Positions 1 through 64,000 of a stretch of 64,000 nucleotides of DNA are shown here, one piece after another (positions within the stretch are counted from its first letter, which is position 1; every line of letters begins with the position of its first letter). This stretch comes from a virus. The DNA lies in IMG/VR virus record IMGVR_UViG_3300032304_002285, positions 116,759-180,758 of that record; one strand, written 5' to 3'. A program made the position numbers and the translations under genes. The notes beneath the pieces were generated by a model, which had not been told where the DNA came from, made no database searches, and was given only the letters and a program-made list of their open reading frames with translations.

Positions 1-1083
1 ATGAGTGGAATCCCATATAGGGATTTTAAGTTGGCTACGATTACTGATGAAAATTTGGAAAAATGGAAAACAATAATGGAGGTAGATTTAAGGCAACCCG
101 GAATTGGGAGAATTTTTGTAAAAGAAGTTCCAGCTTTTACTGATATCACTTTGATTGAGGAGGCGATTAGGGAATTAGAGGCAAAGGGAATTAAGATTGA
201 TGTTGTGATCATTGACCATTTGCCCCACGTAAAACCGGTTGAGCAGGCTTGGGGGGAATTTGATGAACAAGGGAAAGCTGCTACTGATTGTAAGGAGTTG
301 GGTAGGGCTTTCCATTTGGCTGTGGTTACTGCAACTCAGGCTTCAACAGAAGTAGAAAAGAAACAGACTAAGGGAAAGGCTGCTGGGAAGATGGATGTAT
401 ATGGATCTAAGGAGCAGGTTCATGTAGCAAATACCTCTATTGCTGTGACTGTAACCGGGAAAGACGATTCAGATCTCAGCATTCCAGAATGGGAAAGAGA
501 TGTTTATTGGAGTGTTGATATCAAAAAGAATCGTGATGGTGCTTGTTTCGCATTTAAGGCTGTTCATCATGTAAAATATGGATTTGTTGAGGAAAGGAAG
601 GAGGAGCCTAAGCAGAATAAGGCGGTAGATAATTCATTAAATAATGCTGTTGGCGAAGTAGGGAAAGGAACAGAGAAAGGGAAACAGAGCAAGAAGCAAG
701 AAGAGAAGACAACGGAAGAAAAGCCAAAGGAAGAGAGTACAAAGGAAGTGGATCAAGAGGAAAAACCGAAAGAGGATTCACAGCAGGAAGAAAAACAAGT
801 AGAGGATGATCCAAAGCCTCAAGAGGAAGTTAAAAAAGAGGAAGAGGTGGAGGTTGGTGTTGATGCGGGAGTTCCAATTTCTTTTCTTGATAAACAAAAG
901 GCTTTGGAAAAAACAGGAATGAAACCAATAGCTAATAGTGAAATAGAGACTTCGGATGAGGCTATGGAAGAAGTGAAAAAATTAGTTATTACTAATCAGC
1001 CGGTTGCCATTTCTCAGCCGAAGGTGGAAAAAACTTTGGTAAGTACAATTAAGAAGCCAAAAATTTTAGGTTTTAATTCTTAG
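1..1083 (+). CDS. dnaB: DnaB-like (SF4) replicative helicase, C-terminal part (5' end probably outside the window), with long Glu/Lys-rich tail
   Basis: IIDHL, ATQAS, YGSKEQ and DIKKNRDG resemble SF4 helicase motifs; ORF starts at the window edge; lies just upstream of the primase. Confidence 0.75.
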   Translation: MSGIPYRDFKLATITDENLEKWKTIMEVDLRQPGIGRIFVKEVPAFTDITLIEEAIRELEAKGIKIDVVIIDHLPHVKPVEQAWGEFDEQGKAATDCKELGRAFHLAVVTATQASTEVEKKQTKGKAAGKMDVYGSKEQVHVANTSIAVTVTGKDDSDLSIPEWERDVYWSVDIKKNRDGACFAFKAVHHVKYGFVEERKEEPKQNKAVDNSLNNAVGEVGKGTEKGKQSKKQEEKTTEEKPKEESTKEVDQEEKPKEDSQQEEKQVEDDPKPQEEVKKEEEVEVGVDAGVPISFLDKQKALEKTGMKPIANSEIETSDEAMEEVKKLVITNQPVAISQPKVEKTLVSTIKKPKILGFNS

Positions 1084-1110
1084 GATCAGGGTGAGGATTG
1101 GGTTCTCAAC

Positions 1111-1118
1111 GGTATAAT
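1111..1118 (+). promoter_or_regulatory. GGTATAAT -10-type promoter candidate
   Basis: TATAAT in the intergenic gap 45 nt upstream of the next ATG; same GGTATAAT in other gaps (14860, 38242, 63254). Confidence 0.55.
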
Positions 1119-1162
1119 GGTTTGTCGTTCAATTTGGGAACAAAAGACAGAAGGGCAATCAG

Positions 1163-2170
1163 ATGAAGAAGGATCAGGAAGAAATGGTTAATCAAGCTGA
1201 AGAGCATGCCTTGCTGATGTCTCAGGGAATTGGGAGTTCTTTTGCTGGGATTTATTATGTTGAATCGGCTTATGTTAAGCTGACAGCCCAGAATAAGAAA
1301 TATACCGATTTGATTCTGCGGGATAAGTCTGGTGGGAGAAACGTAAAGTACTGGGGAACGGTTCAGGATGTGAATGCTGGGACCTTTGTTTTAGTTTCTG
1401 CAATGGTTGAGGATTATCAAGGTAGCCCTTCTATCATTGCCAAGAATCTGGAAAAGGTTGATGATCCAGATGATTTGTCAGATTTCATTGCTGTTTTTGA
1501 GAATATTAAAGAGGTTGAAGATCGGTTTGTTCAACTTGTGGATCAGGTTGTAAAGATGGAGTCTCAAGAAGGGCAAGAAACCTGTACTCTTCTTCTTGGT
1601 GAGGTTTTTGATGCTAATGAGGCTTTGTATCAAAAGTTTGTGGAATCTCCGGGGAGTGAGAATCCCTATTATGGAAGGATGGGAGGATTGCTTGTCTCTA
1701 CTGTAAACGTTGCTGAGAATGTTATGGCATTGGCTGGACGTTATGAGATGTCTAATATGGAAAAGGCTATTGCTCTAACTTCTGCTCTGTTGCATAAGAT
1801 TGGTGCAGTTGATGGTTTTGAGTTCAAGAATTGTTTGCCTAAAACAACCAAGAAGGGTTTGTTGTTGGGCTTGAACAATTTGACATTCAATCGGATGTCC
1901 ATTGCTATTAGGAAGGCTGTTGCAGAGGCGAAGGCTCAGGGGAAGGCTGTATCTCAGGAATTGATTCTGCTTATTCTGCATGCGGTTTCTTCTTATGATG
2001 AGACTTCTGTAAAGCCGATGTCTAAGGAGGCATTGCTTCTTTCTGCTGCTGTTAAGTGTGATAAGGAAATGGTTGAATCTTTCGATTTCATTTCCAATGA
2101 TCTTAATACTTCGGAAGAGTTTACGGCTTATGACGTTCGTAAGGGACGTAAATATCTTCGGGGTGCATAA
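1163..2170 (+). CDS. YhaM/Cbf1-like OB-fold plus HD-domain protein with degenerate HD motif
   Basis: N-terminal OB fold (YTDLILRDKSG, VEDYQGSPSIIAK); HD region reads GGLLVST and LLHKIG instead of GGLxxH and LLHDIG. Confidence 0.7.
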   Translation: MKKDQEEMVNQAEEHALLMSQGIGSSFAGIYYVESAYVKLTAQNKKYTDLILRDKSGGRNVKYWGTVQDVNAGTFVLVSAMVEDYQGSPSIIAKNLEKVDDPDDLSDFIAVFENIKEVEDRFVQLVDQVVKMESQEGQETCTLLLGEVFDANEALYQKFVESPGSENPYYGRMGGLLVSTVNVAENVMALAGRYEMSNMEKAIALTSALLHKIGAVDGFEFKNCLPKTTKKGLLLGLNNLTFNRMSIAIRKAVAEAKAQGKAVSQELILLILHAVSSYDETSVKPMSKEALLLSAAVKCDKEMVESFDFISNDLNTSEEFTAYDVRKGRKYLRGA

Positions 2171-2173
2171 CCA

Positions 2174-3268
2174 GTGGAACTTGGAATTAAAGAACAGCTT
2201 CGGTATCGAGATATTTCCTGGTTAATGTCAGGGGTAGATATCGAAGCTGTTATGGGAAAGCTAGGGACTAAGATTCATGGATGGTCAGGGGATCGTGTCA
2301 TAGGATTTTGCCCTGACCATCATCTTTTCATTAATAGGAGACCGTCCCACCCTAGATGGATGTTAAGCATTAAGACTGGAGAGACTTTTTGTTTAACGGA
2401 AGGCAGGGGAAGCAATCTTCTTTGGACAATTTGCCGTCTCTTTGATTGTTCTCCTAAAGATGCGATTAGCATTATAACGGGGGAAGAGTCTGGGTCTTTG
2501 ACTGAACAGAGGATTCAGTTGAATTCCATTCGGGGTAGATTGCGGAGGATGCGTGAGGTTGAAGAAGTGGTTGCTCCTAAGATCGTTCAGGGGTTGGACG
2601 ATATTGGTAAGGATTTGGTAGAAAAGCCAATTTCCCAGAGGTGCTACGATTTTTTCATTAAGCCTCCCAATAAGCCTCATCCAACTAACATAAAAAAAGA
2701 GACGGTTGATCGGTATAGTATCTTTGAAAGAACGTGGGGGTACTATTCGGATAGGGCTATTATTCCTTTTTACATGAGGAAGGAGCTTAAGGGTTTTGCT
2801 GCTATAGATCTTCTTGGGGAAGACGAGTGGAAGAAGAAGCATCCTTTGTCCGATAATTACAGGAAGACTCTTACAGCTATAAACTTTCAGGTGGCAGAAT
2901 ATCTATTTGGCTTTGATGATTGTCAGAAGGGTGCAGACTGGCTAATCGTCACAGAAGGTCCCAGAGAAGTCATGAAGCTTTGGCAGGAGGGGTTTCCTAA
3001 TGCTGTTGCTACTTTGGGGATAAACATTGCCCCAGGCCAGCATAGGCTTTTTGCCGAGTTGATGCCCAAAAACATTGTTCTGATGTATGATGGGGATGCA
3101 CGAGGTCTGGCTGCAATGGATAAGATCGGAGAGAGTTTTGTAAGAATTTTTGGAAAAAAACACGTTCATAAGTGCCTCTGCCCCAATGGTTATGATCCTA
3201 AGAACTTATCAGCCAATGAGTTAATTTCCCTATTTAATGGGTTGAAAGATAAGGGTTTTGGAGTATAA
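2174..3268 (+). CDS. dnaG: DNA primase, DnaG-type (Zn finger plus TOPRIM)
   Basis: FCPDH...H...C Zn-binding region; TEGPREV, AVATLG and MYDGDARG TOPRIM motifs. Confidence 0.88.
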   Translation: MELGIKEQLRYRDISWLMSGVDIEAVMGKLGTKIHGWSGDRVIGFCPDHHLFINRRPSHPRWMLSIKTGETFCLTEGRGSNLLWTICRLFDCSPKDAISIITGEESGSLTEQRIQLNSIRGRLRRMREVEEVVAPKIVQGLDDIGKDLVEKPISQRCYDFFIKPPNKPHPTNIKKETVDRYSIFERTWGYYSDRAIIPFYMRKELKGFAAIDLLGEDEWKKKHPLSDNYRKTLTAINFQVAEYLFGFDDCQKGADWLIVTEGPREVMKLWQEGFPNAVATLGINIAPGQHRLFAELMPKNIVLMYDGDARGLAAMDKIGESFVRIFGKKHVHKCLCPNGYDPKNLSANELISLFNGLKDKGFGV

Positions 3269-3332
3269 TTGAGTGGTTGGCTTTATTAGGCTTTGAATAG
3301 GCTGCCGAATTATCGGCTTGTAGAAAAAAGGC

Positions 3333-4100
3333 GTGGGTATGTCAGACAATATTGCTCGTTTCCCTGTTTCTCTCCTTGATTTGGTTAGTTATTTTAATGG
3401 GACCAATCGGTGTAAAGACCCGAATTGTCGTTGCCATTTAGCTATGGCTAATCACTCTCACCTTGTCGAATCTTCCCCCATTGTCCGGGTCCCTGTCACT
3501 CAGAAGCATGCTGTTGCCATTCTTTCTGGCAAGTTTGTTTGTGAGGACAAAAACTGCAAGTGTCACAAAAGTAGTGCTTATATTGGCGATGCTTTCTATG
3601 AATCAATAAATAAATTGGTTTGGAAGTTGGCTAATAAATATGCAATCACTTGCAAATTAGATGACGTGAAGGACTTGGGAGGTATTTGTTTTAATCGAAT
3701 CGTCAAGATGCTTCACAAGTATGATCCAAAGTACGAGTTCTCTACTTGGGTTTGGACGGTTTGTGAAAACATCCTTCGCCATCAGTGCGAGAAGACTAAG
3801 AGGTATATTGACGTTTTTCAGCCGGTTGACGATGATACTAATTTAATTGGCAAGAAAGAAGGTGATTCTTTTCTTTTTGCTGAAATGGTATCAGCCATTG
3901 ATGACTTGAAAGAAGAGTTCCCGGCTTGGGAGGGCTTCTTGACTGCTTTATTTGGTAATACAAAGGAGGCTGGGTATTGCATGCCCGATGCTGTTTGTAT
4001 TGCCAAGTCTGCTCGTGTTGCTGGAAGATCTTACAATGAGGTTCACCTCTTTATGAAAGAGGTTGTGAGACCTTTTTTTTCTGAGAGATTCGGGTTGTGA
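3333..4100 (+). CDS. Sigma70 region 2-like phage sigma factor with N-terminal Cys/His motifs
   Basis: YDPKYEFSTWVWTVCENILR resembles region 2.3-2.4; two CxDxNCxCH motifs at the N-terminus. Confidence 0.6.
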   Translation: MGMSDNIARFPVSLLDLVSYFNGTNRCKDPNCRCHLAMANHSHLVESSPIVRVPVTQKHAVAILSGKFVCEDKNCKCHKSSAYIGDAFYESINKLVWKLANKYAITCKLDDVKDLGGICFNRIVKMLHKYDPKYEFSTWVWTVCENILRHQCEKTKRYIDVFQPVDDDTNLIGKKEGDSFLFAEMVSAIDDLKEEFPAWEGFLTALFGNTKEAGYCMPDAVCIAKSARVAGRSYNEVHLFMKEVVRPFFSERFGL

Positions 4101-4131
4101 TTTAACTGAAGAGAAGAGGAGATGTAAAAAA

Positions 4132-4890
4132 ATGGGAACGGAAGAGGCTGAGAAGAGTGTTGTTGCTGGAGCAAAGGTTCATCATTCGGCTACTTGCTGG
4201 GGACATTTTGATAAGAAAGCCAAGGAATGCTCACAGTGCTTGGTTTTCCAAGCGTGTCTGGAGGCTACTGTCAATATTAACACGCTACAGGCTTCTCCTG
4301 CTAAGGCAAAGCCGGTAGCTACAGTTACTCCTGCTCCTGTGGTTATTGCTACTCCTGTGGCTCCTGTTGTTGCTTCTGGGTGTGTTGCGTCCTCTTCTCC
4401 TGTCCATAAGAAAGTGGTTAAGCCAGAAATTTTGGCGACTCCTGTTAGGACGGCTGATGTTGAGGTTGTGAAAAAACAGGAAGAGGATGTTCCTGTTGAA
4501 GAAATTAAGATTGAGGTAAAAAAGGAAGAGCCAAAGGTTCTTGCGATTGTCCCGGAAGTTGCTCCTGTGTTGGTTGTGGAGCCTCAGAAGGATGATTTGG
4601 ATCAGCTTCCTATCATTAACATGTTGAAGGAAAAGCTTGGAGTAGAGCCGAATGTTAAGGGTGGGTTTGGTTCTGATGTCTATCTCTTCATTTATGGAGA
4701 GGATAAGGGTTTGCAGGTTGTCCTTCAAAAGGCATCTGGTGATGCTGTTTTCATGAATAAGGACGGGGTTAAGAAGGAGTTTTCTTATTTTAAGACAGTG
4801 AAGGTAAAGGGAGGGAAGCCAACGAAAGAAAGGCTTTCGTATCAAGAGAAGACCAAGAAGATTCAAGAAATCTTTGACGCTGTTCTCTAA
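4132..4890 (+). CDS. Hypothetical protein with N-terminal Cys4 motif and Pro/Val/Ala-rich linker
   Basis: CWGHFDKKAKECSQCLVFQAC; SD-like GAGGAG upstream. Confidence 0.6.
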   Translation: MGTEEAEKSVVAGAKVHHSATCWGHFDKKAKECSQCLVFQACLEATVNINTLQASPAKAKPVATVTPAPVVIATPVAPVVASGCVASSSPVHKKVVKPEILATPVRTADVEVVKKQEEDVPVEEIKIEVKKEEPKVLAIVPEVAPVLVVEPQKDDLDQLPIINMLKEKLGVEPNVKGGFGSDVYLFIYGEDKGLQVVLQKASGDAVFMNKDGVKKEFSYFKTVKVKGGKPTKERLSYQEKTKKIQEIFDAVL

Positions 4891-4891
4891 T

Positions 4892-5791
4892 ATGTATACG
4901 ATTGACTTTCCTTATTATCAGCCTCCTTTTCCGGAATATAATCCGGTCCAAAGTGCTGTAATTCCGTTCATTGATAAAGATATGAACGTGGTTGCAGCAT
5001 TTGGAACAGCAACAGGGAAGACAGTCTTAGCCGAATGTGCTTTTGCTTATCACTTAAGTCAAAATGATTCGGCTAGGGTTGTCTTTGTCTGTCCTTTCCG
5101 TAGCCTTAGTGAGGAAAAGTTTAAGGCTTGGAAAGCGAACGATCAATTGTCTAAGTACTCTGTGGTTATTAGCACTAGTGACCATGGAACTACTCCTGAG
5201 GAATTCATACAGGGGAGATTGTCGATTGTAACCTCAGAGTCTTTTGATTCAAAGGTTCGGGGAAGTCGGTACCGGGATTGGGTCAATTCAATTACTTGTG
5301 TTGTAGTTGATGAGGCTCATATCATGGGGGAAAGAAATGGTTCGATAGAGACATCATTGATGAGAATAACCAAGATAAATCCTCAAGCGAGGATTATTCT
5401 TCTTTCTGCTACGCTGGGTAATGCTATAGATTTGGCGAAGTGGTTGAAGAAGCTGAATGGTAAAACAACGAAATGTTTTACTAGTAGTTGGAGACCAACA
5501 GCTATTACTACTGAAATTCATGTGGTAGAGGATGGATATCAGGATAAGATAGATAAGGCTGTTGAGCTTGCTTCTAATAATGAAGGGAAGATCATTATTT
5601 TTGTTCATTCAAAGGTTCTTGGTGCTGATATATGCAAGAGGTTGAAATCTTCCGGTTTTAGATCTGCTTTCCATAATGCTTCTTTGTCATTTGCTTTAAG
5701 AAACAAAATAGAAAAAGCTTTTTCTGATCCAAGATCTGGATTGGATATTTTGGTCTCAACAAGCACTTTGGGTGCGGGTGTAAATTTATAA
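4892..5791 (+). CDS. Hel308/Ski2-like SF2 helicase, N-terminal chain (motifs I to start of V)
   Basis: GTATGKT, DEAH, LSAT and FHNASL; ends STSTLGAGVNL-stop. Confidence 0.85.
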   Translation: MYTIDFPYYQPPFPEYNPVQSAVIPFIDKDMNVVAAFGTATGKTVLAECAFAYHLSQNDSARVVFVCPFRSLSEEKFKAWKANDQLSKYSVVISTSDHGTTPEEFIQGRLSIVTSESFDSKVRGSRYRDWVNSITCVVVDEAHIMGERNGSIETSLMRITKINPQARIILLSATLGNAIDLAKWLKKLNGKTTKCFTSSWRPTAITTEIHVVEDGYQDKIDKAVELASNNEGKIIIFVHSKVLGADICKRLKSSGFRSAFHNASLSFALRNKIEKAFSDPRSGLDILVSTSTLGAGVNL

Positions 5792-5802
5792 TATGGTGTT
5801 TT

Positions 5803-6357
5803 ATGTCTTTGCAGGAAATTAAAGAAAATTGTTTGTCTTGTAAAGCTTGCCCTTTAGGTGGCAGGGGAGTTGTTTTTTCTAATATGAATGAACAAGCTTC
5901 TATCATGGTTATTGGTCAGAGTCCGGGAAAGGACGAGGTAAGGGAGGGAGAGCCTTTCGTTGGGGTTTCTGGTAAGAATTTTGATGAAGCAATAAAAGAA
6001 CATGTTGGGCTAAACCGTTCATTCTTTTATTTTTCAAATGTAATTCGGTGTTTGGTTCCGGAAAAGTATTTACTTACAGAGCAGAATTTTTCAGCTTGTC
6101 GAGTTCATCTTGATAGAGAGATAAAGGAAGTCAATCCAGTTTTGATTGTTACTTTGGGATCATCAGCTTTCGAGTCATTAACAGGGATGCATGGCTTGAT
6201 GAAGCATCATGGGAAGTTTATTATTTCTTCCCGATATATGATTCCGGTTCTTCCTTTGTTGCATCCTTCTCCTTTGGTGATGAACAATGTGGAGACTAGA
6301 GATCTTTTTATTAAAGACTTAAAGAAGATTCGGGAGTTTATTTCACAAAATGGCTGA
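5803..6357 (+). CDS. udg: Uracil-DNA glycosylase family 4 (Fe-S)
   Basis: CLSCKACPL, GQSPG, EPFVGVSG, SNVIRC and LLHPS. Confidence 0.9.
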   Translation: MSLQEIKENCLSCKACPLGGRGVVFSNMNEQASIMVIGQSPGKDEVREGEPFVGVSGKNFDEAIKEHVGLNRSFFYFSNVIRCLVPEKYLLTEQNFSACRVHLDREIKEVNPVLIVTLGSSAFESLTGMHGLMKHHGKFIISSRYMIPVLPLLHPSPLVMNNVETRDLFIKDLKKIREFISQNG

Positions 6358-7336
6358 TAGAGTAATTATTGTTGGCGCAAGTCGGCGTGGTGAGAGAATT
6401 CCCATTGGAAGTTTACGCCAAATGTGCGGACGAGCGGGAAGAGGGCATGAGTTAGGGGAGTGCCATGCTGATTTAATTGTGGCTGAAAGCGATGCTGATT
6501 ATGTAGAGAATGGATTAAATCTTGCAAGTGAGTTGAGCATATCTTCTGTCTTGAGTAAAAAGAATCTTTTGGCTTTTCATATTCTTCCTGAGATTGCATC
6601 AGAAGAAGTTTTGGATGTAGTTAGTGCTGAGTTATGGCATGAAAGAAGTTTTCATTCTTATCTTGGATTTGAGGTTAAGTGGGAAAAGATTTTTGAGTTT
6701 TTGTCTGAGCATGGTTGTGTAATTTGGGATGGTAATTTCGTAAAGATTACTCCTCTGGGGAGTATTACTGCTTCTTATTATTTCCATTCTTCAGATGTTT
6801 GTGATTGGAAGAATAATTTCTCTTTCATTTTTGAGCTTGGCTTAGAGAATGATGATCTTGCCTTGGCTTGGGCTTTGGGTAATGTAAGGAACAATCGTCG
6901 TTCTGGTGATTGTAGCAAGTTGGGTGAGATAATAGAGGATTGTCGCAACCGTCTTCCTGTTCCCTTGGAGATAGATGATGGTTGTGTATTGACTGTTCTT
7001 TTATGGTGGCATGTTTTTGGTGGTCCTCCGGTTGGCAAGTTAAAGAATCAATCAATCGAGTTAAAGAGTGACTTTGGAAGAATTTACAAGGTTCTTTCTG
7101 CTATTGATTCTGATGTATCTAATTGGGGAATGCAGAGTTTTTTTGATGATCTTTTGCTTAGGTCTAAAAAAGCAATTTCTTCGGAGCTTGTCAAACTTAT
7201 CAAAATCGGCGGTATAACAAAGGGACAGGCAATAGCCCTAAAGGATAGGGGTATTAGCAATCGTAAGGAATTATTGGAGTCTAAAGAGCATATGGACCTT
7301 ACAGATGTTCTAGGAGAGGGATATGACTTTTCCTGA
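6350..7336 (+). CDS. Hel308/Ski2-like helicase, C-terminal chain (rest of motif V, motif VI, winged helix, ratchet, HhH)
   Basis: Starts MADRVII, which continues GVNL[P]ARRVII; QMCGRAGR is motif VI; ITPLGSITASYY; GGGAG SD upstream. Confidence 0.8.
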   Translation: MADRVIIVGASRRGERIPIGSLRQMCGRAGRGHELGECHADLIVAESDADYVENGLNLASELSISSVLSKKNLLAFHILPEIASEEVLDVVSAELWHERSFHSYLGFEVKWEKIFEFLSEHGCVIWDGNFVKITPLGSITASYYFHSSDVCDWKNNFSFIFELGLENDDLALAWALGNVRNNRRSGDCSKLGEIIEDCRNRLPVPLEIDDGCVLTVLLWWHVFGGPPVGKLKNQSIELKSDFGRIYKVLSAIDSDVSNWGMQSFFDDLLLRSKKAISSELVKLIKIGGITKGQAIALKDRGISNRKELLESKEHMDLTDVLGEGYDFS

Positions 7337-7781
7337 AAGGGCTGTTTTGACTTGTGCATCCCGGCTTAAATCCGGAAAGGTTTACGAAAGTGATATTCGT
7401 AATATCTTGAAGTGCATAAAAGTTGATGTTTCCCCGATAGAGCCTTTTTTAAATCATGTAGATTCCCTTGTACGGATGGCTGCAATTAGGATTATAGGGG
7501 CAAAGGGGAATGTTAGTTTGTTGTTTAATGTGTTGAGAGACGAGCAAGATAAATCAATTGTATTTGAGGCTATGAGGCATCTAGGGAAGCGAGGGGGAAA
7601 TCTTGAAGATCTAGTTGGGATTTTAGAATCAAATGATTCTATGATGAAGCAAGAAGCTATCGCCATGTTTAGACGTTCGGGAAATGTTGATTGTTTGTTC
7701 CCGTTATTATTTGATCAGGATCAAAATATAGTTAGTCAAGTCAAGGAGTATTTTGATGAGCGAGAAAGAAAATGTGTTTAG
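7323..7781 (+). CDS. HEAT-repeat protein
   Basis: Repeated helical units (VRMAAIRIIG, IVFEAMRHLG, MKQEAIAMF). Confidence 0.65.
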   Translation: MTFPERAVLTCASRLKSGKVYESDIRNILKCIKVDVSPIEPFLNHVDSLVRMAAIRIIGAKGNVSLLFNVLRDEQDKSIVFEAMRHLGKRGGNLEDLVGILESNDSMMKQEAIAMFRRSGNVDCLFPLLFDQDQNIVSQVKEYFDERERKCV

Positions 7782-8439
7782 GGTTCCGGTTCCTAAGAAC
7801 AACGTAGAATATTTCATTGGGATGGTTTATTCGTTTTCTGAGCTTTGTGGGATAAATAAGATTCCTGAGCTTCATCATCAAATTGAATTGTTAGCAAGAG
7901 CGGCTGACGTTCATTTGTATGAGAAGGATAAGGGACCCGTTAAGAATCCGGTTAACGATGAGAAAAAGAGGTTTATTTCAAGCTTCAAGAATCGGTTTTT
8001 GGTTAATTTGGGATATGAATATCCTAACACCATAAAACCTCTTGATTCTAAAATGATTGACCAGTTTATTTCCGGGAAAATTAGTCAAAATCACATTGAT
8101 GCAGATTTTTACTTGGCTTGGTTTTTCGATGACTATCTTGAAGAGCGTCAATACTTGAATCCTCCGGAATTTACGACTGCTGTTTCTTCAAAAGCTTGGA
8201 ACACCTTTATCTATGACAATAAGGATGCAATTAAGACGAAAAAAGAAGAGTTTATGCAGCAATCTGAAAGCATTAATTTGATTAATCGGGCTAGGGTTGT
8301 TGCTCGTTCTACAGAAGATATGGAAATTAGAACAAAAGTTTTGGAAATCCTAAAAAAGTTTCGGGACAAGGGTATAATGATTGCAGAGTTCAGGAAGGAA
8401 GTTCAGATTTTGGAAAATCAGATTAAGTCGAATCAGTAA
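7753..8439 (+). CDS. Hypothetical protein
   Basis: 228-aa ORF tightly coupled to its neighbours. Confidence 0.6.
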   Translation: MMSEKENVFRVPVPKNNVEYFIGMVYSFSELCGINKIPELHHQIELLARAADVHLYEKDKGPVKNPVNDEKKRFISSFKNRFLVNLGYEYPNTIKPLDSKMIDQFISGKISQNHIDADFYLAWFFDDYLEERQYLNPPEFTTAVSSKAWNTFIYDNKDAIKTKKEEFMQQSESINLINRARVVARSTEDMEIRTKVLEILKKFRDKGIMIAEFRKEVQILENQIKSNQ

Positions 8440-8449
8440 AGGAGTTTTT

Positions 8450-9031
8450 ATGACAATGGCTGTGATTCAAAATATTGCTGAAATGTCTATGAAATTAGGC
8501 CAGCAAGACATTTGTGGGATTCGTCTTGAGGATGCAGGTCCAGATCTTCTTGACGTTAGTAAGCTTGATTTGGATATGCATGTTATTATGCAACCAAACG
8601 CAATTGCTTATTATGGTGCAGTGAAGAAGGAAGCTAGTAGGCAGTTGAGTAATTTAAAGAAGGCTTATGATCGTTGGTCTAAGAAGAAATATGCAGAAGC
8701 TAAGGCTAGTCTTGGTGCTGGAACCGGGAAAACCACCGTAGCAGATATTGAGGCAAGATTCATCGTTGATAATGAGATTCAGATTGAGGATTGGGAAAGG
8801 CGGATTGAGGAAGCTCAATTTGATTATGATACGATGGATTCATATCTTGAGGCTTGGAGGCAAAAATCCTTTACGATCCGTGAATATGCCAATTTAAACA
8901 ACATGGAAAACTATAACTCTAATTCCTCTTTGTCTGAGGAAAAGGCAAGGAATACGGGTTCGATGACAAGCAGTGTTAGTAGGGTTAAATCTGTGATTAG
9001 GCAAAGGCATGAGGAAAAACTTCAAGGCTAA
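8450..9031 (+). CDS. uvsY: UvsY-like recombination mediator
   Basis: Helical protein with AIAYYG and YLEAWRQKSFTIRE, recalling the T4 UvsY C-terminus; precedes SSB and RecA; GGAG SD. Confidence 0.6.
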   Translation: MTMAVIQNIAEMSMKLGQQDICGIRLEDAGPDLLDVSKLDLDMHVIMQPNAIAYYGAVKKEASRQLSNLKKAYDRWSKKKYAEAKASLGAGTGKTTVADIEARFIVDNEIQIEDWERRIEEAQFDYDTMDSYLEAWRQKSFTIREYANLNNMENYNSNSSLSEEKARNTGSMTSSVSRVKSVIRQRHEEKLQG

Positions 9032-10010
9032 TGCCAAGGTAAAAAAAGGCAAACAAGGGAGTAGCGTCATGAGTAGCGTACTGGACAAGATTCGTCGGAT
9101 GAAGGAACGGGAACCGGTTCGGACTAACTTCAGTTCTTTCCGGGGTATCTTCCATTCTTGGAAAGATGCTGATAACATTGTCCGTCTGGTTGGGGAAATG
9201 ACTGAGGTTCATACTCACTATGTTTGTCCCAATCCGAAACGTGGGGAACGTGGGCTGTGCCAAGGCAAGTCTTTTCAGGGTGAAGGGAAGATTCCCGCTA
9301 CGGTGAATTGCCTTGATTGGGACATTGCCAAGGAAGAAATGAAGAAGGATCGTACTTGCCCCTTCTGCAAGCTTTCTGCTTTGGCAAAACAGGCTCTTAA
9401 GGAGAACCCCAACGCTGAAGAGAAGAAGTTCTTTGAGGCTCTTAAGCAGGCTTCTTATGCTCGTGTTGCTTTGAAGTGGAACATTATTGATCGTGATGAC
9501 CCGTATATCATCAAGGTTGATAATGGGAACGAAATCAAGGTCCCTGGTTTGAAGATTGCTACGGTTGGAAAGGAATTGTGGCGTGATATCGAAGGTGTCT
9601 TCAATCAGTGTGGTTTTGATATCACTGATACTGATGAAGGCATTGATATCTGTGTTACCAAGGGGAGTGGGGCTAAGACTACTTATGCAGCTAAGGCTGT
9701 ATTGTTTGGGAAGCCTCTTTCCGTCAAGGTTACTCCTTTGACTGCTGAAGAGCGTTCTTGGGATCTCCATGATTTGAAGACCATTTGTGGTAAGCAAACA
9801 GCTTTTGATTTGCTTATGGATGCACTCCATCCTGATCTTCGGGAGTTGCTGGATCTGAATTCTGGAGAGGAGGAAGCTGCTCCTGCTACTCCTCCTAAGT
9901 CTGCTGGGAAGATTCCCCGGAAGATGGCTGAAGAGGAAGAGCAAGATGATGCTCTTGGTGATGAGGATGAGGATGCAATTGGTGGTTCTTCGGGTGTAAA
10001 AAAAAAGTAA
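9009..10010 (+). CDS. gp32-like single-stranded DNA-binding protein (short form)
   Basis: HYVCP...CPFC Zn motifs, NIIDRD, DTDEGIDICVTKGSGAKTTY and acidic C-terminus; lies between UvsY-like gene and recA. Confidence 0.75.
   Translation: MRKNFKANAKVKKGKQGSSVMSSVLDKIRRMKEREPVRTNFSSFRGIFHSWKDADNIVRLVGEMTEVHTHYVCPNPKRGERGLCQGKSFQGEGKIPATVNCLDWDIAKEEMKKDRTCPFCKLSALAKQALKENPNAEEKKFFEALKQASYARVALKWNIIDRDDPYIIKVDNGNEIKVPGLKIATVGKELWRDIEGVFNQCGFDITDTDEGIDICVTKGSGAKTTYAAKAVLFGKPLSVKVTPLTAEERSWDLHDLKTICGKQTAFDLLMDALHPDLRELLDLNSGEEEAAPATPPKSAGKIPRKMAEEEEQDDALGDEDEDAIGGSSGVKKK
9998..10007 (+). promoter_or_regulatory. Slippery site (A9 run containing A-AAA-AAG) directly before the SSB stop
   Basis: GTA AAA AAA AAG TAA; the -1 frame stays open for 95 codons to TGA at 10292-10294. 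Confidence 0.55.
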
Positions 10011-10294
10011 CTGAGGTTCAGGAGAAAAAGCCGGAACCGTCAAGGCAGTCTCAGGTTGCTCCTGTAGAATCTAAGCCTGTTAAGCCAGTTTCGGCTCCTG
10101 TTTCCCAGCCAGAACCGGAGAAAGAGATTCCGGTTCTAAAGTCAGAGTCTTCTGCTAGCTCGAAATCGGCTCTTGATTTCTCAAACATTGATCCTGAAAA
10201 AGACTGGGAATGTTTTGGGACTTATGACAAGAAGAGTCATGAATGCAAAGAATGCCCATTTGCAGTTAAGTGCGAGCAGAAAAAAGGCGGTTGA
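10007..10294 (+). CDS. -1 frame C-terminal extension of SSB (Pro/Ser linker plus Cys4 domain)
   Basis: VTEVQEKKPEPS...DWECFGTYDKKSHECKECPFAVKCEQKKGG-stop; no in-frame ATG of its own; motif matches the N-terminus of ORF 4132. Confidence 0.7.
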   Translation, partial: VTEVQEKKPEPSRQSQVAPVESKPVKPVSAPVSQPEPEKEIPVLKSESSASSKSALDFSNIDPEKDWECFGTYDKKSHECKECPFAVKCEQKKGG

Positions 10295-10350
10295 GATAGA
10301 GGTTAAACCGGGGGATGGATTGTCCATCCCCTTTTTTAGGAGAGTGGTTT

Positions 10351-11526
10351 ATGGCTTCAAATATTCAGATGACTCCTGATCGGCAAAAGCGGTTTGAACG
10401 GTTGCGGAAGATTTGTGATACGATTAAGAAGGCTGAAAAAGCCCAGGATATTATTACCTTTTTGGGTTCTGGTGATACTATTCCTATTGCTCGTTTTTCT
10501 TCTGGTTGTCCCGAATTGGATTCTGCATTGGGAGGAGGTTGGCCAAAGGGGAGGTTTATTGAACTTTTTGGGCCTGAATCTGGCGGTAAATCCACTACCT
10601 GCTTGCATGCTATCGCTGAGTTCCAAAAAGATGCTCCGGATGAAGATGTTGCTTTGGTTGACACTGAGTTTTCATTTGATGAAGAGTATGCTAGGAATTT
10701 GGGTGTAGATACTGATTTGCTTCTTGTGAATCAGCCTGAAAGTGGTGAACAGGCTCTTAAGGTTGTTCGTCATTTGATTCAGCTTGGGGTTGGTCTTATC
10801 ATTGTCGATTCGGTTGCTGCTTTGACTCCTCAGGCTGAGCTTGATGGTGACATTGGCGATCAACATGTTGGGCAACAAGCTCGCTTGATGTCTCAAACAA
10901 TGCGAATTCTTTGCGCTGAGGCTGGTAAGCGGGGTACTACTATCTTTTGGACCAATCAGATGCGTGAAAAGATTGGTGTCATGTATGGGGATAAAACAAC
11001 AACTCCCGGTGGTAGAGCCTTGCGCCATTACGCTTCTATTCGGGTGAATATCTCTTCTATTTCAAAAGAGAAGGATGGAGAGATTATTGTTGGGAGCAAG
11101 GTTCAGGCAGATGTAAAGAAGAACAAGACTGCTGCTCCTTTCAAGAAGGCTATCTTCTACATTTCCTTTGGAACAGGAATTGATCGGGTTGCTGCTATTT
11201 GCGATAAGGCAATTGCGATTAAGGTTGTTACAAAGAGAGGGGCAAAAATCTCTTATAAGGATCAAGTTGTTGGAGCAGGCAGAAAAGACTTCATTGATTT
11301 TGCTAAGAAAACCCCACAATTCTTTGCAGAATTGGAGGAGGCTGTAAAAAATGCTCCTAAAGATCCGGTAGATGCTTTGGAGGCAGAGGAAGGGGAATCT
11401 GCTGTTGCTATCAAAAAGCCAAAGGGGATGATTAAGAGAACCCCTGTGACTTCTTTAGAGGAGGCTCTTCCCGATGGTAGCGTTAAACAAGTAGATGCGG
11501 AATTGGTGGAGGAACAAGATGCCTGA
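10351..11526 (+). CDS. recA: RecA recombinase
   Basis: GPESGGKST, IIVDSVAAL, QARLMSQ, NQMREKIGVMYG and TTPGGRALR. Confidence 0.97.
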   Translation: MASNIQMTPDRQKRFERLRKICDTIKKAEKAQDIITFLGSGDTIPIARFSSGCPELDSALGGGWPKGRFIELFGPESGGKSTTCLHAIAEFQKDAPDEDVALVDTEFSFDEEYARNLGVDTDLLLVNQPESGEQALKVVRHLIQLGVGLIIVDSVAALTPQAELDGDIGDQHVGQQARLMSQTMRILCAEAGKRGTTIFWTNQMREKIGVMYGDKTTTPGGRALRHYASIRVNISSISKEKDGEIIVGSKVQADVKKNKTAAPFKKAIFYISFGTGIDRVAAICDKAIAIKVVTKRGAKISYKDQVVGAGRKDFIDFAKKTPQFFAELEEAVKNAPKDPVDALEAEEGESAVAIKKPKGMIKRTPVTSLEEALPDGSVKQVDAELVEEQDA

Positions 11527-12454
11527 TGGTAAGCCAAAGCTTCTCTTGATTGATGGGAACAACCTTAGCCATCGTTCTTATTGGGCTCATAAGGAGCTTA
11601 GTTATAATGGAAGATGTACGGGGTTGTTGTATGGATTCTTTAGGGCTTTGATTTCCTTACACAAGGAGTTTCCTGATCACTTTCGGGTTATTGCTTGGGA
11701 TAGAGGATATCAACGCCGACTAGATGAATCCACTAAGGCTGTTGAAGCGGGGTTGATTCCTTCTGCTTACAAAGCCAATCGGAGAAGCACGGCTGAGCTT
11801 TCGGCTCAAGACCCTGACAAGGCTCAAATCCTTGAAGAAATTCATGAGCAAATGGATGAGATGAAGGATGCTTTGAACCTTGTCAGGTGTCTTCAGGTTG
11901 GCATTGATGGGGCAGAAGGTGATGATGTTATTTATACCTATGCAAAACAAAATCAGGCAAATGGAGGAGACACTGTTATTGTTTCTTCAGATCATGATTT
12001 TATGCAGGTTATAGATGACAATGTTATTGTTTATGATGCCATGAAACAAGAGCGTTGGACCAAAGAGAGATTCAAGCTTGAGTTTCAATTTGATCCAAGT
12101 CTTTGGGTTGATCTTGGTGCCTTGGAGGGGGAACAGGGACCAACCAAGGATAATATTTTTGGTTGTGAGGGATGGGGTCCTGTAACTTCTTGTAAGTATG
12201 TTCGTGAGCATGGCAGTTTGGAAAACATAATTGAAGCCATTAAGGCTAAGCCTAAAAAATCCAAAAAGGAACAGGTTCTTTTGGATAGTATTCCAAGAGT
12301 GATGCTAGCCAAATCATTGAAACAAATGGATATTCTTCCTTATGTTCCAAAGCCTAGGGTTTTGAAAACTTATGATCCGAAAGAATTGGAGAAGTATTTT
12401 ATTACATTTAGGTTTGTTAGTATTCTCAAAGATGTTTGGAGATTAATAAAGTAA
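11519..12454 (+). CDS. 5'-3' exonuclease / flap endonuclease (Pol I N-terminal, T4 RNase H-like)
   Basis: LLLIDGNN, YKANR, EGDDVI, SSDHDFMQ and DNIFGCEGWG. Confidence 0.92.
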   Translation: MPDGKPKLLLIDGNNLSHRSYWAHKELSYNGRCTGLLYGFFRALISLHKEFPDHFRVIAWDRGYQRRLDESTKAVEAGLIPSAYKANRRSTAELSAQDPDKAQILEEIHEQMDEMKDALNLVRCLQVGIDGAEGDDVIYTYAKQNQANGGDTVIVSSDHDFMQVIDDNVIVYDAMKQERWTKERFKLEFQFDPSLWVDLGALEGEQGPTKDNIFGCEGWGPVTSCKYVREHGSLENIIEAIKAKPKKSKKEQVLLDSIPRVMLAKSLKQMDILPYVPKPRVLKTYDPKELEKYFITFRFVSILKDVWRLIK

Positions 12455-12468
12455 ACGGAGAGGTGAAA

Positions 12469-13047
12469 ATGATCACTACAGCTTTTCGTGTTGGAATAAC
12501 AGGTGCAGCGGGTACCGGAAAAAGTTCTCTTGCTAAGTGCTTGAGCGAGAAAATAGGAATTGGCTTGATTGAGGCAAAGTCAATTACAAAAGAGATTCTT
12601 ATTAGAGATTGCTATGACTATTGTTCGGGGATTCAGATTGAAAGGTTCTTAGCCAGCCCAGATAGGCAGAAAGAGATTCTTGATAAGACGATCAATACTC
12701 TTACGGTTGGTTCTCCTTGGGTAACAGATAGGACGTTGATTGATCTTGCGGCTTATGCTGTTAATGAGTTGCATGACATTGATACTGCTCTTCTTCGGAA
12801 AATCTTCTTTGCTTGTAAGAAGCATGCTTCTATCTATACTCATATTTTCCTTTGCCCCTGGATGGATGTTCCTCTTGAGAACAACAAGAAGAGGACTTTG
12901 AATCCCTGGTATCAATTTCAAATTCATGCCTTAGAGAAGGGGATAATGGAGGACTGGGGAATTAAGTATCACATTTTGAAAACGAGTGATACTGCTTCTC
13001 GAATTGAGGAGATAATTGATGTAATCGGGCTGAAAACTAAGTCTTAA
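12469..13047 (+). CDS. P-loop nucleotide kinase-like protein (dNMP kinase / NadR-type)
   Basis: GAAGTGKS Walker A; VTDRTLID. Confidence 0.65.
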   Translation: MITTAFRVGITGAAGTGKSSLAKCLSEKIGIGLIEAKSITKEILIRDCYDYCSGIQIERFLASPDRQKEILDKTINTLTVGSPWVTDRTLIDLAAYAVNELHDIDTALLRKIFFACKKHASIYTHIFLCPWMDVPLENNKKRTLNPWYQFQIHALEKGIMEDWGIKYHILKTSDTASRIEEIIDVIGLKTKS

Positions 13048-13075
13048 GAAAAAATTTATATTTTTTCTTTCGGTA

Positions 13076-13240
13076 ATGAAAAACAATGATAACAAACATG
13101 AGTTTGGTTCTCCACTGAGGACTAGGAGGGATTACGGTTCTCCTGGTTCTGGGTTAGGCTTGCTTGCCAAGGACTTATTGAAAGTGGCAAGACTCCTCTT
13201 GTGTGGGAAGAAGAAGAGGGGTCCGGGTAGGGCTCGATAA
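13076..13240 (+). CDS. Possible 54-aa basic peptide (not in the ORF track)
   Basis: MKNNDNKHEFGSPLRTRRDYGSPGSGLGLLAKDLLKVARLLLCGKKKRGPGRAR-stop; no SD; region also folds into hairpins. Confidence 0.45.
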   Translation: MKNNDNKHEFGSPLRTRRDYGSPGSGLGLLAKDLLKVARLLLCGKKKRGPGRAR

Positions 13241-13264
13241 AGAGAGTCCAATCCCTTTATATAG

Positions 13265-13300
13265 ACCCGCAGGTAAAAAGCCTGCGGGTTTCTTTTTTTT
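13265..13300 (+). terminator. Rho-independent terminator
   Basis: ACCCGCAGG/CCTGCGGGT stem, 7-nt loop, T-tract. Confidence 0.9.
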
Positions 13301-13307
13301 CAGAAGG

Positions 13308-13339
13308 TTTGGATTTCTGACTTCTCTGGGTAATACATA
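13308..13339 (+). promoter_or_regulatory. Promoter candidate TTTGGATTT-N12-GGGTAATACAT
   Basis: Same elements and spacing at 37514-37545; both copies are intergenic, upstream of a gene. Confidence 0.65.
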
Positions 13340-13381
13340 GACGTAAACAAGATTGAGCGGACCATCAAGGGAGATTGAGAA

Positions 13382-13879
13382 ATGGAAAAGCCTTATTTGA
13401 TTCAGCGGTGTTTGTTGCGCAAGCAGCAGGGACAGAAGCCGGGGTTTGATTCAAAATTCCAGCTTGATTATATGGGCAGTGCTGAGTTTGAATTCGGCTC
13501 GGTTCCGAAGTCTTTGAAGAATTTTACCAAGAACCTTGAAAGCCTTAAGATCTTTCAGGCTGGGGTTATGGACTACAAAGGGCAGGGTTTGTGGGTGGTT
13601 TGCATTCCTGAGGTTTGGGAGAAGTACAAAGAGTACATTCCTCTTTTGGTTTCTGGAAACATTCGACTGAAAGAGGTGTCATATCTTCCAGAAGCGACTC
13701 TTGGTAAGGACTTTCGGGGGAAACCCTTGGACCCATGCTATAACAAGGCAGATTTGTGGTGGGATATTGAGAATAACGTGATGATGGCATATGGTAAGGA
13801 CGTTATTAAACTCGCAATGAAAGCCATTCAAGAGGTCCGGGAAGCCAAGAAGGCTCAGGATGCTAAGGACTGGCTTTAA
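13382..13879 (+). CDS. Hypothetical phage protein
   Basis: 165 aa; GGGAG SD; LDYMGSAEFEFG motif. Confidence 0.65.
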   Translation: MEKPYLIQRCLLRKQQGQKPGFDSKFQLDYMGSAEFEFGSVPKSLKNFTKNLESLKIFQAGVMDYKGQGLWVVCIPEVWEKYKEYIPLLVSGNIRLKEVSYLPEATLGKDFRGKPLDPCYNKADLWWDIENNVMMAYGKDVIKLAMKAIQEVREAKKAQDAKDWL

Positions 13880-13894
13880 GACTGAAAGAAGAGC

Positions 13895-14824
13895 ATGAAC
13901 ACCAAATTCCTATTCTTTACAGATCCTCATGTGACGGCTGTTGCCCCTATTCACCGGGTTGATGACTACAGCCAATCAATCCTCTCTAAGATAAGAGAGG
14001 CTTACGAAATGGCTGCTTCTCAGAATTGTGAGTTTGTGGTGCTTGGGGGTGATCTCTTCAATGTTCATCGTCTTTTTTCTTATGAGTTGATCAATGATTT
14101 GATGGAAATCATTTGCGATTCTGGTTTAAACACTTATGCTGTTGTTGGGCAACACGATATCCATGGGTACAATCCAGAAACCTTCAAGTCTTCTACGTTG
14201 GCTTTTGTGACAAAGCATTGTAGCCGGTTGAACATTCTTTGGGAACCTACAGAGGTTAAGGCGGGGGTTTTCCTTTATCCTTCTCATGTGTGGGAGGATG
14301 TCAATCTTGCTCTGAATCCGGCTGGCCTAAATCCGGCGAACGTGAATATTCTTGTTGCTCATCATTTGATTACGGATCAGAAGAAGATGTTTGATACTGT
14401 CTCAACGTCTCTCTTTAAAGATGGACCTTATGATGTTGTGGTGAGTGGGGATTTACATTGTGGTTTCGAGCCTCATCAGCTTAATGGGCATTGGTTTTGC
14501 AATCCTGGCTCTTTGGCTAGGCGAGCCAGTGATGAGGCGGATAGGGTCCCGATGGTTGCTGTGATCGGGATTGAAAAGGGTAAAAGGACTTCTGTTGACC
14601 AATATCCCTTGTCTGTGGCAAAGCCGGGTGGGGAGGTTTTTGGTCAAGAGGCTATGGCGATTATCAACAAAGCCAAGGAAGATTTTGACCCGACAAAGTT
14701 TTTGGAGAACGTGGACAAGTTTGAGATGGACGTGGCTGATATTCATGAATTGATCCAGAAAGTAGGGGGAAAGGAAAAGATCGAACCAAGGGTTTTGGCT
14801 TATTTAGCCTCCAAGAAAACCTGA
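13895..14824 (+). CDS. sbcD: Mre11/SbcD (gp47-like) metallophosphoesterase nuclease
   Basis: FTDPH, GGDLF, GQHD, VAHH, SGDLH and NPGSL. Confidence 0.85.
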   Translation: MNTKFLFFTDPHVTAVAPIHRVDDYSQSILSKIREAYEMAASQNCEFVVLGGDLFNVHRLFSYELINDLMEIICDSGLNTYAVVGQHDIHGYNPETFKSSTLAFVTKHCSRLNILWEPTEVKAGVFLYPSHVWEDVNLALNPAGLNPANVNILVAHHLITDQKKMFDTVSTSLFKDGPYDVVVSGDLHCGFEPHQLNGHWFCNPGSLARRASDEADRVPMVAVIGIEKGKRTSVDQYPLSVAKPGGEVFGQEAMAIINKAKEDFDPTKFLENVDKFEMDVADIHELIQKVGGKEKIEPRVLAYLASKKT

Positions 14825-14859
14825 TTCTTGGCGGTTGAGAGTGTAAAAGGGAATTTCCG

Positions 14860-14867
14860 GGTATAAT
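14860..14867 (+). promoter_or_regulatory. GGTATAAT promoter candidate
   Basis: Intergenic, 50 nt upstream of ATG 14918. Confidence 0.55.
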
Positions 14868-14917
14868 GTTTGTGGTAACGAGAAAAGACGAAAACGAAAA
14901 AAAGAAAGAGAAGACAA

Positions 14918-16180
14918 ATGAATGACAAGGATGAAGTGCTGGGGACTGAGAGTGGGATTCCGAGTGAGGTTCTTGGGGGTCAAGAACCGGAAGGCAAAGA
15001 GCAGGGGGATGGAATGAAAATCGAAGTGGTGGAAGAAAAGAAGAAGCGGGGACGGAAGCCGGGGCAGAAGGCGGGAATGAAGGTTGGGGCTGATGGCAAG
15101 ACCTTCCATGACGAAAAGAAGGAAGGAGCCAAGCGGGGACGGAAGCCCAAGGAGAAGAAGGAGAAGGCTGAAAAGGACTCTCTGGAAGCCATCGTCAAGA
15201 AGATGATTTCCAAGGCAGGGTTGCAAGAACTTCCTCCCCTGCGGACCATCCTGGCCGGGAAGGTTGGTACCAATGTCCGGATCTGTGACATTGGCATCTT
15301 CATCGGGGAAAAGGAAAACCTTCCTAAGGCTCTTCAACAAATTGCTGAGAAGTGTACTCTCAAGAATCGGATCAACCTCAGTGCAGAGATTGATCTGAAT
15401 AACGTGTTCAAGGTGTCTCAGGACATTTTGATCCCTGGACAGATGTTCCAGCCAATTACTGTGGCTCGGGTGGAGGATGGCGCAATCGAATGCACCTCTG
15501 GTCGGCATCGGTTGGCGTTTCTGGCCATGGCTTATGGTCCGGAAGCTGAGGTTCCTGTCTATATCGAGGATATGGACTTGAATACGGCTCGGGATGCTGT
15601 GGTTTATTCCAATCAGGCTCGGAAGATTGCTGCTCAGGAACGTGCTGAGCATGCGGTTATGGCTGCTCTTGGTGGCAATGTCGAAGCGGATCAAGAGGAG
15701 CTTTATCAAAAGCTGATCAAGACCCGAAAGAATGGTATTTCCAACTACTGTGTCTATTCGGTTATTGATCGCCATAATCCTGCCAAGTTTGATTTCCCGG
15801 TTTCGTCTGCCAAGACTCGTCGGGGTGGTGAGTTGACCACTCTTGCCAATATCCAGAAGTATTGGAAGGCGGCTCTTTTCTGGCAAGATGGGATGGATCG
15901 TCGGGATTTTGATGCTTCCTTGAAGGATTCGGTGGAATTCCTGAATGCCTTGGTTAAGGAGCTTCAGGCGGTTCAGGGATTTAAGCCAGAGGTTCAGCTT
16001 TCGGAAAAGAGCATGATTGCTGCTGGCAAGTATTACAACAGTTTTATTGGGTTCTCTACCAGTAGTCCCCTTACGATTGTCAAGAAGCTTGCTGGTGTCA
16101 TGGTGAATGTTATCCAAGATGGTCATGGACGATCTGGGACTATCTTCCAGGATGTTACTAAGGGGATGAAACAGCCTTAA
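14918..16180 (+). CDS. ParB-like/DGQHR-type domain protein with two N-terminal AT-hook-like KRGRKP motifs
   Basis: QPITVA...ECTSGRHRLAFL...YSNQARK; KKRGRKP and AKRGRKP; higher GC than its neighbours. Confidence 0.6.
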   Translation: MNDKDEVLGTESGIPSEVLGGQEPEGKEQGDGMKIEVVEEKKKRGRKPGQKAGMKVGADGKTFHDEKKEGAKRGRKPKEKKEKAEKDSLEAIVKKMISKAGLQELPPLRTILAGKVGTNVRICDIGIFIGEKENLPKALQQIAEKCTLKNRINLSAEIDLNNVFKVSQDILIPGQMFQPITVARVEDGAIECTSGRHRLAFLAMAYGPEAEVPVYIEDMDLNTARDAVVYSNQARKIAAQERAEHAVMAALGGNVEADQEELYQKLIKTRKNGISNYCVYSVIDRHNPAKFDFPVSSAKTRRGGELTTLANIQKYWKAALFWQDGMDRRDFDASLKDSVEFLNALVKELQAVQGFKPEVQLSEKSMIAAGKYYNSFIGFSTSSPLTIVKKLAGVMVNVIQDGHGRSGTIFQDVTKGMKQP

Positions 16181-17217
16181 TGGTTCTGTACGGACATGAT
16201 CCTGTAAAGGGTTATCTGTTCGTATGGGAAAAAGAGTTCAAATTTGCCGGAAGGGTTAATCCCCCTTCCGGCAATTCTTTTCTCATACAGAATAGAGTTT
16301 TAGACTCACTGAGGGGAGCTTATTTCCTTTCTGGCAATAGAAAGCCAGTAAAGGTAATTTGGCTTTCCAAGGATGGGTCTTTTCCTTTTTGGTGTTGCTT
16401 GGGGGAAGAAGGTATTTGTTGTGCAGTAATAGATAACTTTGTTGTACATCCAACTGAATTGATTATCGTGTGTGGACCTAGCGTAGCAGATAGTTATTTG
16501 GTTTCTGTTGTTTGTAATCATTTCCCTAATAATCCTCTTTATGTCTGTCCCGTTGTAGAAGAGCTTCCATCCTTTGGATTTTTGGCCAATGAACTTATTA
16601 AGCAGGGGAAAGAATATCCAAGAAGGATAAGTTTCTCTAATCCTGTGACTGGAGATATTGAAGGGTCTTATTGCTATCCGTATGAAGAGAGTATGGAGAA
16701 TGACGCTTTCGGGAAGATGGCTTTTTCAGTTTCTAAAGACGTTGTTGTTTACAATGAAATGTTTACGGGGTTGGGCTTGTCTCCTTTTTATGGAAGAGGC
16801 TTGAGCAATAAGCCGATTTCGCCAGAAACCGTTTATATCTTAAATGAAGACATTGTTGATGATCTTTTGCCTCTGGTTCCGATATCTTTAAAGAATTATG
16901 CTGCGAAGACGGTACCTGTTGACGTTGTAGTGCCTGATGATTTTAGGAGGAAGACGGATTGCCAAGGAAAAAGGGCAAGGATTTTTGTTGCTAATGATTC
17001 CCTTTTTGGGGTTGGCGTTTTCATGAAGTTTTATGGAGCATTGACGAAATTGGGCTATGTCTGTTCTGGAGAAATTTCTGAGGGATTCCAGGGTAGTTTG
17101 TCCGTTTACCGATATAATAAGATGTATGAAGTTTCTTCGGGCTATCACAAGGAGATTCTATGTCCTCTCTCAAAGAATTGTATTCAATTGCCAATGTCTC
17201 AGACAAAGAGCGAGTAG
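16180..17217 (+). CDS. Hypothetical protein
   Basis: 345-aa ORF coupled to its neighbours. Confidence 0.55.
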   Translation: MVLYGHDPVKGYLFVWEKEFKFAGRVNPPSGNSFLIQNRVLDSLRGAYFLSGNRKPVKVIWLSKDGSFPFWCCLGEEGICCAVIDNFVVHPTELIIVCGPSVADSYLVSVVCNHFPNNPLYVCPVVEELPSFGFLANELIKQGKEYPRRISFSNPVTGDIEGSYCYPYEESMENDAFGKMAFSVSKDVVVYNEMFTGLGLSPFYGRGLSNKPISPETVYILNEDIVDDLLPLVPISLKNYAAKTVPVDVVVPDDFRRKTDCQGKRARIFVANDSLFGVGVFMKFYGALTKLGYVCSGEISEGFQGSLSVYRYNKMYEVSSGYHKEILCPLSKNCIQLPMSQTKSE

Positions 17218-20200
17218 GTTCACTGAAAAATGTTGTCATTGTTGTTTCGTCAAAGGACGTTGATGTAAATCCCATTCTTTCTTCCTTGGGTGTCTCTAAG
17301 TTTGAAGTAAACGTAACTTGGCCAAAAGAGAATCTTTCTCTCTTGGATGAGATTATGGCTATTCAGCCTAAATTGGTCATTCAAATTGGCCAGCAGTTTA
17401 CTCGACGCTTCCCATTTCTCCCAGATGGTATTGCCCCAGATGATTCTTTGAAGAAGAGAGTTAATCTGGCTGTTGCAGATCGGTATGTTGGTCTTCATCA
17501 TCATGATGAATTCAGCTTGCAAGATGGACTTGGTTCTGTGAATCAGCTAGGGGACCTCTTGAAGGCTCAGCGCCGTTCCTTTCTTGCTGTTACTAATCAT
17601 GGGTCTATTGGTGGTTGGATTAAGCAGTATAACACTTGTAAGGCTTTGGGTTTGAAGTGTCTTTTCGGGATGGAGGCTTATGTAGAGAACTATAGAGGAG
17701 ACGATGCTGAAGAAAAGAAAAAACACCGTTCAGCTAATCACTTAATTCTTTTGGCTAAGACCAAAGAGGGGTTTGATAATCTGATACGGATTCACAATGA
17801 TGCCCAGTTAAATGGGTTTTATTACTCTCCTCGTTGTGACTGGGAGGCATTTAAGAAATGGGGCAAGGGAATTATTGCCACAAGTAGTTGTGCTGCGGGG
17901 GAAATTCCAAGAGCCTTAATGCAGAATGACTATGAGAAAGCTGAGCAAATTGCAAAGCTTTATAAGGAATGTTTTGATCAATTTTATCTAGAGCTTCAGA
18001 TAATCGAAATGCCTGAACAGCGAGAGATCAATAGGCGGTTGATTGAGTTTTCTCAAAAGGTAGGGATTGAGCTTGTTCTTGCCTGCGACTCCCATTATCT
18101 AGATTCTTCTCATTCTGATACACACAGCCTCCTGATGTATATTCGGCAAAAGAAAACGATTGCTGATGTTAAGGAGGTTGATGAGGATGTTTGGGATTTT
18201 GAGGTAAAGAATTTGTTCTACAGAAATGCAGAGCAAATGGAAGATGTATTTCGGGGTGGCTTTACAACCAAAAATGGGACAAAGCATTTACCGTTTTTGG
18301 ATGATGTTTTCACTGAAGATGTTTTTTATAAGGCAATGGATAACACTAGGAAGATAGCTCTTTCTATTGAAGACATTGTTTTGGATTCAACGATTAAACT
18401 TCCAAGACTTTATCCTGATAGTAAGCAGATTCTTAAAGAGAAGATTAATGTTGGGTTTAAGTTTCTTGGTTTGCACTTGAAGCCAAATAAACAGGAGTAC
18501 ATGGATCGTGTTCGGTATGAGTTTGAAGTGATTACCCGTCTTGGGTGGGCAGATTATTTTCTGGTTATGGAGAAAATCATTTCTGCTACAAAAGAGAAAT
18601 ATGGGGAATTTTCTGTTGGGTATGGTAGAGGTTCGGCGGCTGGGTGTTTGGTGTCTTGGTGTTTGGGCTTAACTGATTGTGATCCATTGAAATATGGATT
18701 GCTTTTTGAACGATTCCTGGATGAAAGCCGTTCAGATCCACCGGATATTGACTCTGATTTTGATCCTCGTTGTCGGGACTGGGTAAAGGAATATGTTGTT
18801 AAAACCTTTGGGCAAAACAACACATGTTCCATTGGTACTTATGGAACATATAAGACTCGTGCTGTTATTCTTGACATTGCTCGCGCATTGGCTTTGGATT
18901 ATCACGAGGCTCAAGAATTGACTAAGAGTTTGGAAATGACTGTTTCAGTTGAGAATGACGAGGGAGACGATGAGGATTTTAGCATTGATAAGGTTGATTT
19001 TGATGAACTAATAGAACAGTTCCAGGATCTCAAATTGTATTTTGAGAAGCATCCAGAGGTTTTGTTTCATGCAAGGATTCTTCGTAATCAAGTTAAGCAT
19101 GTAAGTACACATGCGGGTGGAGTGATTATTAGTGATTTGGACTTGAGGGATAGGATTCCCGTTTTTGAAGACAAAAAAGGCAAGGTTGTTTCTTGCTGGA
19201 ATGAGTCTGGTAATGTTTCTGAGTTGAGTAGCGTAGGCTTGGTGAAGTTTGATATTCTTGGGTTAAACAATTTGAGTGTTATTTCTGATACGATTGGTTT
19301 AATCAAAAGGACTCAGAATAAAGAGATAGCCAGATGGGAAATCCCCATTGATGATCAAGAGTCTATCAAGATGGGGTCTAAGCGGGATTTGATTGGGATC
19401 TTTCAATTTGAGAATCCAGGGGTAAAGCCGGTAGTCGAAGCTGTAGGTATGGATTGTTTAAATGATGTGGCTGCAATTACTTCATTGATTCGTCCTGGTC
19501 CTAAGGACATGGGCATGGATATGGAGTATGCAAGGCGGAAGAGAGGAGAGCCATATGATGAGGTTGAAGTTTTGAGGTCTATGCTTTCGGATACTCATGG
19601 GATTATGGTCTACCAAGAGCAAGTTATGAAAATTGCCCGTGAATTAGCTGGCTTTTCAATGGCTGAGGCTAATAAGCTTCGGAAAGGTATGGGTAAGAAA
19701 AAGAAAGAAGTTATTGCTGATTTGAAAGTCAAGTTTATGAAAGGTGCTCAAAAGGCAATAAGTGAGGGTTCTGCAACCCAAGAAGAAGTTGAAACAGTTT
19801 TTCGTAAAATCGAAAGTTTTGCAAAATATGGTTTCAACAAGAGCCATGCAGTATCTTATGCTGCAATGACTTGTGCCGAATTGTGGTTGAAGTATAATTA
19901 CCCATTGGAGTTTGTAACTGCTTTGATTAACAACACAGATCAAGGTAAGAAGAAGTTTGGTGTTGAGATGTTTCCTTATTACATCAACTATGCTCGAAAG
20001 AGAGGATTCCCTGTTTTAGGACCCGATGTTAATAATAGTAAAGAGCAGTTTACGATTGAGATTGACAAGATTCGTTTTTCTCTTGGTCATATTAGGAATG
20101 TGGCTAGTGCTGCTGATGTTGTCATAAAGAATCAACCTTATGTTGATATGGCTGATTTTTATGAAAGAGCAGCAGAGGAAAGTGTTTCTGAAAAGACAGG

Positions 20201-20735
20201 CAAGACTACAAAGAGGCGGTTAAACAAAAGGGTTGTTGAGAGTTTAATTGCTGCTGGAGCATTTGACTGTTTTGGTTCAAGAAATGATGTTATGCGTCAG
20301 TATTATGAATGTAGGAAGGATAAGAAGGCTGAATATTTCCAAGGGACAGATAAACAATGGTGTGAGAAAGAAGAGGAGATGATTGGGGTTTGTCTTTCTG
20401 TTGATCCGATTAGATGGAAATATGAGAAGCTGATAGAGAAGAATCGTTGGTGTCCTATTAACATGGTAAAAGAACGGGGTAGGACAAAGGTGTTTGGACG
20501 GGTTCAGAGTATTCGTCAGACTACATCTAAGAAGGGAAATCAGCAGCTTGTTATTGAGATTTCTGATGACTTGGATTCTTTGAGGTTTTATGTGTTTGGT
20601 GGTGGAATGAATCGGTTTCAGATGGAATATAAGACAGGAGATATTGTTGCTATTCCGATCAATAAGTTTCAGGATGGTGGTGACGTTAGGTTCTTTGATG
20701 TTGATCGGGATGGTGACATGGTAGAGAAAAAGTAA
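17160..20735 (+). CDS. dnaE: DNA polymerase III alpha subunit (family C) with about 105-aa N-terminal extension
   Basis: PHP motifs (LHHHDEFS, TNHG, CDSH), GRGSAAG, PDIDSDF, KFDILGL, YQEQVM, YGFNKSHA and C-terminal OB fold. Confidence 0.96.
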   Translation: MSSLKELYSIANVSDKERVGSLKNVVIVVSSKDVDVNPILSSLGVSKFEVNVTWPKENLSLLDEIMAIQPKLVIQIGQQFTRRFPFLPDGIAPDDSLKKRVNLAVADRYVGLHHHDEFSLQDGLGSVNQLGDLLKAQRRSFLAVTNHGSIGGWIKQYNTCKALGLKCLFGMEAYVENYRGDDAEEKKKHRSANHLILLAKTKEGFDNLIRIHNDAQLNGFYYSPRCDWEAFKKWGKGIIATSSCAAGEIPRALMQNDYEKAEQIAKLYKECFDQFYLELQIIEMPEQREINRRLIEFSQKVGIELVLACDSHYLDSSHSDTHSLLMYIRQKKTIADVKEVDEDVWDFEVKNLFYRNAEQMEDVFRGGFTTKNGTKHLPFLDDVFTEDVFYKAMDNTRKIALSIEDIVLDSTIKLPRLYPDSKQILKEKINVGFKFLGLHLKPNKQEYMDRVRYEFEVITRLGWADYFLVMEKIISATKEKYGEFSVGYGRGSAAGCLVSWCLGLTDCDPLKYGLLFERFLDESRSDPPDIDSDFDPRCRDWVKEYVVKTFGQNNTCSIGTYGTYKTRAVILDIARALALDYHEAQELTKSLEMTVSVENDEGDDEDFSIDKVDFDELIEQFQDLKLYFEKHPEVLFHARILRNQVKHVSTHAGGVIISDLDLRDRIPVFEDKKGKVVSCWNESGNVSELSSVGLVKFDILGLNNLSVISDTIGLIKRTQNKEIARWEIPIDDQESIKMGSKRDLIGIFQFENPGVKPVVEAVGMDCLNDVAAITSLIRPGPKDMGMDMEYARRKRGEPYDEVEVLRSMLSDTHGIMVYQEQVMKIARELAGFSMAEANKLRKGMGKKKKEVIADLKVKFMKGAQKAISEGSATQEEVETVFRKIESFAKYGFNKSHAVSYAAMTCAELWLKYNYPLEFVTALINNTDQGKKKFGVEMFPYYINYARKRGFPVLGPDVNNSKEQFTIEIDKIRFSLGHIRNVASAADVVIKNQPYVDMADFYERAAEESVSEKTGKTTKRRLNKRVVESLIAAGAFDCFGSRNDVMRQYYECRKDKKAEYFQGTDKQWCEKEEEMIGVCLSVDPIRWKYEKLIEKNRWCPINMVKERGRTKVFGRVQSIRQTTSKKGNQQLVIEISDDLDSLRFYVFGGGMNRFQMEYKTGDIVAIPINKFQDGGDVRFFDVDRDGDMVEKK

Positions 20736-21065
20736 ATGGAGGTAAGTATGTTGAAGGTTGGCGATGCGATCAAGGTTAAGACAACGACTAAGGATGATGT
20801 TTTCGGAGAGTGTGTTTATAAAGTTGTAGAGGTTGGGCTTAAATGCCCATTCTGCAAGAAAGATGATGGTATTCGTTTCTCGATGTTTGGGGGGACTGGT
20901 CCTGCTGCTCGTCCTGGGTATCTTGTTACAGATTGCCCTGAGCGAGTGCAGAACGATATCAAGCGTGGGGTTACTGTTGTCTTGACTTCGGCTCAGGCGA
21001 ATCTTTTTGAGAAGCATTATTCTGACAAGGGTGCTTCTCGCCCTAGTCACGAAATTGAGATGTAA
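20736..21065 (+). CDS. Hypothetical protein with CxxC
   Basis: CPFC; GGAGG SD. Confidence 0.6.
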   Translation: MEVSMLKVGDAIKVKTTTKDDVFGECVYKVVEVGLKCPFCKKDDGIRFSMFGGTGPAARPGYLVTDCPERVQNDIKRGVTVVLTSAQANLFEKHYSDKGASRPSHEIEM

Positions 21066-21094
21066 TTTGTGACAATCACAAGGCGATAAGTATT

Positions 21095-22009
21095 ATGAGT
21101 AAAGTTTCAATTGTGGTGTGTTGGCGTCATGGCACTGAAGATATGATTACTGCTTGCTTGAAGAGCATCGGTAAGCATACGAAAGATGTTGATTATGACG
21201 TTATGCTTGTAAGCTTATTGCCTTGTGAGTCAAATCTTAATCCGATGCCTATTTTGAAAGATATTGTTTCTGTAAAAGCATTAAAGGTTATTGGTCTTCC
21301 TATGGGTGTAGAGGAGGCGACTAGTAAGACTCATGGAAAAATGCTTGATGCTATTATTCCTAATCGGATTGATAGCGAATATTTTTTGACTTTGGATTCA
21401 GATTGTTTCCCCGTAGCAGATGGTTGGTTAAGTGATTTAATTAAGATGCTTGAGAATGGAGCTAAGGTTGCTGGGATTCTTCATCCTTGGGCTCCTCCTG
21501 TTGGGGTTGCTACAAATAAGATTGAATACAGGGTAAGATCTCAACATTGTTGGGAAAGGACTCATGTTGCTTGTCAATTGATGAGGACTAAAGATTATTT
21601 GGAATTGCATGCTAATGGTTGTCGATTTAATGGTGGGGATGACACTGGATTGTTGATTCCTAAGATGGTAAAAGAGATGGGTGGCATTATAGACGGGTTT
21701 AAGGTTACTCGTTGCCCTAAGGTCTGGGAAGGGGATTTAGACCCTGAATTTAATAGGTATGTGTGTTTGGTTTTTGGGGATAAGGTTTATCATCATGGTG
21801 GATTTAGTCGGGTTAGGACTACAGATGATGAAAGAGTTTTTGGCAAGAGTTTTACATGGTGTGAGGATTTGGTGTTATGGGGAAGAGGTGCAGAGTTTCT
21901 ATTGAATGATCGGTTCTGTTATAAATTCAAACTTGATAGAGAAGAGGACGTTGCTAAGGAAAAGATGGAGAGACTGTTTGGTTTGTCCAGTAAGAGGTTG
22001 GCTGGGTGA
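21095..22009 (+). CDS. GT-A fold (GT2-like) glycosyltransferase, paralog 1
   Basis: SIVVCW...LTLDSDCFP DxD motif. Confidence 0.7.
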   Translation: MSKVSIVVCWRHGTEDMITACLKSIGKHTKDVDYDVMLVSLLPCESNLNPMPILKDIVSVKALKVIGLPMGVEEATSKTHGKMLDAIIPNRIDSEYFLTLDSDCFPVADGWLSDLIKMLENGAKVAGILHPWAPPVGVATNKIEYRVRSQHCWERTHVACQLMRTKDYLELHANGCRFNGGDDTGLLIPKMVKEMGGIIDGFKVTRCPKVWEGDLDPEFNRYVCLVFGDKVYHHGGFSRVRTTDDERVFGKSFTWCEDLVLWGRGAEFLLNDRFCYKFKLDREEDVAKEKMERLFGLSSKRLAG

Positions 22010-22147
22010 AGTATTCTTACTGTGCATCGTTGTATAAATCATTTCTTGAAGGTAGGTATTCTTTTTCCTCTCTTAAGATTTTAAGGATGAAAAATATTTT
22101 ATTTGAAGTTGAAGGTATGATTGTGATTTTAAAGGAGAGAAGATTTT

Positions 22148-23056
22148 ATGGGTGTTGTAATTTTAGCGGCTTATCGTCCAGGGACTAGGGATGTTTTCCA
22201 ATCTTGTCTTGAAAGTGTATTTAAATATACAGACAAAGATCAAATTGATTTTCGTATTATTTATGACAAAGCTTTGCCTCTTGATATTGAGGATTTGATT
22301 TCAAAGTTTCCTGTTAGTGTTTATGGATATGGAGTTCAGGATGGACTTCGGGGAAGTTTTATCCATGGAACTCTATTGAATCAGGCTTTAAAAGAGAAGA
22401 TGAGTGGCGATTATCTTTTGACTTTAGATTCGGATTGTTTCCCCGTAGCGAGTGGTTGGTTGGATGATCTAATTAAGATGCTTAAGAATGGGGCTGGGGT
22501 TGCTGGGATTTTGTATCCTTGGCAACCAATTCCCATTGGTGTTATGAAGGGTAATATTGAGAGGAGAATCCGGGAAAAACATTGTTGGAACAATACACAT
22601 GTTGCTTGTCAGTTAACTAAGCTTTCTTTTGTTTATGATAACAACATTGATTATATGGCCAATGATGACACGGGGTTTATGGTTCCTTGTAAGGCACATG
22701 AGTTAGGTCTTCCGGTTACTGGATTTAAGCTAACCCGTTGCTGTAAGGCGAATGATGGGGTTGATTTTAATCCAGAATTTAACAGGCATGTTTGTTTGGT
22801 TTATGGAGACAAGGTTTTCCATTATGGTGGAGCCACCCAAACATTAACTGGGTATAAAATTGATAGAGACGATATGTTTTCTGATGCTTGCAGGAAAGTT
22901 TTGGAAAATAAAAGTGCAGATTGGCTTTTGGATGATTCTTTAAGTCATAAATTTAAGCTGGATAGGGAAGAGGAGATTGCTGACTTCAAGATGAGGATTA
23001 TGTATGCTGAAATGGTAAAATTCCTTGAAGTCAATGATAGGCTTTTTAATCCTTGA
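22148..23056 (+). CDS. GT-A fold (GT2-like) glycosyltransferase, paralog 2
   Basis: LTLDSDCFPVASGWLDDLIKML, nearly identical to the block in 21095..22009. Confidence 0.7.
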   Translation: MGVVILAAYRPGTRDVFQSCLESVFKYTDKDQIDFRIIYDKALPLDIEDLISKFPVSVYGYGVQDGLRGSFIHGTLLNQALKEKMSGDYLLTLDSDCFPVASGWLDDLIKMLKNGAGVAGILYPWQPIPIGVMKGNIERRIREKHCWNNTHVACQLTKLSFVYDNNIDYMANDDTGFMVPCKAHELGLPVTGFKLTRCCKANDGVDFNPEFNRHVCLVYGDKVFHYGGATQTLTGYKIDRDDMFSDACRKVLENKSADWLLDDSLSHKFKLDREEEIADFKMRIMYAEMVKFLEVNDRLFNP

Positions 23057-23065
23057 GGTGTATAG

Positions 23066-23935
23066 ATGGAATTAGATGACTCAATTAAAAAGTTTAAAGA
23101 CATAGCAAACTTATGTTCTCAGACTTTACCAGGATCTTCTTCTGAGAATGCTCAGATTGCGACTTGGCTTGAAGAGCTTAAGACATTAAAGCAGAAATTT
23201 GTTGTCCAAGGTCCTCATTCGGGGTTGTCTCCAATAGTTGGGGTTTCCATTTGTATTCTTACCTATAATGTTTTGTTCTATAACAAGATTGCGGTAAAGA
23301 ATATCAGAGAGTTTACAAAATTTATTCCTTATGAGATTATCTTTTTTGATAATGGCTCGGATGATGGTTCTGTTGAGTGGTTGCAGGATCAGGGTTTAAA
23401 AGTGATTAAAAATGATCGGGGAGAGCATTTTCGCCATGGTTCTGTTTTAAATTATTTAGTTAGGCATGTAGCCAAGTATCCTATTACTTGTACTTTATGT
23501 TCTGATGCTTTCCCTGTTAGTCCTGAATGGTTGAGTCCTGCTTTTTATTTAAATGATAAGGTTATGCTTTCTGGTATTAGCCGGGGATATGGTCGGATTA
23601 CGAAAGACTATGTGTGTCCTTCTTATTTGTTTGGGTGGACTGATTGGTTAAAGAATCATTCTTTCTTGGATAATTGGCCTAATACAGATACAGGAGAGCA
23701 ATTAACAAGGGATTGTTTGGATGAAGGGAAAGAAATCAAGACATTTCCTTTTAATGCAGAAACCTTTGATGGTAGGTTTTCTGCCAAGAATTGTGATTAC
23801 AATGGTTGGACATGGCATGTTTGGTGGGGCGGAAGATCTCAGACGGTTAAGACTGCTGCTGGGGTGGAGTTTGAGCATGGGTATCATGAATTTATGATTG
23901 AATATCTTAGGAAGAAACACAATTTAGACTTTTGA
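23066..23935 (+). CDS. GT2-like glycosyltransferase
   Basis: SICILTYN, FFDNGSDDGS and LCSDAF. Confidence 0.75.
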   Translation: MELDDSIKKFKDIANLCSQTLPGSSSENAQIATWLEELKTLKQKFVVQGPHSGLSPIVGVSICILTYNVLFYNKIAVKNIREFTKFIPYEIIFFDNGSDDGSVEWLQDQGLKVIKNDRGEHFRHGSVLNYLVRHVAKYPITCTLCSDAFPVSPEWLSPAFYLNDKVMLSGISRGYGRITKDYVCPSYLFGWTDWLKNHSFLDNWPNTDTGEQLTRDCLDEGKEIKTFPFNAETFDGRFSAKNCDYNGWTWHVWWGGRSQTVKTAAGVEFEHGYHEFMIEYLRKKHNLDF

Positions 23936-23947
23936 GGTAAATAAGTT

Positions 23948-24862
23948 ATGGATATTCCTGTTCCCTTGACTGAATCTTTTTTTAACGAGTTAATTTCAAC
24001 CGAATTGATTTTAGCTCGTAATGTTTTACCGTCTACCAAATATGATCGTCTGGCTAAAATCCGATTTTTAGAAGATGGTAGTTATAGTGGGGATATGGTT
24101 GGTAAATGGGAAATTCTAAAAGGGAATTTGTTTGTTTATGATCAGTGGAAAAAACCACTTTTCACTTTTTACGGTGCTGAGGCTAGAAATGGATCATCGT
24201 TTTTGGTTGGAGAATCATTTCTTGAAGCTCAGAAGCTTGGATTTTTGAGAGCAGTTCTTTATCCGTATAAGCCTCTTGGTAATTTTAGGATTTGTATCTC
24301 TAGTCATGTTGATTATATCAAAGAGACGATTCCCCGTCTATTGCGTTCTTTGACTAGGGTTGCTTTCCCGAAGGAAGATATCTTGGTGGTTGTTGCTGGG
24401 TCTAAAGAATCAAGTCGGGCAATCATTGATGGAATTTCTTATGTCTACATTAAAGAGAACCATGATGGATTAAGTGCCTTGGCGGCTGTTTCGTCTATGT
24501 TTGGGGATTACTGGCTTCTTTTGCATGACACTACTGAGGTTAATGATGATTTTATTTCCAAGATGAGGATAATTGATGTTGGTTTGAATTTTGATTTCAT
24601 TTCTTTCTTTGGGGAGATTGGCCTTTATTCAGATGAGTTTATAGACTTGTTGAATAGTAGAGGTTTTTTCAATAAGAAGGTATCAAAAGACGGTATTTGT
24701 TCTTTGTGTGGTTTGTGGGATGATCTTGGGGAAGTTTCTAAATCTCGTCATGCTCAAACTAAAGACGTTTATGGGATTGGGAATAAACGTGACGTGATTT
24801 ATTTGGATACTTTTGGATTAAAGAAGTATCGGAGAGTGAGTGGGGTTGTAGCCAAACCATGA
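23948..24862 (+). CDS. Putative GT-A-like protein
   Basis: ICISSH...TIPRLLRSL...WLLLHDT; lies inside the glyco cluster. Confidence 0.45.
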   Translation: MDIPVPLTESFFNELISTELILARNVLPSTKYDRLAKIRFLEDGSYSGDMVGKWEILKGNLFVYDQWKKPLFTFYGAEARNGSSFLVGESFLEAQKLGFLRAVLYPYKPLGNFRICISSHVDYIKETIPRLLRSLTRVAFPKEDILVVVAGSKESSRAIIDGISYVYIKENHDGLSALAAVSSMFGDYWLLLHDTTEVNDDFISKMRIIDVGLNFDFISFFGEIGLYSDEFIDLLNSRGFFNKKVSKDGICSLCGLWDDLGEVSKSRHAQTKDVYGIGNKRDVIYLDTFGLKKYRRVSGVVAKP

Positions 24863-25275
24863 AGACTGTTTTTTGTAATGGTTGTTTTTCTCATTTGCAT
24901 TCGGGACATTTATTTTATTTGGGATTTGCTAGAGGGCAAGGTGATTCCCTTATTGTTGGGATAAATAGTGATAGATACATTAAATCAAAGAAGGGATATA
25001 ATCCAATTCCAGAAGATGAGAGACGGAATGAGATTATGGATCTTGGGTTTGTGAAAGCTGTTTATGTCTTTGATGAAGCAAACGCTTGTCCTTTAATAAA
25101 CATGATTCGTCCTGATGTTCATTGTATTTCTGAAGAATATGGGACTAACTGCCCAGAGTATGTTCTGTGTCAGGCTTTGGAAATTCGAGTTGCTTTTATT
25201 CCTAGAATAGGGAAGTGGTCAACTCGGGCAATATTGAGGGGTGAAGTTTCTTATGATGGAAAATCCAATCCTTGA
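24859..25275 (+). CDS. Cytidylyltransferase-family nucleotidyltransferase (RfaE-II/TagD-like)
   Basis: GCFSHLHSGH (HxGH), LIVGINSD and STRAI. Confidence 0.85.
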   Translation: MKTVFCNGCFSHLHSGHLFYLGFARGQGDSLIVGINSDRYIKSKKGYNPIPEDERRNEIMDLGFVKAVYVFDEANACPLINMIRPDVHCISEEYGTNCPEYVLCQALEIRVAFIPRIGKWSTRAILRGEVSYDGKSNP

Positions 25276-26542
25276 AGAATCTACTTTCAGGCACTCAGGG
25301 GCAAGAGGGGATATTGTCTACTCCTTGCCTACGATTCTTGCCCTTGGGGGCGGGAAATTGCTTCTAGTGAGGGATTCAGATGCTTTCATTGGAAGACCAT
25401 TGAGTGAACAAGAACTTGGATGGATGAAAGACTTGTTGGTTGGGCAATGTGGCATTTCTGATGTTTTAGAATATGACAATAGAACCGTCAAATACGACTT
25501 GGATAATTTTAGAAAAGCAAATGATTTAGTTGTAGAACATTTAGCTAAATGTCATTTAAAATATTTTGGAGTGGAAAGTGATTTGTCTTGTCAATGGCTA
25601 AAAGGGTTTAGTCCAAAGACGGTTGGGAAGATTGTTGTTAATAGAAGCAGTCGATATGTTGGACCTTTTAGATGGCAAGAGTTAAGAGGGTGGGAAAAAG
25701 ACTCAGTTTTTATTGGTTTCCCTGAAGAATATAATGATTTCAAAGAGAAGACTGGACTGGATATTCCTCTTTATGTCCCGACTTCTTATGTTGATATTTG
25801 TCAGGTACTTCTTGGATCTTCATTGTTTATAGGGAATCAATCTTTTATTTTTTCTTTAGCAGAAGCATTGAAGGTTAATAGGGCGCAAGAGGTTTGTTTG
25901 TTGTGTCCGAATTCCTTGCCTCAGAGTGATAATGGGTATGTGAGTCTGGATCAAAATATCCTTAGGTATTATGTTCGTGCAGAAGGAAGGAAGCCGAAAG
26001 GGATTAGAGAAGCGCATTCTATTTTGCAGATAAGGAATAAATTTTCTGGGAATTCCTTGCCTAAGCAAAAGAATATTTACAATCCGATTTTGAACAGAAA
26101 GCAATGTTCAATTGTTTTAATTGTTGAGAATGATTTTGAGAGGGATAGGCTGACTGCTTGTTTATCGAATATGCCTTCTAAAGAGATCTTTTGTGTTTAC
26201 AGGGATTCTTCTGTTAATGAATTAAATACTGTGTTAATGAATACATCCAGTGATTTGATTGTTTTGATTGAGGATCGGGTTTCGTTGGCTGGCTCTTGGT
26301 TAAAGGAGATGGCTTGTTTGATTGAAAACAATGTTGGGATTGTGGGTTGTCATGTGGGGAATGATTCTCCTATGCAATTAAGTGGCGGGGTTGTTGCATT
26401 TCCTCGTAAAATAATTTTAGATTGTGGTGGTTTTACTTCATTGAGTGATCGAATGTGGATTGAGTTTTGTCAGAAGATAAAATCTTATGGTTATAGCTTC
26501 CGCCAATGCAGAAGTAGTAATGTAAAATTAAAGGGTTGCTGA
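25253..26542 (+). CDS. GT9-like (GT-B) domain fused to a degenerate GT2-like domain
   Basis: HSGARGDIVYSLP; LFIGNQS...LAEAL; C-terminal SIVLIV...LIVLIEDR. Confidence 0.55.
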   Translation: MMENPILEESTFRHSGARGDIVYSLPTILALGGGKLLLVRDSDAFIGRPLSEQELGWMKDLLVGQCGISDVLEYDNRTVKYDLDNFRKANDLVVEHLAKCHLKYFGVESDLSCQWLKGFSPKTVGKIVVNRSSRYVGPFRWQELRGWEKDSVFIGFPEEYNDFKEKTGLDIPLYVPTSYVDICQVLLGSSLFIGNQSFIFSLAEALKVNRAQEVCLLCPNSLPQSDNGYVSLDQNILRYYVRAEGRKPKGIREAHSILQIRNKFSGNSLPKQKNIYNPILNRKQCSIVLIVENDFERDRLTACLSNMPSKEIFCVYRDSSVNELNTVLMNTSSDLIVLIEDRVSLAGSWLKEMACLIENNVGIVGCHVGNDSPMQLSGGVVAFPRKIILDCGGFTSLSDRMWIEFCQKIKSYGYSFRQCRSSNVKLKGC

Positions 26543-27297
26543 TTATGGTTATCAAACTTCTTCATGGTGGTGTTAGAAAGAGTTTAATTTTAACTTCTAT
26601 TATTCATGAGTGTAAGATCCGTTATCCTCAAGATGAAATTCTTTTGGAGACAACAAATCCTGAGATATTTAATGGGAATCCAGATGTAGATCAAATTGGG
26701 TTTTTCAAAGGGAAATCTATTATTGATTTAGATGTTATTGTAGATTCAATTTTTGATGCCCATTTAATGGATGTTTATTCTTTGGCTATTTTGGGAGACG
26801 TTCGGTTGAGATCTAGGAGGATGAGGGTTTTTCATCCATATCAAGATATTAAGGTTCCTGATGTTGTATATGTTGGCGAATTATTCTCTAATCGTTATCC
26901 TGAGATAGTAAAGCAAATCGCTTTGTCTTATCCAAAGATGTCTGTTCTTGGATATTCAGCAAATGATTTGTGTCTTTTGGTTAATCTGTTAAGTCAGGGT
27001 AAAGCTTTTGTTGGTTGTGCAGAGGATATGTCTTGGGTTGCGATGGCAACTAATATCCCGATGGTTTTTGTTAATGGATTTTTTTCTGAAAAGCATATTC
27101 GTCCCTTCAGAGAGGGGATTCCATGCAGAATGGTTTCGGGTGAATGTTGTAGCAAAAATGAGTGTTTAAAATTGAATGCAGTTTCTTTATTTAATAATGT
27201 TTTGAAGATTAAATGTGCGAATAAACAAGAGAACATTTGTGAGACTGATGTAAAATGTGAAGAAATTATGGAAGCTTTATCTCAAATAGTTAAATGA
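26536..27297 (+). CDS. GT9-like (heptosyltransferase-fold) protein, divergent
   Basis: LLETTNPEIFNGNPDVD; FVGCAEDMSWVAMATNIPMV; C-terminal Cys-rich CxSKNEC...C. Confidence 0.55.
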   Translation: MLIMVIKLLHGGVRKSLILTSIIHECKIRYPQDEILLETTNPEIFNGNPDVDQIGFFKGKSIIDLDVIVDSIFDAHLMDVYSLAILGDVRLRSRRMRVFHPYQDIKVPDVVYVGELFSNRYPEIVKQIALSYPKMSVLGYSANDLCLLVNLLSQGKAFVGCAEDMSWVAMATNIPMVFVNGFFSEKHIRPFREGIPCRMVSGECCSKNECLKLNAVSLFNNVLKIKCANKQENICETDVKCEEIMEALSQIVK

Positions 27298-28040
27298 GCA
27301 AAACTTCTGTAATTATTTCTTCTTATAACCAGAGACAAACTTTAGAATTGTCTCTGGAGGCGTTATCCAAACAAAGCGTGTTGCCTATTGAGGTTATTGT
27401 ATCGGATGATGGTTCAACTGATGGGACTATAGAATGGCTTGATGCTTTGCCTGGGAGTCGATTCCCTTTCCCATTGTCCTATGTAACAACCAAACATGAC
27501 GGGTATAATGTTGCAGGGGTTTACAATGCGGGGCTTGGAAGATTAAAAGGAATAAGGCTCTTAATTTCTAATGCAGATGTCTTACTTTCTCCTGATTCTG
27601 TAAAATTACATGAAGACCTTCCTGATTTTAATTTAGGTGGAGGGTTTATCAGGGAGATTGTTTCAACAATTGCTTCTTTAATTAAGATTGATGATATTTC
27701 TTGTTTTGAGTATATAGAGTTTCTTTATAATGCTCACAAGGGAGGGTATGGTAATGAAATTTGGCGCGGATATCGTCCGATGTTGAATCCTTGTGGGTTT
27801 TGGTGTGGTAACTTTTCTGTTCCTGTTAAGTTCTATGAAGACGTTAATGGTTTTTCTTCTGATTATAAGTGTAAATATGGTGGTGAAGAGCCAGATTTCG
27901 TTGAACGCTGTTTAAAAGCTGGGGCTTGGGCTTCTTGGGTTGAAGGCTCATTCGGATATCACTTGGCTCATCCTCGGAAGGTTTATTCAATAAAAGCTTT
28001 GGGTATTCAGAAATATCGTAAAGACAGGGGAATGATATGA
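27294..28040 (+). CDS. GT2 glycosyltransferase with GT7-C-like tail
   Basis: SVIISSYNQ, VSDDGSTDGT, NADV, NGFSSDY...YGGEE and YHLAHP. Confidence 0.85.
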   Translation: MSKTSVIISSYNQRQTLELSLEALSKQSVLPIEVIVSDDGSTDGTIEWLDALPGSRFPFPLSYVTTKHDGYNVAGVYNAGLGRLKGIRLLISNADVLLSPDSVKLHEDLPDFNLGGGFIREIVSTIASLIKIDDISCFEYIEFLYNAHKGGYGNEIWRGYRPMLNPCGFWCGNFSVPVKFYEDVNGFSSDYKCKYGGEEPDFVERCLKAGAWASWVEGSFGYHLAHPRKVYSIKALGIQKYRKDRGMI

Positions 28041-28441
28041 GGACAATTAGAATAGATAAAATAGATAAGGAAATGATTACTCCGGAATCGAACCCGATGG
28101 TTCTTCATTCTGCTGAGGACTACAACTTTGATTTTGGTGGCATTCGGTATATTAAGACAGGTTTGAGGTTTTATTTCCCTGCTGATATTCAAAGATTTTA
28201 TTCTTCGGTTGTTCCTGGTATTGTTATCTTAGATGCTCAGCAGAGTAATATTGATGGGGATCTTCAGTTTGTTGTTTTATGTGTTTCAATGTCAGCAAGT
28301 ATTAAGAGGATGCAACCTTTTGTATCTGTGAGTTTTTGCCAGATGAATCCTTGTCCGATTAGGTTTGCCGAATATTCCGAAGAAGGTAAGCGGTTTGTTT
28401 TTGGGAGGAGAGAGAACATTGAGAATAGCACTGGCGTTTAA
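28037..28441 (+). CDS. dUTPase-fold protein, catalytic motifs degenerate
   Basis: LHSAED...IKTGLRFYFP...IKRMQPFVS follows the trimeric dUTPase pattern; RSG and GxIDxDY are absent. Confidence 0.45.
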   Translation: MRTIRIDKIDKEMITPESNPMVLHSAEDYNFDFGGIRYIKTGLRFYFPADIQRFYSSVVPGIVILDAQQSNIDGDLQFVVLCVSMSASIKRMQPFVSVSFCQMNPCPIRFAEYSEEGKRFVFGRRENIENSTGV

Positions 28442-29162
28442 TCATCCTAGTCCTGAATTAGAAGCAATTGCAATTGCTCTATCTAGGCTTGATGAGGTAA
28501 TTAGGATTTCTAATGGGAGTCCTTTGTCACATACAGAGGTTTATGATTTGGCTGTATGTGTTGGATCGGTTGCTGTTTGCCCTTTAGCAAAGAAGAGGAT
28601 TCTTTTTGTTTTAGGACAGGTTAAGAATCATCCTGTTGGGGATTGGGATGGGATTGTTGTTTCTTCTTCTATGGCTCAGGATTTGGCGTTTAAGAGGTTT
28701 GGTCATGGGTTTAGGTCTTTGGTTGCCCCTCCTCCTATTCTTGGCTTAGAAGCGGGTAGAAGGCGGCTGGTGAATCCAGAAAATGGAATGATTCATCTTT
28801 CCGATGGTGGTTTCAGTTTCCCGGATGATGTTCTTGTTTTTAGGACTTGGGGGAATTGTCAGTTTGATGTTAAGAGGGAATTTTTGTATTCAAATTTAGA
28901 TTTCAATTCAAAGATTAGGGCTGGTTGTGTTGGTTATTATCCGTCTGATATGGAAGATGGGTATGATATTCAGGTTAGGAGACATTTGGCGTTAGGCGGT
29001 TCTGTTATTTGTCGGAGGGATAAGTTGGTATTGGGAGATTTGACTAATAGGTGTTTTGAATTAGGGGAAAAAATTCCGGATAAAATAGAGGCTGTGGATT
29101 GTGTTGGTGATTTGGAAGAATATGTTGATAAGATATTGGTTTTTGTGAGGAGAGTGTTATGA
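28365..29162 (+). CDS. Hypothetical, possibly GT-B-like
   Basis: 265-aa ORF in the glyco cluster; EDGYDIQVRRHLALGGSV resembles a GT-B C-terminal motif. Confidence 0.4.
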   Translation: MPNIPKKVSGLFLGGERTLRIALAFNHPSPELEAIAIALSRLDEVIRISNGSPLSHTEVYDLAVCVGSVAVCPLAKKRILFVLGQVKNHPVGDWDGIVVSSSMAQDLAFKRFGHGFRSLVAPPPILGLEAGRRRLVNPENGMIHLSDGGFSFPDDVLVFRTWGNCQFDVKREFLYSNLDFNSKIRAGCVGYYPSDMEDGYDIQVRRHLALGGSVICRRDKLVLGDLTNRCFELGEKIPDKIEAVDCVGDLEEYVDKILVFVRRVL

Positions 29163-29752
29163 TGGAATGTCTGTCTTACGAATCTTGGTTGAAGATAGTT
29201 GCTCACCCTTTAGATGTTGGTTGTCATGGGGAAAATTTCTATAATCATTATGTGACAAAGTATAAATTAGCAAGGCGATTTGGTCCAAAGAAAATTGGTG
29301 AGATAGGAGTGCGTTTGGGTTATTCTGCTCATGCTTTTTTGTCTGGATCTGGCTTTAGCGTCCCCTATTCTGGTTTTGACGTTGTTGGTGGAGAACATGG
29401 GGGGACTAACATAGCCGGGTTAGAATATGCGAATTCTATTCTGAAGAGAGATTTTCCAAGGTCCAATATTTCTTTGACTAAAGTAGATACCCAATCAATT
29501 AATGAATTCCCAGAAAGCGGGTTCGACTTTTTTCATGTTGATGGAGATCACACTACTGCTGGAGCCTTGCATGATATGCGAATGGTTTGGGGAATAATTA
29601 AAAGCCATGGAATTATGCTTGTTGATGATTATGATTACATAGCAGATGTAAAGAACGCTATTGATGAATTCTTGAAAGAGAAATCTGGGGATATTCTCTA
29701 CAAGGAATATGTAAAGAGTTTTCGTGGTGAAATTCTTATTATAAAGAGATAA
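29159..29752 (+). CDS. Class I SAM methyltransferase (Methyltransf_24-like)
   Basis: EIGVRLGYS, FHVDGDHT...GALHD and LVDDY. Confidence 0.85.
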   Translation: MMECLSYESWLKIVAHPLDVGCHGENFYNHYVTKYKLARRFGPKKIGEIGVRLGYSAHAFLSGSGFSVPYSGFDVVGGEHGGTNIAGLEYANSILKRDFPRSNISLTKVDTQSINEFPESGFDFFHVDGDHTTAGALHDMRMVWGIIKSHGIMLVDDYDYIADVKNAIDEFLKEKSGDILYKEYVKSFRGEILIIKR

Positions 29753-29761
29753 GGAGAGATT

Positions 29762-30979
29762 ATGGCTGGTCTACTTCCCGTTGTTTGTATTTTTGGTGTA
29801 GAAAATATTTCATTAGAGTCTCTTGGTCCTGTTCCTGTATTTGAGACGAGCAAGTTGGATTGTCGTTGTTATTTAACAGACGATGATCTTTATTCTGTAT
29901 TGGCTAAGGATCGTCCTGGGGCAATTATTTCATTTGGGAAGCAAGAAGACTTTCCAAATCTTTATTCTGCTTCTTTCGAGGTAAGAAGGAAGTGGGTGAA
30001 TTATGAGAAGATGGATGATTTAGCAAAGATTGGTGGAGAAGCTTTTTACTGTTATCTTCATAGTTTGTTGGCGAAAAGAGATTCTTTCCCGTTGGTTACT
30101 GTTTTTACGCCTGCTTATCGCACGGGTGATAAAATTCTTAGACCATTTCAATCCTTGGTGTCTCAGAAGTATAAGGATTGGGAATGGGTTATCATGGATG
30201 ATTCTGATGATGGTGGTAAAACTTTTGAGATGCTAACAGAGTTGGCGAAGAAGGACTATCGGATTCGTCTTTATAGGGCGGATAGGAACTCTGGGGTTAT
30301 TGGGCATGTGAAGAGGGATGCTTGCATGTTGGGGAGAGGAGAATTCCTTGTTGAGTTGGATCATGATGATGAATTGACGCCTTGGGCATTAGAGAAGGTA
30401 GTTGCTGCTTATCAAAGCCATCCTGAGGCTGGTTTTGTTTACACCGATTTTGCAGAATGCTTTGAGGACGGTTCTCCTGTTGAATATCCAAAGGGTTGGG
30501 GTTTCGGCTATGGGTCTTATCGAGAGGAGATTCATGGTGGGGTAAAGTATTTGGTTTCAAATGGTCCGAATGTTAATCCCAAGACCATTAGACACATCAT
30601 TGCTGCTCCGAATCATATTCGTTCTTGGAGGAGGAGTTTTTACAATGATATTGGAGGGCATGGGGATAACATTCATGTTGCTGACGATTATGAATTGATG
30701 GTAAGGACATTTTTGGGGACAAGGATGGTTCGGGTTCCTAGTTGTTGTTATATCCAGTATCGGAATGCTGAGGGGAATACTCATAAGGTTAGGAACCAAG
30801 AGATTCAGAGGTTGGTTCGGTATTTTTCTACTTGGTATGATAAGGCTATTCACCAGCGGTTTTTGGAGCTAGGGATTGATGATTATGTGTATAAAGAAGG
30901 GGAGTATACGTTTTGGAAGTTAGGGAATATCCCTAATTGCGAGAAAGAGCAGATAGCAAATCTTGTTTTTGAGGGGTAA
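29762..30979 (+). CDS. GT2 glycosyltransferase
   Basis: VFTPAY, IMDDSDD, ELDHDDEL and DDYELMVR. Confidence 0.88.
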   Translation: MAGLLPVVCIFGVENISLESLGPVPVFETSKLDCRCYLTDDDLYSVLAKDRPGAIISFGKQEDFPNLYSASFEVRRKWVNYEKMDDLAKIGGEAFYCYLHSLLAKRDSFPLVTVFTPAYRTGDKILRPFQSLVSQKYKDWEWVIMDDSDDGGKTFEMLTELAKKDYRIRLYRADRNSGVIGHVKRDACMLGRGEFLVELDHDDELTPWALEKVVAAYQSHPEAGFVYTDFAECFEDGSPVEYPKGWGFGYGSYREEIHGGVKYLVSNGPNVNPKTIRHIIAAPNHIRSWRRSFYNDIGGHGDNIHVADDYELMVRTFLGTRMVRVPSCCYIQYRNAEGNTHKVRNQEIQRLVRYFSTWYDKAIHQRFLELGIDDYVYKEGEYTFWKLGNIPNCEKEQIANLVFEG

Positions 30980-30981
30980 GT

Positions 30982-31560
30982 ATGTCTTTTGAAACAACAA
31001 AAGCATTTAATAGGCGTTTTTCTAAAAATCCGGTATATAAGAATATTTTTAGGGGAGATGGTATTGATATCGGATGAGGTGGAGATCCTTTCAAGAGACA
31101 TTGGTTTGAGAATATTGATCTTGTTCAGACTTTTGATATAAAGAATGGGGATGCTCAATTTATTTCTGATTACGTAAAAAGGACTTTTGACTTTGTATAT
31201 AGCTCAAATTGCTTGGAGCACTTGGTAGACCCGGTTGTTGGATTAACCCAGTGGTGGTCTTTGGTTAAGTTTGGTGGGTATATGGTGGTAATAATACCGG
31301 ATGAAGATTTATATGAACAGGGAATATTTCCTTCTAGATGGAACCAAGATCATAAATGGACTTTTACTCCTTGGAAAAAAGAATCTTGGAGTTCAAAGTC
31401 TGTGAATGTTATAGAGTTTTGTGATTTTCTTCCAGGAAGTAAGTTTGTTCATTTAATTAAGGCGGATTCTGGTTACGATTATTCATTGAGGAATGTTGAT
31501 CAAACGCTTGATGGTAATGGGGCAGAATCATTTATCGAGTTGGTTTTGCAGAAAAGATAG
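30982..31560 (+). CDS. Class I SAM methyltransferase with in-frame TGA at codon 32 (recoded, pseudogene or sequence error)
   Basis: MSFETTKAF...GDGIDIG-TGA-GGDPF...FDFVYSSNCLEHLVDP...LVKFGGY; the ORF track shows only 31213..31560. Confidence 0.75.
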
Positions 31561-31722
31561 GGTTTAAGAATAGTAAATCGTCTCTTTTTAAAATAGGTGA
31601 ATCCATGAATTAGGATAAAGACTAATAGAAAATCTTGTTTTTTAGGGATAAATGGTGTTTATTTCTCCTTGTTGACATTGATTCTCGTTTTGAGGATCGG
31701 GGACAAAAAGGGGGAATGGGAA

Positions 31723-32229
31723 ATGAAAAAGGTATTGATGATGGTGGTAGCAATGGGAAGTATGGTCATGGCTCAGACTGAGGAACCGAAAGCACTTCAG
31801 ATGCGCAGGCAACAGTATGAGCAGAAGGTTAAGCAGGTAGCAGAGCCTTATAAGAGGGCTTATTTGGTTGATTTGGAAATGATGAAACGGAATTATGGGG
31901 TACAGGGGGAAACAGAAGCCATGGCTTTTGTTCAGAAAGAAATTGATATTGTAAAAACAATCTCATCTACTGAAAGCAGTTTGATTGTAGGTAAGTGGGT
32001 ATGGTTTAATGGGGTGGTTGTTGAATTTCTAGCTAATGGTACTTTAAAAACGGAAGATGGATCTACGGGGACTTGGGTGTTAACAAGTTCTCGTCCTGTT
32101 ATGCTTAAAACGAATTTTAGCAATGATACTTCTCATGAATTTATTCTTTCTTCGGATGGAAAGGTGTTAAATGGAACTCAGTTGAAAGGATATATCATAG
32201 GATTTAAATTTAAGGTGACGAAAAAATAA
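31723..32229 (+). CDS. Secreted protein with Sec signal peptide
   Basis: MKKVLMMVVAMGSMVMA-QTEE signal, then a coiled helix and a beta domain (IVGKWVW...GTW). Confidence 0.65.
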   Translation: MKKVLMMVVAMGSMVMAQTEEPKALQMRRQQYEQKVKQVAEPYKRAYLVDLEMMKRNYGVQGETEAMAFVQKEIDIVKTISSTESSLIVGKWVWFNGVVVEFLANGTLKTEDGSTGTWVLTSSRPVMLKTNFSNDTSHEFILSSDGKVLNGTQLKGYIIGFKFKVTKK

Positions 32230-32239
32230 GGTTTTTTTA

Positions 32240-32947
32240 ATGAGTCGATATGTAATTGGTCAGCAGTGTGGGGGTTTAGGGGATAATCTTCAGTTTTCAA
32301 CTCTTCCTGAGTTATTGACTAAGCATGGGCATGAAGTATTTGTATCATCAAAAAACGTTCTTCGTAATTCTCAGACAAAAAAACTTGTTTGGGAAATGAA
32401 TCCTTATGTGTCTGGGTTCACAGATGATGATGCCAATTTAGGTTGGAATCCTATTTATCCGACTCCAATGATATATAATTTGGTATCTGTTTGGGAAAAG
32501 GCTTATTTAGGGAAAATCTTTAATATTTATCCAAAAATTTATTACAATCCTTGCTTGAGAGGGGATTTTGTTGGGAAAACAATTTTAGAATTTAACACCG
32601 TTACTTTTAATTATGATTCTGCTGTAGAAGTTCTGCCATCTAAAATTGAAAGTCATTTTGAAGATCAAAATGTTGTTATCATTGATAATTCGAGAGTTTC
32701 CCGGCATTCTTTGAGGTTTGATAGATTTAAAAGTTTTAAAACGTACGTTCCCTCCGATATTTTTGATTTTTGTGATATAATATTTAGTTGCAAGAAATAT
32801 ATTAGTTTATTAAGTGGTGGGACTATTTTAGCATCTGCTTTAAGGCAAAATAATTTATTTCCGAAGCTAATTTGTTTTTGTCCGCAAGTTGATGTTAACG
32901 GTAGGGGTTGGATTTTTGATAATGTAGATTATTTTCCGGTAATTTAA
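32240..32947 (+). CDS. GT-B-like glycosyltransferase-related protein
   Basis: GGLGDNLQFSTLP; YISLLSGGTILA. Confidence 0.5.
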   Translation: MSRYVIGQQCGGLGDNLQFSTLPELLTKHGHEVFVSSKNVLRNSQTKKLVWEMNPYVSGFTDDDANLGWNPIYPTPMIYNLVSVWEKAYLGKIFNIYPKIYYNPCLRGDFVGKTILEFNTVTFNYDSAVEVLPSKIESHFEDQNVVIIDNSRVSRHSLRFDRFKSFKTYVPSDIFDFCDIIFSCKKYISLLSGGTILASALRQNNLFPKLICFCPQVDVNGRGWIFDNVDYFPVI

Positions 32948-33774
32948 TGAAAAAAGTTAGCTTTTATAATGAATGTCATATCGGAGATTGCATATGGTCT
33001 CTTACTTATTTCCATTCGATTCTTGAATTTAATGACATTAATATCGTTTTTTGTGTTAATTATAAATATTTTCAAGAATTGAGGGAATTGGTTCATCCAT
33101 TTTATAAAGATAGGATAGAGCTTCGCCCATTAGAAGAGGCTGATAAGTCTAATTCTATTAACACATGGTTTGGCCATCCAGATTATTCTTTTACTTCTAA
33201 CTTAAATTCAAATAATCATGAAATAAATGGTATGTGTTTTACTATGTTTAAAGGCTTAAGCCAAAGACATGGTATTTACTTCCCGATGAATCACAGAGAT
33301 GAATTTGTTTTTGATCATCCATGGCATTATGGGTCCAATCCGATGCTTGAAAAAGAAGGAGACCCTGAGTTTTTGTTTATAAATTCTGTACCTATGAGTG
33401 GTCAGTTTTCTCAAAATGATGACGATCTTATTCCGTTATATAATTTTTTGGGAACGAAAAAGACTTTTGTTACTAAAAGGTCTCATGGATTTTCCTGTAC
33501 TTTGGATTATGGGTTGAATTTGTTGCAGATTGGACAAATAGCAGTAAAGGCAAAGAAGGTGATTGGTGTTAATACGGGTCCTTTATGTGCTTGTGTTAAC
33601 AAGGCGGCTTTAAAGAAAAATAGAGATTGGCATGTTCTTATAAAAAAGAGTTTGCCTCAAGTGGTTTATAATAGAGTTGATGAAAGATTTATTGTTTCAG
33701 AGAATGCTCAAGAGGTGGTTGATTGTTTAGTTAAAATTATCGAGACTAATAGGAGTTTTAAGATAAATGTTTAA
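32947..33774 (+). CDS. GT-B-like protein, paralog of the N-terminal domain of 33767..37162
   Basis: FYNECHIGDC...FINSVPMSGQF...IGVNTGP. Confidence 0.55.
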   Translation: MKKVSFYNECHIGDCIWSLTYFHSILEFNDINIVFCVNYKYFQELRELVHPFYKDRIELRPLEEADKSNSINTWFGHPDYSFTSNLNSNNHEINGMCFTMFKGLSQRHGIYFPMNHRDEFVFDHPWHYGSNPMLEKEGDPEFLFINSVPMSGQFSQNDDDLIPLYNFLGTKKTFVTKRSHGFSCTLDYGLNLLQIGQIAVKAKKVIGVNTGPLCACVNKAALKKNRDWHVLIKKSLPQVVYNRVDERFIVSENAQEVVDCLVKIIETNRSFKINV

Positions 33775-36700
33775 TGATAAAAAAGAAATTTCATTTTACA
33801 ATGAATTGCATATTGGAGATTGCCTTTGGGCAATTACTTATTTTAATCAGATACTCGCATTAAATGATTTTGATGTAGTTTTTTATATTAACCCTGATTA
33901 CTTCAAACAAGTAAAAGAATTGATTCATCCAGCTTATATTGATCGGGTTTTATTGAAGCCGATAATAGAAGTTGACAAAAGTAAATCAATAAATACTTGG
34001 ATTGGTAGTCCTGAAAATAACTTTTGTCAAAACATAGAAGTTAGTGGTAGAGAGATACAGGAAATGTGTTTCCGAATGTTTTTGGAAATTAGTTCCAAGA
34101 ATGGCATTATTTTTGGTATAAAAGACAAGTCGGAGTTTATTTACGATCATCCTTGGATTTGTGGTTCTAACCCAATGTTAAGAGACATTGGGAATCCTGA
34201 CGTGCTTTTTGTTAATTCGACTCCTATGAGTACGCAATTTAGTCAAGATGAAAATGCTTTGGCGTCTTTATATGAAGAATTGAAAGGCAAGAAGGTCTTT
34301 ACCACAAAGAAGTTTGGCGATTTCCCATGTACTTTGGATTACGGATTGAGTTTATTACAGATAGGCCAAATTGCAGCTAAATCAAAGATTGTGATTGGTA
34401 TTCAGACAGGTCCATTTTGTGCTTGTGTGAACAAAGAAGCGATTAAAAATGTTAAAGAATGGTATGTTTTGGTTTGGAAGAATAAGTCAGAAATTATATT
34501 TCATAACATTGGGGGAAGGTTTAATATATGTGAAAAAGCAGATCAGGTTGTTGATCTTTTAAAAGGAAAATATTCAAAACCAGAAATAAGCGTACTAATG
34601 TCTTTGTATAAGGGTGAAAAATTTTTAGAAACATATTTAAGTTATTTTTCTAAATTTACGAATCTTGATAATTGTCAGTTGGTTATTTGTCACAACTGTC
34701 CTTCCAAAATTGAATTGGATATTATTGGTAATTTTAATAGAAAATTTCCAGGAAAAGTTAAACATATAATTAAAGATTCATTGACAAATTGGGCTGAGTC
34801 GATGAATGAATGTGTTAGAAATGCTGATGCTGATTTATTAACGATTGGGAATGTTGATGATCTTAGACCTCCAGATTCACTTAGGCAGCAAGTTGATTTC
34901 TTAAAAAATAATACCGGGTGTGACGTTGTTCATGGTAGTTTTTGGATAGTTGGGCGTTTTGGTTCTTATGAAGGGTGGAGGTGTGTTCGTTCTGGTTATT
35001 CTACAGGAAACCCGGAATTATTGAAAGAAATGAGGATAGGTCCTTTTTTTGTGTGGAGAAAATCCACCATGGAAAGATATGGATATTTCGATGAACAGTT
35101 TAATGTTTCTGCTGACTATGATTTTGCAATGAGGCTTGCAAGGAGAGTTCAAATCGAGGCTCTTGATATTGATCTTGGATTTTATCTTGATGAAGGCATG
35201 GGGCTAAGCACAAGACAAGGTAGCGAAGAAGCTTTAGATAGAACTGCTATTAAGATGAGGTATGGAATACCACTAAATGGACAAGAGATGGATATTTCTA
35301 AGACACGTGACATAAAGAAGTATAACCTTACAGATTCTACGTATTTTGGGAAAACTCATAGGAATTCGATTACTTGTTTTCTTGGAGAAACAAGTAATCC
35401 GATAAGGATTGCTTATTTGATGCCATCTTTGACTTTTGGTGGTTCTGAAATGAATTTTTATCGTCTTGGATTAGAGGCAAAAAAGCGTGGATATAAGGTT
35501 GGATTTTTTGCAACTGCTAGAAGAAGTTTATCGTATGATGTTTCGTGGGCAGATGAGGTTTGGACTCAGGCAGGACCAAACACTTGGGATGCAATGACTG
35601 AGGAAATGGTTCGTCGGCTGGGTAATTATGATATTATTCATCTTACCAACTTAACGGAATATCAAAGAATATATCTTAAGGAAAGATTAAAGGATAAAAA
35701 GTTTTTTGAAACATGGCATGGGATACAATCAATGAATTGGGCTTGGTCTGGGAGTAAAAGTTTTCCAGCAGATTTTGCAGTTGCTCGATTTTGCGTAACA
35801 GATTTATTAGTTGATGCTGTTAAAAATAAGTGCGGTGATGATGTCTTTTTATCTTTGAACCCAATCTTTGTCCCAACAAAAACAGCCCAACTATCTGGAA
35901 GGACAGTATCAATGTTGGGGAGATTGGATGAAGAAAAGAATCAAATGGAGTTTGTTGAGATTCTTGCTGGAATTCCTAATGTTAAAGGAGTGTTAATTGG
36001 AGATGCAGAGCCAGGAAGTGCATACCGTTCTGAAGTAGAGAAGAAGGCCAAGTTATTGGATGTAGATTTGGTTGTTACTGGCTATGAGCAAGATCCCACA
36101 CAGTATTTACTGGATTCAGATGTTATTCTTCATTCTTCTAGTATGGAAAACCAACCAATAGCAATTTTAGAGGCTATGTCTTTCGGCATACCTGTAGTCG
36201 CCAGGGCTGTTGGGGGGATACCATCTATGATTTCTCATGGGGAAGATGGATTTTTATATACAGATAATAATAAAGCGAAAGAACTTATTTCTTTATTGTT
36301 GAGTGATAAAGAGTTTTCTAAAAAAATAGGAAAACAAGCAAGAGATTTGGTTTCAAAAAAACATGAAGTTTCTAAATGCTTTGATTTTCATGAAGGGTTT
36401 TATAAGAAAGCGTTTCCTTTTAATTTTGAGAACACTGTTTCTGTAATGGTTTCTTCTTATAACCAATTGGGTGCTCTTAAGATTTTCCTTGAATCCCTTA
36501 GTTTTCAAAAACAATTGCCAATAGAAGTAATCATTACGGATGATGGTTCCACCGATGGAACTATAGAATGGCTTGATTCTTTAACCCAAAACAGATATCC
36601 ATTTGAAATTCGATATGTAACAAGAGATCATGGTGGATATCGTCTGGCTTCTATTCAAAATTTAGGAGCAAATAAAGCAAAAGGATCAAGGCTTTTATTT

Positions 36701-37162
36701 ACGAATGCCGATGTTATTCACTGTCCTGATTCAATTTCTAGTCATTCGGAATTAAAAGATGATACCATTGGAGCCGGAATAATAAAAAGCATTAATGAAG
36801 TAGGAACGAGAAAAATCTCTCCTAAGAATGTTTCGACTTTCAATCAAATAGTTTCTATTGCAGAAATGAATCAGGAGGGGAGAACTAATTTGGTATGGGG
36901 AATGTATGATTTGAATTCCAACTCTATTGCTGTATGGGGAGGGAATTTCTCAGTCCCTTCTGGTATGTTTGCTAAAGTATGTGGATTTGATGAGGGATAT
37001 ATTGGCTGGGGAGGAGAAGATGCAAACCTCGCTAATCGTTGTCGAGATAATGCGGGTGCTAAAATATCTTGGGTTGGGGGTTCTGTGGTTTTCCATCTAT
37101 GGCATCCATTAAAGATATATAGCCACCGTCAACTTGGTTCCGCTAGGTATAACGGAAGATGA
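33767..37162 (+). CDS. Four-domain glycosyltransferase (GT-B-like + GT2 + GT4 + GT2/GT7-C)
   Basis: FYNELHIGDC; ISVLMSLY...NVDD; GGSE...ENQPIAILEAMS; VSVMVSSYN...TDDGSTDG...GFDEGYIGWGGED. Confidence 0.88.
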   Translation: MFNDKKEISFYNELHIGDCLWAITYFNQILALNDFDVVFYINPDYFKQVKELIHPAYIDRVLLKPIIEVDKSKSINTWIGSPENNFCQNIEVSGREIQEMCFRMFLEISSKNGIIFGIKDKSEFIYDHPWICGSNPMLRDIGNPDVLFVNSTPMSTQFSQDENALASLYEELKGKKVFTTKKFGDFPCTLDYGLSLLQIGQIAAKSKIVIGIQTGPFCACVNKEAIKNVKEWYVLVWKNKSEIIFHNIGGRFNICEKADQVVDLLKGKYSKPEISVLMSLYKGEKFLETYLSYFSKFTNLDNCQLVICHNCPSKIELDIIGNFNRKFPGKVKHIIKDSLTNWAESMNECVRNADADLLTIGNVDDLRPPDSLRQQVDFLKNNTGCDVVHGSFWIVGRFGSYEGWRCVRSGYSTGNPELLKEMRIGPFFVWRKSTMERYGYFDEQFNVSADYDFAMRLARRVQIEALDIDLGFYLDEGMGLSTRQGSEEALDRTAIKMRYGIPLNGQEMDISKTRDIKKYNLTDSTYFGKTHRNSITCFLGETSNPIRIAYLMPSLTFGGSEMNFYRLGLEAKKRGYKVGFFATARRSLSYDVSWADEVWTQAGPNTWDAMTEEMVRRLGNYDIIHLTNLTEYQRIYLKERLKDKKFFETWHGIQSMNWAWSGSKSFPADFAVARFCVTDLLVDAVKNKCGDDVFLSLNPIFVPTKTAQLSGRTVSMLGRLDEEKNQMEFVEILAGIPNVKGVLIGDAEPGSAYRSEVEKKAKLLDVDLVVTGYEQDPTQYLLDSDVILHSSSMENQPIAILEAMSFGIPVVARAVGGIPSMISHGEDGFLYTDNNKAKELISLLLSDKEFSKKIGKQARDLVSKKHEVSKCFDFHEGFYKKAFPFNFENTVSVMVSSYNQLGALKIFLESLSFQKQLPIEVIITDDGSTDGTIEWLDSLTQNRYPFEIRYVTRDHGGYRLASIQNLGANKAKGSRLLFTNADVIHCPDSISSHSELKDDTIGAGIIKSINEVGTRKISPKNVSTFNQIVSIAEMNQEGRTNLVWGMYDLNSNSIAVWGGNFSVPSGMFAKVCGFDEGYIGWGGEDANLANRCRDNAGAKISWVGGSVVFHLWHPLKIYSHRQLGSARYNGR

Positions 37163-37452
37163 CAAAAACTAATGAGAGAAAATTTAATAGGTCTGGGATT
37201 CAGGTCTGTCCAATATGCAAAAATAAATCAGTATTGGTTGAGCATCATATTAACGGAAGAGAAATTAAAGATGCCAATGCTGGTTTCAATATTTCTTGGA
37301 TCTGTGCTTCATGTCATGATCTAGTTCATATTGGGCAGATAGAGATAGAGGGTTGGATGAGAACGACTGATGGAAGGGAACTCTTTTTCCATCAAAGAGG
37401 GGAACCGCCTAAGGTCAAGGATGTTGCAACTCCACCTCTATACGGTAAATAA
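37159..37452 (+). CDS. Small HNH endonuclease
   Basis: CPIC...EHHING...NISWICASCHDLVH. Confidence 0.7.
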   Translation: MTKTNERKFNRSGIQVCPICKNKSVLVEHHINGREIKDANAGFNISWICASCHDLVHIGQIEIEGWMRTTDGRELFFHQRGEPPKVKDVATPPLYGK

Positions 37453-37513
37453 TCTATTGACTAATAAAGACTTATAGATATTCTGACTATTTCTTAAAAT
37501 TCTTTTCGTTTAG

Positions 37514-37545
37514 TTTGGATTTTCAGGTCTCCTTGGGTAATACAT
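37514..37545 (+). promoter_or_regulatory. Promoter candidate TTTGGATTT-N12-GGGTAATACAT
   Basis: Same elements and spacing as 13308-13339. Confidence 0.65.
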
Positions 37546-37557
37546 GGGTGTAAGAGA

Positions 37558-38139
37558 TTGATCCCAGTAACCAAGGAGACAATGATGAACGACTACGCTT
37601 CCTCCCCTGCTGCGGTGATGCTTGCCACTCACTGTGTTGTGTGTGGGAGACCCCTTATTGATTCCATCAGCGTTGAAATGGGCATTGGTCCCGAATGCCG
37701 GGAAGGCTTCAACGCCGACTTGAGCCCCGAAGATCAGAAGAAGGCCAATGTGCTGGTCCATGAGGCTTCGGTTGCGGCTCAGAATGGCAAGGTTGAGAAG
37801 GTTCTTGCCATTGCTAAGCAGATTGAAGAAGAATGCCATATGGGGGAATTGGCTGAGAAGATCCGGGAACGGTTCAAGGTTTCTCATCGGGACCCGGACA
37901 TTCTGATTGAGAAGCGGGGACAGGTGTTGATGGTTGTGACGCCTTATCGGCGCGGGAAGGCTGAAGACTTCAAGCAGGCATGGCGCAGCATTCCGGGGAG
38001 ACGGTGGGATAAGTTGGTGAATGCCAACATGATCCCGGAAAGCCAGAAGTCTGCTCTCTGGGACCTCCTCAAGAAATTCTTTCCGGGGAAGTACGGGAAG
38101 GGTCCTCAGGGTTGGTTCCGAGTCCCCAAGTCTGTCTGA
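37558..38139 (+). CDS. DUF6011-like Zn-finger protein (likely ATG at 37582)
   Basis: CVVCGRPLIDSISVEMGIGPEC; AAGGAG SD before the ATG. Confidence 0.6.
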   Translation: MIPVTKETMMNDYASSPAAVMLATHCVVCGRPLIDSISVEMGIGPECREGFNADLSPEDQKKANVLVHEASVAAQNGKVEKVLAIAKQIEEECHMGELAEKIRERFKVSHRDPDILIEKRGQVLMVVTPYRRGKAEDFKQAWRSIPGRRWDKLVNANMIPESQKSALWDLLKKFFPGKYGKGPQGWFRVPKSV

Positions 38140-38152
38140 TCGGGGGACAAGT

Positions 38153-38192
38153 AAAGGACTCGTACTGAATAAGGTACGGGTCCTTTTTCTTT
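38153..38192 (+). terminator. Rho-independent terminator
   Basis: AAAGGACTCGTAC/GTACGGGTCCTTT stem plus T-tract. Confidence 0.85.
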
Positions 38193-38241
38193 GGTTGTGG
38201 ATTATTTTCCAGGGAAATATAAGAAAAAGATATATTTGTGG

Positions 38242-38249
38242 GGTATAAT
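38242..38249 (+). promoter_or_regulatory. GGTATAAT promoter candidate
   Basis: Intergenic, between a terminator and ATG 38295. Confidence 0.55.
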
Positions 38250-38294
38250 GAGAGTGCAGCAAGGAATGAAGACATCAGCTAAAAGGGAAAGTAA

Positions 38295-39053
38295 ATGGAA
38301 AAAAAGCAGATCATGACGTATGAAGAGGCGAAAGCCTTTGTCCAGAAGCATGGGATTAAAAAAGCTATGGAGTTTATGACATGGATGAGTAGACCAGCCG
38401 GGGTTCCATCTAATCCTTGGAAGGCTTATCAGGGTAGGGGTTGGACATCTTGGCCTGAGTTTTTGGGAAAAAAGAAGAAGCCTAATGGTTCTAATTTTCT
38501 TTCTTATGATGAAGTAAAGGAGATTATTCGTAAGAAGGGAATCAAAAGGATGGTGGATTACAGGACGTGGGAAGAAAGACCTTCCAATATTCCATCTAAT
38601 CCTGAAGTTTTTTATAAAGGAAAGGGCTGGGTTAGTTGGTCCGAATTCTTGGGTAATGGGAGAAGACCAAGGAACCTTGTTTTTCTTTCTTATGAAGAAG
38701 CTAGGGCGATTGTTCAGAAGCAAGGGATTAAAGGAAGAGAGGAATACAGAAAGTGGAAAAAGAGACCTCTTAATCTCCCCTATTGCCCTTCTGACGTTTA
38801 TAAAAACAAGGGTTGGGTTTCTTGGTCTGATTTTTTTGGAAATGATTTTACTCCTAGGGTTTTTAGTCACTTGTCTTATGAAGATGCAAAAAAGATTGTT
38901 CAAAAACAAGGAGTTAAATCGGTAAATGAATATCGAAAATGGAAAAAATCATCCGATATTCCACGTAACCCGGATAGGTTTTATGTAAATAAAGGATGGA
39001 CTAGCTGGGTTGATTTTTTTGGTACTGAAAGAAAACCAATAAAAACTTCTTAA
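38295..39053 (+). CDS. Protein of four ~60-aa 'integrase repeat unit'-like repeats
   Basis: 4x [FLSYEEA...GIK...Y..W..RP.NIP.NP...YKNKGW.SW.EF.G]. Confidence 0.75.
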   Translation: MEKKQIMTYEEAKAFVQKHGIKKAMEFMTWMSRPAGVPSNPWKAYQGRGWTSWPEFLGKKKKPNGSNFLSYDEVKEIIRKKGIKRMVDYRTWEERPSNIPSNPEVFYKGKGWVSWSEFLGNGRRPRNLVFLSYEEARAIVQKQGIKGREEYRKWKKRPLNLPYCPSDVYKNKGWVSWSDFFGNDFTPRVFSHLSYEDAKKIVQKQGVKSVNEYRKWKKSSDIPRNPDRFYVNKGWTSWVDFFGTERKPIKTS

Positions 39054-39071
39054 GGGTTTCTTTGGATTTCC

Positions 39072-39114
39072 AAGGGTTGCCAGTGATATATAGTCATGGC
39101 AACCCTTATTTTTT
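39072..39114 (+). terminator. Hairpin plus T-tract, probable terminator
   Basis: Perfect 11-bp AAGGGTTGCCA/TGGCAACCCTT, followed by ATTTTTT. Confidence 0.75.
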
Positions 39115-39131
39115 ACTCAGGAGTCCGATAA

Positions 39132-39881
39132 ATGAATGTAGTCTTGGTAAAGGGTAGTCCTCCCCGGTATAGCCTTTATTGCATCCATAAAGAGATTGGG
39201 GAACGGTTTACAGTCCGGGTTAAGGTTCTTGACGAGAAGGGTTCTCTTATTGAAATCCGGGATATCCCCGGCTTCACTATCCTTCAGTCTGCCAAAGAGC
39301 GTCTTAAGGGCATGGTTAAGATCAAGCAGGAAAAAGGGAAGATGAATTATGTTCAAAACCCTCCCGATTGGATCTGTGCTCACTTTGAAGACGAAAACAA
39401 GCTGATTGTTTCTAATGATGAAATGCTTCAAAGCCTTAAGGATGCACTCAAAGAACGCTATGTTTGTTTTAAGGACAATTCCGGCTTGGAAGACAAATTT
39501 GATCTTGATGTTGAATACCTTGCTATCCATTTGGGTGATGATGAATTCATTGACGTTTATAATAAGTATGGAGAAATTTGTACTTGTATGTCAACTCGCT
39601 TCGCCTCTGTGAAAAAGACAGAGGATTGTTTGGAAGCAGAGAGATTAATGGATAGCTCTAAGAACGCTATCAAAAAGATTCATTCGGTTGCGGTTAAGCC
39701 TTGTCTTGATTGTATGGGGAAAGGAGTAGACGTTCACTGTGTAAATTATGACAACAGTTGCGCTTTGAATGAACGGTGTTTTGAGGATAATTGTAGCTGT
39801 ATTGACCAGAAGTTGGAGACTCATAAATGCCGGGAGTGTGACGGTACTGGTTTTATTCAAGTTAGGGATGAAGAGGACTAA
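39132..39881 (+). CDS. Hypothetical protein with C-terminal Cys-rich (DnaJ-like CxxCxGxG) region
   Basis: CLDCMGKG...CRECDGTG. Confidence 0.55.
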   Translation: MNVVLVKGSPPRYSLYCIHKEIGERFTVRVKVLDEKGSLIEIRDIPGFTILQSAKERLKGMVKIKQEKGKMNYVQNPPDWICAHFEDENKLIVSNDEMLQSLKDALKERYVCFKDNSGLEDKFDLDVEYLAIHLGDDEFIDVYNKYGEICTCMSTRFASVKKTEDCLEAERLMDSSKNAIKKIHSVAVKPCLDCMGKGVDVHCVNYDNSCALNERCFEDNCSCIDQKLETHKCRECDGTGFIQVRDEED

Positions 39882-39953
39882 AGAAAAATTTTTAGGACAG
39901 GAAGATAAAGGATCTTTGGCTGTGTATAATAGGGGCTGGAGACCAAAAGCTTT

Positions 39954-41390
39954 ATGAACATTATCAGAAAAATTGCGCTCAAGAATTTTGAGTCCCATGA
40001 GGACACGGTACTTGACAATCTCTCTCCTGAGTTGAATGCCATTGTTGGTTTAAGCAATTCAGGGAAGTCGGCTATTGTCAGAGCACTTGCACTTATTGCC
40101 TATAACCAATTTGATCCTGAATCAGTTAGGAAGGGCAGTGACAACTGCGAGGTTCAGGTTTGGACAGACAAGGGCAATGTAAAGGTTACACGTGGCAAGA
40201 AGAATCTCTGGGAAGTTACTGATGCTTCCGGTAAGACTTCTTACTTTGATAAAATTGGCAAACAGATTCTTCCTCAGGTTTCGGAAATTCTTGGGTTTGG
40301 TTTGGTAAAGCTGGGTGATGTTGAAATGAAAGTCAATATCATGGATCAGCTTGAGTCTCATTTTATGCTTTCGGAATTTGCGGGGCAAGATGCAACTGGC
40401 TCATTAAGGGCTCAGGTTGTTGATGAAATTTCTGGTCTTTCGGGAATCGAGATGTTAATCCGCGAGGTAAGCTTGGATAATTCTAGGCTTACTCGGGAGA
40501 TCAATCAGCTTGAAGAACAGAATGAAGAGTTGACTAGCAAATTGCATGATGAGAATCTTTTGATTGAGGAGCAACGTGTCCTGAATAAAGTTCAAGAGGA
40601 TATGAAGAATTATGACGAGCTTAAGGAAGCGGTGGTCCTGGTTGAAGGATTGAAGAGCGAGCTTGGTAAGGAACAGGAAAAGATTTCTCAATTGGAAGCT
40701 GAGCTTTCTCAATATCCTGATGAGAAGAAGGCTTTTAGTTTCTTATCGTCAGGGCAAACATTTCTGAATGATGCTGAATCAATGTCTAAGTTTTACAAAG
40801 AATGGCAGGTATCAGAAGCTCAAGCCGTTTCTTTGAATGGTGAGTTAAAGAAGCTTCCTGATAATAGGAAAGCTTTGGGTGTTGTTGATAGTGGTTTAGG
40901 AAAGGTTTCTCGGGGTATGGATGCGCGAAAGTTTTATGATCAGTGGGTAATTTTAGACAGGGATACAAAGTCTTTGAATGTTGAATTAAAGTTGATCCCG
41001 AATGACGTTGCCGCTTTGATTAAGACTAAGCATGCAAATAATTTCATTACGATGGTAGTTAATATGCATGCATTTTTGTCACTGGTGAAAACGTCTCAAG
41101 AACAAGTAGAAAAGCTGACAAGAGATCTTATTAAGTTTGCTGATGAGAAAAAGGCATGGAATATCTTGGAGAAGGTTCCTCTGGTCTTGGAAAAGGCAAA
41201 AAAGATGAAGGCGGATTTGGATGCCTGGAATTCAGTTAAAGCTTTGGAGAAAAATGCTCTTGAATCTTTGAATAGAGAAGATGAATCTTTAAAGAAACAA
41301 ATAAAAGAATATGAGGATGCACGTTCACAGGTTGATGTTTGCCCGATTACGATGAAACCTATTTCTGGGGATTGTTTGCAAAAAGATTAA
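39954..41390 (+). CDS. sbcC: Rad50/SbcC (gp46-like) N-terminal half, ending at the zinc hook
   Basis: LKNFESH, GLSNSGKS, Q-loop MDQLE, coiled coil and terminal CPIT; no signature or Walker B motif. Confidence 0.75.
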   Translation: MNIIRKIALKNFESHEDTVLDNLSPELNAIVGLSNSGKSAIVRALALIAYNQFDPESVRKGSDNCEVQVWTDKGNVKVTRGKKNLWEVTDASGKTSYFDKIGKQILPQVSEILGFGLVKLGDVEMKVNIMDQLESHFMLSEFAGQDATGSLRAQVVDEISGLSGIEMLIREVSLDNSRLTREINQLEEQNEELTSKLHDENLLIEEQRVLNKVQEDMKNYDELKEAVVLVEGLKSELGKEQEKISQLEAELSQYPDEKKAFSFLSSGQTFLNDAESMSKFYKEWQVSEAQAVSLNGELKKLPDNRKALGVVDSGLGKVSRGMDARKFYDQWVILDRDTKSLNVELKLIPNDVAALIKTKHANNFITMVVNMHAFLSLVKTSQEQVEKLTRDLIKFADEKKAWNILEKVPLVLEKAKKMKADLDAWNSVKALEKNALESLNREDESLKKQIKEYEDARSQVDVCPITMKPISGDCLQKD

Positions 41391-41404
41391 TTGGAGAGGA
41401 AGAT

Positions 41405-41842
41405 ATGAAAGAATTTATTGGTATTTCTGTAAAGTTTTTTTTGGCAAATGGGTGTAAGCTGGAAGGTATTGTTTTAGATGATAAGAGTGATCGGGTACTG
41501 ATCAAGGATGAAGAGTCCGGGGATGTTTCCAGGATCTTCAAAAATCATATTGTTCTTTTTGTCCCAGCTTCAGAACCAGAGGCTTTTATTCCCTTGCAGC
41601 TTTTGAGTTGTTCATGTGAGAGCATTGGTTGTCCGGGGGTAAAATATATTACAGAGGGAGAAACCCTTACTCGTAAAATGTTTGATGAGTTTATGAAACC
41701 TTGTCCGAAGCGTTCACAACAATGTCAGTGCCAAACTAAAGGAGATATACGTACTGTTTCTTCAAAGACTTTAAGCAAGACCATTTCGGGGATGATGTTT
41801 GGAGACTATCCAGAAGTAGAGGAGAAAAAGAATGGCAAGTAA
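41405..41842 (+). CDS. Hypothetical (Sm-like N-terminus, Cys-rich C-terminus)
   Basis: VKFFLANGCKLEGIV...IFKNHIVLF; GGAGAGG SD. Confidence 0.45.
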   Translation: MKEFIGISVKFFLANGCKLEGIVLDDKSDRVLIKDEESGDVSRIFKNHIVLFVPASEPEAFIPLQLLSCSCESIGCPGVKYITEGETLTRKMFDEFMKPCPKRSQQCQCQTKGDIRTVSSKTLSKTISGMMFGDYPEVEEKKNGK

Positions 41843-42200
41843 TTTGGAAGAAAAAATCAAGCGATTGCATGAGGCGAAAAAGAAAGCTGAGGATATTTCA
41901 AACCGGAAGCAAAGGATTACCGGTGAGTTGGATGGACATCAGAAGCGTCTTTCTGAATTAGAAAAGAAATGTAAGGAAGAATATGATTGTGAGGTTACGG
42001 ACCTTCCTGGGTTGATTGATCAACTGGAGAAGGAAGCGGACATTTCTATTTCTGAAGCAGAGAGAATTCTTTCGGTTCCTGCAACGGTTGTGGAACAAGA
42101 GAATCCTGTTGAAATTCCTGTTGTTGGATCTTCTATCCCTAAAGTTCTTGAGCGTAAAATTAAAATGCCTAAAGCATTGCAAGAAGAAGACGTTCTATAA
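41832..42200 (+). CDS. Coiled-coil hypothetical protein
   Basis: Heptad-rich 122 aa. Confidence 0.55.
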   Translation: MASNLEEKIKRLHEAKKKAEDISNRKQRITGELDGHQKRLSELEKKCKEEYDCEVTDLPGLIDQLEKEADISISEAERILSVPATVVEQENPVEIPVVGSSIPKVLERKIKMPKALQEEDVL

Positions 42201-42212
42201 TTTGGAGAAATC

Positions 42213-42773
42213 ATGGAAGCCACAGATGATTCTGTATATTTAGGTCTTGATCTTTCTTTGAGTTCTACTGGTTTTTGCATCAAGAAGGGTGGAGAAACCA
42301 AAGTAGAGACGATTAAGAGTGTCCCTGGTGATTTTGATGATGATCTTAGTAGGCTGAAGCATATTTGCCATGAGATTATCAGAAGAATCCCCAAAGACGT
42401 TAAGATGATTTGTGTGGAGGATTTTTATACTCCATGCAATGCCAAGCAGATTGGAAGTGCCATCAAGTTGGCGATGCTTGGTACTGTTATTCGGATGGCG
42501 TTGTATGATGCCAAATTTCCTTTCTACCTCATCAGTCCGAATCAGATTAAGAAATTCGTGACGGGGAAGGGTTCTGGTCCGAAGAGTATGATTGTGATGG
42601 CTGTGTATAAACATTACGGGAAAGAAGTCGCTGATGATAACCAAGCAGACGCAATGGTGTTGAGCCATATTGCTAAGGCTTTGGTGAATACTTCAGATGT
42701 TTTCCAGCCAACTAAGGCTCAGAGTGAGGTTATCAAAAAGGTTCTTACTGATCGTCCTCGATATAATTGCTGA
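42213..42773 (+). CDS. ruvC: RuvC-like Holliday junction resolvase
   Basis: LGLDLSLSSTG, CVED, IKKFVTGKG and DDNQADA. Confidence 0.85.
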   Translation: MEATDDSVYLGLDLSLSSTGFCIKKGGETKVETIKSVPGDFDDDLSRLKHICHEIIRRIPKDVKMICVEDFYTPCNAKQIGSAIKLAMLGTVIRMALYDAKFPFYLISPNQIKKFVTGKGSGPKSMIVMAVYKHYGKEVADDNQADAMVLSHIAKALVNTSDVFQPTKAQSEVIKKVLTDRPRYNC

Positions 42774-42798
42774 GATTGGGAATAACTCAGGATAACCC

Positions 42799-42838
42799 AA
42801 AAGCTCTGGAGGTAAAAATCCAGGGCTTTTGTTTTTTT
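42799..42838 (+). terminator. Rho-independent terminator
   Basis: AAAAGCTCTGGA/TCCAGGGCTTTT plus T-tract. Confidence 0.85.
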
Positions 42839-42867
42839 AGAATTGTTAGATAAAAAATGAATAGGAA

Positions 42868-44403
42868 ATGACTTGGAGTACGATGATGAGAATTTTAGCT
42901 CGTGAATTACTGAAGCTTGCACGTTGTCTTGTGTCCTCTTCTTCTGAAAAAGAAGTCGAAAGACTTTTAAAAGCTTTTCTTCCTGGGACAATGTTTTCTG
43001 GTCGAGTTCATTCGGTTGGGGGATATAATAGAGACGAGCTACTTGGATTAGAAGCAAAAGATTTAGATCTTGTTGTTGAGCTTCCTTCTGAGAAAGGCAA
43101 GCAAATGCCAGAAGGAGCCAAGAAATTTACTCATTTTGTTTGGCAATCATTCCCTCAAGCTATTCACAAACCTTTTCAGACTGGTGCTGCTTATCCTATT
43201 TGGCAGATGGTTTTTGATGGTGATGTTGAATTCAATGGGGAAGTGTATAAAACGAAAGGTGCTTCTATTGATGTTGCGGATACAATGAAGGAAACATTTC
43301 CTGATCCGACTACCAGACAAAGACAGACTCAATGGGGAACTCTTCAAGAAGATGTTGAGAGAAGAGATTTCACTGTTAACTCTTTGCTCAAGGATATGAC
43401 AACGGGAGAGTTTATTGATTTAACTGGAGTAAGTGTTACAGACATCAAGAAGGGAATCCTTAGAGGGAATCCCATGGTAGATATGGATGACATCTTTACA
43501 AATGATCCATTAAGGATGATAAGACTTGTGCGATTCCAGGCAAAATATGGATGGGATGTTCCGATTAGCGTTCTTAAATCTGTGAAGAGGAATGCTGAAA
43601 GGATTCAGATTGTTTCTGCTGAGAGAATCATGGCAGAGCTTGAGAAGGTGATGAAGCTAGGGAAGCTTGCTCAGGCTATTAAGATGATGAAGGCGATTGG
43701 ATTGCTTAAATATGTAATGCCAGAGGTTCACGCCTTACATGGTGTTAAGCAAAGTCCAGATCATCACTTGGAGGGTGATTGCTTTGCTCATACGATGTTG
43801 GTGTTAAAAGGTGCTCCTCCAACCATTGAAGGGCAATTAGCCGCTTTATTGCATGATATTGGGAAACCCAAGTCTCAGGAGATTTTAGAGGATGGGATTC
43901 ATTTCCATGGTCATGATGAAGTTGGAGCAGGGATAGCAGAGGCAATGTTGCATCGGCTGAAGTTTGACAAAGAAACCATTAGTAGGGTTGTCACAATGGT
44001 TCGGAGTCATATGCGCCCATATCATCTTATTGATTCTTCTGAAAAGGCATTAAGAAAGTTCATTAGAGATCTTGGGGAAGAGATGTCGGATGCTGTGGTA
44101 AGTCTGGCTGATGCTGATGAAGCTGCCTCCCTTGGTCCTCTAGTCCCCCATGGAAGCATTAAGAAGCTTCAGGAACGCTTAAGGCAGGTAAAGGAGTCTC
44201 CGATCAAGGTACAGGGGAAACCTGTCTTAGATGGTCATGAAATCATGAAGCTTTTAGGCATTGGTCCAAAAGATAGAAGTCGTATGCCTGAGATTGGTAA
44301 GGCTCAGAAGTTTCTTTTGGAATTAGCTGATGATTGGGCTTCTCTTGGGAAAGAACTGACTCCTGCTGATGCAATATCAGAATTGAAGAACCAGACTTTC
44401 TAA
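42868..44403 (+). CDS. cca: CCA-adding tRNA nucleotidyltransferase (class II) with HD domain
   Basis: VGGYNRD, DLDL, RRDFTVNSL, DPLRMIRLVRF, SAERI and LLHDIGKP. Confidence 0.92.
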   Translation: MTWSTMMRILARELLKLARCLVSSSSEKEVERLLKAFLPGTMFSGRVHSVGGYNRDELLGLEAKDLDLVVELPSEKGKQMPEGAKKFTHFVWQSFPQAIHKPFQTGAAYPIWQMVFDGDVEFNGEVYKTKGASIDVADTMKETFPDPTTRQRQTQWGTLQEDVERRDFTVNSLLKDMTTGEFIDLTGVSVTDIKKGILRGNPMVDMDDIFTNDPLRMIRLVRFQAKYGWDVPISVLKSVKRNAERIQIVSAERIMAELEKVMKLGKLAQAIKMMKAIGLLKYVMPEVHALHGVKQSPDHHLEGDCFAHTMLVLKGAPPTIEGQLAALLHDIGKPKSQEILEDGIHFHGHDEVGAGIAEAMLHRLKFDKETISRVVTMVRSHMRPYHLIDSSEKALRKFIRDLGEEMSDAVVSLADADEAASLGPLVPHGSIKKLQERLRQVKESPIKVQGKPVLDGHEIMKLLGIGPKDRSRMPEIGKAQKFLLELADDWASLGKELTPADAISELKNQTF

Positions 44404-44419
44404 ATCCCACCTACCTTTA

Positions 44420-44456
44420 GTATTTCCATTTTGTATTTATTATGAAATGGAAATAC
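44420..44456. repeat. Intergenic inverted repeat
   Basis: Perfect 12-bp arms GTATTTCCATTT/AAATGGAAATAC; extendable to 16 bp with G-T pairs. Confidence 0.8.
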
Positions 44457-44497
44457 CATTTTTGAATGCAAATACCATTGATTAAAAGAGGAGGTTT

Positions 44498-45472
44498 ATG
44501 CAAAAGCATCAACGCTATCAAATGATTAAGGACGTTGAACGAAGGATTAGAGCTTCAATTCAGTATTCTAGATGGGTGGATAAGAACAGAGCAACGTCTT
44601 GTATTCGCTGTGGTGCTCTAGATGGGCTTGAGGTTCATCATATGGTGGAGCTTTACCATATTATTCTTGGCTTATGGAAATTTTATGGAGATTGGGACGT
44701 TGTTTTGAGCCATGCTTTATTGACACATGATACAAATAAATATGAAGGAGTTACGATTTGCTCAAAATGTCATGAGTTATTGCATCCAGGGAGGACGATT
44801 GCTTATTCCAAGGATGACGTGCGAGTGACAGATTGGATTGTAATGCCTAGAAAATTAGATTTTAAGTTTTCGATTGGTACGAAGAATGTAGATCCTGATA
44901 GTATTGGGCTTTTAGGTCTTCAGACTTTGTGTGGAATTGGCTGGCACATTTTGAATGGGTATATGTCAAGCAATGAAATTGTTTTTAATTGGAGAAGGTT
45001 CGCTGAGGTTGTTGGGAAAGTTCCATCTACTTCCTTTAATAATGGGTTTGAGATTGCTTTGGAGTCGTTGGTTAAGAACAATGTAATTGAGGCTTTTTCT
45101 CGGAATGACAAAGAGGTAAAGATTCGTTTAACTCCTAATTTTAAGTCAATGCTTCAAATTAATCCTTGGTTTATTTCTATTGAAGACATTAAGACTTCGA
45201 GAATGGTTGTTTTGCTTCTTCGGATTCTGTTGAGTTTTCACGGTAATAAGCAGAATTATCTGATCATGAAGGATAAGTTGGCTTCTTATCTTCAGATGGA
45301 GACTACTACTCCCGCCTTTATCAACAAGAGTGTTTTGAGTGCGGTTGATGAGATTCCATGGACAGAAGTGAAAGATGAGGGCGATAAGTTCAAATTCAGC
45401 CTAAAAAAACGTGGGGCAATCCCGGTTTACTCCTTGCGTTCTTGTCTTTCGCATGCTCTCACCTTGGCCTAG
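44498..45472 (+). CDS. HNH domain fused to a winged-helix/Rep-like C-terminus
   Basis: CIRCG...LEVHH...VTICSKCHELLH; C-terminus loosely Rep_3-like (KLASYL...FINKSVLSAVDEI). Confidence 0.55.
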   Translation: MQKHQRYQMIKDVERRIRASIQYSRWVDKNRATSCIRCGALDGLEVHHMVELYHIILGLWKFYGDWDVVLSHALLTHDTNKYEGVTICSKCHELLHPGRTIAYSKDDVRVTDWIVMPRKLDFKFSIGTKNVDPDSIGLLGLQTLCGIGWHILNGYMSSNEIVFNWRRFAEVVGKVPSTSFNNGFEIALESLVKNNVIEAFSRNDKEVKIRLTPNFKSMLQINPWFISIEDIKTSRMVVLLLRILLSFHGNKQNYLIMKDKLASYLQMETTTPAFINKSVLSAVDEIPWTEVKDEGDKFKFSLKKRGAIPVYSLRSCLSHALTLA

Positions 45473-45663
45473 CCGTAGTACTTGCATTTCAAAACCACTA
45501 GCTTTGCATTTTGTCAAGTTTTCAAAGATGGAAGTCATAAGTAGTTGTTAGTGGGGATCTTCCGGGTGGTTTGTAGGGAAACAGAGGGAATGGGTTCCCC
45601 CTACAACCCTATCTATATAAGAGTGATTTGGGTTAGTTTGTGGCTTTAGGTTTCTCAAATATT

Positions 45664-45688
45664 TTTTATATTTGGGATAGTGTATAAA
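45664..45688 (+). promoter_or_regulatory. Promoter candidate TTTTATAT-N11-TATAAA
   Basis: Same elements and spacing at 56257-56281. Confidence 0.6.
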
Positions 45689-45705
45689 GCACTAGGGAGT
45701 TTCAT

Positions 45706-47028
45706 ATGGACAGGCAGGCAATTAAGTTTCACAAGGGTATGGAGTTTGGTGATTGGCATGTTGTTGGTTATAATCCATTAGTTCGTGATATTGGTGGTGT
45801 GAGTGGTGGGTATGTGAGATTAAAGAATATTTTTTCAGGTAAGGTGATTGAGATTAGTTATAAGGGTGATCGGGAGGTATGGGAGAGCATAGTGGAAGGG
45901 AAACGGATAATTGATCATGATTTAATGAGGGTAACGAATAAGGTGTTGGGTTATATGGGAGAGATGGTTGATAGTAGTGTAATGCCATTTGCTGCCAGTT
46001 TAGCTTCTCGCATTGCTTGTGATATGATTGCATCGAGATTGGCTTGTGAGGAATGTAGTTATTTGCCAGGGGATAAGGGTACGGTGGCAATGAGTAGCAG
46101 ACGGAATTTGATTTCGAGCAGGGTATTAGCTGATACGAAGTATGAGTATGATCCGGAGCATAAGCACAAGCCTGAGGGTCCTGGTTGGAAAGAGACTGGC
46201 CATGGATGGAGTACGAATAAAGAGGATTCTGGGGTAGGGGAATCTGGTGGTAGTCATGTTGAGCAGAATCATGAGGAAGAGAAGCCGAAGGTTGTACAGC
46301 ATTTAAAGGATGAGGAGTTATCTCATCGGGTGAAGTTAAAGAAAGAAGATTTAAAGAAGACCTTAGATGATGGTCATTACAGCATTTTATCTGCTGGTAG
46401 GAATTATCGGGATGAGAAAGAGTCGAAGATGCAACCGACTGACAGTTATTTTCATGATAGGACTTTGGCATTAAGGGATGATTTAGAGAAATCCGGTGTG
46501 AAGTATACAGAGGTTGTTGGAGTTTATGACAGTCTTGAGCCGAGTTTTATGGTATTGCACAATTACGAGAAAGATTTTGACGAGAAGACGGCAAGGAATT
46601 ACATGGTTCATCATAATGGTGTAAATGATAAGCATGTGATGAAGACGGTGAACAGATTAGGACAGAAATACAATCAGGATAGTGTATTGCACAGTTTGAA
46701 GGGTAGGAATACGATGGTATTTACTACTGGGGAGCACAGGGGTAAGCATTGTAGCGGGAAGGGTTGGAAGGAAACACCTGATGCTGATAATTTTTACACA
46801 GACATTCCTGTAAAGGACACTGAGAATACGAAAGTGTCATTGGATATTGATGAGTGTTTCAAGAGGAAGTTATTGGCTAGTGAGTTGCGGCGTGTAAAGA
46901 GGTTATTGGCTAAGGATAAGTCTCCATATAGACACGATCCGAATCATGATAATAGACCACCTGGGAGTTATTGGGTTGAGACAGATAAAGGTTGGAGTCA
47001 GTCTGATTATTTAAGTGATTTTGATTAG
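45706..47028 (+). CDS. Multidomain protein with a central SAM-lyase-like domain flanked by two 24-aa repeats
   Basis: YSILSAGRN...VVGVYDSLEPSFMV...RLGQKYNQDSVL; repeats Y..DP.H..[KR]P.G..W.ET..GWS. Confidence 0.55.
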   Translation: MDRQAIKFHKGMEFGDWHVVGYNPLVRDIGGVSGGYVRLKNIFSGKVIEISYKGDREVWESIVEGKRIIDHDLMRVTNKVLGYMGEMVDSSVMPFAASLASRIACDMIASRLACEECSYLPGDKGTVAMSSRRNLISSRVLADTKYEYDPEHKHKPEGPGWKETGHGWSTNKEDSGVGESGGSHVEQNHEEEKPKVVQHLKDEELSHRVKLKKEDLKKTLDDGHYSILSAGRNYRDEKESKMQPTDSYFHDRTLALRDDLEKSGVKYTEVVGVYDSLEPSFMVLHNYEKDFDEKTARNYMVHHNGVNDKHVMKTVNRLGQKYNQDSVLHSLKGRNTMVFTTGEHRGKHCSGKGWKETPDADNFYTDIPVKDTENTKVSLDIDECFKRKLLASELRRVKRLLAKDKSPYRHDPNHDNRPPGSYWVETDKGWSQSDYLSDFD

Positions 47029-47038
47029 GAATTTTTTT

Positions 47039-47461
47039 ATGAACTCTAATAAGATAGCGATGAGATTGGCAATGGAGTTAGCTCCTGTGTGTCAGGTAGA
47101 GAGATTGATTGATGGGACTGGTGTTCCTTTATCTGAGAACGAGCTAAAAGAGGTTTGGGGCAATGTTTTAGATTATTTAGGGTATGAGGACGTTGGGGAA
47201 TGGATGGATATAATAGGGTTTAAGGATGCTGTTGATAGGAATGGTCAGGAGTTGAGTGGGATTGAGAAATGGTTATGTGATGAGGTAATGGAATTAGCCG
47301 ATGATGCTTTAGCTTCTGGTTATCATGAGATGTCCGGGTTAGGGATAAGTTATGTTACGAAGAAAATTGCTTGTGATAGTTGTCCTCCGATGAAAAGAGT
47401 AGGCGGTTTAAACATATTAGCTAGAATTGTTCCTGTTTTAAAAAGCCGAAGGATGAGGTAA
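47039..47461 (+). CDS. Hypothetical protein
   Basis: AGGA SD; coupled to the upstream gene. Confidence 0.55.
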   Translation: MNSNKIAMRLAMELAPVCQVERLIDGTGVPLSENELKEVWGNVLDYLGYEDVGEWMDIIGFKDAVDRNGQELSGIEKWLCDEVMELADDALASGYHEMSGLGISYVTKKIACDSCPPMKRVGGLNILARIVPVLKSRRMR

Positions 47462-47468
47462 TAAGAAT

Positions 47469-47987
47469 ATGAGAAGGATAAGATCAAGGGTAGAGGATGT
47501 ATTAAAGCGGATAGACACTACTATTCGCAATCCTACGATGCGTGATGAGATGAAGGAGAAAGTAATTGATTATAATGAAACGAAAGATGACAGGAAGGAT
47601 TTGAGTTTAAGGGATTCAGAGGTTTTGTATAGGGATGTTGATTATGGCGATGAGCTTCCTTTATCGAAGAAGAGGGATGTAGAGATTGATTGGAGTTCTC
47701 ATGCTGAGTACCGGAGTGAGTTGAGGGATGTATCTCCTGAGAAGGTTAATCAGACGATAGTAGAGAGACTGAAAGATCACTTAAGGGTACCTGAGCATAA
47801 GAAGGTGCAGTTTAAGGAGCCTGGGACTGGGACGATGGTAGTTGATTTTGATACGAAGAGTAATCCTGCTGAGGCAAGAGTTATTACGGTATGGGCGAGT
47901 TTAGTAGATAGAGTTGCTGATTTTGGGTATAATGACAAGATGGTGTTTTCAGAGATTAGGCGTATTTCTTCTTTGCTTGAAGGGTGA
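47469..47987 (+). CDS. DUF4258-like (BECR RNase fold) protein
   Basis: IDWSSHAEYRSELRDVS...ARVITVW. Confidence 0.45.
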   Translation: MRRIRSRVEDVLKRIDTTIRNPTMRDEMKEKVIDYNETKDDRKDLSLRDSEVLYRDVDYGDELPLSKKRDVEIDWSSHAEYRSELRDVSPEKVNQTIVERLKDHLRVPEHKKVQFKEPGTGTMVVDFDTKSNPAEARVITVWASLVDRVADFGYNDKMVFSEIRRISSLLEG

Positions 47988-47990
47988 GTA

Positions 47991-48578
47991 ATGGATTTCA
48001 CAGCATATAGTCATAGTTGTTTGATGGCATTGGTACCTGAGCATATAGCTGCAAGGGTAAGTGCTTTTTCTTTTGCGATACCTGATGATGATATTTATTT
48101 ACTAGATGACGAAGAGCATGGTAGAAGTGATGAGATTCATTGTACTGTAAAATATGGGTTGCACACAAGTAATCCGGATGAGGTAAGGGGTGTGTTGAAG
48201 GGTTTTGATATGATACCGGCTGTATTGGGTGGGGTTACTGTATTTAACAATGCTGATTATATTGTATTAAAGATTGACATTGAGAGTTCTAAGTTAGAAG
48301 AGATGTACAAGGTAGTGTGTTCAAAGTTAAAGCATACTGATTTTTATCAAGGGTTTAAGCCTCATATCACGATAGCTTATTTGAATCAGCGGGAAGATGA
48401 TCCACATTATTATGAGAGATATATGTGTAATGTTTTTCGTGGTGTTGAGATTTTGTTTGACACGATGATTTTTTCTACTTCCTATGGGGATAGGACTTAT
48501 ATTGATTTATGTGGTTGGGGGAGTGATTCATTAAAGGTTGCGAAATTTAATAGAGTAGTTGAGAAGATTTGCAATTAA
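47991..48578 (+). CDS. 2H phosphoesterase (Acb1 / LigT-like)
   Basis: Two HxT motifs: IHCTVKYG and FKPHITIAY. Confidence 0.8.
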   Translation: MDFTAYSHSCLMALVPEHIAARVSAFSFAIPDDDIYLLDDEEHGRSDEIHCTVKYGLHTSNPDEVRGVLKGFDMIPAVLGGVTVFNNADYIVLKIDIESSKLEEMYKVVCSKLKHTDFYQGFKPHITIAYLNQREDDPHYYERYMCNVFRGVEILFDTMIFSTSYGDRTYIDLCGWGSDSLKVAKFNRVVEKICN

Positions 48579-48590
48579 ACGTAAGGGTGG

Positions 48591-48938
48591 TTGTCTTTGA
48601 ATTCGTTAAAAGATTCTCGTTTATCGACAAAGGTTGAGAGTAAGTTAGATGATTCATTGGGGTTGCAGGATGAGGTTAAGAGCATAAAACTAGAATCAAG
48701 TGTATTGAAGTTTTTTGAAGAATCGAAGAAATATAATAATGCTGTGAATGTTTTTTTAGAGGCGATAAAAGGTTCGACTAAAAGTGCTGAGTCATTGAAG
48801 GAGTTTCCTGAGTTAAAAGAGATGGCAGAGTTTAGTAAGGCATTTAAGGGTTGCATTTTAAAGCATGCTTTTATGGATCATAAAGTTTTGAATGAGAAAT
48901 TGAAGAAGGTAATAAAGAAAGACATTTCATGGAAGTGA
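48591..48938 (+). CDS. Hypothetical protein
   Basis: 115-aa helical ORF. Confidence 0.5.
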   Translation: MSLNSLKDSRLSTKVESKLDDSLGLQDEVKSIKLESSVLKFFEESKKYNNAVNVFLEAIKGSTKSAESLKEFPELKEMAEFSKAFKGCILKHAFMDHKVLNEKLKKVIKKDISWK

Positions 48939-49159
48939 TAGATACTTTATATAAGGGTGAGGTTGAGTGTAAGAATTACGGGAGTGTTGTAAGGGATAAG
49001 GTTAAGGGTTGTTGTGGGGTAATGAAGCGGTTTTATGTGATTTCCTGTTTAGAAGGCATGAGGGAATTACAGGCTGATATATATTGCAGACGGCAATTAT
49101 GTCGAAATTATGTGAAGAAGGAGTTAGTAGATGAAAGTGGACCGGTTATTTCTGGTTAA
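48929..49159 (+). CDS. Small Cys-rich hypothetical protein
   Basis: Five-plus Cys in 76 aa; overlaps its neighbours. Confidence 0.45.
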   Translation: MEVIDTLYKGEVECKNYGSVVRDKVKGCCGVMKRFYVISCLEGMRELQADIYCRRQLCRNYVKKELVDESGPVISG

Positions 49160-49409
49160 GAATTGTCCTTCTTGTGCCACGATCAAGGCTCATTTGAATT
49201 GGGGTTTAATTGAGTCTGATAAATTTTTTGGAAAAGATGGACAGAGGCTTTTTGTATTTAATACATTAACAGTTGATGGTGGAAGAGATTTACTTGATAG
49301 ATATGGTTTAGTTGATAAGTATGCACCGTTGTTGATGACACATGATGGGAAGTTATTAGAAGAGGCTGGGGCTATCATTGCGTATATGATGGACAATAAA
49401 ATGATTTGA
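49131..49409 (+). CDS. Glutaredoxin/thioredoxin-fold protein
   Basis: CPSC...YAPLL...DG. Confidence 0.6.
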   Translation: MKVDRLFLVKNCPSCATIKAHLNWGLIESDKFFGKDGQRLFVFNTLTVDGGRDLLDRYGLVDKYAPLLMTHDGKLLEEAGAIIAYMMDNKMI

Positions 49410-49420
49410 GGGGTTTTTAT

Positions 49421-50548
49421 ATGTCTAAGGTAATTCAGCTTTTCCAGCCGAAATATGATGTTGAGTCTTGTCTTAAGTCTATTCGTTCGGTATTGGAGTC
49501 AGGTTGGACTGGTCAGGGTCCGAAGTGTAGTGAGTTTGAGAAGAAATGGGATGAGTTTACTGGAAGGAAATGCAATCAGAGTATTTTTGTAAGTTCTGCT
49601 ACTGCTGCTTTACATATTGCGGTTAGGTTATTGGATTTAAAGAGTGGGGACGGTGTTGCTACTACACCATTAACATTTGTTTCTACGAATGCGGCGATTG
49701 TGTATGAGGGTTTGCGTCCGATTTTTTGTGATTGTGGTAATGATTTAAGTTTAAGTTACGAGAGTGTAAGGTATGCGATTGAGAAGAAGAAGGCGAAGGC
49801 TGTGATCTGGGTTCATTATGGAGGAAACGTTTCTTCTGATTTTTATAAGATGATGGAATATGCTAAAGGGAAGGGGATTCCAGTTATTGAGGATTGTGCT
49901 CATGCTGCTGGGGCATTTTACCAGAATGGGGATAGGGTTGGATCTCGGGTTGATACGATTGCAGCTTTTAGTTTTCATAGTGTAAAGAACATGCCGATCA
50001 TGGATGGTGGGATGTTAAGTGTACCTGATAGGGGCATGGAGAATCGGGCTAGGAAGCTATCCTGGCTAGGGATAGACAAGAGTACGTATGCGAGGACGGA
50101 GGGGAGCATCAATGAGCTTTATAAATGGTCTTATGACGTATCAGAGTTGGGGTGGAAATACAATGGAAATGACATTGCTGCTGCTATCGGGCTTGTGCAG
50201 TTGGATCAGTTAGATAGAGACAATGCTTATCGGGTTTGGTTATATGAGAGATATAAGGAAAGATTAGGGGAAGGGATGTTGGTTGAGCATGAGAATGGGA
50301 GTTCTCATCATTTATTAGTTGCTTGTGTATCGGATAGGGACAAGATGATCGGGGCATTGAAAGTAAATGGCGTTGCTCCTGGGGTTCATTATTTACCGAA
50401 TTACAAATTTCCTGTTTTTAGTGAATATGATCATTCGTTGTGTAAGAATATTGAGGAGAAGAGTAGGCATATAATTAGTTTACCGAATCATCTTGGTTTG
50501 AGTTGTTCTGATGTTGCTGAAATTTGTTTAATGGTAAAATCATGTTGA
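49421..50548 (+). CDS. DegT/DnrJ/EryC1/StrS PLP-dependent NDP-sugar aminotransferase
   Basis: SSATAALH, VIEDCAHA, FSFHSVKNM...DGGM and SLPNH. Confidence 0.95.
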   Translation: MSKVIQLFQPKYDVESCLKSIRSVLESGWTGQGPKCSEFEKKWDEFTGRKCNQSIFVSSATAALHIAVRLLDLKSGDGVATTPLTFVSTNAAIVYEGLRPIFCDCGNDLSLSYESVRYAIEKKKAKAVIWVHYGGNVSSDFYKMMEYAKGKGIPVIEDCAHAAGAFYQNGDRVGSRVDTIAAFSFHSVKNMPIMDGGMLSVPDRGMENRARKLSWLGIDKSTYARTEGSINELYKWSYDVSELGWKYNGNDIAAAIGLVQLDQLDRDNAYRVWLYERYKERLGEGMLVEHENGSSHHLLVACVSDRDKMIGALKVNGVAPGVHYLPNYKFPVFSEYDHSLCKNIEEKSRHIISLPNHLGLSCSDVAEICLMVKSC

Positions 50549-51000
50549 GATTAAATCAGATAAACATTGGGACTGTGGATGATATTAGGTTTCTTTTTGA
50601 GACGAGGACTCATCCTGAGATAATTAAGTATTTGTTTGGGAATCCTCCTGTTTCTATTGAGGTACACACTGAATGGTTATTAAAGAATGTACCGAATTAC
50701 AGGAGGATGTTTATTTTATTTGATGGGGATATTCGTGTTGGATATTGTCATGCTTATGATTTTTTTGACAAGGATACGATAGAGGTTGGGTTTGTAATTC
50801 ATCCTGATTATCAAGGGAATGGTTATGGTAGTTTTATGGTGGGTGAATTAGTTAAGATTATTCAGGGGATCATGCCAGAGAAAAAGATAATTCTTTATGT
50901 ACATATAGGGAATGACAGGGCGATTGGTTTATATAAGAAACATGGTTTTATAGAGAAGGAGCAGAAGGGCAGTGAATTGCTCTTCGAGTATATAAAATGA
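50542..51000 (+). CDS. GNAT N-acetyltransferase (PseH-like)
   Basis: RTHPEI...HTEW; PDYQGNGYG; NDRAIGLYKKHGF. Confidence 0.85.
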   Translation: MLRLNQINIGTVDDIRFLFETRTHPEIIKYLFGNPPVSIEVHTEWLLKNVPNYRRMFILFDGDIRVGYCHAYDFFDKDTIEVGFVIHPDYQGNGYGSFMVGELVKIIQGIMPEKKIILYVHIGNDRAIGLYKKHGFIEKEQKGSELLFEYIK

Positions 51001-53282
51001 ATTATCCAAAAGTTTCAGTTATTTTATCTACATATAGTCGGAATCATGGCGACAAGCATTGTTCTAATCTTTTATGTAGAGCGATTGATTCCATTTTGAA
51101 TCAGACGTTCAGGGATTTGGAATTGATATTGATAGATGATGCATCGAAAGATGGGACTGAGGGGATTTGCAGGGAGTATGCGGAGCAGGATGAGAGGGTT
51201 CGGTATATAAGACATGAGAAGAATTCGGGGAAGCCTGCTGTTCGGTATAATGACGGGATGAAGTTAGCGAAGTCTAATTATTTCTTGTTTATGTTTGATG
51301 ATGACATGTGGTTGCCGAATTGCGTTCAGGATCTTTATGATGAGATTAGGAAAGATAACAGTGTTGGGATGGTTTATGGGTTAGCTGATTTTATAAATAC
51401 AGGGAGTGGAGTTACTGTTGAAGGTTTTGGTGAGCCATGGAATTATGAGAAATTAAAGGATGAGGGGAATTATTTATGTAATTTGTCCGTGATTTTGAAG
51501 AGAGATGTAATAAATTGTGTAGGTGGTTATGATGAGTCTCCTTTATTAAGAAGGCTTTGTGATTGGGACTTATGGGTAAGAATTGGGTCTCAATTTAAGG
51601 TAGTTCGTCTTGAGAGGGTAATTGGGAAGTGTTTTCATTCACAGGGAGACAGTATAGGATCTACAGTTGCACTTTCTGTTGATGATTTGAGAAAGATCAG
51701 GTTGATTCAAAGAGGCAAAAGGGCAGTTAGGCTTAAAGGCGAGATGAAGAAGATGAATAAATTAGTTTTTGCTTTTACGGAACATGATGCTGTTTTAACT
51801 CGTTGGAATATTATTTATATTGCCAATGCATTAAAAGAAGAGGGTATTAATGTCTCTGTTGTTGACGTGAGAACGGAAGAAGGGAAGTCTGTTTGTAGGG
51901 ATTCTGATACTGTTATTTTTTATAGAACAAATGATCAGTCTTCTTTGAATTTGCTAAGAGAATTAAAGACTGAAGGTAAGAGCGTTTTTTATTCCATTGA
52001 TGATTATATATTTCAGCCGGATTGCAAGATAATTGAAGAAGATAATGGTTTAATAAAGTTATTTATTGATGAGTGTGATGGGGTTATTTCTCCGAGTAAA
52101 TATCTCTTGAGTAAAATTCCTGATAACAAGAGGAAGATTTACAGGAAGAATTTTTTAGGGAAAGAGGCGAAAGATTTATTTATTAATGGTGTGGTTGCGA
52201 AATCTGATGAGTTTGTGATTGGGTGGCTTACTGGTATTAACAGACACGAGATGGATTTTTTTGTAAGGGATTATTTGAAGTTTTTGGACAAGGCATTGAA
52301 TAAAGAGAAGGTAAGGTTTGTTTGTTTTGGTAAGCATAGGCTTGGGAAGTTAAAGAATATTAAGGTTGAGGAGTTGGATTATTTTGAGCTAGAAGATTGG
52401 AAGGGGTTATATTCAAAATATCGGGAGTTGGGGTTGGACGTGGTTATTAATCCCGTGAAGGATGATGATGAGTTTTTCAGGTGTAAGTCTGAGCTTAAAT
52501 ATATTGAGGCTGGTGCTCTTGGGACTCCATTAATTGTAACGAAGATTCAACCTTTTGTTGATGTTGTTAAAGATGGCGTTACTGGTTTGTTTGCCAATAC
52601 TCCTGAAGAATTTGTTGAAAAAACTTTATTACTTTTTCAACAAAGAGATTTGTTAAAGGATATGAGTAAAAGCGTTCTTGATGATATTGAAAGGGAATAT
52701 GACGAATCAAAGATAGCAAAGGAATTGCTTGCTGAGTTGACTTCAGTAAAGAGTCGGGTTGTCGAGAGTGCTAAACCAGATGTGGATTTTAAGGAAGAGA
52801 TGGAAGACGTTGTTGATTCAGTGAAAGAGACTGTTGTTGAGAAAGTATTTAATTGGGTTTTAGGGAATTTGTCAGTTTCGGATGATGGGATTGTTGGTCC
52901 TATTTATCCTTTGGCTGAGTTCAAGATGGAATTATCATCTTGTCCTTTTGGTTTAGTTTCTGAGTTGCATGTTTTGGGTGCAACCTATCAGAAGTTTGTC
53001 AGGAATAGTGCTGATTATCGGGTTTATGTAAACAATGAGAAGGTAAGAGAGGGGAAGATTTCTGCTCATGGGATGAAGGATAATACTTGGTGGAAGATGG
53101 TGTTTGACCCGATTAAGGTTGAAGAGGGTGATTCCTTAAGTTTTGTTATTATCCATAGGGACGTTGGAACGAATATTACTTTTAGGACTTGTGAGGATAA
53201 GAAATTTGGGATTGCTAAGGTTGGGGCAAGGGTGGTTCCTCCTGTTGCCATGAGGATTGTGATTGATCAAGGGGAGAAATGA
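50997..53282 (+). CDS. GT2 + GT4-like fusion glycosyltransferase with extra C-terminal domain
   Basis: VSVILSTY, DDASKDGT, MFDDD; FFRCKSELKYIEAGALG. Confidence 0.88.
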   Translation: MNYPKVSVILSTYSRNHGDKHCSNLLCRAIDSILNQTFRDLELILIDDASKDGTEGICREYAEQDERVRYIRHEKNSGKPAVRYNDGMKLAKSNYFLFMFDDDMWLPNCVQDLYDEIRKDNSVGMVYGLADFINTGSGVTVEGFGEPWNYEKLKDEGNYLCNLSVILKRDVINCVGGYDESPLLRRLCDWDLWVRIGSQFKVVRLERVIGKCFHSQGDSIGSTVALSVDDLRKIRLIQRGKRAVRLKGEMKKMNKLVFAFTEHDAVLTRWNIIYIANALKEEGINVSVVDVRTEEGKSVCRDSDTVIFYRTNDQSSLNLLRELKTEGKSVFYSIDDYIFQPDCKIIEEDNGLIKLFIDECDGVISPSKYLLSKIPDNKRKIYRKNFLGKEAKDLFINGVVAKSDEFVIGWLTGINRHEMDFFVRDYLKFLDKALNKEKVRFVCFGKHRLGKLKNIKVEELDYFELEDWKGLYSKYRELGLDVVINPVKDDDEFFRCKSELKYIEAGALGTPLIVTKIQPFVDVVKDGVTGLFANTPEEFVEKTLLLFQQRDLLKDMSKSVLDDIEREYDESKIAKELLAELTSVKSRVVESAKPDVDFKEEMEDVVDSVKETVVEKVFNWVLGNLSVSDDGIVGPIYPLAEFKMELSSCPFGLVSELHVLGATYQKFVRNSADYRVYVNNEKVREGKISAHGMKDNTWWKMVFDPIKVEEGDSLSFVIIHRDVGTNITFRTCEDKKFGIAKVGARVVPPVAMRIVIDQGEK

Positions 53283-55783
53283 TAATGGATATTAATATTG
53301 GCGATGGTGTTGCCGTAATGAGTGCTGAGAGTCGGAAGAATGAGATTCCGAAAATAGCTACCATGTTGGTATATGGTGCTGTTTATTTTAAAAATTGGTG
53401 CAGGAATAAGGATGCTGTTAATGTTATTTTGAACGGGGATTCTATTAAGATTCACGTTGCTGATTTTGAATTAGCCAATGAGATTTCTCAAGAGATTAAG
53501 GGGAATTACATTGATTTGAATGGAGGGTCTTGTTGTTTAAATTCTCCTACTGAGGTATTGAAGGTGATTGGTATGGCTCAGTCTTTGTATGCTCGTAAGA
53601 CTGATACAAGAGCCGGGAAGAAGGGCATAGTGATGTTATCGGATAATGATGGTTGTGGTTTTTGGAGGATGCGGCTTCCGGCAAGGTTTATTGAGCGGGA
53701 TGGATGGTATGCGGACATTACTTCTGCTCAGGTTGATTTTAAATCATTGTTGGAATATGACACTATTTTTGTTCAGAAGTTTCATGAATGGGATGCTTAT
53801 TACATTTTAGAGAAGCTGAAGAAAGCTGGTAAGCGGATTGTGTATGATATTGACGATGACATTTTTAATATTCCTGTGGACAATCCAGCGGCAAAGATTA
53901 TCAAGAAGGATCAACAGTTTGCTGCTTTGGAGACGATGAAGCTGGCTGACGTGGTTACAGTTTCGACTGATTACCTTAAGGATATGATTCAGGCTGGTCT
54001 TGGTCCGAAGGGGAAGGTTGAGGTTATTCCTAATGCTTTGGATTTGGTTGGGATGACTTCTGTTAAGGAGTGTGGGAGTCCGGATGGGTATAAGCGGATT
54101 TTCTGGCAGGGTGGGACGAGTCATGCTGAGGATTGGCATGTATGTATTCAGGCAATTGAGGGTATAATGAAGGAAGATGAGAGGGTTCGGCTGGTGTTGT
54201 TGGGTTATCTTCCTCCTGTGGTAATGGAGATGGTGAATCGGAATCCGGGGATGAATCTTCGGGTTGAGCACATGGGTTTTAGTGAGCCTGAGACTTATTA
54301 TCAGATGATCAAGTATGTTCGTGCTGAGGTTGGGATTTGTCCTTTGACCAATATTCAGTTTAACAATGGGAAATGTGTTGACTCATCAATGAGAGTATCA
54401 ACTGATTGTGGAATTATAGAGATTGGGAATGTAAAAAAAGACATGAAGGTGTGGAGGGATGGTTGGAAAAAAGTAGAGGGTGTATTTATAGATTCAAAGA
54501 AAGAAGGATTGGAGATTGTAACAAAACATGGATATTGTTTGCGTCTTTCTCAAGAGCATAGGATGTCTGTAGAGGGTGAATGGAAGATTGCGAAAGATTT
54601 TGTTATTGGAGATAAAATTGATATGAGTTTTGAGGATTCGGCGGTTAAGGAGAATGTAGTCTGCCCATGGCCTTCGGATAGTAGAATGAATAAGGGTGGA
54701 AGAAAGAGAAAGTTAGGGTTTAAAGGATATGGACCATCTGACCCATACGCCTTTTTGAAAGCGGAAGATGGTCCTAAAATAGAAATAACGCCAAGATGGG
54801 GAAGGATACTTGGTGCATATGTAGGGGATGGCTCTGTTGGGCAATCAACTACAATGCAAATATCATGTGATGGGATAGATCAAGATTGGATAGACCTCCT
54901 GATGGAGGACTTCAGAAAATTTGGATTTTCACCTCATACAGAATCAATTGTAACCTTTGATGGAACACCGACAAGACGGCGTGGGGTCCGAGTTTCAAAT
55001 TCTCATCTTGCTCGGTTTTTTGAAAGCTTGGGTTTATTGCGATACAGAGAAAATGGAGTACCGATTCGCGTTGTTAAGGTTCCTGACGTTATTTGGAGTT
55101 CACCAAAAGCAGTGATTGCTGAATTTTTGTCTGGATATTTTGAAGCAGACGGGACAAGCTATCAATGCGCGGTTAGCGTTGTCTCAAAAAGTCGAGATTT
55201 TTTAATGGACATTCATAGGTTGCTGTTGGTATTTGGAATTAAGTCTCGATTCTTTGAAAGAACGCATTCTTGTCAGACGTGCAAGAGAACTTATTTTAAC
55301 ATAACGTTGGCAAGAGATGCTGTAGATGTTTTCAGAAGAGAGATTGGGTTTAAGTCAAAGCGGAAAAAAGAAAAGTTGAATATTATATCGTCAAAAAAAC
55401 ATTCAAATTCTTTTAGATCAATGGAATTGTCTGATGAAATAGTTTCAATAAAACCGTATGAAATTACTCCCGTTGATATTCAAGTGCAGGGGGAAGAGTT
55501 TGTATTGTCTGGTTTTATTTCACATAATAGTAATTTAAAATATTTAGAGAACACGGTGATAGGTGTTCCTACGATTGCTTCTAATCGTGTTCCTTACTCG
55601 GTGATTAGGAATGGTGTTGATGGGATGTTGGTGAATGACAATGAGTGGTATAATGCATTAAAGGAGTTGTTGGATGATAAGGAGAAACGGAAGGGGATGT
55701 TGATTGAGGCGAGGAAGACTGTAAAGAATAGTTTTGATATTCGTCAGGTATCAGAACAATGGGCAGATGTACTTTGTAAATAA
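53279..55783 (+). CDS. GT4-like (GT-B) glycosyltransferase containing an intein
   Basis: GCGFWRMRLP, YDIDDD; spliced junction FNNGK|SNLKYLE. Confidence 0.85.
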   Translation: MIMDINIGDGVAVMSAESRKNEIPKIATMLVYGAVYFKNWCRNKDAVNVILNGDSIKIHVADFELANEISQEIKGNYIDLNGGSCCLNSPTEVLKVIGMAQSLYARKTDTRAGKKGIVMLSDNDGCGFWRMRLPARFIERDGWYADITSAQVDFKSLLEYDTIFVQKFHEWDAYYILEKLKKAGKRIVYDIDDDIFNIPVDNPAAKIIKKDQQFAALETMKLADVVTVSTDYLKDMIQAGLGPKGKVEVIPNALDLVGMTSVKECGSPDGYKRIFWQGGTSHAEDWHVCIQAIEGIMKEDERVRLVLLGYLPPVVMEMVNRNPGMNLRVEHMGFSEPETYYQMIKYVRAEVGICPLTNIQFNNGKCVDSSMRVSTDCGIIEIGNVKKDMKVWRDGWKKVEGVFIDSKKEGLEIVTKHGYCLRLSQEHRMSVEGEWKIAKDFVIGDKIDMSFEDSAVKENVVCPWPSDSRMNKGGRKRKLGFKGYGPSDPYAFLKAEDGPKIEITPRWGRILGAYVGDGSVGQSTTMQISCDGIDQDWIDLLMEDFRKFGFSPHTESIVTFDGTPTRRRGVRVSNSHLARFFESLGLLRYRENGVPIRVVKVPDVIWSSPKAVIAEFLSGYFEADGTSYQCAVSVVSKSRDFLMDIHRLLLVFGIKSRFFERTHSCQTCKRTYFNITLARDAVDVFRREIGFKSKRKKEKLNIISSKKHSNSFRSMELSDEIVSIKPYEITPVDIQVQGEEFVLSGFISHNSNLKYLENTVIGVPTIASNRVPYSVIRNGVDGMLVNDNEWYNALKELLDDKEKRKGMLIEARKTVKNSFDIRQVSEQWADVLCK
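54374..55528 (+). mobile_element. Intein (385 aa) with LAGLIDADG homing endonuclease
   Basis: Starts CVDSSMRV, ends FISHN followed by Ser; LGAYVGDGS and FLSGYFEADG. Confidence 0.93.
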
Positions 55784-55797
55784 GAAAGAAAAAGAGA

Positions 55798-56250
55798 ATG
55801 AATCCGAAGCAGAAGCCGTGGATCTGTGTAGAGAATGGTTGCAAGAAGTGTCGGAGTTTTTTTCCGAAGGAAGAGGTTCCTGATAGCTGTAATTTTTCTA
55901 TTCTTCATGGTTTAGATATTTCTGATATTGGTTTACATGAGCGGGTTAGGCGATGGGGGAAGACAACCAGGGTTATTGAATGTGTAAAGAAGTTTGAGGA
56001 TAGTGACGTTTCTATTTTTCTGGTAACGGTGAATAAAGAAATGGTTGACTATATTAAGAGGCGGCTGAATCAGAGGAATGTGACTATTTTGAGTAAAGAA
56101 TCATTTGGTGATGGTTCTGGTAGGTCTGGTTTGGTGTTTACGGATGAGATTGGTCCGGAGGATGTTGCTAAATACAAAAGCAATCGTGATTTAAGATTTG
56201 TTCTTGGGTATTACACTCGTGGCTTTGAAAGAAAAGAGTCAGGTCAGTAA
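55798..56250 (+). CDS. Small P-loop-like protein with N-terminal Cys motif
   Basis: RRWGKTT and VFTDEI. Confidence 0.4.
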   Translation: MNPKQKPWICVENGCKKCRSFFPKEEVPDSCNFSILHGLDISDIGLHERVRRWGKTTRVIECVKKFEDSDVSIFLVTVNKEMVDYIKRRLNQRNVTILSKESFGDGSGRSGLVFTDEIGPEDVAKYKSNRDLRFVLGYYTRGFERKESGQ

Positions 56251-56256
56251 GATTTA

Positions 56257-56281
56257 TTTTATATCTAGGTCTTTCTATAAA
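56257..56281 (+). promoter_or_regulatory. Promoter candidate TTTTATAT-N11-TATAAA
   Basis: Matches 45664-45688. Confidence 0.6.
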
Positions 56282-56302
56282 AGGAAAGATTAGGAGTAAG
56301 TC

Positions 56303-57232
56303 ATGTTTAATATTTTTGCTGCTTTACGTATTGCTCTTCAACCTGGGGCTGAGCTTGGTGAAATTGCTATTGGGATTATCACTGAGGATTTCATTCCGCT
56401 TACTGAGGACTTGTTGAAGAGGGAGGGTAATGAGGGGGATAAGGCTGAATTGGAAGAGCTTCTTGGTTTGTGGAAGCATTATGCAGATAAGAAAGAAGCT
56501 GATTCCAAGTTGTGGCGGAACATTGCGAATAAGTCATTGCAATATGGGGCAATGAAGTTTCCTATTTTTAAGAATGAATTGGCTGAGGTTGAGTCTAGGA
56601 TTGTTGAGGGTTTTATTACTGGTGGTAGGTATCGTAGGTCAATTGAAAGTTTTAATATCAAGGGTGGTCCGAAGGCATTTGCTGCTTATTGGAAAAGCAT
56701 TTTACACAATGAGGTATTAAATGCATTTCGTAATATAATGAAATCTTCTCCTGAGTGGGGGATTGGATATCGTAGTGATAATACTACGAATGATGAGGGT
56801 GGGGAGACTAATGTATTGGAGAGGATTCAGGCTCCGAGAAGCACAACTAATCTTGATGATCAGTTGATGAAAGACTTAAAGGAAGATTTGGACACTTATA
56901 TAGAAAATCGGTTTGGGGATAATGATGTGACGATGCAGGTTTACGAGGCATGGATGGATGCTGCTGAGAAGAAGGGTGCTGATGAGGTTAATTTCCGTCA
57001 AGATGTAGAGATTCCTCTTCAGCCGAAGTTAGAGAAATTGGGTTTGCCTTCTGGTAGGAGTTTGATTAATTTACGTTGGCGTGACTTGGTGAAGGCGATT
57101 GTTGATTTCTTTGAGAAAGAGGAGAAGATTCATCTTTCTCCGAAGTTGAAGCAGCATCTTAAGGTTGCGGAGTTTTTGGCATATGAGGCATTTCGTCAAA
57201 GATTGGCTTCTTATGTTTTGGAATTGCGTTAA
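56303..57232 (+). CDS. Possible divergent sigma-factor-like protein
   Basis: FAAYWKSILHNEVLNAFRN resembles sigma region 2; C-terminal HTH-like segment. Confidence 0.4.
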   Translation: MFNIFAALRIALQPGAELGEIAIGIITEDFIPLTEDLLKREGNEGDKAELEELLGLWKHYADKKEADSKLWRNIANKSLQYGAMKFPIFKNELAEVESRIVEGFITGGRYRRSIESFNIKGGPKAFAAYWKSILHNEVLNAFRNIMKSSPEWGIGYRSDNTTNDEGGETNVLERIQAPRSTTNLDDQLMKDLKEDLDTYIENRFGDNDVTMQVYEAWMDAAEKKGADEVNFRQDVEIPLQPKLEKLGLPSGRSLINLRWRDLVKAIVDFFEKEEKIHLSPKLKQHLKVAEFLAYEAFRQRLASYVLELR

Positions 57233-57264
57233 GGTTAATCTCGTCAATAAAGGTTTAGGGTGTT

Positions 57265-57552
57265 ATGACTCAAAAGCAAGTGTTATGCTCTAGGGTAATA
57301 TCGGTATGGGATGAGTTGTGTAGGCACGAGCCACAAATTGTTTCAGAAGCAAAAGCACTTCAATATTCTTTTGTTGTCAATAAAAAGAAGTTATTGACAT
57401 TTTCTTTGGTTGACTTGAGGTGTATGGGAATAAAGGTTTGCTCTCATTTCCAAAAGAAGGATATTAAAGCTGAGGACGCTATGGCTGACATAGGGACGTG
57501 GGCATTTACAGAATGTGATGATAGCATTCTCAAGCGGCATATAAATAAGTAA
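57265..57552 (+). CDS. Hypothetical protein
   Basis: 95-aa ORF. Confidence 0.5.
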   Translation: MTQKQVLCSRVISVWDELCRHEPQIVSEAKALQYSFVVNKKKLLTFSLVDLRCMGIKVCSHFQKKDIKAEDAMADIGTWAFTECDDSILKRHINK

Positions 57553-57582
57553 GATTTGGTAGTATCAAGGAATAGTGATTGT

Positions 57583-58044
57583 ATGGCGAATTATGATTAT
57601 CGTTGTTCCAGATGCAATACCATCCGGGAAGTTTCTCACCCCATGAAAGATTCTCCTGTAATAACTTGTTCTTGTGGTGAATCCATGAGCAAGCTTATAC
57701 GTGCTTGTAATTTTTCGATTGGGGGAGGTTTGGCTAAGGAACGGGTATTGGATCAGATGAAGAAGGAGGGGGATATCCGTGCTGATTTGAAGGTTCATCA
57801 TGGGATTGAGAATTTTACTCCTTTGGGTGGGAATACGATTGAGGATGTATATCGGGACGTAAAAGGTAATGGTTCGATGGTTAAGGATCAGTTTGCAGAA
57901 GAGAAGTATAGGAATGAGAAGAAGAAGAATGAGAAGGTAAAGGATTGGAAGCAGAAGGCTCAGAAAAGGGCTTCTAAGCGCCGGGAAGAGATGAGGGTGA
58001 GGAAGGAATCGGAAGCTGCTCAAAAAAGAGCCATAAGCTTATAA
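57583..58044 (+). CDS. FmdB-family zinc-ribbon protein
   Basis: YDYRCSRC...HPMKD...CSCG. Confidence 0.7.
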   Translation: MANYDYRCSRCNTIREVSHPMKDSPVITCSCGESMSKLIRACNFSIGGGLAKERVLDQMKKEGDIRADLKVHHGIENFTPLGGNTIEDVYRDVKGNGSMVKDQFAEEKYRNEKKKNEKVKDWKQKAQKRASKRREEMRVRKESEAAQKRAISL

Positions 58045-58087
58045 ACAGCCAGAATATTTGGTTGAGAATATTAGAGAGGGATGTAGA

Positions 58088-58552
58088 ATGATTTCGACTC
58101 AAATTCTTAATTTTGATAATTGTGACTGTGCAGAGGGGATTCGTGTTGCAACTAAGTGTTCAATTGATCTTGCCAACGTTTTTAGTTTTCCTGTAATTGA
58201 GACGAAGCTAGGCAGGGTTGGGAATCATACTGATTCGAGTATAGATGCCATTCATTTTGTTTCTTGTGGTACGATTTTATTTCCAGATTTTTACAGAGAG
58301 ATGCTTACCACATTAGAATATACGAGAATGGATTATGTAGCATGTCAGGCTGGGGTTTTGAATTTTTCTAATGGGAAATCCATGATTTTGAAGGCTGGTG
58401 AGCTTGGTTTTGAGTGTTCACAGATTATTGTCAGAAGGTGGGTATATGAAGAGCTTGGTGACTTTGAAAGTTCACCAATTGAATTTGTTAAGAAGGTGAT
58501 TGTTGATTATCGCGGTTGTGAAGTTCCTCAAGTATTATTAATGAAGGTGTAA
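58088..58552 (+). CDS. Hypothetical, weak GT-A C-terminal similarity
   Basis: QIIVRRWVYEELGDF. Confidence 0.4.
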   Translation: MISTQILNFDNCDCAEGIRVATKCSIDLANVFSFPVIETKLGRVGNHTDSSIDAIHFVSCGTILFPDFYREMLTTLEYTRMDYVACQAGVLNFSNGKSMILKAGELGFECSQIIVRRWVYEELGDFESSPIEFVKKVIVDYRGCEVPQVLLMKV

Positions 58553-58553
58553 C

Positions 58554-58823
58554 ATGGCAAAGTTAATTCGTGGGAAAGATCCAGAGAGTGATTATACTTT
58601 TGACATTTTGAAGCAATTTAGAAGTGATCGGGTTGATGATCAGAACACAATGGATTTGATGGCTATTGTGTGGAGGAGAAGTGGAAGACCCGTATTGGAG
58701 AAGCGGCGTGTATGGCATGGGAAAAAGGGTGGGACTAAGCTAAAGAAATTGGTTGGGATGAATTCTGATGATATTCAGTATATTATTGATCATCAGGAAG
58801 AGATTGTTAGTTTGTTGAAGTGA
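58554..58823 (+). CDS. PC4/YdbC-like ssDNA-binding protein candidate
   Basis: DLMAIVW...PVLEKRRVW...VGM. Confidence 0.4.
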   Translation: MAKLIRGKDPESDYTFDILKQFRSDRVDDQNTMDLMAIVWRRSGRPVLEKRRVWHGKKGGTKLKKLVGMNSDDIQYIIDHQEEIVSLLK

Positions 58824-58853
58824 GATTTTTGTGGTTTAGAGGAGAGTGTTTTC

Positions 58854-61800
58854 ATGTATAAGTATGAAGATGTTTTGGCTAATTGCACTAAATATTTTGA
58901 TGGTGATGAGTTGGCTGCATCTGTTATTGTTTCAAAGTATTTGTTAAAGGATTCAAATGGGGATTTTCTAGAAAAAGATCCTGATGACATGTTCAGGAAT
59001 CGGATTGTTCCTGAGTTTAAGAGGACAGAGGATAAATATGTGAATCCTTTGCCTTTTGATGAAATTTATGGATTGATGAATGGGTTTAGGCGTGTTCTTC
59101 CTCAGGGTTCTCCTTTGTATGGGATTGGGAACAATGAGAAGTTGATGTCCCTCGGAAATTGTTTTGTTAAGGGAACAGAGGTTCTAACAAGGGATGGTCA
59201 GAAAAAAATTGAGGATGTTAAGATTGGTGATTTTGTCCTAACGAATGGCGGGACTTGGGAGAAGGTTTCTCAGTTGCACAATAGTCCTCTTGATGGACGG
59301 CAATTGTATGAATTGAAGTGTTTTAAAACACCGGGTTTTGCTTGTACTGGCAATCACGAGTTCTTTTCTATTAGTAAGGAGCAGATTGCTTTTGGTTTGA
59401 AGCCCAAATACAATGCAACCGAATACCTTCGGGTGGGAGACTACATTGCTCTTCCTAAGAGGACAGATGCCGGAAAGATTGGCTTTGAGATTGATCTTCG
59501 GGATATTTTCAGTTTGGCATGTATAGAGATTGAAGGTTGTGCTTATGACGTTGCTCATGATGAAAAGAAGAAGGAGACTTCTTTTACATCAAAGTGGGAC
59601 AATGCTGGTACGACTTGTAGGAAACAACATAATCCAGTGAAGACAAATTGGATTGTTGATGAAGACTTTTCTTATTTTCTTGGGTTGTGGTTCGGGGATG
59701 GTTGTGTCTTTAGTCAGAACACCAAAAGAAACCTTGGGAAGAGAGAGCGGAAATCCAGGAAGGATAAGGTTTGTGATAATCCTATAAAGAAGAGTAAGAA
59801 CCGGATTCGGGGAATCACTTTCACTTTTGGGACTCACGAGGATAAGCTAATTAAGTTTGTATCAGAGTTTGGGGAAAAGTGTTTTGGTATCGTTGGAAAT
59901 ATCAATAACAGCAATGCTTCCAATACTACACAAATTACTTTTCATAGTGCTGTTATTGGATATGCCTTTGAAAGTCTTTTTGGTCGGTATTGTGATGGGA
60001 AAAGGCTTCCTTCTGACATCTATGAGTGGGATGGAGTTTTAGTTAAGAAGCTGATTCAGGGTTTGATTGATTCAGATGGGACCATTACCAAGGATGGTGG
60101 GATTTATGTCACTTTAGCCAATACTGAATTGGTGAAGAGTTTCTATTACCTTTGTCGTTCTTTTGGTATTCCTGCTGGTCTTCGCCCAATGGGTTCCAAA
60201 ATTTCTCAGATTAACTTTCCATGCTCTAATATCTTTGCTGAAAACTCTCTTAAGTCTTATGAGGATAAGAGGGTTGAGAATGGTTTTAACAAGGCTCTTT
60301 CTCCGGCAAAGGACCTTATTGAAATTGATGGTAGACTCTTTGCGAGGATTGACAAAAAGGCATTATATAATGGCTCAGATGAAAGAGTCTACAATATCGG
60401 GGTTGACAATGACCATTCCTATGTGGTAAATGGTGTTGTCTGCAAGAACTGTTTTGTTGTGGAATCTCCGGAGGACAGCTATGGAGGAATTTTAAAGACA
60501 GATCAAGAGTTGGTTCAGATCATGAAGCGGCGTGGGGGAGTTGGTACTGATATTAGTACTATTCGCCCAAAGAATTTGCCAGTAAACAATGCTGCTATTA
60601 CGACTGATGGTATTGAAGTCTTCATGAAGAGGTTCAGTAATACGACTCATGAGGTTGCACAGAATGGACGTAGGGGTGCATTGCTTCTTGGATGCCATTG
60701 TTTGCATCCTCAGATTGGGACTTTCATTACAGTAAAGAGGGATAGGAAGAAGGTAACTGGTGCAAACATTTCGGTAAAATGGACAGATGAATTTTTAAAG
60801 GCTGTTGAGAATGATGGGGAAGTTGTTTTAAGATTTCCTGTTGATAGTAAACCTGAAGATGCGATTTTTAGGGAGACTGTCAAGGCTAAGGAGATTTGGA
60901 CTGAGTTTGTTAGATCGGCTCATGCTTCTGCTGAGCCAGGGTGTTTCTTTTGGGATACTGTTATCCGCCAGTCCATTTCTGATTGTTATGCTTCCGATGG
61001 TTTTGCTACTATTTGTAGTAATCCATGCGGTGAGATTCTTATGAGCATGAATAATTCTTGTCTTTTGATGGCTTTGAATTTGGTTGGCTTTGTGAAGGAT
61101 ATGTTTAAGAAATCGGCTAAGTTTGACTTTGATGAGTTTGGGGATGTTGTCCGAAAGGCGACTCGTTTGATTGATGACTTGGTTGATCTTGAGATTGAGA
61201 AGAACGAGAAAATTCTTGAGAAGATAAAGAATGATAAGGAGTCTGATTCCATTAAGCAGGTTGAGATGAATCTGTGGAAGAATGTCATTCATTACTTAAA
61301 GAAGGGCAGGCGGGTTGGTTTGGGTGTAACGGGTCTTGCTGATATGCTTGCTATGATTGGGATCAAGTATGATTCTGATGAGTCTATGAAATTCATTGAT
61401 AATCTGTTCAGCATTTTCCATGCTGAGAATTTCCGGGAGCAGGCGATTTTGGCTAAAGAGCGTGGTGCTTTTGAGTGTTGGAATTGGGAGAAGGAAAAGG
61501 ATTGTCATTACATTAAAATTCTTCCTACTGATGTTCAGGAATTGGTTAGGCTTAATGGAAGAAGGAATATTTCTTCTACTACTTGTGCTCCGGTTGGGAG
61601 TCTTTCTTGCTGTACTCAGACTAGTAGTGGGATTGAGCCGGTGTTCAGAAGGTCTTATCAGAGACGGAAGAAGCTTTCTTTTGAAGAGGAGAAGAAGGGC
61701 ATTAAGCCTGATGATATTGATACCGATGGGAACAAGTGGATTTCCTTTGAGGTGTTTCATGAGGGTTTGAAGAAGTGGATGGAGGTTACAGGGAAGACAG

Positions 61801-62660
61801 ACGTTAAGGAGAGTCCATATTATGGTTGTGACTCTTCTGAGATTTCTTGGAGCAATCGGATTAAAATCCAGGGAATTATTCAGAAGTACATTACGCACAG
61901 CATTAGTTCAACGATTAATTTGCCCAAGGATACTACTGAGGAAGTGATTTCGGCAATTTATCTTGAGGGCTGGAAAGCTGGGTGTAAGGGGTTGACTGTT
62001 TATCGGGATGGTTGTCGGGATGGTGTTTTGATTTCAGAAGAGGTTCAGGCAGAGAAGAAGGGTGTGGATAAGGAAGGGAGACCCTTAGAGATTTCGGTTA
62101 CTCCTGCTCCTAAGCGTCCTGAATCTTTACCTGTTCATGTTTATTCTTACAATCTAAAGGGAGCAAAGTGGATTTTCTTTGTGGGTTTGTTTAATGGGAA
62201 GCCATATGAGATTTTCGGAGGCAAGGAAGAGTTTATTACTTTGCCGAAGAAATACATTAAGAGCAATGAGACGAAGAATGTTTGGATTCTTAAGGAGAGG
62301 AAGGAGAAGGGTTGTTGTCAGTATTCTGTAGTTCTCGGGTCTCTTGATAAGACCAATGAGGATTATCAGAAGATTGATGACATTGCCAGTCTTTTCCCTG
62401 CTGAGATGGGGACTCCTACTCGATTGATTTCTGCTTTATTGCGCCATGGGATGCGTATTCAGGATATCATTGAGCAGTTGAAGAAAGTTCCTCAAGAGGA
62501 TTCGATGTTCACTTTTGAGTCTGGGGTTCGTCGTGTTTTGAAGAATTATGTTTTGGATGGTGTTCAATTAAAGGAGAAGTGTAAGGAGTGCAGTGGGGAC
62601 ATGGTGTATGAGAATGGTTGTGCTTCTTGTAAGAATTGCGGTTATTCAAAGTGTTCGTGA
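58854..62660 (+). CDS. nrdJ: Class II (B12-dependent) ribonucleotide reductase with intein
   Basis: GSPLYGIG, GN|CFV, RRGGVG, SNPCGEI, TTCAPVG, TSSGIEP and terminal CxxC...GC..C..CG.SKC. Confidence 0.95.
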   Translation: MYKYEDVLANCTKYFDGDELAASVIVSKYLLKDSNGDFLEKDPDDMFRNRIVPEFKRTEDKYVNPLPFDEIYGLMNGFRRVLPQGSPLYGIGNNEKLMSLGNCFVKGTEVLTRDGQKKIEDVKIGDFVLTNGGTWEKVSQLHNSPLDGRQLYELKCFKTPGFACTGNHEFFSISKEQIAFGLKPKYNATEYLRVGDYIALPKRTDAGKIGFEIDLRDIFSLACIEIEGCAYDVAHDEKKKETSFTSKWDNAGTTCRKQHNPVKTNWIVDEDFSYFLGLWFGDGCVFSQNTKRNLGKRERKSRKDKVCDNPIKKSKNRIRGITFTFGTHEDKLIKFVSEFGEKCFGIVGNINNSNASNTTQITFHSAVIGYAFESLFGRYCDGKRLPSDIYEWDGVLVKKLIQGLIDSDGTITKDGGIYVTLANTELVKSFYYLCRSFGIPAGLRPMGSKISQINFPCSNIFAENSLKSYEDKRVENGFNKALSPAKDLIEIDGRLFARIDKKALYNGSDERVYNIGVDNDHSYVVNGVVCKNCFVVESPEDSYGGILKTDQELVQIMKRRGGVGTDISTIRPKNLPVNNAAITTDGIEVFMKRFSNTTHEVAQNGRRGALLLGCHCLHPQIGTFITVKRDRKKVTGANISVKWTDEFLKAVENDGEVVLRFPVDSKPEDAIFRETVKAKEIWTEFVRSAHASAEPGCFFWDTVIRQSISDCYASDGFATICSNPCGEILMSMNNSCLLMALNLVGFVKDMFKKSAKFDFDEFGDVVRKATRLIDDLVDLEIEKNEKILEKIKNDKESDSIKQVEMNLWKNVIHYLKKGRRVGLGVTGLADMLAMIGIKYDSDESMKFIDNLFSIFHAENFREQAILAKERGAFECWNWEKEKDCHYIKILPTDVQELVRLNGRRNISSTTCAPVGSLSCCTQTSSGIEPVFRRSYQRRKKLSFEEEKKGIKPDDIDTDGNKWISFEVFHEGLKKWMEVTGKTDVKESPYYGCDSSEISWSNRIKIQGIIQKYITHSISSTINLPKDTTEEVISAIYLEGWKAGCKGLTVYRDGCRDGVLISEEVQAEKKGVDKEGRPLEISVTPAPKRPESLPVHVYSYNLKGAKWIFFVGLFNGKPYEIFGGKEEFITLPKKYIKSNETKNVWILKERKEKGCCQYSVVLGSLDKTNEDYQKIDDIASLFPAEMGTPTRLISALLRHGMRIQDIIEQLKKVPQEDSMFTFESGVRRVLKNYVLDGVQLKEKCKECSGDMVYENGCASCKNCGYSKCS
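59160..60449 (+). mobile_element. Intein (430 aa) with LAGLIDADG endonuclease, ending Lys-Asn
   Basis: Starts CFVKGTEV, ends VVCKN followed by Cys; FLGLWFGDG and LIQGLIDSDG. Confidence 0.95.
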
Positions 62661-62689
62661 GGGGTAGCAGTAAAACAAAGGAGAGTAAG

Positions 62690-63172
62690 ATGAGAATGTT
62701 CATGGTCATGGGTGCTCTGGTTCTGGCGTTGTTTGGTGCTGGTTGTGCGACAACCGGTGGGAGTACGGGAGAGACAAGCAATAAGGTTTGGACTTATAAC
62801 CTTCAGATGTCTCTGGCTCGTTCTGGTGGTGACGTTGCCATGACAATGGCACTGGATCAGGGTGTTGACAAGGTTGATGCTGTTCGGCTTTGTGATGCCC
62901 TTATTGCCTTCTTGAAGGGAGGGGACGTTACCGTTGCTGCTTTCAATGCCAAGGTTGCGGATCTTACGGCTAAGAGTCCTCAGTTTGGAAAGTTTGTTAA
63001 TAAGTTGAATTCGGCTGTTCCTCTTGGCTTGGGTAAGGCTGAGCAGATTCCTCCTGAGGTTAAGGACGTTCTTCTGTCCTTCTTGGAGGACGGTGCTGTT
63101 TACGGGGCTGGGAAGTATAAGGACGGGATGAAGCTGAAGATGGTGAAGGCGAATGAGGCTGTGAAGCCTTAA
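62690..63172 (+). CDS. Lipoprotein
   Basis: MRMFMVMGALVLALFGAG-C lipobox; GGAG SD. Confidence 0.75.
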   Translation: MRMFMVMGALVLALFGAGCATTGGSTGETSNKVWTYNLQMSLARSGGDVAMTMALDQGVDKVDAVRLCDALIAFLKGGDVTVAAFNAKVADLTAKSPQFGKFVNKLNSAVPLGLGKAEQIPPEVKDVLLSFLEDGAVYGAGKYKDGMKLKMVKANEAVKP

Positions 63173-63194
63173 GGTTGGCTTATTATTCGAGCAT

Positions 63195-63237
63195 AAAGGG
63201 TTAGAGTTGGGGTTTCCTGACTCTAGCCCTTTTGTTT
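63195..63237 (+). terminator. Rho-independent terminator
   Basis: AAAGGGTTAGAGTTGGG/CCTGACTCTAGCCCTTT plus T-tract. Confidence 0.88.
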
Positions 63238-63253
63238 AAAAGCCAAATTGGGC

Positions 63254-63261
63254 GGTATAAT
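63254..63261 (+). promoter_or_regulatory. GGTATAAT promoter candidate
   Basis: Follows the terminator and precedes ORF 63328. Confidence 0.55.
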
Positions 63262-63327
63262 AAATGTGAAGATGTTTGGATTTTTGAAGGATTTTAGTAA
63301 TAAGAGACAGAAAGGGAATGGTTGTTA

Positions 63328-63999
63328 ATGAAGAAAATGATTTATGTGCCTAAGGGTAGGGCTTTGGAGTATAGTCAGTTGGCTTGTGATCTGATTGAGG
63401 GTTGTGAGCACAAGTGTAAGTATTGTTATTGTCCGAAGACTTCAGGAGTTTCTCCTGAGGATTGGGCTTCTGATTTGAAGATTAGGGATGGATTGGTTGA
63501 TAGCTTCAAGAAGGAAGCGGTTAAGCATCGGGGAGAAGAGAAGGAAATTTTGTTCAGTTTCAAATCAGACATGTATCAGTCTGAAGAGACGGCTTCTTTG
63601 ATGGGGGAGATTCTTCCTATTTGTGAAGAAAACAAGTTAAAGATTCAGGTTTTGACGAAGGCTGGATTTCGTCTTGCAAAGCACTTTCATTATTTTGTGA
63701 GGAACAATTGGAAATTTGGAAGTACAATTATTTTTGTATCGGAGAAATTGAGAGAGCAGTGGGAACCCGGTGCTCCTTCCATTCAGAGTCGTATGGATGC
63801 GGTGAAGAAGGCAAGTGATTTGGGGATTTTCACTTGGGTTTCGATTGAGCCAGTTGTTGATACGGAAGAGGCTTTTGAGGTTATGATTGCTTTGAAGCCT
63901 TATGTTTCGTTGTGGAAGGTTGGGAAGTTAAATCATTTTCCTGAGATAGAGTCAAAAATAGACTGGAAAAGGTTTTTAATGGAAACCAAGAATATTCTT
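63328..63999 (+). CDS. Radical SAM protein (SPL/photolyase-like), runs off the window end; absent from the ORF track
   Basis: MKKMIYVPKGRALEYS...GCEHKCKYCYCP (CxxxCxxC), LTKAG and SIEPV. Confidence 0.85.
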   Translation, partial: MKKMIYVPKGRALEYSQLACDLIEGCEHKCKYCYCPKTSGVSPEDWASDLKIRDGLVDSFKKEAVKHRGEEKEILFSFKSDMYQSEETASLMGEILPICEENKLKIQVLTKAGFRLAKHFHYFVRNNWKFGSTIIFVSEKLREQWEPGAPSIQSRMDAVKKASDLGIFTWVSIEPVVDTEEAFEVMIALKPYVSLWKVGKLNHFPEIESKIDWKRFLMETKNIL

Positions 64000-64000
64000 A

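Follow-up and report, generated by a model that had tools for sequence, protein, structure and literature searches.

The locus and the question

The question raised by this locus is whether a superfamily 2 (SF2) helicase encoded in two pieces, with a uracil-DNA glycosylase (UDG) gene lying between them, is one enzyme built from two chains, a damaged gene, or part of a machine in which DNA unwinding and uracil excision are joined. The window, that is the whole stretch of DNA that was analysed, is 64,000 nucleotides long (positions 116,759 to 180,758 of IMG/VR record IMGVR_UViG_3300032304_002285), and the 181-kb record from which it is taken is a single metagenomic contig with a CheckV completeness of 51%. 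The helicase genes lie directly downstream of other replication genes (Table 1), whose order (1..4890) is repeated in relatives, and the HEAT-repeat neighbour on the other side is also found in two related loci (L006 and L008), an instance of conserved synteny. The reading favoured here, to which a probability of about 80% is attached, is that a lineage of large phages makes a two-chain Hel308-type helicase, that the split is an old and conserved one and that the UDG gene is a later passenger.

Table 1. Positions of genes, helicase motifs and the gene overlap in the window
Feature	Position	Strand	Remarks
DnaB-like helicase	1-1083	+	Pfam
Unknown gene	between DnaB-like helicase and Toprim primase	+	
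Toprim primase	2174-3268	+	Pfam
Sigma-70 region-2-like protein	3333-4100	+	Pfam
Cys-rich protein	4132-4890	+	
Helicase N-half (chain 1)	4892..5791	+	299 aa, ends ...STSTLGAGVNL, stop TAA
Walker A / motif I, GTATGKT	5003..5023	+	N-half residues 38-44, read off the translation
Motif II, DEAH	5309..5320	+	N-half residues 140-143, read off the translation
Motif V, STSTLGAGVNL, and TAA stop (break point)	5756..5791	+	
UDG, family-4-like with Fe-S ligands	5803..6357	+	184 aa, PF03167 E 4.7e-26
8-nt overlap, ATGGCTGA	6350..6357	+	Chain 2 start codon within the end of the UDG gene
Helicase C-half (chain 2)	6350..7336	+	328 aa, starts MADRVIIVG
Motif VI, QMCGRAGR	6419..6442	+	C-half residues 24-31
HEAT-repeat protein	7323..7781	+	PF13646 E 2.8e-6

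Two halves of one helicase

Translation confirmed the ends given to the two reading frames by the initial annotation (GVNL-stop at 5791 and MADRVII at 6350). The N-half comprises RecA1 and the first two-thirds of RecA2, up to the motif V loop; PF00270 matches it with an E of 9e-24, and the match to PF00271 covers positions 2-81 of 110 only. The C-half holds the last RecA2 strands with motif VI, followed by the winged-helix, ratchet and helix-hairpin-helix (HhH) domains. Motifs I, II and III (GKT, DExH and SAT) are all in chain 1 and invariant across 26 N-halves, G42 and K43 of Walker A and D140, E141 and H143 of motif II being among the invariant residues of the alignment, and in 38 C-halves G27, R28 and R31 of motif VI are invariant and Q24 nearly so. 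Motifs IV-VI of RecA2, including QxxGRxGR, are therefore present but distributed over two polypeptides.

The assignment to a family rests on several comparisons. A Pfam search of the window's C-half gave zero matches; a profile built from 38 stand-alone C-halves aligned with residues 341-488 and 601-676 of the Hel308 structures 9b15 and 2p6r (E 7e-30). On phrog_6819, a Hel308-like profile of 645 positions, the N-half occupies 21-302 and the C-half 330-485, and the predicted structure of an unsplit relative (pLDDT 85.6) has a TM score of 0.65 to whole Hel308 chains. With the NCBIfam Hel308 equivalog model NF040935 the halves score 95.6 and 27.5 bits, below its cut-off of 1200, as is expected of half-length, distant phage proteins, and the helicase is accordingly classed as Hel308-like rather than as a Hel308 orthologue. 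Archaeal Hel308/Hjm and the lipothrixvirus "Holliday junction branch migration helicase" (phrog_6819; 2p6r, 2va8, 9b15) have the same motifs and five domains, but each of them is a single chain, and their identity with the phage proteins is only about 25%. As judged from sequence, the two halves together are a complete Hel308-type helicase.

It is very unlikely that the products work independently, the N-half for example as a stand-alone ATPase and the C-half as a DNA-binding protein with no joint helicase. The separate start codons and the complete winged-helix, ratchet and HhH DNA-binding domains of the C-half would suit such an arrangement, and the association of the two chains is itself deduced from conservation, but the break lies inside RecA2, so that neither chain holds a complete second RecA fold. 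In SF2 helicases the arginines of motif VI act on the ATP bound by motifs I and II, and here those arginines are invariant on the C-half while motifs I and II sit on the N-half. Furthermore, the halves are both present and adjacent in every locus that has enough flanking sequence.

The junction and its expression

An unsplit homologue of 675 aa from the huge phage LR756511.1 reads ...LAWGLNLPARRVVILG... over the break point, from which it follows that no residue has been lost and that a Met stands in place of a Pro; the proposal that the halves join seamlessly is thereby borne out. In the model of the unsplit relative the equivalent point falls in a loop (313-325) between RecA2 strands 309-312 and 326-329. 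It had also been pointed out that the gap keeps both halves in one frame, which is true of the window but without meaning, as the same holds for 7 of 21 distinct split relatives, about the one-third expected by chance. Gaps in the split loci are between -1 and 1741 nt long, and the relative frame of the two halves shows the variation to be expected of chance.

The claim that chain 2 has its own Shine-Dalgarno sequence did not survive closer inspection: the GGGAG in question sits 13 nt upstream, beyond the spacing of 4-12 nt seen upstream of 27 of the 60 long ORFs in the window. A clearer signal is the overlap ATGGCTGA between the end of the UDG gene and the start of the C-half, which suggests that translation of these two genes is coupled. 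In cargo-free relatives the two halves overlap directly as an ATGA stop/start. A frameshift fusion of UDG and C-half was considered and rejected, there being no slippery heptamer upstream of 6350 and the geometry of the overlap being variable in relatives. Promoter-like matches were no commoner than in shuffled sequence; terminator-like matches exceeded the shuffled mean, but none marks a clear transcript boundary within the three genes. The UDG and the helicase halves are likely to be co-expressed from one operon.

A single polypeptide might in principle be restored by intron splicing, protein trans-splicing, ribosomal bypass or frameshifting, and the seamless joint and shared frame of the halves in the window are what such a process would leave. 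We regard this as extremely improbable. An Rfam search of 4500-7700 found no group I or group II intron, in agreement with the initial annotation, and with E values up to 1 gave two chance matches (a plastid UTR and a snoRNA), both under their gathering scores. Nor are there intein residues at the junction, as had likewise been noted, since the N-half terminates in GVNL and the C-half begins with MAD; no flanking intein blocks accompany the break. The variable length and chance frame relation of the gap speak against restoration as well, and the gap is filled by a conserved ORF that is under selection.

Spread, age and conservation of the split

The loci of relatives were collected by an alignment-based scan; a locus scan with single sequences returned nothing for chain 2 and one fragment for chain 1. 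Among proteins of 164-524 aa there were 142 matches to the N-half, and the best 120 of these are 45-100% identical to it and mostly 297-330 aa long, with a few shorter; more than 120 database proteins of about 300 aa stop at this point. Stand-alone C-halves of about 330 aa form many clusters at 50% identity, with the alignment starting from residue 1. In each of the 30 split loci the break falls at G[VI][NTS][LIVM], with 0-4 additional residues, and the sequence resumes with M[ASI][DE]xV. The initial annotation had suggested looking for the same split and the same insert in relatives: the split was found in abundance, but the insert only in part, as 18 of the 30 split loci have UDG in the gap and 12 have other contents or none.

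In the helicase tree a branch with an SH-aLRT of 100% separates the 30 split loci from 38 fused or intein-containing loci, and when archaeal-virus outgroups are included the split clade has a support of 98%. N-halves within this clade are 36-100% identical to that of the window. The split clade would thus appear to be monophyletic and derived from an unsplit ancestor, most simply once. Both halves give dN/dS values of 0.05-0.2 in pairs with measurable dS, which restricts the estimate to the closer pairs as dS is saturated in most. The genes that are two adjacent ORFs here are contiguous in relatives, and purifying selection acts on both.

Given a single contig of a record that is 51% complete, artefact and decay have to be considered, whether through misassembly or through an insertion that turned the helicase into a pseudogene, but the chances of either are minimal. 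The split architecture recurs in dozens of independent assemblies (JGI, ENA and Logan); the frames are open, the motifs invariant and the dN/dS low in both halves. The depth of the clade, its occurrence in independent metagenomes, the retention of the motifs and dN/dS values far below 1 together lend strong support to the proposal of the initial annotation that this is a natural two-chain SF2 helicase. Among the papers searched, none was relevant to a split Hel308 or any other split helicase in phages.

The UDG gene in the gap

The gene in the gap had been described as an intact family-4 UDG, and this is correct as far as the open frame and the fold are concerned but not in the details of the active site. 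The score to PF03167 is 92 bits against a cut-off of 24.3, which places the protein in the fold of the UDG superfamily, the structure is predicted with a pLDDT of 95.6 and the closest solved structure is the family-4 UDG 4zbx (E 1e-26). With Thermus UDGa (1ui0) and the Sulfolobus enzyme (4zbx) it shares the fold, the four Cys ligands of the Fe-S cluster (C10, C13, C83 and C99, invariant in 14 UDG copies), the HPS of motif B, the uracil-recognition Asn and the stacking Phe; F52 is conserved, and N79 and H154-P-S-P are invariant. N79 and H154 align with N80 and H155 of Thermus UDGa (PMC5387724). Unlike family-4 enzymes, in which motif A is GE[AG]PG, the phage clade has GQ[NS]PG throughout (GQSPG in the window, GQNPG in relatives). 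In Thermus UDGa the change E41Q alone causes an approximately 900-fold loss of activity, which a QD doublet restores (PMC5387724). The window copy is alone among the 14 relatives in lacking the nearly invariant N88, R89 and P91; at position 88, the counterpart of the motif-3 Asn N89 in Thermus UDGa (PMC5387724), it has K, whereas N is found in at least 90% of relatives. The score to the NCBIfam family-4 model TIGR00758, 106.7 bits, is under the cut-off of 125.3.

Contents of the gap and the status of UDG

The contents of the gap fall into several classes: empty, with an ATGA overlap or 4-26 nt between the halves (L004/5, L020, L021, L028/65 and L029); UDG alone; UDG with companions, which in some gaps are a Vsr/DUF559-type homing endonuclease, a SLOG gene or small ORFs; and ORFs unrelated to UDG (L024/62, L026 and L027/64). 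Most gap ORFs of relatives had no Pfam or PHROG match. The UDG genes that occupy the gap in the 18 loci are orthologous, and their tree gives the same six sister pairs as that of the helicase. The locus L004/5, whose gap has no UDG, sits inside the group of UDG carriers with 100% support. UDG does not visibly account for the split, since it is absent from the deepest split subclade. It would appear that UDG entered one subclade once, has been inherited vertically since and was lost at least once.

The initial annotation went further and proposed that the helicase might be coupled to uracil excision. In its strongest form this would be a three-part repair machine, confined to the UDG subclade, in which UDG binds or bridges the reassembled halves and links uracil excision to the remodelling of forks, and it is an unlikely one. 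It draws on the fixation of UDG in this gap over a deep divergence, with copies 40-54% identical to that of the window, the helicase's own sister pairs and a dN/dS of 0.07 in one pair, and on the tight packing of the genes, with overlapping stop and start codons, inside a replication module. Against it, 12 of 30 split loci have no UDG in the gap, a complete genome of 329 kb (G003) encodes the split helicase but is entirely free of UDG, UDG has been lost inside its own clade (L004/5) and unrelated cargo occupies the same place in relatives. In LR756511.1, where the helicase is unsplit, UDG lies 100 kb distant. The window UDG also forms the longest branch of its tree and has given up the nearly invariant residues of the active-site region mentioned above. 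Finally, no UDG-helicase fusion was found among N-half homologues of up to 524 aa or in the 10 intermediate-length C-half matches that were checked; six candidates (P0186, P0218, P0247, P0256, P0221 and P0197) proved to be truncated unsplit helicases or intein remnants. The variable contents of the gap and the UDG-free split genome favour the two-chain helicase but not the coupling to UDG. Retention in the gap over such divergence, together with the dN/dS of 0.07, does indicate that UDG is of use in itself, and within the UDG subclade it may have some functional link to the helicase.

Selfish elements at the motif V loop

Four unsplit relatives (L035, L056, L060 and L068) contain an in-frame insert of 433-434 aa with the boundaries AWG|C...HN|CN[FL]P, and that of L035 matches Pfam Intein_splicing and LAGLIDADG_3, identifying it as an intein, three residues upstream of the break. 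The presence of a LAGLIDADG intein in the same loop of unsplit relatives marks this loop as a hotspot for selfish elements. In two split loci a DUF559/Vsr-like endonuclease gene lies immediately 3' of the N-half (L008 and L022; DUF559 E 3e-7 and 9e-11, and phrog_3339 "homing endonuclease") and has lengthened the tail of the N-half to 21 aa in L008 and 13 aa in L022. No split-intein pieces were found at the break in the 30 split loci, which apart from these two tails have only 0-4 extra aa, and the window has no homing endonuclease gene between the halves.

One sequence complicates the history. P0154, an observation of a single 6.5 kb contig, is an unsplit protein of 659 aa that reads ...GVNLSCDRAIIV... 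and has the gene neighbourhood of the split clade. In the best tree it falls on a long branch within the UDG-bearing subclade, with a support of 97%, and a position inside the split clade means that a single split would require a re-fusion or else a second split. A tree that forces all split sequences together is 14.6 log-likelihood units worse and is not rejected (p-AU 0.12). The motif V loop may then be a site-specific landing pad, with breaks at the same residue that were repeated, or with one break and a re-fusion in P0154. Taken as a whole, this would make the junction a protected cargo bay (for UDG, thyA, SLOG and endonucleases) whose cargo is perhaps a partner of the helicase in the UDG subclade. 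We consider it doubtful, if somewhat less so than the three-part repair machine; were it true, inserted genes would be guaranteed both co-expression and co-inheritance.

Proposed explanation

The reading preferred here is that the Hel308-type helicase of the replication module would be made as two polypeptides in this large-phage lineage, the break falling in what is predicted to be the surface loop of motif V within the second RecA domain. The N-half would bring motifs I-III with the ATP site and the greater part of RecA2, and the C-half the final RecA2 strands, the motif VI arginine finger and the winged-helix, ratchet and HhH domains; as the catalytic parts are divided between the chains, one working ATPase/translocase would need the reassembly of both, and we infer from their conservation that the halves reassemble by fragment complementation. 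They would be translated separately from one operon, by way of the ATGA overlap in the cargo-free form and of the overlap with the UDG stop in the window. The ancestor was probably unsplit and, on the simplest view, the split happened a single time, perhaps by a frameshift that produced the ATGA overlap or by the insertion of an endonuclease or other cargo that was lost later, and the junction would afterwards have become a landing site for genes. The family-4-like UDG may have joined one subclade once and been inherited with the helicase since, as a co-expressed passenger and not as a required subunit, and homing endonuclease genes, a SLOG gene and unknown ORFs would have come to lie at the same junction in other members. 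On this account selfish elements would have targeted the motif V loop repeatedly, and the loop would also withstand a break in the chain.

Comparison with known systems

A helicase encoded by two genes is not a new kind of system. In T4-type phages, genes split by the insertion of an endonuclease still yield active enzymes, and the cases described are nrdA/mobE of Aeh1, the T4 topoisomerase 39/60 with mobA, and gene 43A/43B of Aeromonas phages (PMC2988022). As in these, an essential gene of DNA metabolism that is contiguous in relatives has been divided, at a point critical for function, into a pair of adjacent ORFs whose products would have to reassemble; the stop codon overlaps the start codon, and a free-standing endonuclease lies at the cut, here in L008 and L022 though not in the window. 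The present case differs in that an SF2 Hel308-type helicase is cut within a RecA domain at motif V, in that the gap is most often taken up by a repair gene, UDG, rather than by an endonuclease, and a cargo-free ATGA form exists, and in that the T4-like examples are from single phages whereas the split here is fixed over a deep clade (N-halves down to 36% identity).

Dassa et al. (2009) described Vsr-related homing endonucleases between gene halves (PMC2677866). Their fractured genes resemble ours in being phage replication or repair genes broken at conserved motifs, in having a Vsr/DUF559-related putative homing endonuclease between the halves (here L008 and L022) and in that the unsplit relatives of the present helicase hold a contiguous intein at almost the same site. 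[quoted passage not shown] The helicase in their list is of the gp41/DnaB type, and the Hel308 type is not listed (PMC2677866).

Implications

Whilst no support emerged for the proposed link to uracil repair, the locus appears to provide a natural and evolutionarily stable SF2 helicase in which two chains make up the second RecA domain. The split would mark a place at which the SF2 motor tolerates a chain break, and so may offer a system for the study of fragment complementation and for split-helicase engineering. There is also a practical consequence for annotation, in that the half-genes of large phages are labelled separately as "DEAD/DEAH helicase" and "hypothetical". At one loop of one family, the gene is found intact, with an intein, split with an ATGA overlap, split with a homing endonuclease, split with stable cargo and possibly re-fused, and these states of gene breaking are the intermediates called for by models of gene fracture (PMC2677866).

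The split helicase in the window

Between positions 4892 and 7336 there are three closely packed genes on the + strand, namely the N- and C-halves of a Hel308-like helicase with a uracil-DNA glycosylase (UDG) gene between them, and the ATG of the C-half overlaps the UDG stop (ATGGCTGA). Translation of these genes is probably coupled. Pfam recognised DEAD and positions 1-81 of 110 only of Helicase_C in the N-half, and UDG (E 4.7e-26) in the middle gene; the C-half gave no Pfam match. In PHROGs the halves occupy positions 21-302 and 330-485 of a single 645-position profile, phrog_6819, a Hel308-like 'Holliday junction branch migration helicase'. The window is the final 64 kb of a 180,758-bp IMG/VR virus record with a CheckV completeness of 51%, and the genes around the split helicase are a replication module, with a DnaB-like helicase, a Toprim primase, a sigma-70 region-2-like protein and a Cys-rich protein on the 5' side and a HEAT-repeat protein on the 3' side. 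In all relatives examined, the positions of the sigma-like gene and of a small gene are unchanged.

Coordinates of the window genes, contents of the gap between helicase halves in relatives, and related features
Feature	Locus and position	Strand	Remarks
Sigma-70 region-2-like protein	window 3333-4100		immediately 5' of helicase
Cys-rich protein	window 4132-4890		immediately 5' of helicase
Helicase N-half, 299 aa	window 4892-5791	+	motifs I (GTATGKT), II (DEAH), III (SAT); C-terminus ...STSTLGAGVNL, stop TAA
UDG-superfamily ORF, 184 aa	window 5803-6357	+	11-nt spacer after N-half
Helicase C-half, 328 aa	window 6350-7336	+	N-terminus MADRVIIVG; contains QMCGRAGR
ATGA stop/start overlap, no cargo	L028/65, L029		
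Short gap, no cargo	L021, L020, L004/5		4, 17 and 26 nt, measured between aligned halves
UDG as sole cargo	window, L006 and copies, L014-17, L070, L071		
UDG and additional ORFs	L009-13		
Small ORF and SLOG/YspA-family gene, then UDG	L023:5217-5561 (SLOG/YspA)		PF10686, E 4e-14; between N-half and UDG
Endonuclease-like protein, 269-290 aa, then UDG	L008:4956-5765, L022:4942-5814		directly 3' of N-half
Conserved ~120-aa ORF unrelated to UDG, and small zinc-ribbon ORF	L024/62, L026, L027/64		UDG-free subclade; gap at L024:5130-5870, L026:5057-5428, L027:4933-5495
Split helicase without UDG	L072:4527-6833		intein within C-half motif VI
In-frame intein, otherwise unsplit helicase	L035:4913-6214		
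Unsplit helicase P0154, 659 aa	L076:4001-5980		

In the 595-kb phage LR756511.1 the homologue is unsplit (675 aa) and has the sequence ...ATSTLAWGLNLPARRVVILG... where the window's break falls; the window differs from it there by the replacement of a Pro with stop/Met, with no other residue missing, bearing out the initial annotation's claim that the halves join without loss. A profile of stand-alone C-halves matches the archaeal Hel308 structures 9b15 and 2p6r at 341-488 and 601-676 (E 7e-30). The unsplit relative L057 was modelled with AlphaFold (pLDDT 85.6; TM 0.65 against whole Hel308 chains); its motif V forms a loop, residues 313-325, flanked by RecA2 strands 309-312 and 326-329, and the window's break maps between residues 322 and 323, within that loop, so that the cut falls inside a domain. 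The C-half contributes the final strands of RecA2, the helix of motif VI and every accessory domain. In SF2 helicases the motif VI arginines act on the ATP site; here these invariant arginines lie on the C-half and the site is held by the N-half, and neither chain contains a whole RecA2 domain, which makes it unlikely that the halves act independently of one another. The two chains would rather reassemble into an active helicase.

Conservation of the split

A length-restricted protein search found 142 relatives of chain 1 (the N-half) of 164-524 aa, the best 120 of which show 45-100% identity and are mostly 297-330 aa long. An exhaustive profile-free search found 431 relatives of chain 2 (the C-half), including many 50%-identity cluster representatives of ~300-357 aa whose alignment starts at residue 1. 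Both halves were placed by tblastn in each of 61 IMG/VR loci, gathered via the N-half alignment, and nine loci from JGI, ENA and Logan assemblies; 30 were split, 34 unsplit and four carried an in-frame insert. The N-halves of the split loci end in G[VI][NTS][LIVM] followed by 0-4 extra residues, with longer tails in L008 and L022, and the C-halves always begin M[ASI][DE]xV. GKT, DExH and SAT are invariant across 26 N-halves and the G-R-x-x-R core of motif VI across 38 C-halves, dN/dS for either half is 0.05-0.2 (unsaturated-dS pairs only), and the halves are both present and adjacent in every locus with enough contig. Both halves are under purifying selection, and the conservation of the split, the motifs and the low dN/dS rule out a pseudogene or misassembly. 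The two-gene split described initially, for which a search of related phages had been proposed, thus recurs at the same position in relatives, with UDG in the gap of some and other contents or none in others.

The gap ranges from -1 to 1741 nt. The initial annotation had stressed that a 561-nt gap keeps both halves in one frame; this is true of the window, but among 21 distinct loci 7 have both halves in one frame, as expected by chance, and the common frame therefore carries no meaning. Translational bypass or frameshifting was rejected, neither gap length nor frame being conserved. The absence of intein ends and of an intron core at the split, also noted initially, was upheld: an Rfam search of 4500-7700 found no intron, and there are no spare residues at the junction for an intein or trans-splicing.

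Origin of the split

In a maximum-likelihood tree of the concatenated halves the 30 split loci are separated from 38 unsplit or intein-bearing loci by a branch with 100% SH-aLRT, and rooting on lipothrixvirus helicases gives a split clade (support 98%) derived from unsplit phage helicases. The split loci are monophyletic, with one caveat. P0154, an unsplit helicase known from a single 6.5-kb contig, reads ...GVNLSCDRAIIV... across the break point, shares the neighbourhood of split relatives (primase, sigma-like gene, helicase, downstream gene) and is closest to members of the split clade (41% to L020). The best tree places it on a long branch inside the UDG-bearing subclade (97% support), which suggests either re-fusion or a second independent break at the same residue; the data do not reject a tree in which all the split rows stay together (p-AU 0.12).

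UDG as cargo

UDG is absent from the deepest split subclade (eight loci) and present in 18 of 22 loci of the other. L004/5, a UDG-free lineage, lies within a group of UDG carriers (100% support); UDG was therefore lost there whilst the helicase stayed split. Six sister pairs in the UDG tree are identical to those of the helicase tree, which indicates a single acquisition followed by vertical descent. The complete 329-kb genome G003 (locus L064), with terminal repeats, carries the split helicase and gave no match to PF03167 in any part of its sequence, and the search was likewise negative in two other genomes, 78% and 62% complete. In LR756511.1, with its unsplit helicase, UDG lies 100 kb from the helicase. 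No fusion of UDG to either half was found among the 164-524 aa N-half relatives and the intermediate-length C-half matches checked. UDG is therefore not required by the two-chain helicase, nor is it visibly the cause of the split. The suggested coupling to uracil excision is thus not borne out, although UDG is almost certainly co-expressed with the halves; its long retention and a dN/dS of 0.07 (one pair) show that the phage benefits from it. UDG is a passenger of long standing, dispensable to the split helicase, and the cargo is variable. The ~120-aa protein found in other gaps (L024, L026, L027) had no family match, and the accompanying zinc-ribbon ORF weakly matched a Lar-like restriction-alleviation PHROG (E 1e-4).

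The window's UDG had been described as an intact family-4 gene. The ORF is indeed intact (structure model pLDDT 95.6), retains four Fe-S cysteines, F52, N79 and H154-P-S-P, and has the family-4 enzyme 4zbx as its best solved relative (E 1e-26), but it falls below the NCBIfam family-4 cut-offs and is best filed as a family-4-like, putative enzyme. Motif A is GQSPG (GQNPG in relatives) against GE[AG]PG in family 4, and in Thermus UDGa E41Q alone lowers activity ~900-fold, except where the residue after it is changed to Asp (PMC5387724). N88, R89 and P91, otherwise nearly invariant, are replaced in this copy only of 14 relatives, the first aligning with the motif-3 catalytic-water Asn, N89, of Thermus UDGa. 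The window copy is also the longest branch of the UDG tree and may have reduced or changed activity.

Selfish elements at the motif V loop

Four otherwise unsplit relatives (L035, L056, L060, L068) carry an in-frame LAGLIDADG intein of 433-434 aa (AWG/C...HN/CN[FL]PARR) in motif V, three residues upstream of the split point; the L035 insert matches Pfam Intein_splicing and LAGLIDADG_3. Every intein-bearing allele pairs with an intein-free sister, the pattern expected of a homing intein. A second intein site occurs in the 768-aa C-half of L072, where a LAGLIDADG intein directly follows ...IRQM/C in motif VI. The database proteins P0175 and P0213 look similar. The protein from the free-standing gap gene of L008 and L022 has several zinc ribbons and, at its C-terminus, a DUF559/Vsr-like nuclease domain; it matches both a PHROG 'homing endonuclease' and the Vsr-related family described by Dassa et al. 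2009 (PMC2677866). Insertion of the gene displaced the N-half stop, adding tails of 21 aa (L008) and 13 aa (L022). The motif V loop is a hotspot for selfish elements.

Inteins and Vsr-type endonuclease genes at this loop resemble intermediates discussed for 'fractured genes' (PMC2677866). Unlike fractured genes, the split helicase has no split-intein pieces at the break, and its chains therefore cannot be rejoined. No description of a split Hel308-like helicase in phages turned up in the library of papers searched. There is also a likeness to the endonuclease-associated genes-in-pieces of T4-like phages, in which the split enzymes are active (PMC2988022), and the two-gene Hel308-like helicase, real and conserved, falls within this known phage theme.

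What the first reader, a model, noticed from the sequence alone, without database searches (positions are those of the whole stretch)
9981..10294. Candidate programmed frameshift or slippage giving two SSB isoforms
Seen: the SSB ends GTA AAA AAA AAG TAA, a run of 9 A containing A-AAA-AAG. The -1 frame continues 95 codons to a Cys4 domain with no start of its own. GGTGG lies upstream, and CTGA-GGTTC...GAACC...TCAG downstream could pair. Known: E. coli dnaX shifts -1 on A-AAA-AAG, and Thermus dnaX uses transcriptional slippage on A9. Inference: a short acidic-tailed SSB and a long Zn-tailed SSB from one gene. A homopolymer assembly error is the main alternative.
Basis: partly seen in the sequence, partly recalled or inferred. 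Interest (0 to 1): 0.72.

Follow-up and report, generated by a model that had tools for sequence, protein, structure and literature searches.

The report
Conserved frameshift extends phage SSB
The DNA-coating protein (SSB) gene of this large uncultured phage ends in a run of nine A's that very probably lets a share of its products shift one base back and gain a 95-residue tail with a four-cysteine metal-binding module, an arrangement kept in dozens of related phages and, as far as I could find, not described in print.

Summary
The gp32-like SSB gene (9009-10010) ends GTA AAA AAA AAG TAA. The -1 frame is open from 9971 to 10294, has no start codon, and ends in a CFGT..H.EC..C.....C module.

An assembly error is very unlikely. 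Among 60 distinct homologous loci from independent metagenomes (38-63% identity):
- 32 have the Cys4 domain in the -1 frame.
- 5 more have the same slip site, but the contig ends before the domain.
- 18 have the domain fused in frame, without an A-run.

An in-phase X_XXY_YYZ heptamer lies 0-6 nt before the stop in nearly all split loci. Some are non-homopolymeric: G_GGA_AAC, C_CCT_TTC, A_AAG_GGT.

Two classes appear:
- Short or non-A heptamers always have a strong downstream hairpin, which fits ribosomal -1 frameshifting.
- A9/A10 runs occur in any codon phase and have stops in both the 0 and +1 frames right after the run. This fits transcriptional slippage.

The window belongs to the second class; its own hairpin is not better than chance.

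Predicted products are a 333-aa short SSB and a 428-aa long SSB. I could not measure either product or the shift efficiency. The function of the Cys4 module is unknown.

This scan found the same arrangement before on two other genomes. Four literature searches found no description.

The parts
9009..10010 (+). gp32-like SSB gene, 0 frame. Encodes the 333-aa short isoform, which ends ...EDEDAIGGSSGVKKK.
   Evidence: ORF. PHROG 1192 (SSB) E 2.9e-11. AF2 model pLDDT 84.5. Its six best Foldseek hits are RB69/T4 gp32 core, E 4e-5 to 8e-4, probability 1.00.
9998..10006 (+). A9 homopolymer, the recoding site. It contains the in-phase heptamers A_AAA_AAA (9998-10004) and A_AAA_AAG (10001-10007).
   Evidence: Sequence. 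Homologs carry A9 in all three codon phases; A6/A7 occur only in heptamer-compatible phases. A runs of 8 or more are depleted in the window and contig.
10008..10014 (+). Double stop TAA-C-TGA. TAA closes the 0 frame and TGA (10012-10014) closes the +1 frame. Only the -1 frame stays open.
   Evidence: In 21 of 26 A9/A10 loci the +1 frame closes within 10 nt of the heptamer. In 0 of 12 loci with shorter or non-A heptamers does it do so (Mann-Whitney p = 3e-7, not corrected for phylogeny).
10007..10294 (+). -1-frame extension of 95 codons plus TGA. No start codon of its own. The predicted long isoform is 428 aa with junction ...GVKKK-VTEVQEKK...
   Evidence: In-frame homologs read straight through the same junction (P0087 ...LKKKVTAAD..., P0053 ...GKKKVEEQ...).
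10007..10162 (+). Ser/Pro/Val/Glu/Lys-rich low-complexity linker of the long isoform.
   Evidence: Composition. Homolog linkers run from about 10 to about 185 aa and are not conserved in sequence; some hold extra zinc ribbons.
10163..10291 (+). Cys4 module. The motif CFGTYDKKSHECKECPFAVKC is at 10211-10273, with spacing C-x10-C-x2-C-x5-C.
   Evidence: Alignment A2 of 52 modules has four invariant Cys, and F, G and E are at least 90% conserved. AF2 model pLDDT 85. The profile finds 128 proteins.
10012..10042 (+). A possible stimulator, not shown.
   Evidence: -14.9 kcal/mol, z -0.55. Strong hairpins occur at this place in relatives, with some covariation in one subclade.
9981..9985 (+). GGTGG, a Shine-Dalgarno-like element 15 nt upstream of A_AAA_AAG. 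Its role is not shown.
   Evidence: Duplex with the anti-SD is -8.5 kcal/mol. Across 36 loci the enrichment is weak (p = 0.06) and confounded by conserved Gly codons.
10310..10338 (+). Terminator-like hairpin plus T run just after the extension's stop and before the RecA/UvsX gene.
   Evidence: 10-pair stem with 6 G-C pairs, then TTTTT.
10351..11526 (+). Next gene: RecA/UvsX-like recombinase (context only).
   Evidence: Pfam RecA E 1e-83. PHROG 97 UvsX-like.
4195..4269 (+). Second copy of the Cys4 module, at the N-terminus of ORF 4132-4890 (CWGHFDKKAKECSQCLVFQAC, same spacing).
   Evidence: Profile A2 against the window's own genome, E 2e-5. Translation.

Best explanation
This is a programmed -1 recoding site at the end of a gp32-like SSB gene of a large uncultured phage.

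Most products stop at TAA 10008 and give a 333-aa SSB with an acidic tail ending in KKK. A fraction reads on in the -1 frame and gives a 428-aa SSB with a flexible linker and a C-terminal four-cysteine module that is presumably metal-binding.

The shift takes place on the A9 run, by one or both of two routes:
- RNA polymerase adds one A, giving A10 transcripts.
- The ribosome slips back one base on A_AAA_AAG, next to the stop codon.

Both routes give the same protein junction (...KKK-VTEV...).

The window belongs to the class of relatives with A9/A10 runs, stops in the 0 and +1 frames right after the run, and often no strong hairpin. For this class I judge transcriptional slippage the main route, at roughly 55:35 against ribosomal slippage.

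Shown: the anatomy, its conservation, and that the long form exists as a real protein in relatives.

Inferred: that both forms are made here, their ratio, and the route.

The role of the module is a guess. It may be a docking or tethering element, because a second protein of the same phage carries it at its N-terminus, and because the free acidic C-terminus is masked in the long form.
For: 1. The anatomy is as described. The extension has no start codon and fills the whole 300-nt gap up to a terminator-like hairpin.

2. Conservation. Of 60 distinct loci from independent assemblies, 32 have the Cys4 domain in the -1 frame. Five more end at the same slip site with the contig cut, 18 are fused in frame, and 2 are offset +1. 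The split state occurs in many clades; well-supported branches force at least 7 changes.

3. An in-phase X_XXY_YYZ heptamer lies 0-6 nt before the stop in nearly all split loci. These include G_GGA_AAC (L033), C_CCT_TTC (L059) and A_AAG_GGT (L082/L090).

4. The Cys4 module is under selection: four invariant Cys across 52 sequences.

5. There are two classes. Runs of A8 or shorter and non-A heptamers (n = 12) all have strong hairpins (mean -23 kcal/mol, z -3.3). A9/A10 loci (n = 26) average -14.3 kcal/mol, z -1.2. A9/A10 loci close the +1 frame within 7-16 nt; the others do so only at 16-76 nt.

6. A9 occurs in all three codon phases.

7. A runs longer than 7 are linked in the literature to transcriptional realignment, and A_AAA_AAG/A_AAA_AAA to ribosomal frameshifting (PMC3711429).

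8. Homopolymers of 8 or more are otherwise avoided in this genome.
Against: - There is no RNA, protein or raw-read data. The only run that holds the sequence is DNA contigs of the probable source sample.
- The window's own downstream hairpin and SD-like element are not better than chance.
- The class statistics are not corrected for phylogeny. The short-heptamer class is about 6-7 independent lineages.
- Rare indel variants of the run occur in assemblies (L050 A10 in frame, L046 offset +1). So some DNA-level variation or sequencing error at such runs is real.
- Stops in the +1 frame could also serve to end -2 ribosomal slips, so they do not prove transcriptional slippage.
Confidence: 0.85

Rival explanations
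1. Purely ribosomal -1 frameshifting, as in E. coli dnaX. Tandem slippage of the Lys tRNAs on A_AAA_AAG (10001-10007) is helped by the adjacent TAA stop, the weak stem-loop at 10012-10042 and perhaps the GGTGG 15 nt upstream. RNA polymerase slippage adds little.
For: The heptamer is in phase and directly followed by the stop. Relatives with non-homopolymeric heptamers and strong hairpins show that the family uses ribosomal frameshifting. A subset of A9 loci also has strong hairpins with compensatory changes.
Against: Only seven A's are needed for this route, yet A9 is the dominant length and occurs in every codon phase. A9/A10 loci specifically close the +1 frame as well. The window's hairpin is at chance level.
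Confidence: 0.35
2. Homopolymer assembly or sequencing error. The true DNA has A10 (or A7), and the gene is one continuous 428-aa ORF.
For: Homopolymers are error-prone. One relative (L050) has A10 and reads in frame. 18 relatives are fused. No raw reads could be inspected.
Against: The same -1 offset recurs in more than 30 independent assemblies with run lengths A6 to A10 and with non-A heptamers. Truly fused relatives lack the A-run altogether. Stops in the 0 and +1 frames sit right after the run. A second assembler gives A9 at about 10x depth.
Confidence: 0.03
3. DNA-level phase variation. The run changes length during replication, so that subpopulations of phage make either the short or the long SSB, without recoding at the RNA or protein level.
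For: A9/A10 runs are mutable. Rare off-register variants exist among assemblies (L050, L046, P0118).
Against: Consensus assemblies almost always show the -1 state. Lineages with non-repetitive heptamers (L033, L059, L090) cannot vary this way yet keep the same arrangement.
Confidence: 0.05
4. The extension is not joined to the SSB. Either it is a decaying remnant of a formerly fused domain, or it is translated on its own by re-initiation after the stop.
For: Gene callers list dozens of such extensions as separate 40-150-aa proteins. One relative has a stop inside the module (L045).
Against: The frame has no ATG, GTG, TTG or CTG here, and no start is conserved in relatives (the codon after the run is GTA, TTA or CTG). 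The four Cys are invariant and the frames are intact across deep divergence. The slippery heptamers are conserved in phase.
Confidence: 0.03

Closest known systems
E. coli dnaX tau/gamma: -1 ribosomal frameshift on A_AAA_AAG with an upstream SD-like element and a downstream stem-loop (established knowledge; the motif is cited in PMC3711429)
   Same: A replication gene. The same heptamer in phase. Two isoforms that share the N-terminal body and differ in a C-terminal interaction region. Relatives of the window have a strong hairpin a few nucleotides downstream.
   Different: In dnaX the shift truncates the protein (gamma); here it extends it. The 0-frame stop sits directly after the heptamer. 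The window's own hairpin and SD-like element are not significant.
Thermus thermophilus dnaX and the Chlorobi-type dnaX genes: transcriptional slippage on A9/A10 (PMC3711429; Larsen et al. 2000, from memory)
   Same: A9/A10 run. Homologous genes in different lineages use either ribosomal frameshifting or transcriptional slippage to get two isoforms. The run length is conserved rather than the codon phase.
   Different: A different protein family and a phage setting. The double stop TRA-n-TGA after the run is, as far as I know, not a described feature of dnaX. Slippage has not been shown here.
Phage tail assembly chaperone G/GT -1 frameshift (lambda-like; mentioned in PMC3711429)
   Same: A phage gene in which a conserved -1 shift near the 3' end adds a C-terminal domain to a fraction of the product. 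The arrangement is conserved across very divergent phages while the sequence is not.
   Different: A structural and assembly gene, not a replication gene. The slippery sites there are usually not long A runs.
T4/RB69 gp32 SSB
   Same: The core fold matches (Foldseek E 4e-5, probability 1.00). His/Cys residues are invariant in the core. There is an acidic C-terminal region, and the gene sits next to a UvsX/RecA-like recombinase.
   Different: About 14% identity. The window protein has no Pfam gp32 hit. gp32 has no known recoding and no Cys4 tail.

Membership tests
-1 programmed ribosomal frameshift site (dnaX / IS3 type) | X_XXY_YYZ heptamer in the 0-frame phase | tested here: met
   A_AAA_AAG at 10001-10007, with codons AAA and AAG in frame.
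-1 programmed ribosomal frameshift site (dnaX / IS3 type) | -1 ORF overlaps the site, lacks its own start and encodes a conserved domain | tested here: met
   Open 9971-10294 with no start codon. Cys4 module with four invariant Cys in 52 sequences.
-1 programmed ribosomal frameshift site (dnaX / IS3 type) | Site and frame relation conserved in homologs | tested here: met
   32 of 60 distinct loci are in the -1 state, plus 5 cut off at the same site. An in-phase heptamer lies 0-6 nt from the stop in nearly all.
-1 programmed ribosomal frameshift site (dnaX / IS3 type) | Downstream stimulatory structure 5-9 nt after the heptamer | tested here: inconclusive
   Window: -14.9 kcal/mol, z -0.55. Relatives with short or non-A heptamers all have strong hairpins. 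One subclade shows 6 of 17 pairs with compensatory changes.
-1 programmed ribosomal frameshift site (dnaX / IS3 type) | Upstream SD-like stimulator | tested here: inconclusive
   GGTGG at 9981-9985. The family-wide enrichment has p = 0.06 and is confounded by Gly-Gly codons.
-1 programmed ribosomal frameshift site (dnaX / IS3 type) | Both protein products observed | not testable with these tools
   No expression or proteome data.
Programmed transcriptional realignment (T. thermophilus dnaX type) | Homopolymer run of about 8-9 or more A (or T) | tested here: met
   A9 at 9998-10006. The A9/A10 loci are the largest class of split relatives: 26 of the 38 scored.
Programmed transcriptional realignment (T. 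thermophilus dnaX type) | Run length conserved independently of codon phase | tested here: met
   A9 is found in phases 0, 1 and 2.
Programmed transcriptional realignment (T. thermophilus dnaX type) | Run-length heterogeneity in RNA but not in DNA | not testable with these tools
   No RNA holder is listed. Only contigs were available for the DNA.
gp32-like phage SSB | gp32 core fold | tested here: met
   The six best Foldseek hits are RB69/T4 gp32, E 4e-5 to 8e-4, clearly separated from the rest.
gp32-like phage SSB | Sequence-profile match (Pfam PF08804 / PHROG SSB) | tested here: inconclusive
   PHROG 1192 E 2.9e-11. Pfam gp32 is matched by only 1 of 35 homologs and not by the window protein. 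A PDB profile search found nothing.
gp32-like phage SSB | Zinc site (His + 3 Cys) in the core | tested here: inconclusive
   H70, C101, C117 and C120 are invariant in alignment A1. I did not check whether they map onto the gp32 zinc ligands.
WhiB-like Fe-S domain (Cys-Xn-Cys-X2-Cys-X5-Cys) | Profile match to Pfam Whib | tested here: not met
   Only 2 of 52 modules match, best E 0.035, below the cutoff. The C-x2-C-x5-C spacing is the same, but that is a resemblance only.

The most novel reading that the evidence does not exclude
This SSB family would be a second natural system, after dnaX, in which homologous replication genes have switched repeatedly among three solutions. The three are in-frame fusion, hairpin-stimulated ribosomal -1 frameshifting on short heptamers, and transcriptional slippage on A9/A10 bounded by a double stop.

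In this reading the fixed short:long ratio tunes SSB function by alternately exposing the acidic C-terminal tip or masking it and adding a new metal-binding docking module. That module is shared with other phage and cellular proteins.
Probability: 0.4. Interest if true: 0.75.

Novelty: new member of a known kind. Interest (0 to 1): 0.62.

Why it matters
If confirmed, this adds a core replication and recombination protein of large uncultured phages to the short list of genes that use programmed recoding to make two isoforms.

The family offers a natural comparative series: fused forms, forms with a heptamer plus hairpin, and forms with an A9 run plus a double stop. That series could be used to study how ribosomal frameshifting and transcriptional slippage replace each other in evolution.

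It also matters for annotation. Current gene calls truncate these SSBs and list the extension as dozens of orphan mini-proteins.

It points to an uncharacterised four-cysteine module that occurs on several unrelated proteins.

Tried and rejected
- **Deposited phage genomes.** blastn and tblastn of the SSB found no match, so no annotated isolate could be consulted.
- **PDB sequence searches.** The SSB profile and the Cys4 profile both found nothing.
- **Structure searches for the Cys4 model.** Foldseek against the PDB and VIA-align wide both found nothing. The model is 43 residues, so this says little.
- **ESM Atlas.** Only unnamed viral clusters, with scores below 0.9.
- **Pfam on the Cys4 modules.** Only sub-threshold hits: DDE_Tnp_1_6 in 8 of 52, zf-POGZ in 4, Whib in 2. 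I rejected these as family assignments.
- **RNA evidence.** No RNA holder is listed.
- **Raw-read run length.** Only Logan contigs of the probable source sample were available. They agree with A9 but are not independent.
- **Literature.** Four full-text searches found no description of recoding in a phage SSB.
- **Upstream SD-like stimulator.** Not significant.
- **The window's downstream hairpin.** Not significant.
- **Hairpin upstream of the run** (the kind that stimulates some transcriptional slippage). Mean z -0.5, so no signal.
- **The other A9 run of the contig** (genome position 39593). It lies in an intergenic leader and is not a recoding site.
Full report
**What is there**

The + strand ORF 9009-10010 encodes a 333-aa protein that ends ...GGT GTA AAA AAA AAG TAA. 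The A9 run is 9998-10006. The -1 frame is open from 9971 to TGA 10292-10294. After the run it encodes 95 residues: a Ser/Pro/Val/Glu/Lys-rich linker, then ...DWECFGTYDKKSHECKECPFAVKCEQKKGG. That frame contains no ATG, GTG, TTG or CTG.

A terminator-like hairpin with a T run (10310-10338) follows the extension's stop, ahead of the next gene.

The neighbourhood is a replication and recombination module:
- two helicase halves upstream;
- a RecA/UvsX-like gene directly downstream (Pfam RecA 1e-83);
- then a 5'-3' exonuclease, a thymidylate kinase, a large DNA polymerase and a ribonucleotide reductase.

The window is the last 64 kb of a 180,758-bp viral contig that CheckV rates 51% complete.

**The protein is a gp32-type SSB**

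The window protein matches PHROG 1192 (SSB) at 2.9e-11 but no Pfam family. One of 35 homologs matches Pfam gp32.

An AlphaFold model built on the family alignment has pLDDT 84.5, with residues 298-333 disordered. Its six best PDB matches are the RB69 and T4 gp32 cores (E 4e-5 to 8e-4, probability 1.00). The next hits are noise.

No relative exists among 50,697 deposited phage genomes. The family is known only from metagenomes.

**Comparative test**

A protein search gave 114 homologs. Most end in an acidic stretch followed by ...KKK...KKN...KKS or ...QKKT and then a stop. About a tenth carry the Cys4 motif in frame at the C-terminus.

I fetched 93 homologous loci (21 from IMG/VR, 72 from JGI metagenomes). 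For each I located the SSB stop, nearby A runs and the frame of any Cys4 motif.

Among 60 distinct SSB cores:

| State | Loci |
|---|---|
| A-run at the stop, Cys4 domain in the -1 frame | 29 |
| -1 arrangement without an A-run | 3 |
| Same slip site, contig cut off before the domain | 5 |
| Domain fused in frame | 18 |
| Offset +1 | 2 |
| No intact Cys4 domain | 3 |

Of the last three, two are very distant outgroups that end in an SSB-tip-like ...DDIPF or ...DDDWD. The third (L045) has the A10 run and a module broken by a stop.

Run lengths are A6 (1 locus), A7 (6), A8 (1), A9 (most) and A10 (a few). The -1 extensions are 48-228 aa.

This refutes the assembly-error reading for the family. The same frame offset recurs with different run lengths, in different codon phases and in independent assemblies.

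The truly fused relatives have no A-run at the junction. The only exception is L050, which reads through an A10 run; its sister L009 has A9. For the window itself, a second assembler gives the same A9 at about 10x depth. That is the same sample, so it is weak support.

**Slippery heptamers**

In nearly all split loci an X_XXY_YYZ heptamer lies in the correct phase 0-6 nt before the 0-frame stop. Three lineages use non-homopolymeric heptamers:
- G_GGA_AAC (L033);
- C_CCT_TTC (L059), which overlaps the Pro-Phe codons of a canonical ...DEDTPF tip;
- A_AAG_GGT (L082/L090).

A6 and A7 runs occur only in the phases that give a valid heptamer. This is the signature of ribosomal -1 frameshifting.

The exceptions are:
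- L035 has no heptamer within 14 codons.
- L063 is offset +1 and has no run.
- L046 has A9 and is offset +1; it would be canonical with A10.
- L072 has its stop 27 nt after the run.

**Two classes**

| Feature | Runs of A8 or shorter, or non-A heptamers (n = 12, about 6-7 lineages) | A9/A10 (n = 26) |
|---|---|---|
| Hairpin within 55 nt downstream | strong in all: mean -23.0 kcal/mol, z -3.3 | weaker on average: mean -14.3 kcal/mol, z -1.2 |
| Where the +1 frame closes | 16-76 nt after the heptamer | 7-16 nt after the heptamer; 21 of 26 within 10 nt |

The hairpin difference gives Mann-Whitney p = 0.0006 on energy and 0.005 on z. Among the A9/A10 loci, a subset has strong hairpins and a subset has none. 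The +1-frame difference gives p = 3e-7. None of these tests is corrected for phylogeny.

The A9/A10 loci typically show the motif TRA-n-TGA. A9 is found in all three codon phases.

A run longer than a heptamer needs, indifference to phase, and stops that bound both non-productive frames are what one expects if RNA polymerase produces a spread of run lengths. Transcripts with n and n-1 A's would give short forms, and n+1 would give the long form. The literature links A runs longer than 7 to transcriptional realignment, and A_AAA_AAG/A_AAA_AAA to ribosomal frameshifting (PMC3711429).

The +1 stops could also cap -2 ribosomal slips, so this is suggestive, not proof.

In one A9 subclade (L007, L039, L041, L009, L056, L012, L038) the hairpin shows compensatory changes in 6 of 17 pairs. 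There, 83% of cells are paired against about 40% for slid controls, and the covariation score is reached by 18 of 500 shuffles.

**The window's class**

The window has A9, with TAA at 10008-10010 and TGA at 10012-10014 in the +1 frame. Its stem-loop at 10012-10042 is no better than shuffles (z -0.55). It therefore falls in the A9 double-stop class.

GGTGG (9981-9985) can pair with the anti-SD at -8.5 kcal/mol. Across the family the upstream signal is weak (p = 0.06) and sits on conserved Gly codons.

A/T runs of 8 or more are depleted in the window (5 matches against 29 +/- 8 expected). The only other A9 of the contig is in an intergenic leader.

Either route gives the same 428-aa protein with the junction ...GVKKK-VTEVQ.... 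This matches the in-frame homologs (...LKKKVTAAD......GKKKVEEQ...).

**Evolution**

On a maximum-likelihood tree of the cores, the split state is spread over many clades. The fused state is concentrated in one large clade with a few scattered cases. Well-supported branches force at least 7 changes for the A-run state and 4 for the fused state. Transitions between fusion and recoding have therefore happened several times.

**The Cys4 module**

Fifty-two distinct modules align with four invariant Cys (C-x10-12-C-x2-C-x5-C) and near-invariant F, G and E. The AF2 model has pLDDT 85 and three short helices.

No Pfam, PDB-sequence, Foldseek, VIA or Atlas match was found.

A profile search of 1.8 billion representatives found 128 proteins:
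- Most are 40-150-aa 'proteins' that are simply the extension called as a separate gene.
- Some are in-frame SSBs.
- A few are unrelated proteins with two or three tandem copies: HEAT plus cNMP-binding, TPR, and SAP-domain proteins.

The same phage has a second copy at the N-terminus of ORF 4132-4890 (E 2e-5).

The C-x2-C-x5-C spacing recalls WhiB-type Fe-S sites, but the profile test fails. Its function is unknown. A metal-dependent docking or tethering element is my guess.

**The two isoforms**

Distant relatives end in a bacterial-SSB-like acidic tip (...DDIPF...LPF). L059 keeps such a tip exactly at the stop, with the heptamer on its last two codons. Fused relatives keep an internal ...DDDAPFDDE-type motif.

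From this I infer that the short form exposes an acidic C-terminal tail for partner binding, as in gp32 and bacterial SSB. The long form masks it and adds another interaction module. This step is inference only.

**Earlier work and novelty**

Notes from this scan report the same arrangement on two other phage genomes, with the same reading. Other first-stage notes pointed to the second Cys4 copy, which I confirmed.

Four full-text literature searches found no published description.

The mechanism is of a known kind, closest to dnaX. The gene family, the double-stop feature of the A9 class and the module appear undescribed.

Noticed in passing
window 4132-4890 (module at 4195-4269): A 252-aa protein of unknown function starts with the same Cys4 module (CWGHFDKKAKECSQCLVFQAC), followed by a long Pro/Val/Ala-rich linker. 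It has no Pfam hit.
   Followed up: partly
P0131, P0145, P0162, P0206, P0199, P0230, P0233: The Cys4 module occurs in two or three tandem copies at the ends of unrelated proteins: HEAT repeats plus a cNMP-binding domain, TPR (one with an Mrr nuclease domain), and SAP-domain proteins. It is therefore a wider, uncatalogued mini-domain.
   Followed up: partly
L059:2940-3110: The short SSB form ends in a canonical SSB tip ...DEDTPF. The slippery heptamer C_CCT_TTC overlaps the last two codons, so the shift converts a free acidic tip into an internal one followed by the Cys4 tail.
   Followed up: partly
L045:2660-3300: A10 run with a 201-aa -1 extension. Its Cys4 module is interrupted by a stop (CKGCP*REEC). 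This could be a nonsense mutation, a sequencing error or a decaying copy.
   Followed up: no
L050:1965-1974; L046:970-990; P0118: Rare off-register versions of the run in assemblies: A10 reading in frame (its sister locus has A9), A9 with the extension in the +1 frame, and an in-frame ...AAKKVV... junction. These are either DNA-level run-length variants or homopolymer errors.
   Followed up: partly
L006, L040, L045, L081 (-1 extensions): Some extensions carry one or two additional CxxC...CxxC zinc-ribbon-like units in the linker, ahead of the terminal Cys4 module.
   Followed up: no
window 1-64000; genome contig: Homopolymers of 8 or more A/T are strongly depleted: 5 matches against 29 +/- 8 expected in the window. 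Most T runs of 8 or more appear to lie at gene ends or between genes.
   Followed up: partly
window 10310-10338: A strong terminator-like hairpin (10 pairs, then T5) sits between the SSB extension and the RecA/UvsX gene. The annotated 10315 ATG of the recombinase ORF lies inside it. The likely start is ATG 10351, after AGGAG.
   Followed up: no
protein databases (P0117-P0130 and others): Dozens of 40-150-aa database 'proteins' are the out-of-frame SSB extension called from arbitrary internal starts. This is a systematic annotation artefact for this phage group.
   Followed up: partly

Follow-up and report, generated by a model that had tools for sequence, protein, structure and literature searches.

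A T3-type SAM-lyase-like domain within a 440-amino-acid protein of a large environmental phage

T7-like phages are known to make SAM lyases, small early proteins directed against restriction and BREX. A 440-amino-acid protein (P0001) encoded in virus record IMGVR_UViG_3300032304_002285 carries, far from its N terminus, an ordered series of motifs resembling those of phage T3 SAMase. This locus raises the question of whether a SAM lyase can form part of a larger, possibly virion-delivered protein, and what such a protein would do. We analysed a 64,000-nucleotide stretch of the record (the window); all positions are counted from its first letter.

Layout of the gene and its surroundings

Six nucleotides separate the ATG of the gene (Table 1) from a ribosome-binding site, AGGGAG, at positions 45694-45699. 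The motif strings on which the original prediction relied are all found in this reading frame, at residues 225-368 (window 46375-46810). These positions hold as the span of the motifs, but not as the full extent of the domain, which is wider and covers approximately residues 213-385. The T3 motifs cited in that prediction agree with the actual T3 gp0.3 sequence (NC_003298 901-1356).

P0001 has only one recognisable enzymatic domain, which is flanked by two copies of a module consisting of a helix and the motif Y-x-[YH]-D-P-x-H...G-W-S. Residues 1-131 have no Pfam, PHROG or usable atlas match and are unaligned in the homologues of P0001, and no homologues of this region were found outside P0001 itself. 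The 233-nucleotide spacer 5' of the gene contains no Rfam family, no unusual folding (z -0.76) and no sigma-70-like site above chance. P0001 is surrounded by genes of RNA/DNA metabolism. The last of three closely packed downstream genes encodes a 2H phosphoesterase (LigT/Acb1-like), which scores 34.9 bits against PF13563 and 26.0 bits against Acb1, whose cut-off is 27.

Table 1. Features of P0001 and the genes that follow it
Feature	Residues of P0001	Window positions	Strand	Remarks
Whole gene, P0001	1-440	45706..47028	+	440 aa; ATG start
N-terminal region	1-131	45706..46098	+	Small beta unit and long helices predicted, low confidence (pLDDT 30-68)
Bracketing module 1	132-169	46099..46212	+	Helix (RRNLISSRVLAD), then YEYDPEHKHKPEGPGWKETGHGWS; predicted beta-hairpin 161-170, pLDDT ~80
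Acidic low-complexity linker	170-212	46213..46341	+	Low pLDDT at 173-184
T3-type SAM-lyase-like domain	213-385	46342..46860	+	Nine strands, two long helices; profile and fold matches
YSILSAGRN	225-233			
VVGVYDSLEPSFMV	270-283			
G272-V-Y274-D-S-L-E278	272-278	46519..46539	+	Equivalents of T3 G55, Y57, E68 and Svi3-3 G56, Y58, E69 (hhalign)
VNRLGQKYNQDSVL	315-328			
Q324-D325	324-325	46675..46680	+	Equivalents of T3 Q94-D95 and Svi3-3 Q104-E105 (hhalign)
WKETP	354-358			
FYTDI	364-368			
Bracketing module 2	386-431	46861..46998	+	Helix (KRKLLASELRRVKRLLAKD), then YRHDPNHDNRPPGSYWVETDKGWS; predicted hairpin 423-432
Three co-directional downstream genes		47015..48578	+	148, 172 and 195 aa; tightly packed (overlap or 3-8 nt gaps)

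Homology to SAM lyases and conserved residues

The AlphaFold (AF2) model of the lyase-like domain has a pLDDT of 91 and a pTM of 0.87. When the model is compared with the PDB by Foldseek, ranks 1-6 are occupied by T3 SAM lyase and Svi3-3, the two proteins against which the original prediction had proposed to check the fold. VIA-align matches the model to T3 SAM lyase 8bb1_E with a Z score of 12.6 over 132 of 147 residues, at an rmsd of 3.4 A and 20% identity, and the match spans the whole T3 chain, from residue 3 to 153. Another T3 SAM lyase chain, 7ock_J, gives Z 12.2, Svi3-3 (PDB 6ZM9, 6ZNB) gives 7.0 and 6.4, and generic ferredoxin-like folds reach at most 6.8. Structural matches in BFVD include annotated SAM hydrolases from T7-like phages; the best is from phage S-H34, which belongs to the same cyanophage cluster as S-CREM2. 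Atlas neighbours of the domain are DUF3293 and S-AdoMet_lyase clusters. The predicted fold is a single-chain beta-barrel with a pair of helices on its outside, and belongs to the T3/Svi3-3 type.

The nine-stranded barrel with its two outer helices is also that of T3 gp0.3 (PDB 8BB1, 7OCK; PF23780), and the motifs S-A-x-R, G-x-Y, E, Q-D-[SC]-V-L and [WF]-x-E-x-P follow in the same order in both. However, T3 gp0.3 is a free protein of 152 amino acids whose gene comes first among the early genes of a T7-like genome, whereas the P0001 domain, ~20% identical to it, is embedded in 440 amino acids and has its gene, in a large phage, amid genes of RNA/DNA metabolism. It also has an extra loop insertion of ~20 residues (model residues 86-105, of lower pLDDT) and additional C-terminal strands. 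Svi3-3 has the core fold and conserved residues in common with P0001, but it is a trimer of PII-like architecture whose active sites lie between its subunits, unlike the P0001 domain, whose model resembles the closed barrel of T3.

Sequence profiles relate P0001 to the same family at a greater distance. Its own scores against the Pfam family S-AdoMet_lyase (PF23780; T3 gp0.3 type) are 22.8 bits (E 9.6e-5) and, in the genome search, 23.8 bits, both below the curated cut-off of 28 bits. PF23780 nevertheless matches all nine close homologues of P0001, eight of which also match DUF3293, and 52 of 65 large relatives, with a best E value of 1.1e-11 and several scores above the cut-off. Relatives that are linked to P0001 at E values of 1e-20 to 1e-55 clear it with 36.9, 32.8, 29.5 and 33.1 bits. 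An alignment by hhalign of the P0001-family profile to the T3-family profile gives an E value of 0.0028 with a probability of only 10.8%, and places the motifs in register: SAGR with SAFR, GVY with GCY, E278 with E68, and NQDSVL with EQDCVL.

A rival view is that P0001 is unrelated to SAM lyases and that its short motifs match by chance, on a ferredoxin-like fold that is common. This would fit the PDB search with the protein sequence, which returned nothing; searches with a 9-sequence and a 46-sequence profile likewise gave no SAM-lyase match, and the match in the PDB was found by fold comparison only. A chance match would also fit the alignment of P0001 to the single T3 sequence, which has an E value of 0.08 and misplaces G-x-Y on G43/Y45/E49, but which is superseded by the profile-profile alignment. 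Against it stand the match to the whole T3 chain at a Z score well above those of all unrelated folds, the motif order kept along the full length, and relatives that clear the Pfam cut-off. Chance resemblance is extremely improbable, and is effectively refuted by the profile-profile alignment, the structural match and the PF23780 scores of the relatives. Profile, fold and residue conservation together support the proposal that a SAM-lyase (T3 SAMase)-like domain lies within a larger protein. Among cultured phages, a tblastn search of 50,697 records with P0001 found no match at E 1e-5, and a search with the domain alone, at E values up to 1, found weak matches only, in Myxococcus phage Mx1 and cyanophage P-RSM6.

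The residues that matter for catalysis in characterized SAM lyases have counterparts in P0001 (Table 1), by an equivalence that is based on profile alignment and global structural match rather than on residue-level superposition. The catalytic pair of T3 consists of E68 and Q94, and T3 E68Q/Q94A is catalytically dead (bioRxiv 10.1101/2023.02.27.530186). In Svi3-3, for which Guo et al. list G56, Y58, E69 and Q104-E105 as conserved, E69Q reduces activity by ~4500-fold (PMC7877911). Judging by the alignments, the T3 pair appears to be kept in P0001 as E278 and Q324. Alignments of 46 and 36 sequences show G272 and Y274 to be invariant and E278 to be at least 90% conserved. In the alignment of the 65 large relatives, the G and E are invariant and the Y is nearly so, in the order expected for G272, Y274, E278 and Q324. 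Q324 is invariant in all three alignments.

Substrate and proposed role

From the homology, fold and residue conservation described above, we infer that the P0001 domain is a T3-type SAM lyase with intact substrate-holding residues, which most likely cleaves SAM and so starves host defences. We assign this reading a probability of roughly 55%. The domain would hold SAM in a reactive conformation, as has been shown for Svi3-3 and T3, and would convert it to 5'-methylthioadenosine and homoserine lactone. Loss of SAM would then starve SAM-dependent host defences such as type I R-M and BREX.

The original prediction remarked that such an activity must be reconciled with the phage's own SAM-dependent enzymes, and this concern is justified: the genome contains two radical SAM genes and one Methyltransf_24 (class I methyltransferase) gene. 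Wholesale SAM depletion would harm these enzymes, which counts against SAM cleavage. No genes of the DNA methylase families PF01555, PF00145 and PF02086 or of Methyltransf_25 turned up on the contig, which is 51% complete.

The difficulty would disappear if the domain were specific for a SAM conjugate, such as SAM-AMP, the second messenger of type III CRISPR CorA systems, or a related sulfonium nucleotide. P0001 would then leave the phage's SAM users unharmed, and would serve as an anti-CRISPR that degrades the signal, in the manner of the candidate AcrIIIB4. Lyases of SAM-AMP are members of this superfamily and have the Glu/Gln pair as well, so this pair does not fix the substrate. Nucleotide or signal enzymes make up most of the partner domains in relatives (InPase 9, NUDIX 6, RelA/SpoT 5, mCpol 1, 2H 1). 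At our locus, the 2H/Acb1-like gene is found two genes downstream, and in the relative P0021 a 2H domain is fused to the lyase-like domain. However, the SAM-cleaving T3 enzyme is by a wide margin the closest structural match. The Clostridium botulinum CorA-associated SAM-AMP lyase (9GAD/9GAB) is much less similar, with Foldseek E values of 0.05-0.06 (0.054-0.061) and TM scores of 0.24-0.39, and lies outside the 50 best VIA-align matches. SAM-AMP lyases are also PII-like trimers, according to the solved structure of the C. botulinum enzyme and to prediction for the phage protein AcrIIIB4, in contrast to the single-chain T3-type barrel modelled for P0001. We regard cleavage of a SAM conjugate as the less likely reading.

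Another view is that P0001 has the fold without a lyase role in vivo. The domain might bind SAM, a nucleoside or a protein, for example as an inhibitor of host SAM synthetase, or might have a structural part only, as a passenger in a protein associated with the capsid. In its favour, T3 SAMase binds MetK and through this has a function that does not depend on catalysis, the score of P0001 itself is below the Pfam cut-off, and no function is known for the related family DUF3293. However, the catalytic Glu/Gln pair and G-x-Y are invariant or nearly so in more than 100 diverse relatives, which points to selection at the ligand site. Moreover, the MetK contacts of T3 gp0.3, which are formed by its N-terminal tail (residues 1-9, M1-N9) and by a loop with Q103, T104 and H105, have no counterpart in P0001: the aligned loop reads S-L-K-G-R-N, and the domain, being internal, has no free N-terminal tail. 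We consider a role other than that of a lyase improbable. Lacking T3's MetK-binding tail, P0001 would probably act through catalysis alone. MetK binding is a trait of the T3 lineage that does not define the family.

Relatives, bracketing modules and possible virion delivery

T3-type domains are found in larger phage proteins, in polyvalent proteins and in head-module genes, in 359 clusters at 50% identity. Relatives of up to 1800 amino acids carry the lyase-like domain fused not only to the InPase, NUDIX and RelA/SpoT domains counted above, but also to Zeta toxin, Topo I, ParB and portal domains, and their genes adjoin those for portal, MuF, prohead protease, terminase and LPD1 proteins. Polyvalent proteins, as defined by Iyer et al. 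(2017), combine two or more domains with disparate biochemical activities in one polypeptide, in a context of phage packaging or conjugation, and many of the relatives of P0001 satisfy this definition. The catalogue of polyvalent proteins (PMC5512222) makes no mention of adenosylmethionine or methionine, and we did not find the T3-type domain described as a polyvalent or head-module component in that catalogue or in the searchable literature. P0001 has the same lyase-like domain as these polyvalent, MuF- and portal-linked packaged effectors, but it has a single recognisable enzymatic domain and no head-gene context.

A large protein annotated as a SAM hydrolase has a precedent in virions. Mass spectrometry of purified virions of cyanophage S-CREM2 yielded 19 peptides of ORF6, a 'SAM hydrolase' of 414 amino acids (PMC10665884, 2023). 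Like P0001 it is a large protein, and it is a homologue by annotation. P0001 therefore adds breadth and a new, bracketed architecture to the known fused or large forms, but not a new principle.

Virion delivery is plausible for the family because its domain is a recurrent module of polyvalent proteins and is often encoded beside portal or MuF genes. These gene contexts hint that P0001, or a processed fragment of it, may be carried in the virion. Points against delivery of P0001 are its neighbourhood of RNA/DNA metabolism genes, in which there are no head genes; the failure to find a PF04860 portal on the 51%-complete contig; the failure to detect the canonical genome tag in it; and the absence from its upstream region of the promoter-like motif TTTGGATTT...GGTAATACATAG that recurs in this genome. 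Were the enzyme to enter the cell together with the DNA, it would start to deplete SAM before host defences can act. Tests of type I R-M, BREX and possibly SAM-AMP signalling against large environmental phages would then have to be designed differently.

P0001 was originally described as tagged. With an HMM built from the 14 strict copies of the amphipathic tag in this genome (KLAKELLKIARDLVS type), which score 19.6-26.3 bits, the tag was not detected in P0001, where the best score is -2.8 bits (residues 390-394). The description thus fails for the canonical tag, yet the domain is bracketed by the two helix-hairpin modules. The helices ahead of the hairpin motifs are tag-like, but only that.

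The two modules form an internal repeat with a z score of 12.6, a value that none of 500 shuffled sequences reached. Within the genome, the module motif occurs only in P0001. Module 1 is 55% identical (E 1e-10) to the N-terminal leader of P0010, an otherwise unrelated protein in which this leader is followed by an apparently ParB-like cargo, and module 2 is 49% identical (E 2e-11) to residues 1-49 of the same protein. When residues 1-55 of P0010 were used to look for further proteins with this leader, P0010 itself was the only match. The modules might be portable addressing or processing signals that load P0001 into the capsid, mark cut sites, or both, freeing a lyase of ~20 kDa into the cell just infected, ahead of all phage gene expression, a suggestion that we regard as speculative and on balance doubtful. 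If true, release at this stage would also spare the SAM-dependent enzymes that the phage makes later, and the modules could serve as a handle for finding other packaged effectors. Other phage lineages bracket the same domain with duplicated motifs of different spelling, including in genes that lie directly after the portal gene.

A candidate T3-type SAM lyase domain

The gene for P0001, the 440-aa protein proposed to carry a SAM-lyase-like domain, lies in a strand-biased stretch of an IMG/VR virus record of 180,758 bp (51% complete by CheckV estimate), with an AGGGAG site 6 nt upstream of its ATG. All strings quoted in the original prediction occur in P0001, where residues 225-368 correspond exactly to window positions 46375-46810, and the motifs it gave for T3 agree with the actual sequence of the T3 SAM lyase, gp0.3 (NC_003298). 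The Pfam S-AdoMet_lyase profile (PF23780) matches residues 251-345 on profile positions 17-99 with E 9.6e-5 and 22.8 bits, which is under the 28-bit cut-off; a PHROGs search returned an unnamed family only. All nine close homologues found in a set of 5.8 billion proteins match PF23780 and eight match DUF3293. PF23780 is matched by 52 of the 65 large relatives (best E 1.1e-11), several of them exceeding its curated cut-off, and DUF3293 by 30. When 1.84 billion cluster representatives were searched exhaustively with HMMER, 359 clusters were obtained at E <= 1e-3; nearly all match P0001 only over residues ~205-390, and the proteins range from 77 to 1800 aa.

An AlphaFold2 model of residues 200-398, with a 46-sequence alignment as input, is confident (pLDDT 91, pTM 0.87) and contains nine strands and two long helices. 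In a Foldseek search of the PDB the top ranks are held by the T3 SAM lyase (7OCK, 8BB1) and the environmental phage enzyme Svi3-3 (6ZM9, 6ZNB), as the proposed SAM-lyase fold implied; the list also includes a SAM-AMP lyase (9GAD, 9GAB) and another SAM lyase (9LQE, 9LQD). VIA-align gave Z 12.6 for 8bb1_E (rmsd 3.4 A, 132/147 residues, 20% identity), 12.2 for 7ock_J and 7.0 for Svi3-3, with all unrelated ferredoxin-like folds at 6.8 or below. Whereas Svi3-3 forms a trimer, the T3 enzyme has been described as a monomer whose nine-stranded barrel carries two helices on its outside; the predicted P0001 domain agrees with this T3 form. BFVD and the ESM Atlas place the domain near clusters of DUF3293 and S-AdoMet_lyase, near proteins from T7-like phages that are annotated as SAM hydrolases, and near phage proteins of polyvalent or "structural" type. 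A chance resemblance to SAM lyases is effectively excluded.

Profile-profile alignment of the P0001 family with a 16-member T3 family (E 0.0028, with an hhalign probability of only 10.8%) places SAGR on SAFR, G272-V-Y274 on G55-C-Y57, E278 on T3 E68, and NQDSVL on EQDCVL. These putative residue equivalences rest on the profile alignment and the global match of the model, rather than on residue-level superposition. In family alignments of 46 and 36 sequences, G272, Y274 and Q324 never vary and conservation of E278 is 90% or more; the alignment of 65 large relatives repeats this order of residues, with Gly, Glu and Gln invariant and Tyr nearly so. Guo et al. list G56, Y58, E69 and Q104(-E105) as the family's few conserved SAM-holding residues, and E69Q lowers activity ~4500-fold (PMC7877911); in the T3 enzyme, the E68Q/Q94A double mutant has no catalytic activity (bioRxiv 10.1101/2023.02.27.530186). 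The contacts of the T3 enzyme with MetK (N-terminal tail, Q103/T104 loop) are without counterpart in P0001.

The most likely reading, to which we assign a probability of about 0.55, is that the P0001 domain is an active T3-type SAM lyase, which would lower the SAM level and thereby weaken SAM-dependent defences. Conservation of the ligand-site residues makes a non-catalytic binding role quite improbable. The main alternative is that the domain cleaves SAM-AMP or a related conjugate. SAM-AMP-specific enzymes with an unchanged Glu/Gln pair exist in this family, one of them a phage protein with an N-terminal fusion (PMC12255297; PMC10600005), and the partner domains and the neighbouring 2H gene suggest nucleotide-signal metabolism. 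However, T3 is by far the closer structural match, and we consider a conjugate-specific lyase unlikely.

Bracketing modules and amphipathic leaders

SAM lyases are well known as a class. What is new in P0001 is its architecture, which combines an N-terminal region without a family with a lyase-like domain that has a copy of a helix-hairpin module on either side. Residues 1-131 lack homologues and are modelled with low confidence. Each module consists of a helix followed by Y-x-[YH]-D-P-x-H-x3-P-x-G-x2-W-x-E-T-x2-G-W-S, whose G-W...G-W stretch is predicted to form a beta-hairpin. The internal repeat has a local alignment score of 85, compared with 25.8 +/- 4.7 for shuffled sequences (z 12.6; none of 500 shuffles reaches 85). 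The module motif was not found in this genome outside P0001. Another protein, P0010, has the P0001 module as its N-terminal leader (E 2e-11), placed behind a clearly amphipathic helix. The cargo of P0010 is tentatively ParB/sulfiredoxin-like, judging by a DGHHR string and weak atlas leads.

Duplicated motifs also flank the lyase-like domain in other lineages, where their sequences are quite different; z-scores against shuffles are 7.5 (locus L027), 11.9 (L037) and 10-20 (proteins P0044, P0138 and P0110). Examples from these unrelated lineages include SYYTR..NGK.E.VHD.R, GH.Y..RTGSPGHY.Y.YP and AGP.IGPRGGKW.

The genome-wide amphipathic tag is real: 14 strict copies were counted, every one on the + strand, and the CCA-adding enzyme at 42868 bears one of them. 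P0001 was originally called tagged, which is true only if the bracketing modules are counted as tags in a looser sense, because the protein fails the tag profile (-2.8 bits). Leaders of the small homologues carry a tag-like helix and either the P0001 module motif or F-x-M-T-E-x-E-W-x2-Y-x3-H-P. The latter type recurs after amphipathic helices as F-x-[MF]-T-E-x-E-W-x2-Y-x3-H-P-x-A. The gene following P0001 (47015-47461, +) probably starts at an internal Met (MNSNKIAMRLAMELA...); the resulting N-terminus appears tag-like, but the tag HMM gives it no score.

Polyvalent-protein relatives

Family context was taken from 69 IMG/VR loci with relatives, and in the 35 best-matching of these the ORFs carrying the domain span 181-1826 aa. 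The commonest neighbour families (112 ORFs, 19 loci) are portal (6), terminase (4), major capsid (3), MuF (2), LPD1 (2) and InPase (2). Relatives directly follow a portal in L027, a MuF protein in L036, a prohead-protease fusion in L017, a NUDIX+LPD1 polyvalent protein in L016 and an SNF2 helicase in L032. The domain occurs fused to InPase, NUDIX, RelA/SpoT, Zeta toxin, Topo I, ParB, mCpol, GNAT, 2H and, in one case, a portal. This quantified view of the lyase-like domain as a common module in polyvalent and head-module proteins is also new. The partner domains and gene contexts are hallmarks of polyvalent proteins, for which injection together with DNA has been predicted (PMC5512222); the text of that paper mentions neither adenosylmethionine nor methionine. 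Cyanophage S-CREM2 is reported to have a virion-associated 414-aa "SAM hydrolase" (PMC10665884). That P0001 itself is carried in the virion, as the original prediction suggested, has a chance of roughly one in three.

Genomic neighbourhood

The P0001 gene is preceded by a 233-nt spacer and is the first of a tight co-directional run of four genes. The 2H phosphoesterase gene of this run scores 26.0 bits against the Acb1 family, just under the cut-off of 27, and in one relative (P0021) a 2H domain is fused to the SAM-lyase-like domain. Genes for a CCA-adding/poly(A) polymerase-HD enzyme, RuvC and an SMC-like ATPase lie upstream of P0001, and those for sugar-modifying enzymes and a B12 ribonucleotide reductase lie downstream. 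A portal (PF04860) was not found on the contig, which is 51% complete.

Coordinates of P0001 and associated features (window positions unless a locus, protein or G000:C1, elsewhere in the same genome, is named)
Feature	Position	Strand	Remarks
P0001 gene	45706-47028	+	440 aa, ATG start
Bracketing modules of lyase-like domain	P0001 residues 132-169 and 386-431		two copies
CCA-adding/poly(A) polymerase head + HD domain enzyme	42868-44403	+	N-terminal tag RILARELLKLARCLVS, 20.7 bits, tag HMM
2H phosphoesterase	47991-48578	+	last of four-gene run, two genes downstream of P0001 gene; PF13563 34.9 bits
Differently spelled brackets	L027 5857-6867; L037 5866-6870		
Second-leader carriers	P0022, P0052, P0078, P0007, P0018, P0028; G000:C1:79331-80572		small SAM-lyase-like homologues and one other protein of this genome
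Paralogous PA0069/Rv2578c-like radical SAM genes	G000:C1:610-1437; 63322-63999 (3' open)		opposite contig ends
Methyltransf_24 domain	ORF 29159-29752		
Promoter-like motif	13308-13350, 37514-37556	+	
Promoter-like motif, ~20 further sites	including G000:C1 45508, 48259, 49611, 50459, 51028, 73344, 73804, 75116		elsewhere in genome

The phage's own SAM users, with which the timing of a lyase was said to need reconciling, are indeed present: there are two radical SAM genes, both PA0069/Rv2578c-like, and a single Methyltransf_24 gene. Searches of the contig for three DNA-methylase families found none.

A bipartite promoter-like motif (TTTGGATTT, 12-13 nt, GGTAATA(C/G)ATAG) recurs in + strand intergenic regions and is absent upstream of the lyase gene. 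A 167-aa ORF (41339-41842, +) weakly resembles Hfq (E 0.0017, 18.4 bits, under the cut-off). The B12-dependent ribonucleotide reductase (58854-62660, +) matches an intein C-terminal splicing region at residues 512-533, and upstream of it an 834-aa protein (53279-55783, +) has an intein-like stretch at ~570-750 followed by a glycosyltransferase-like C-terminal end.
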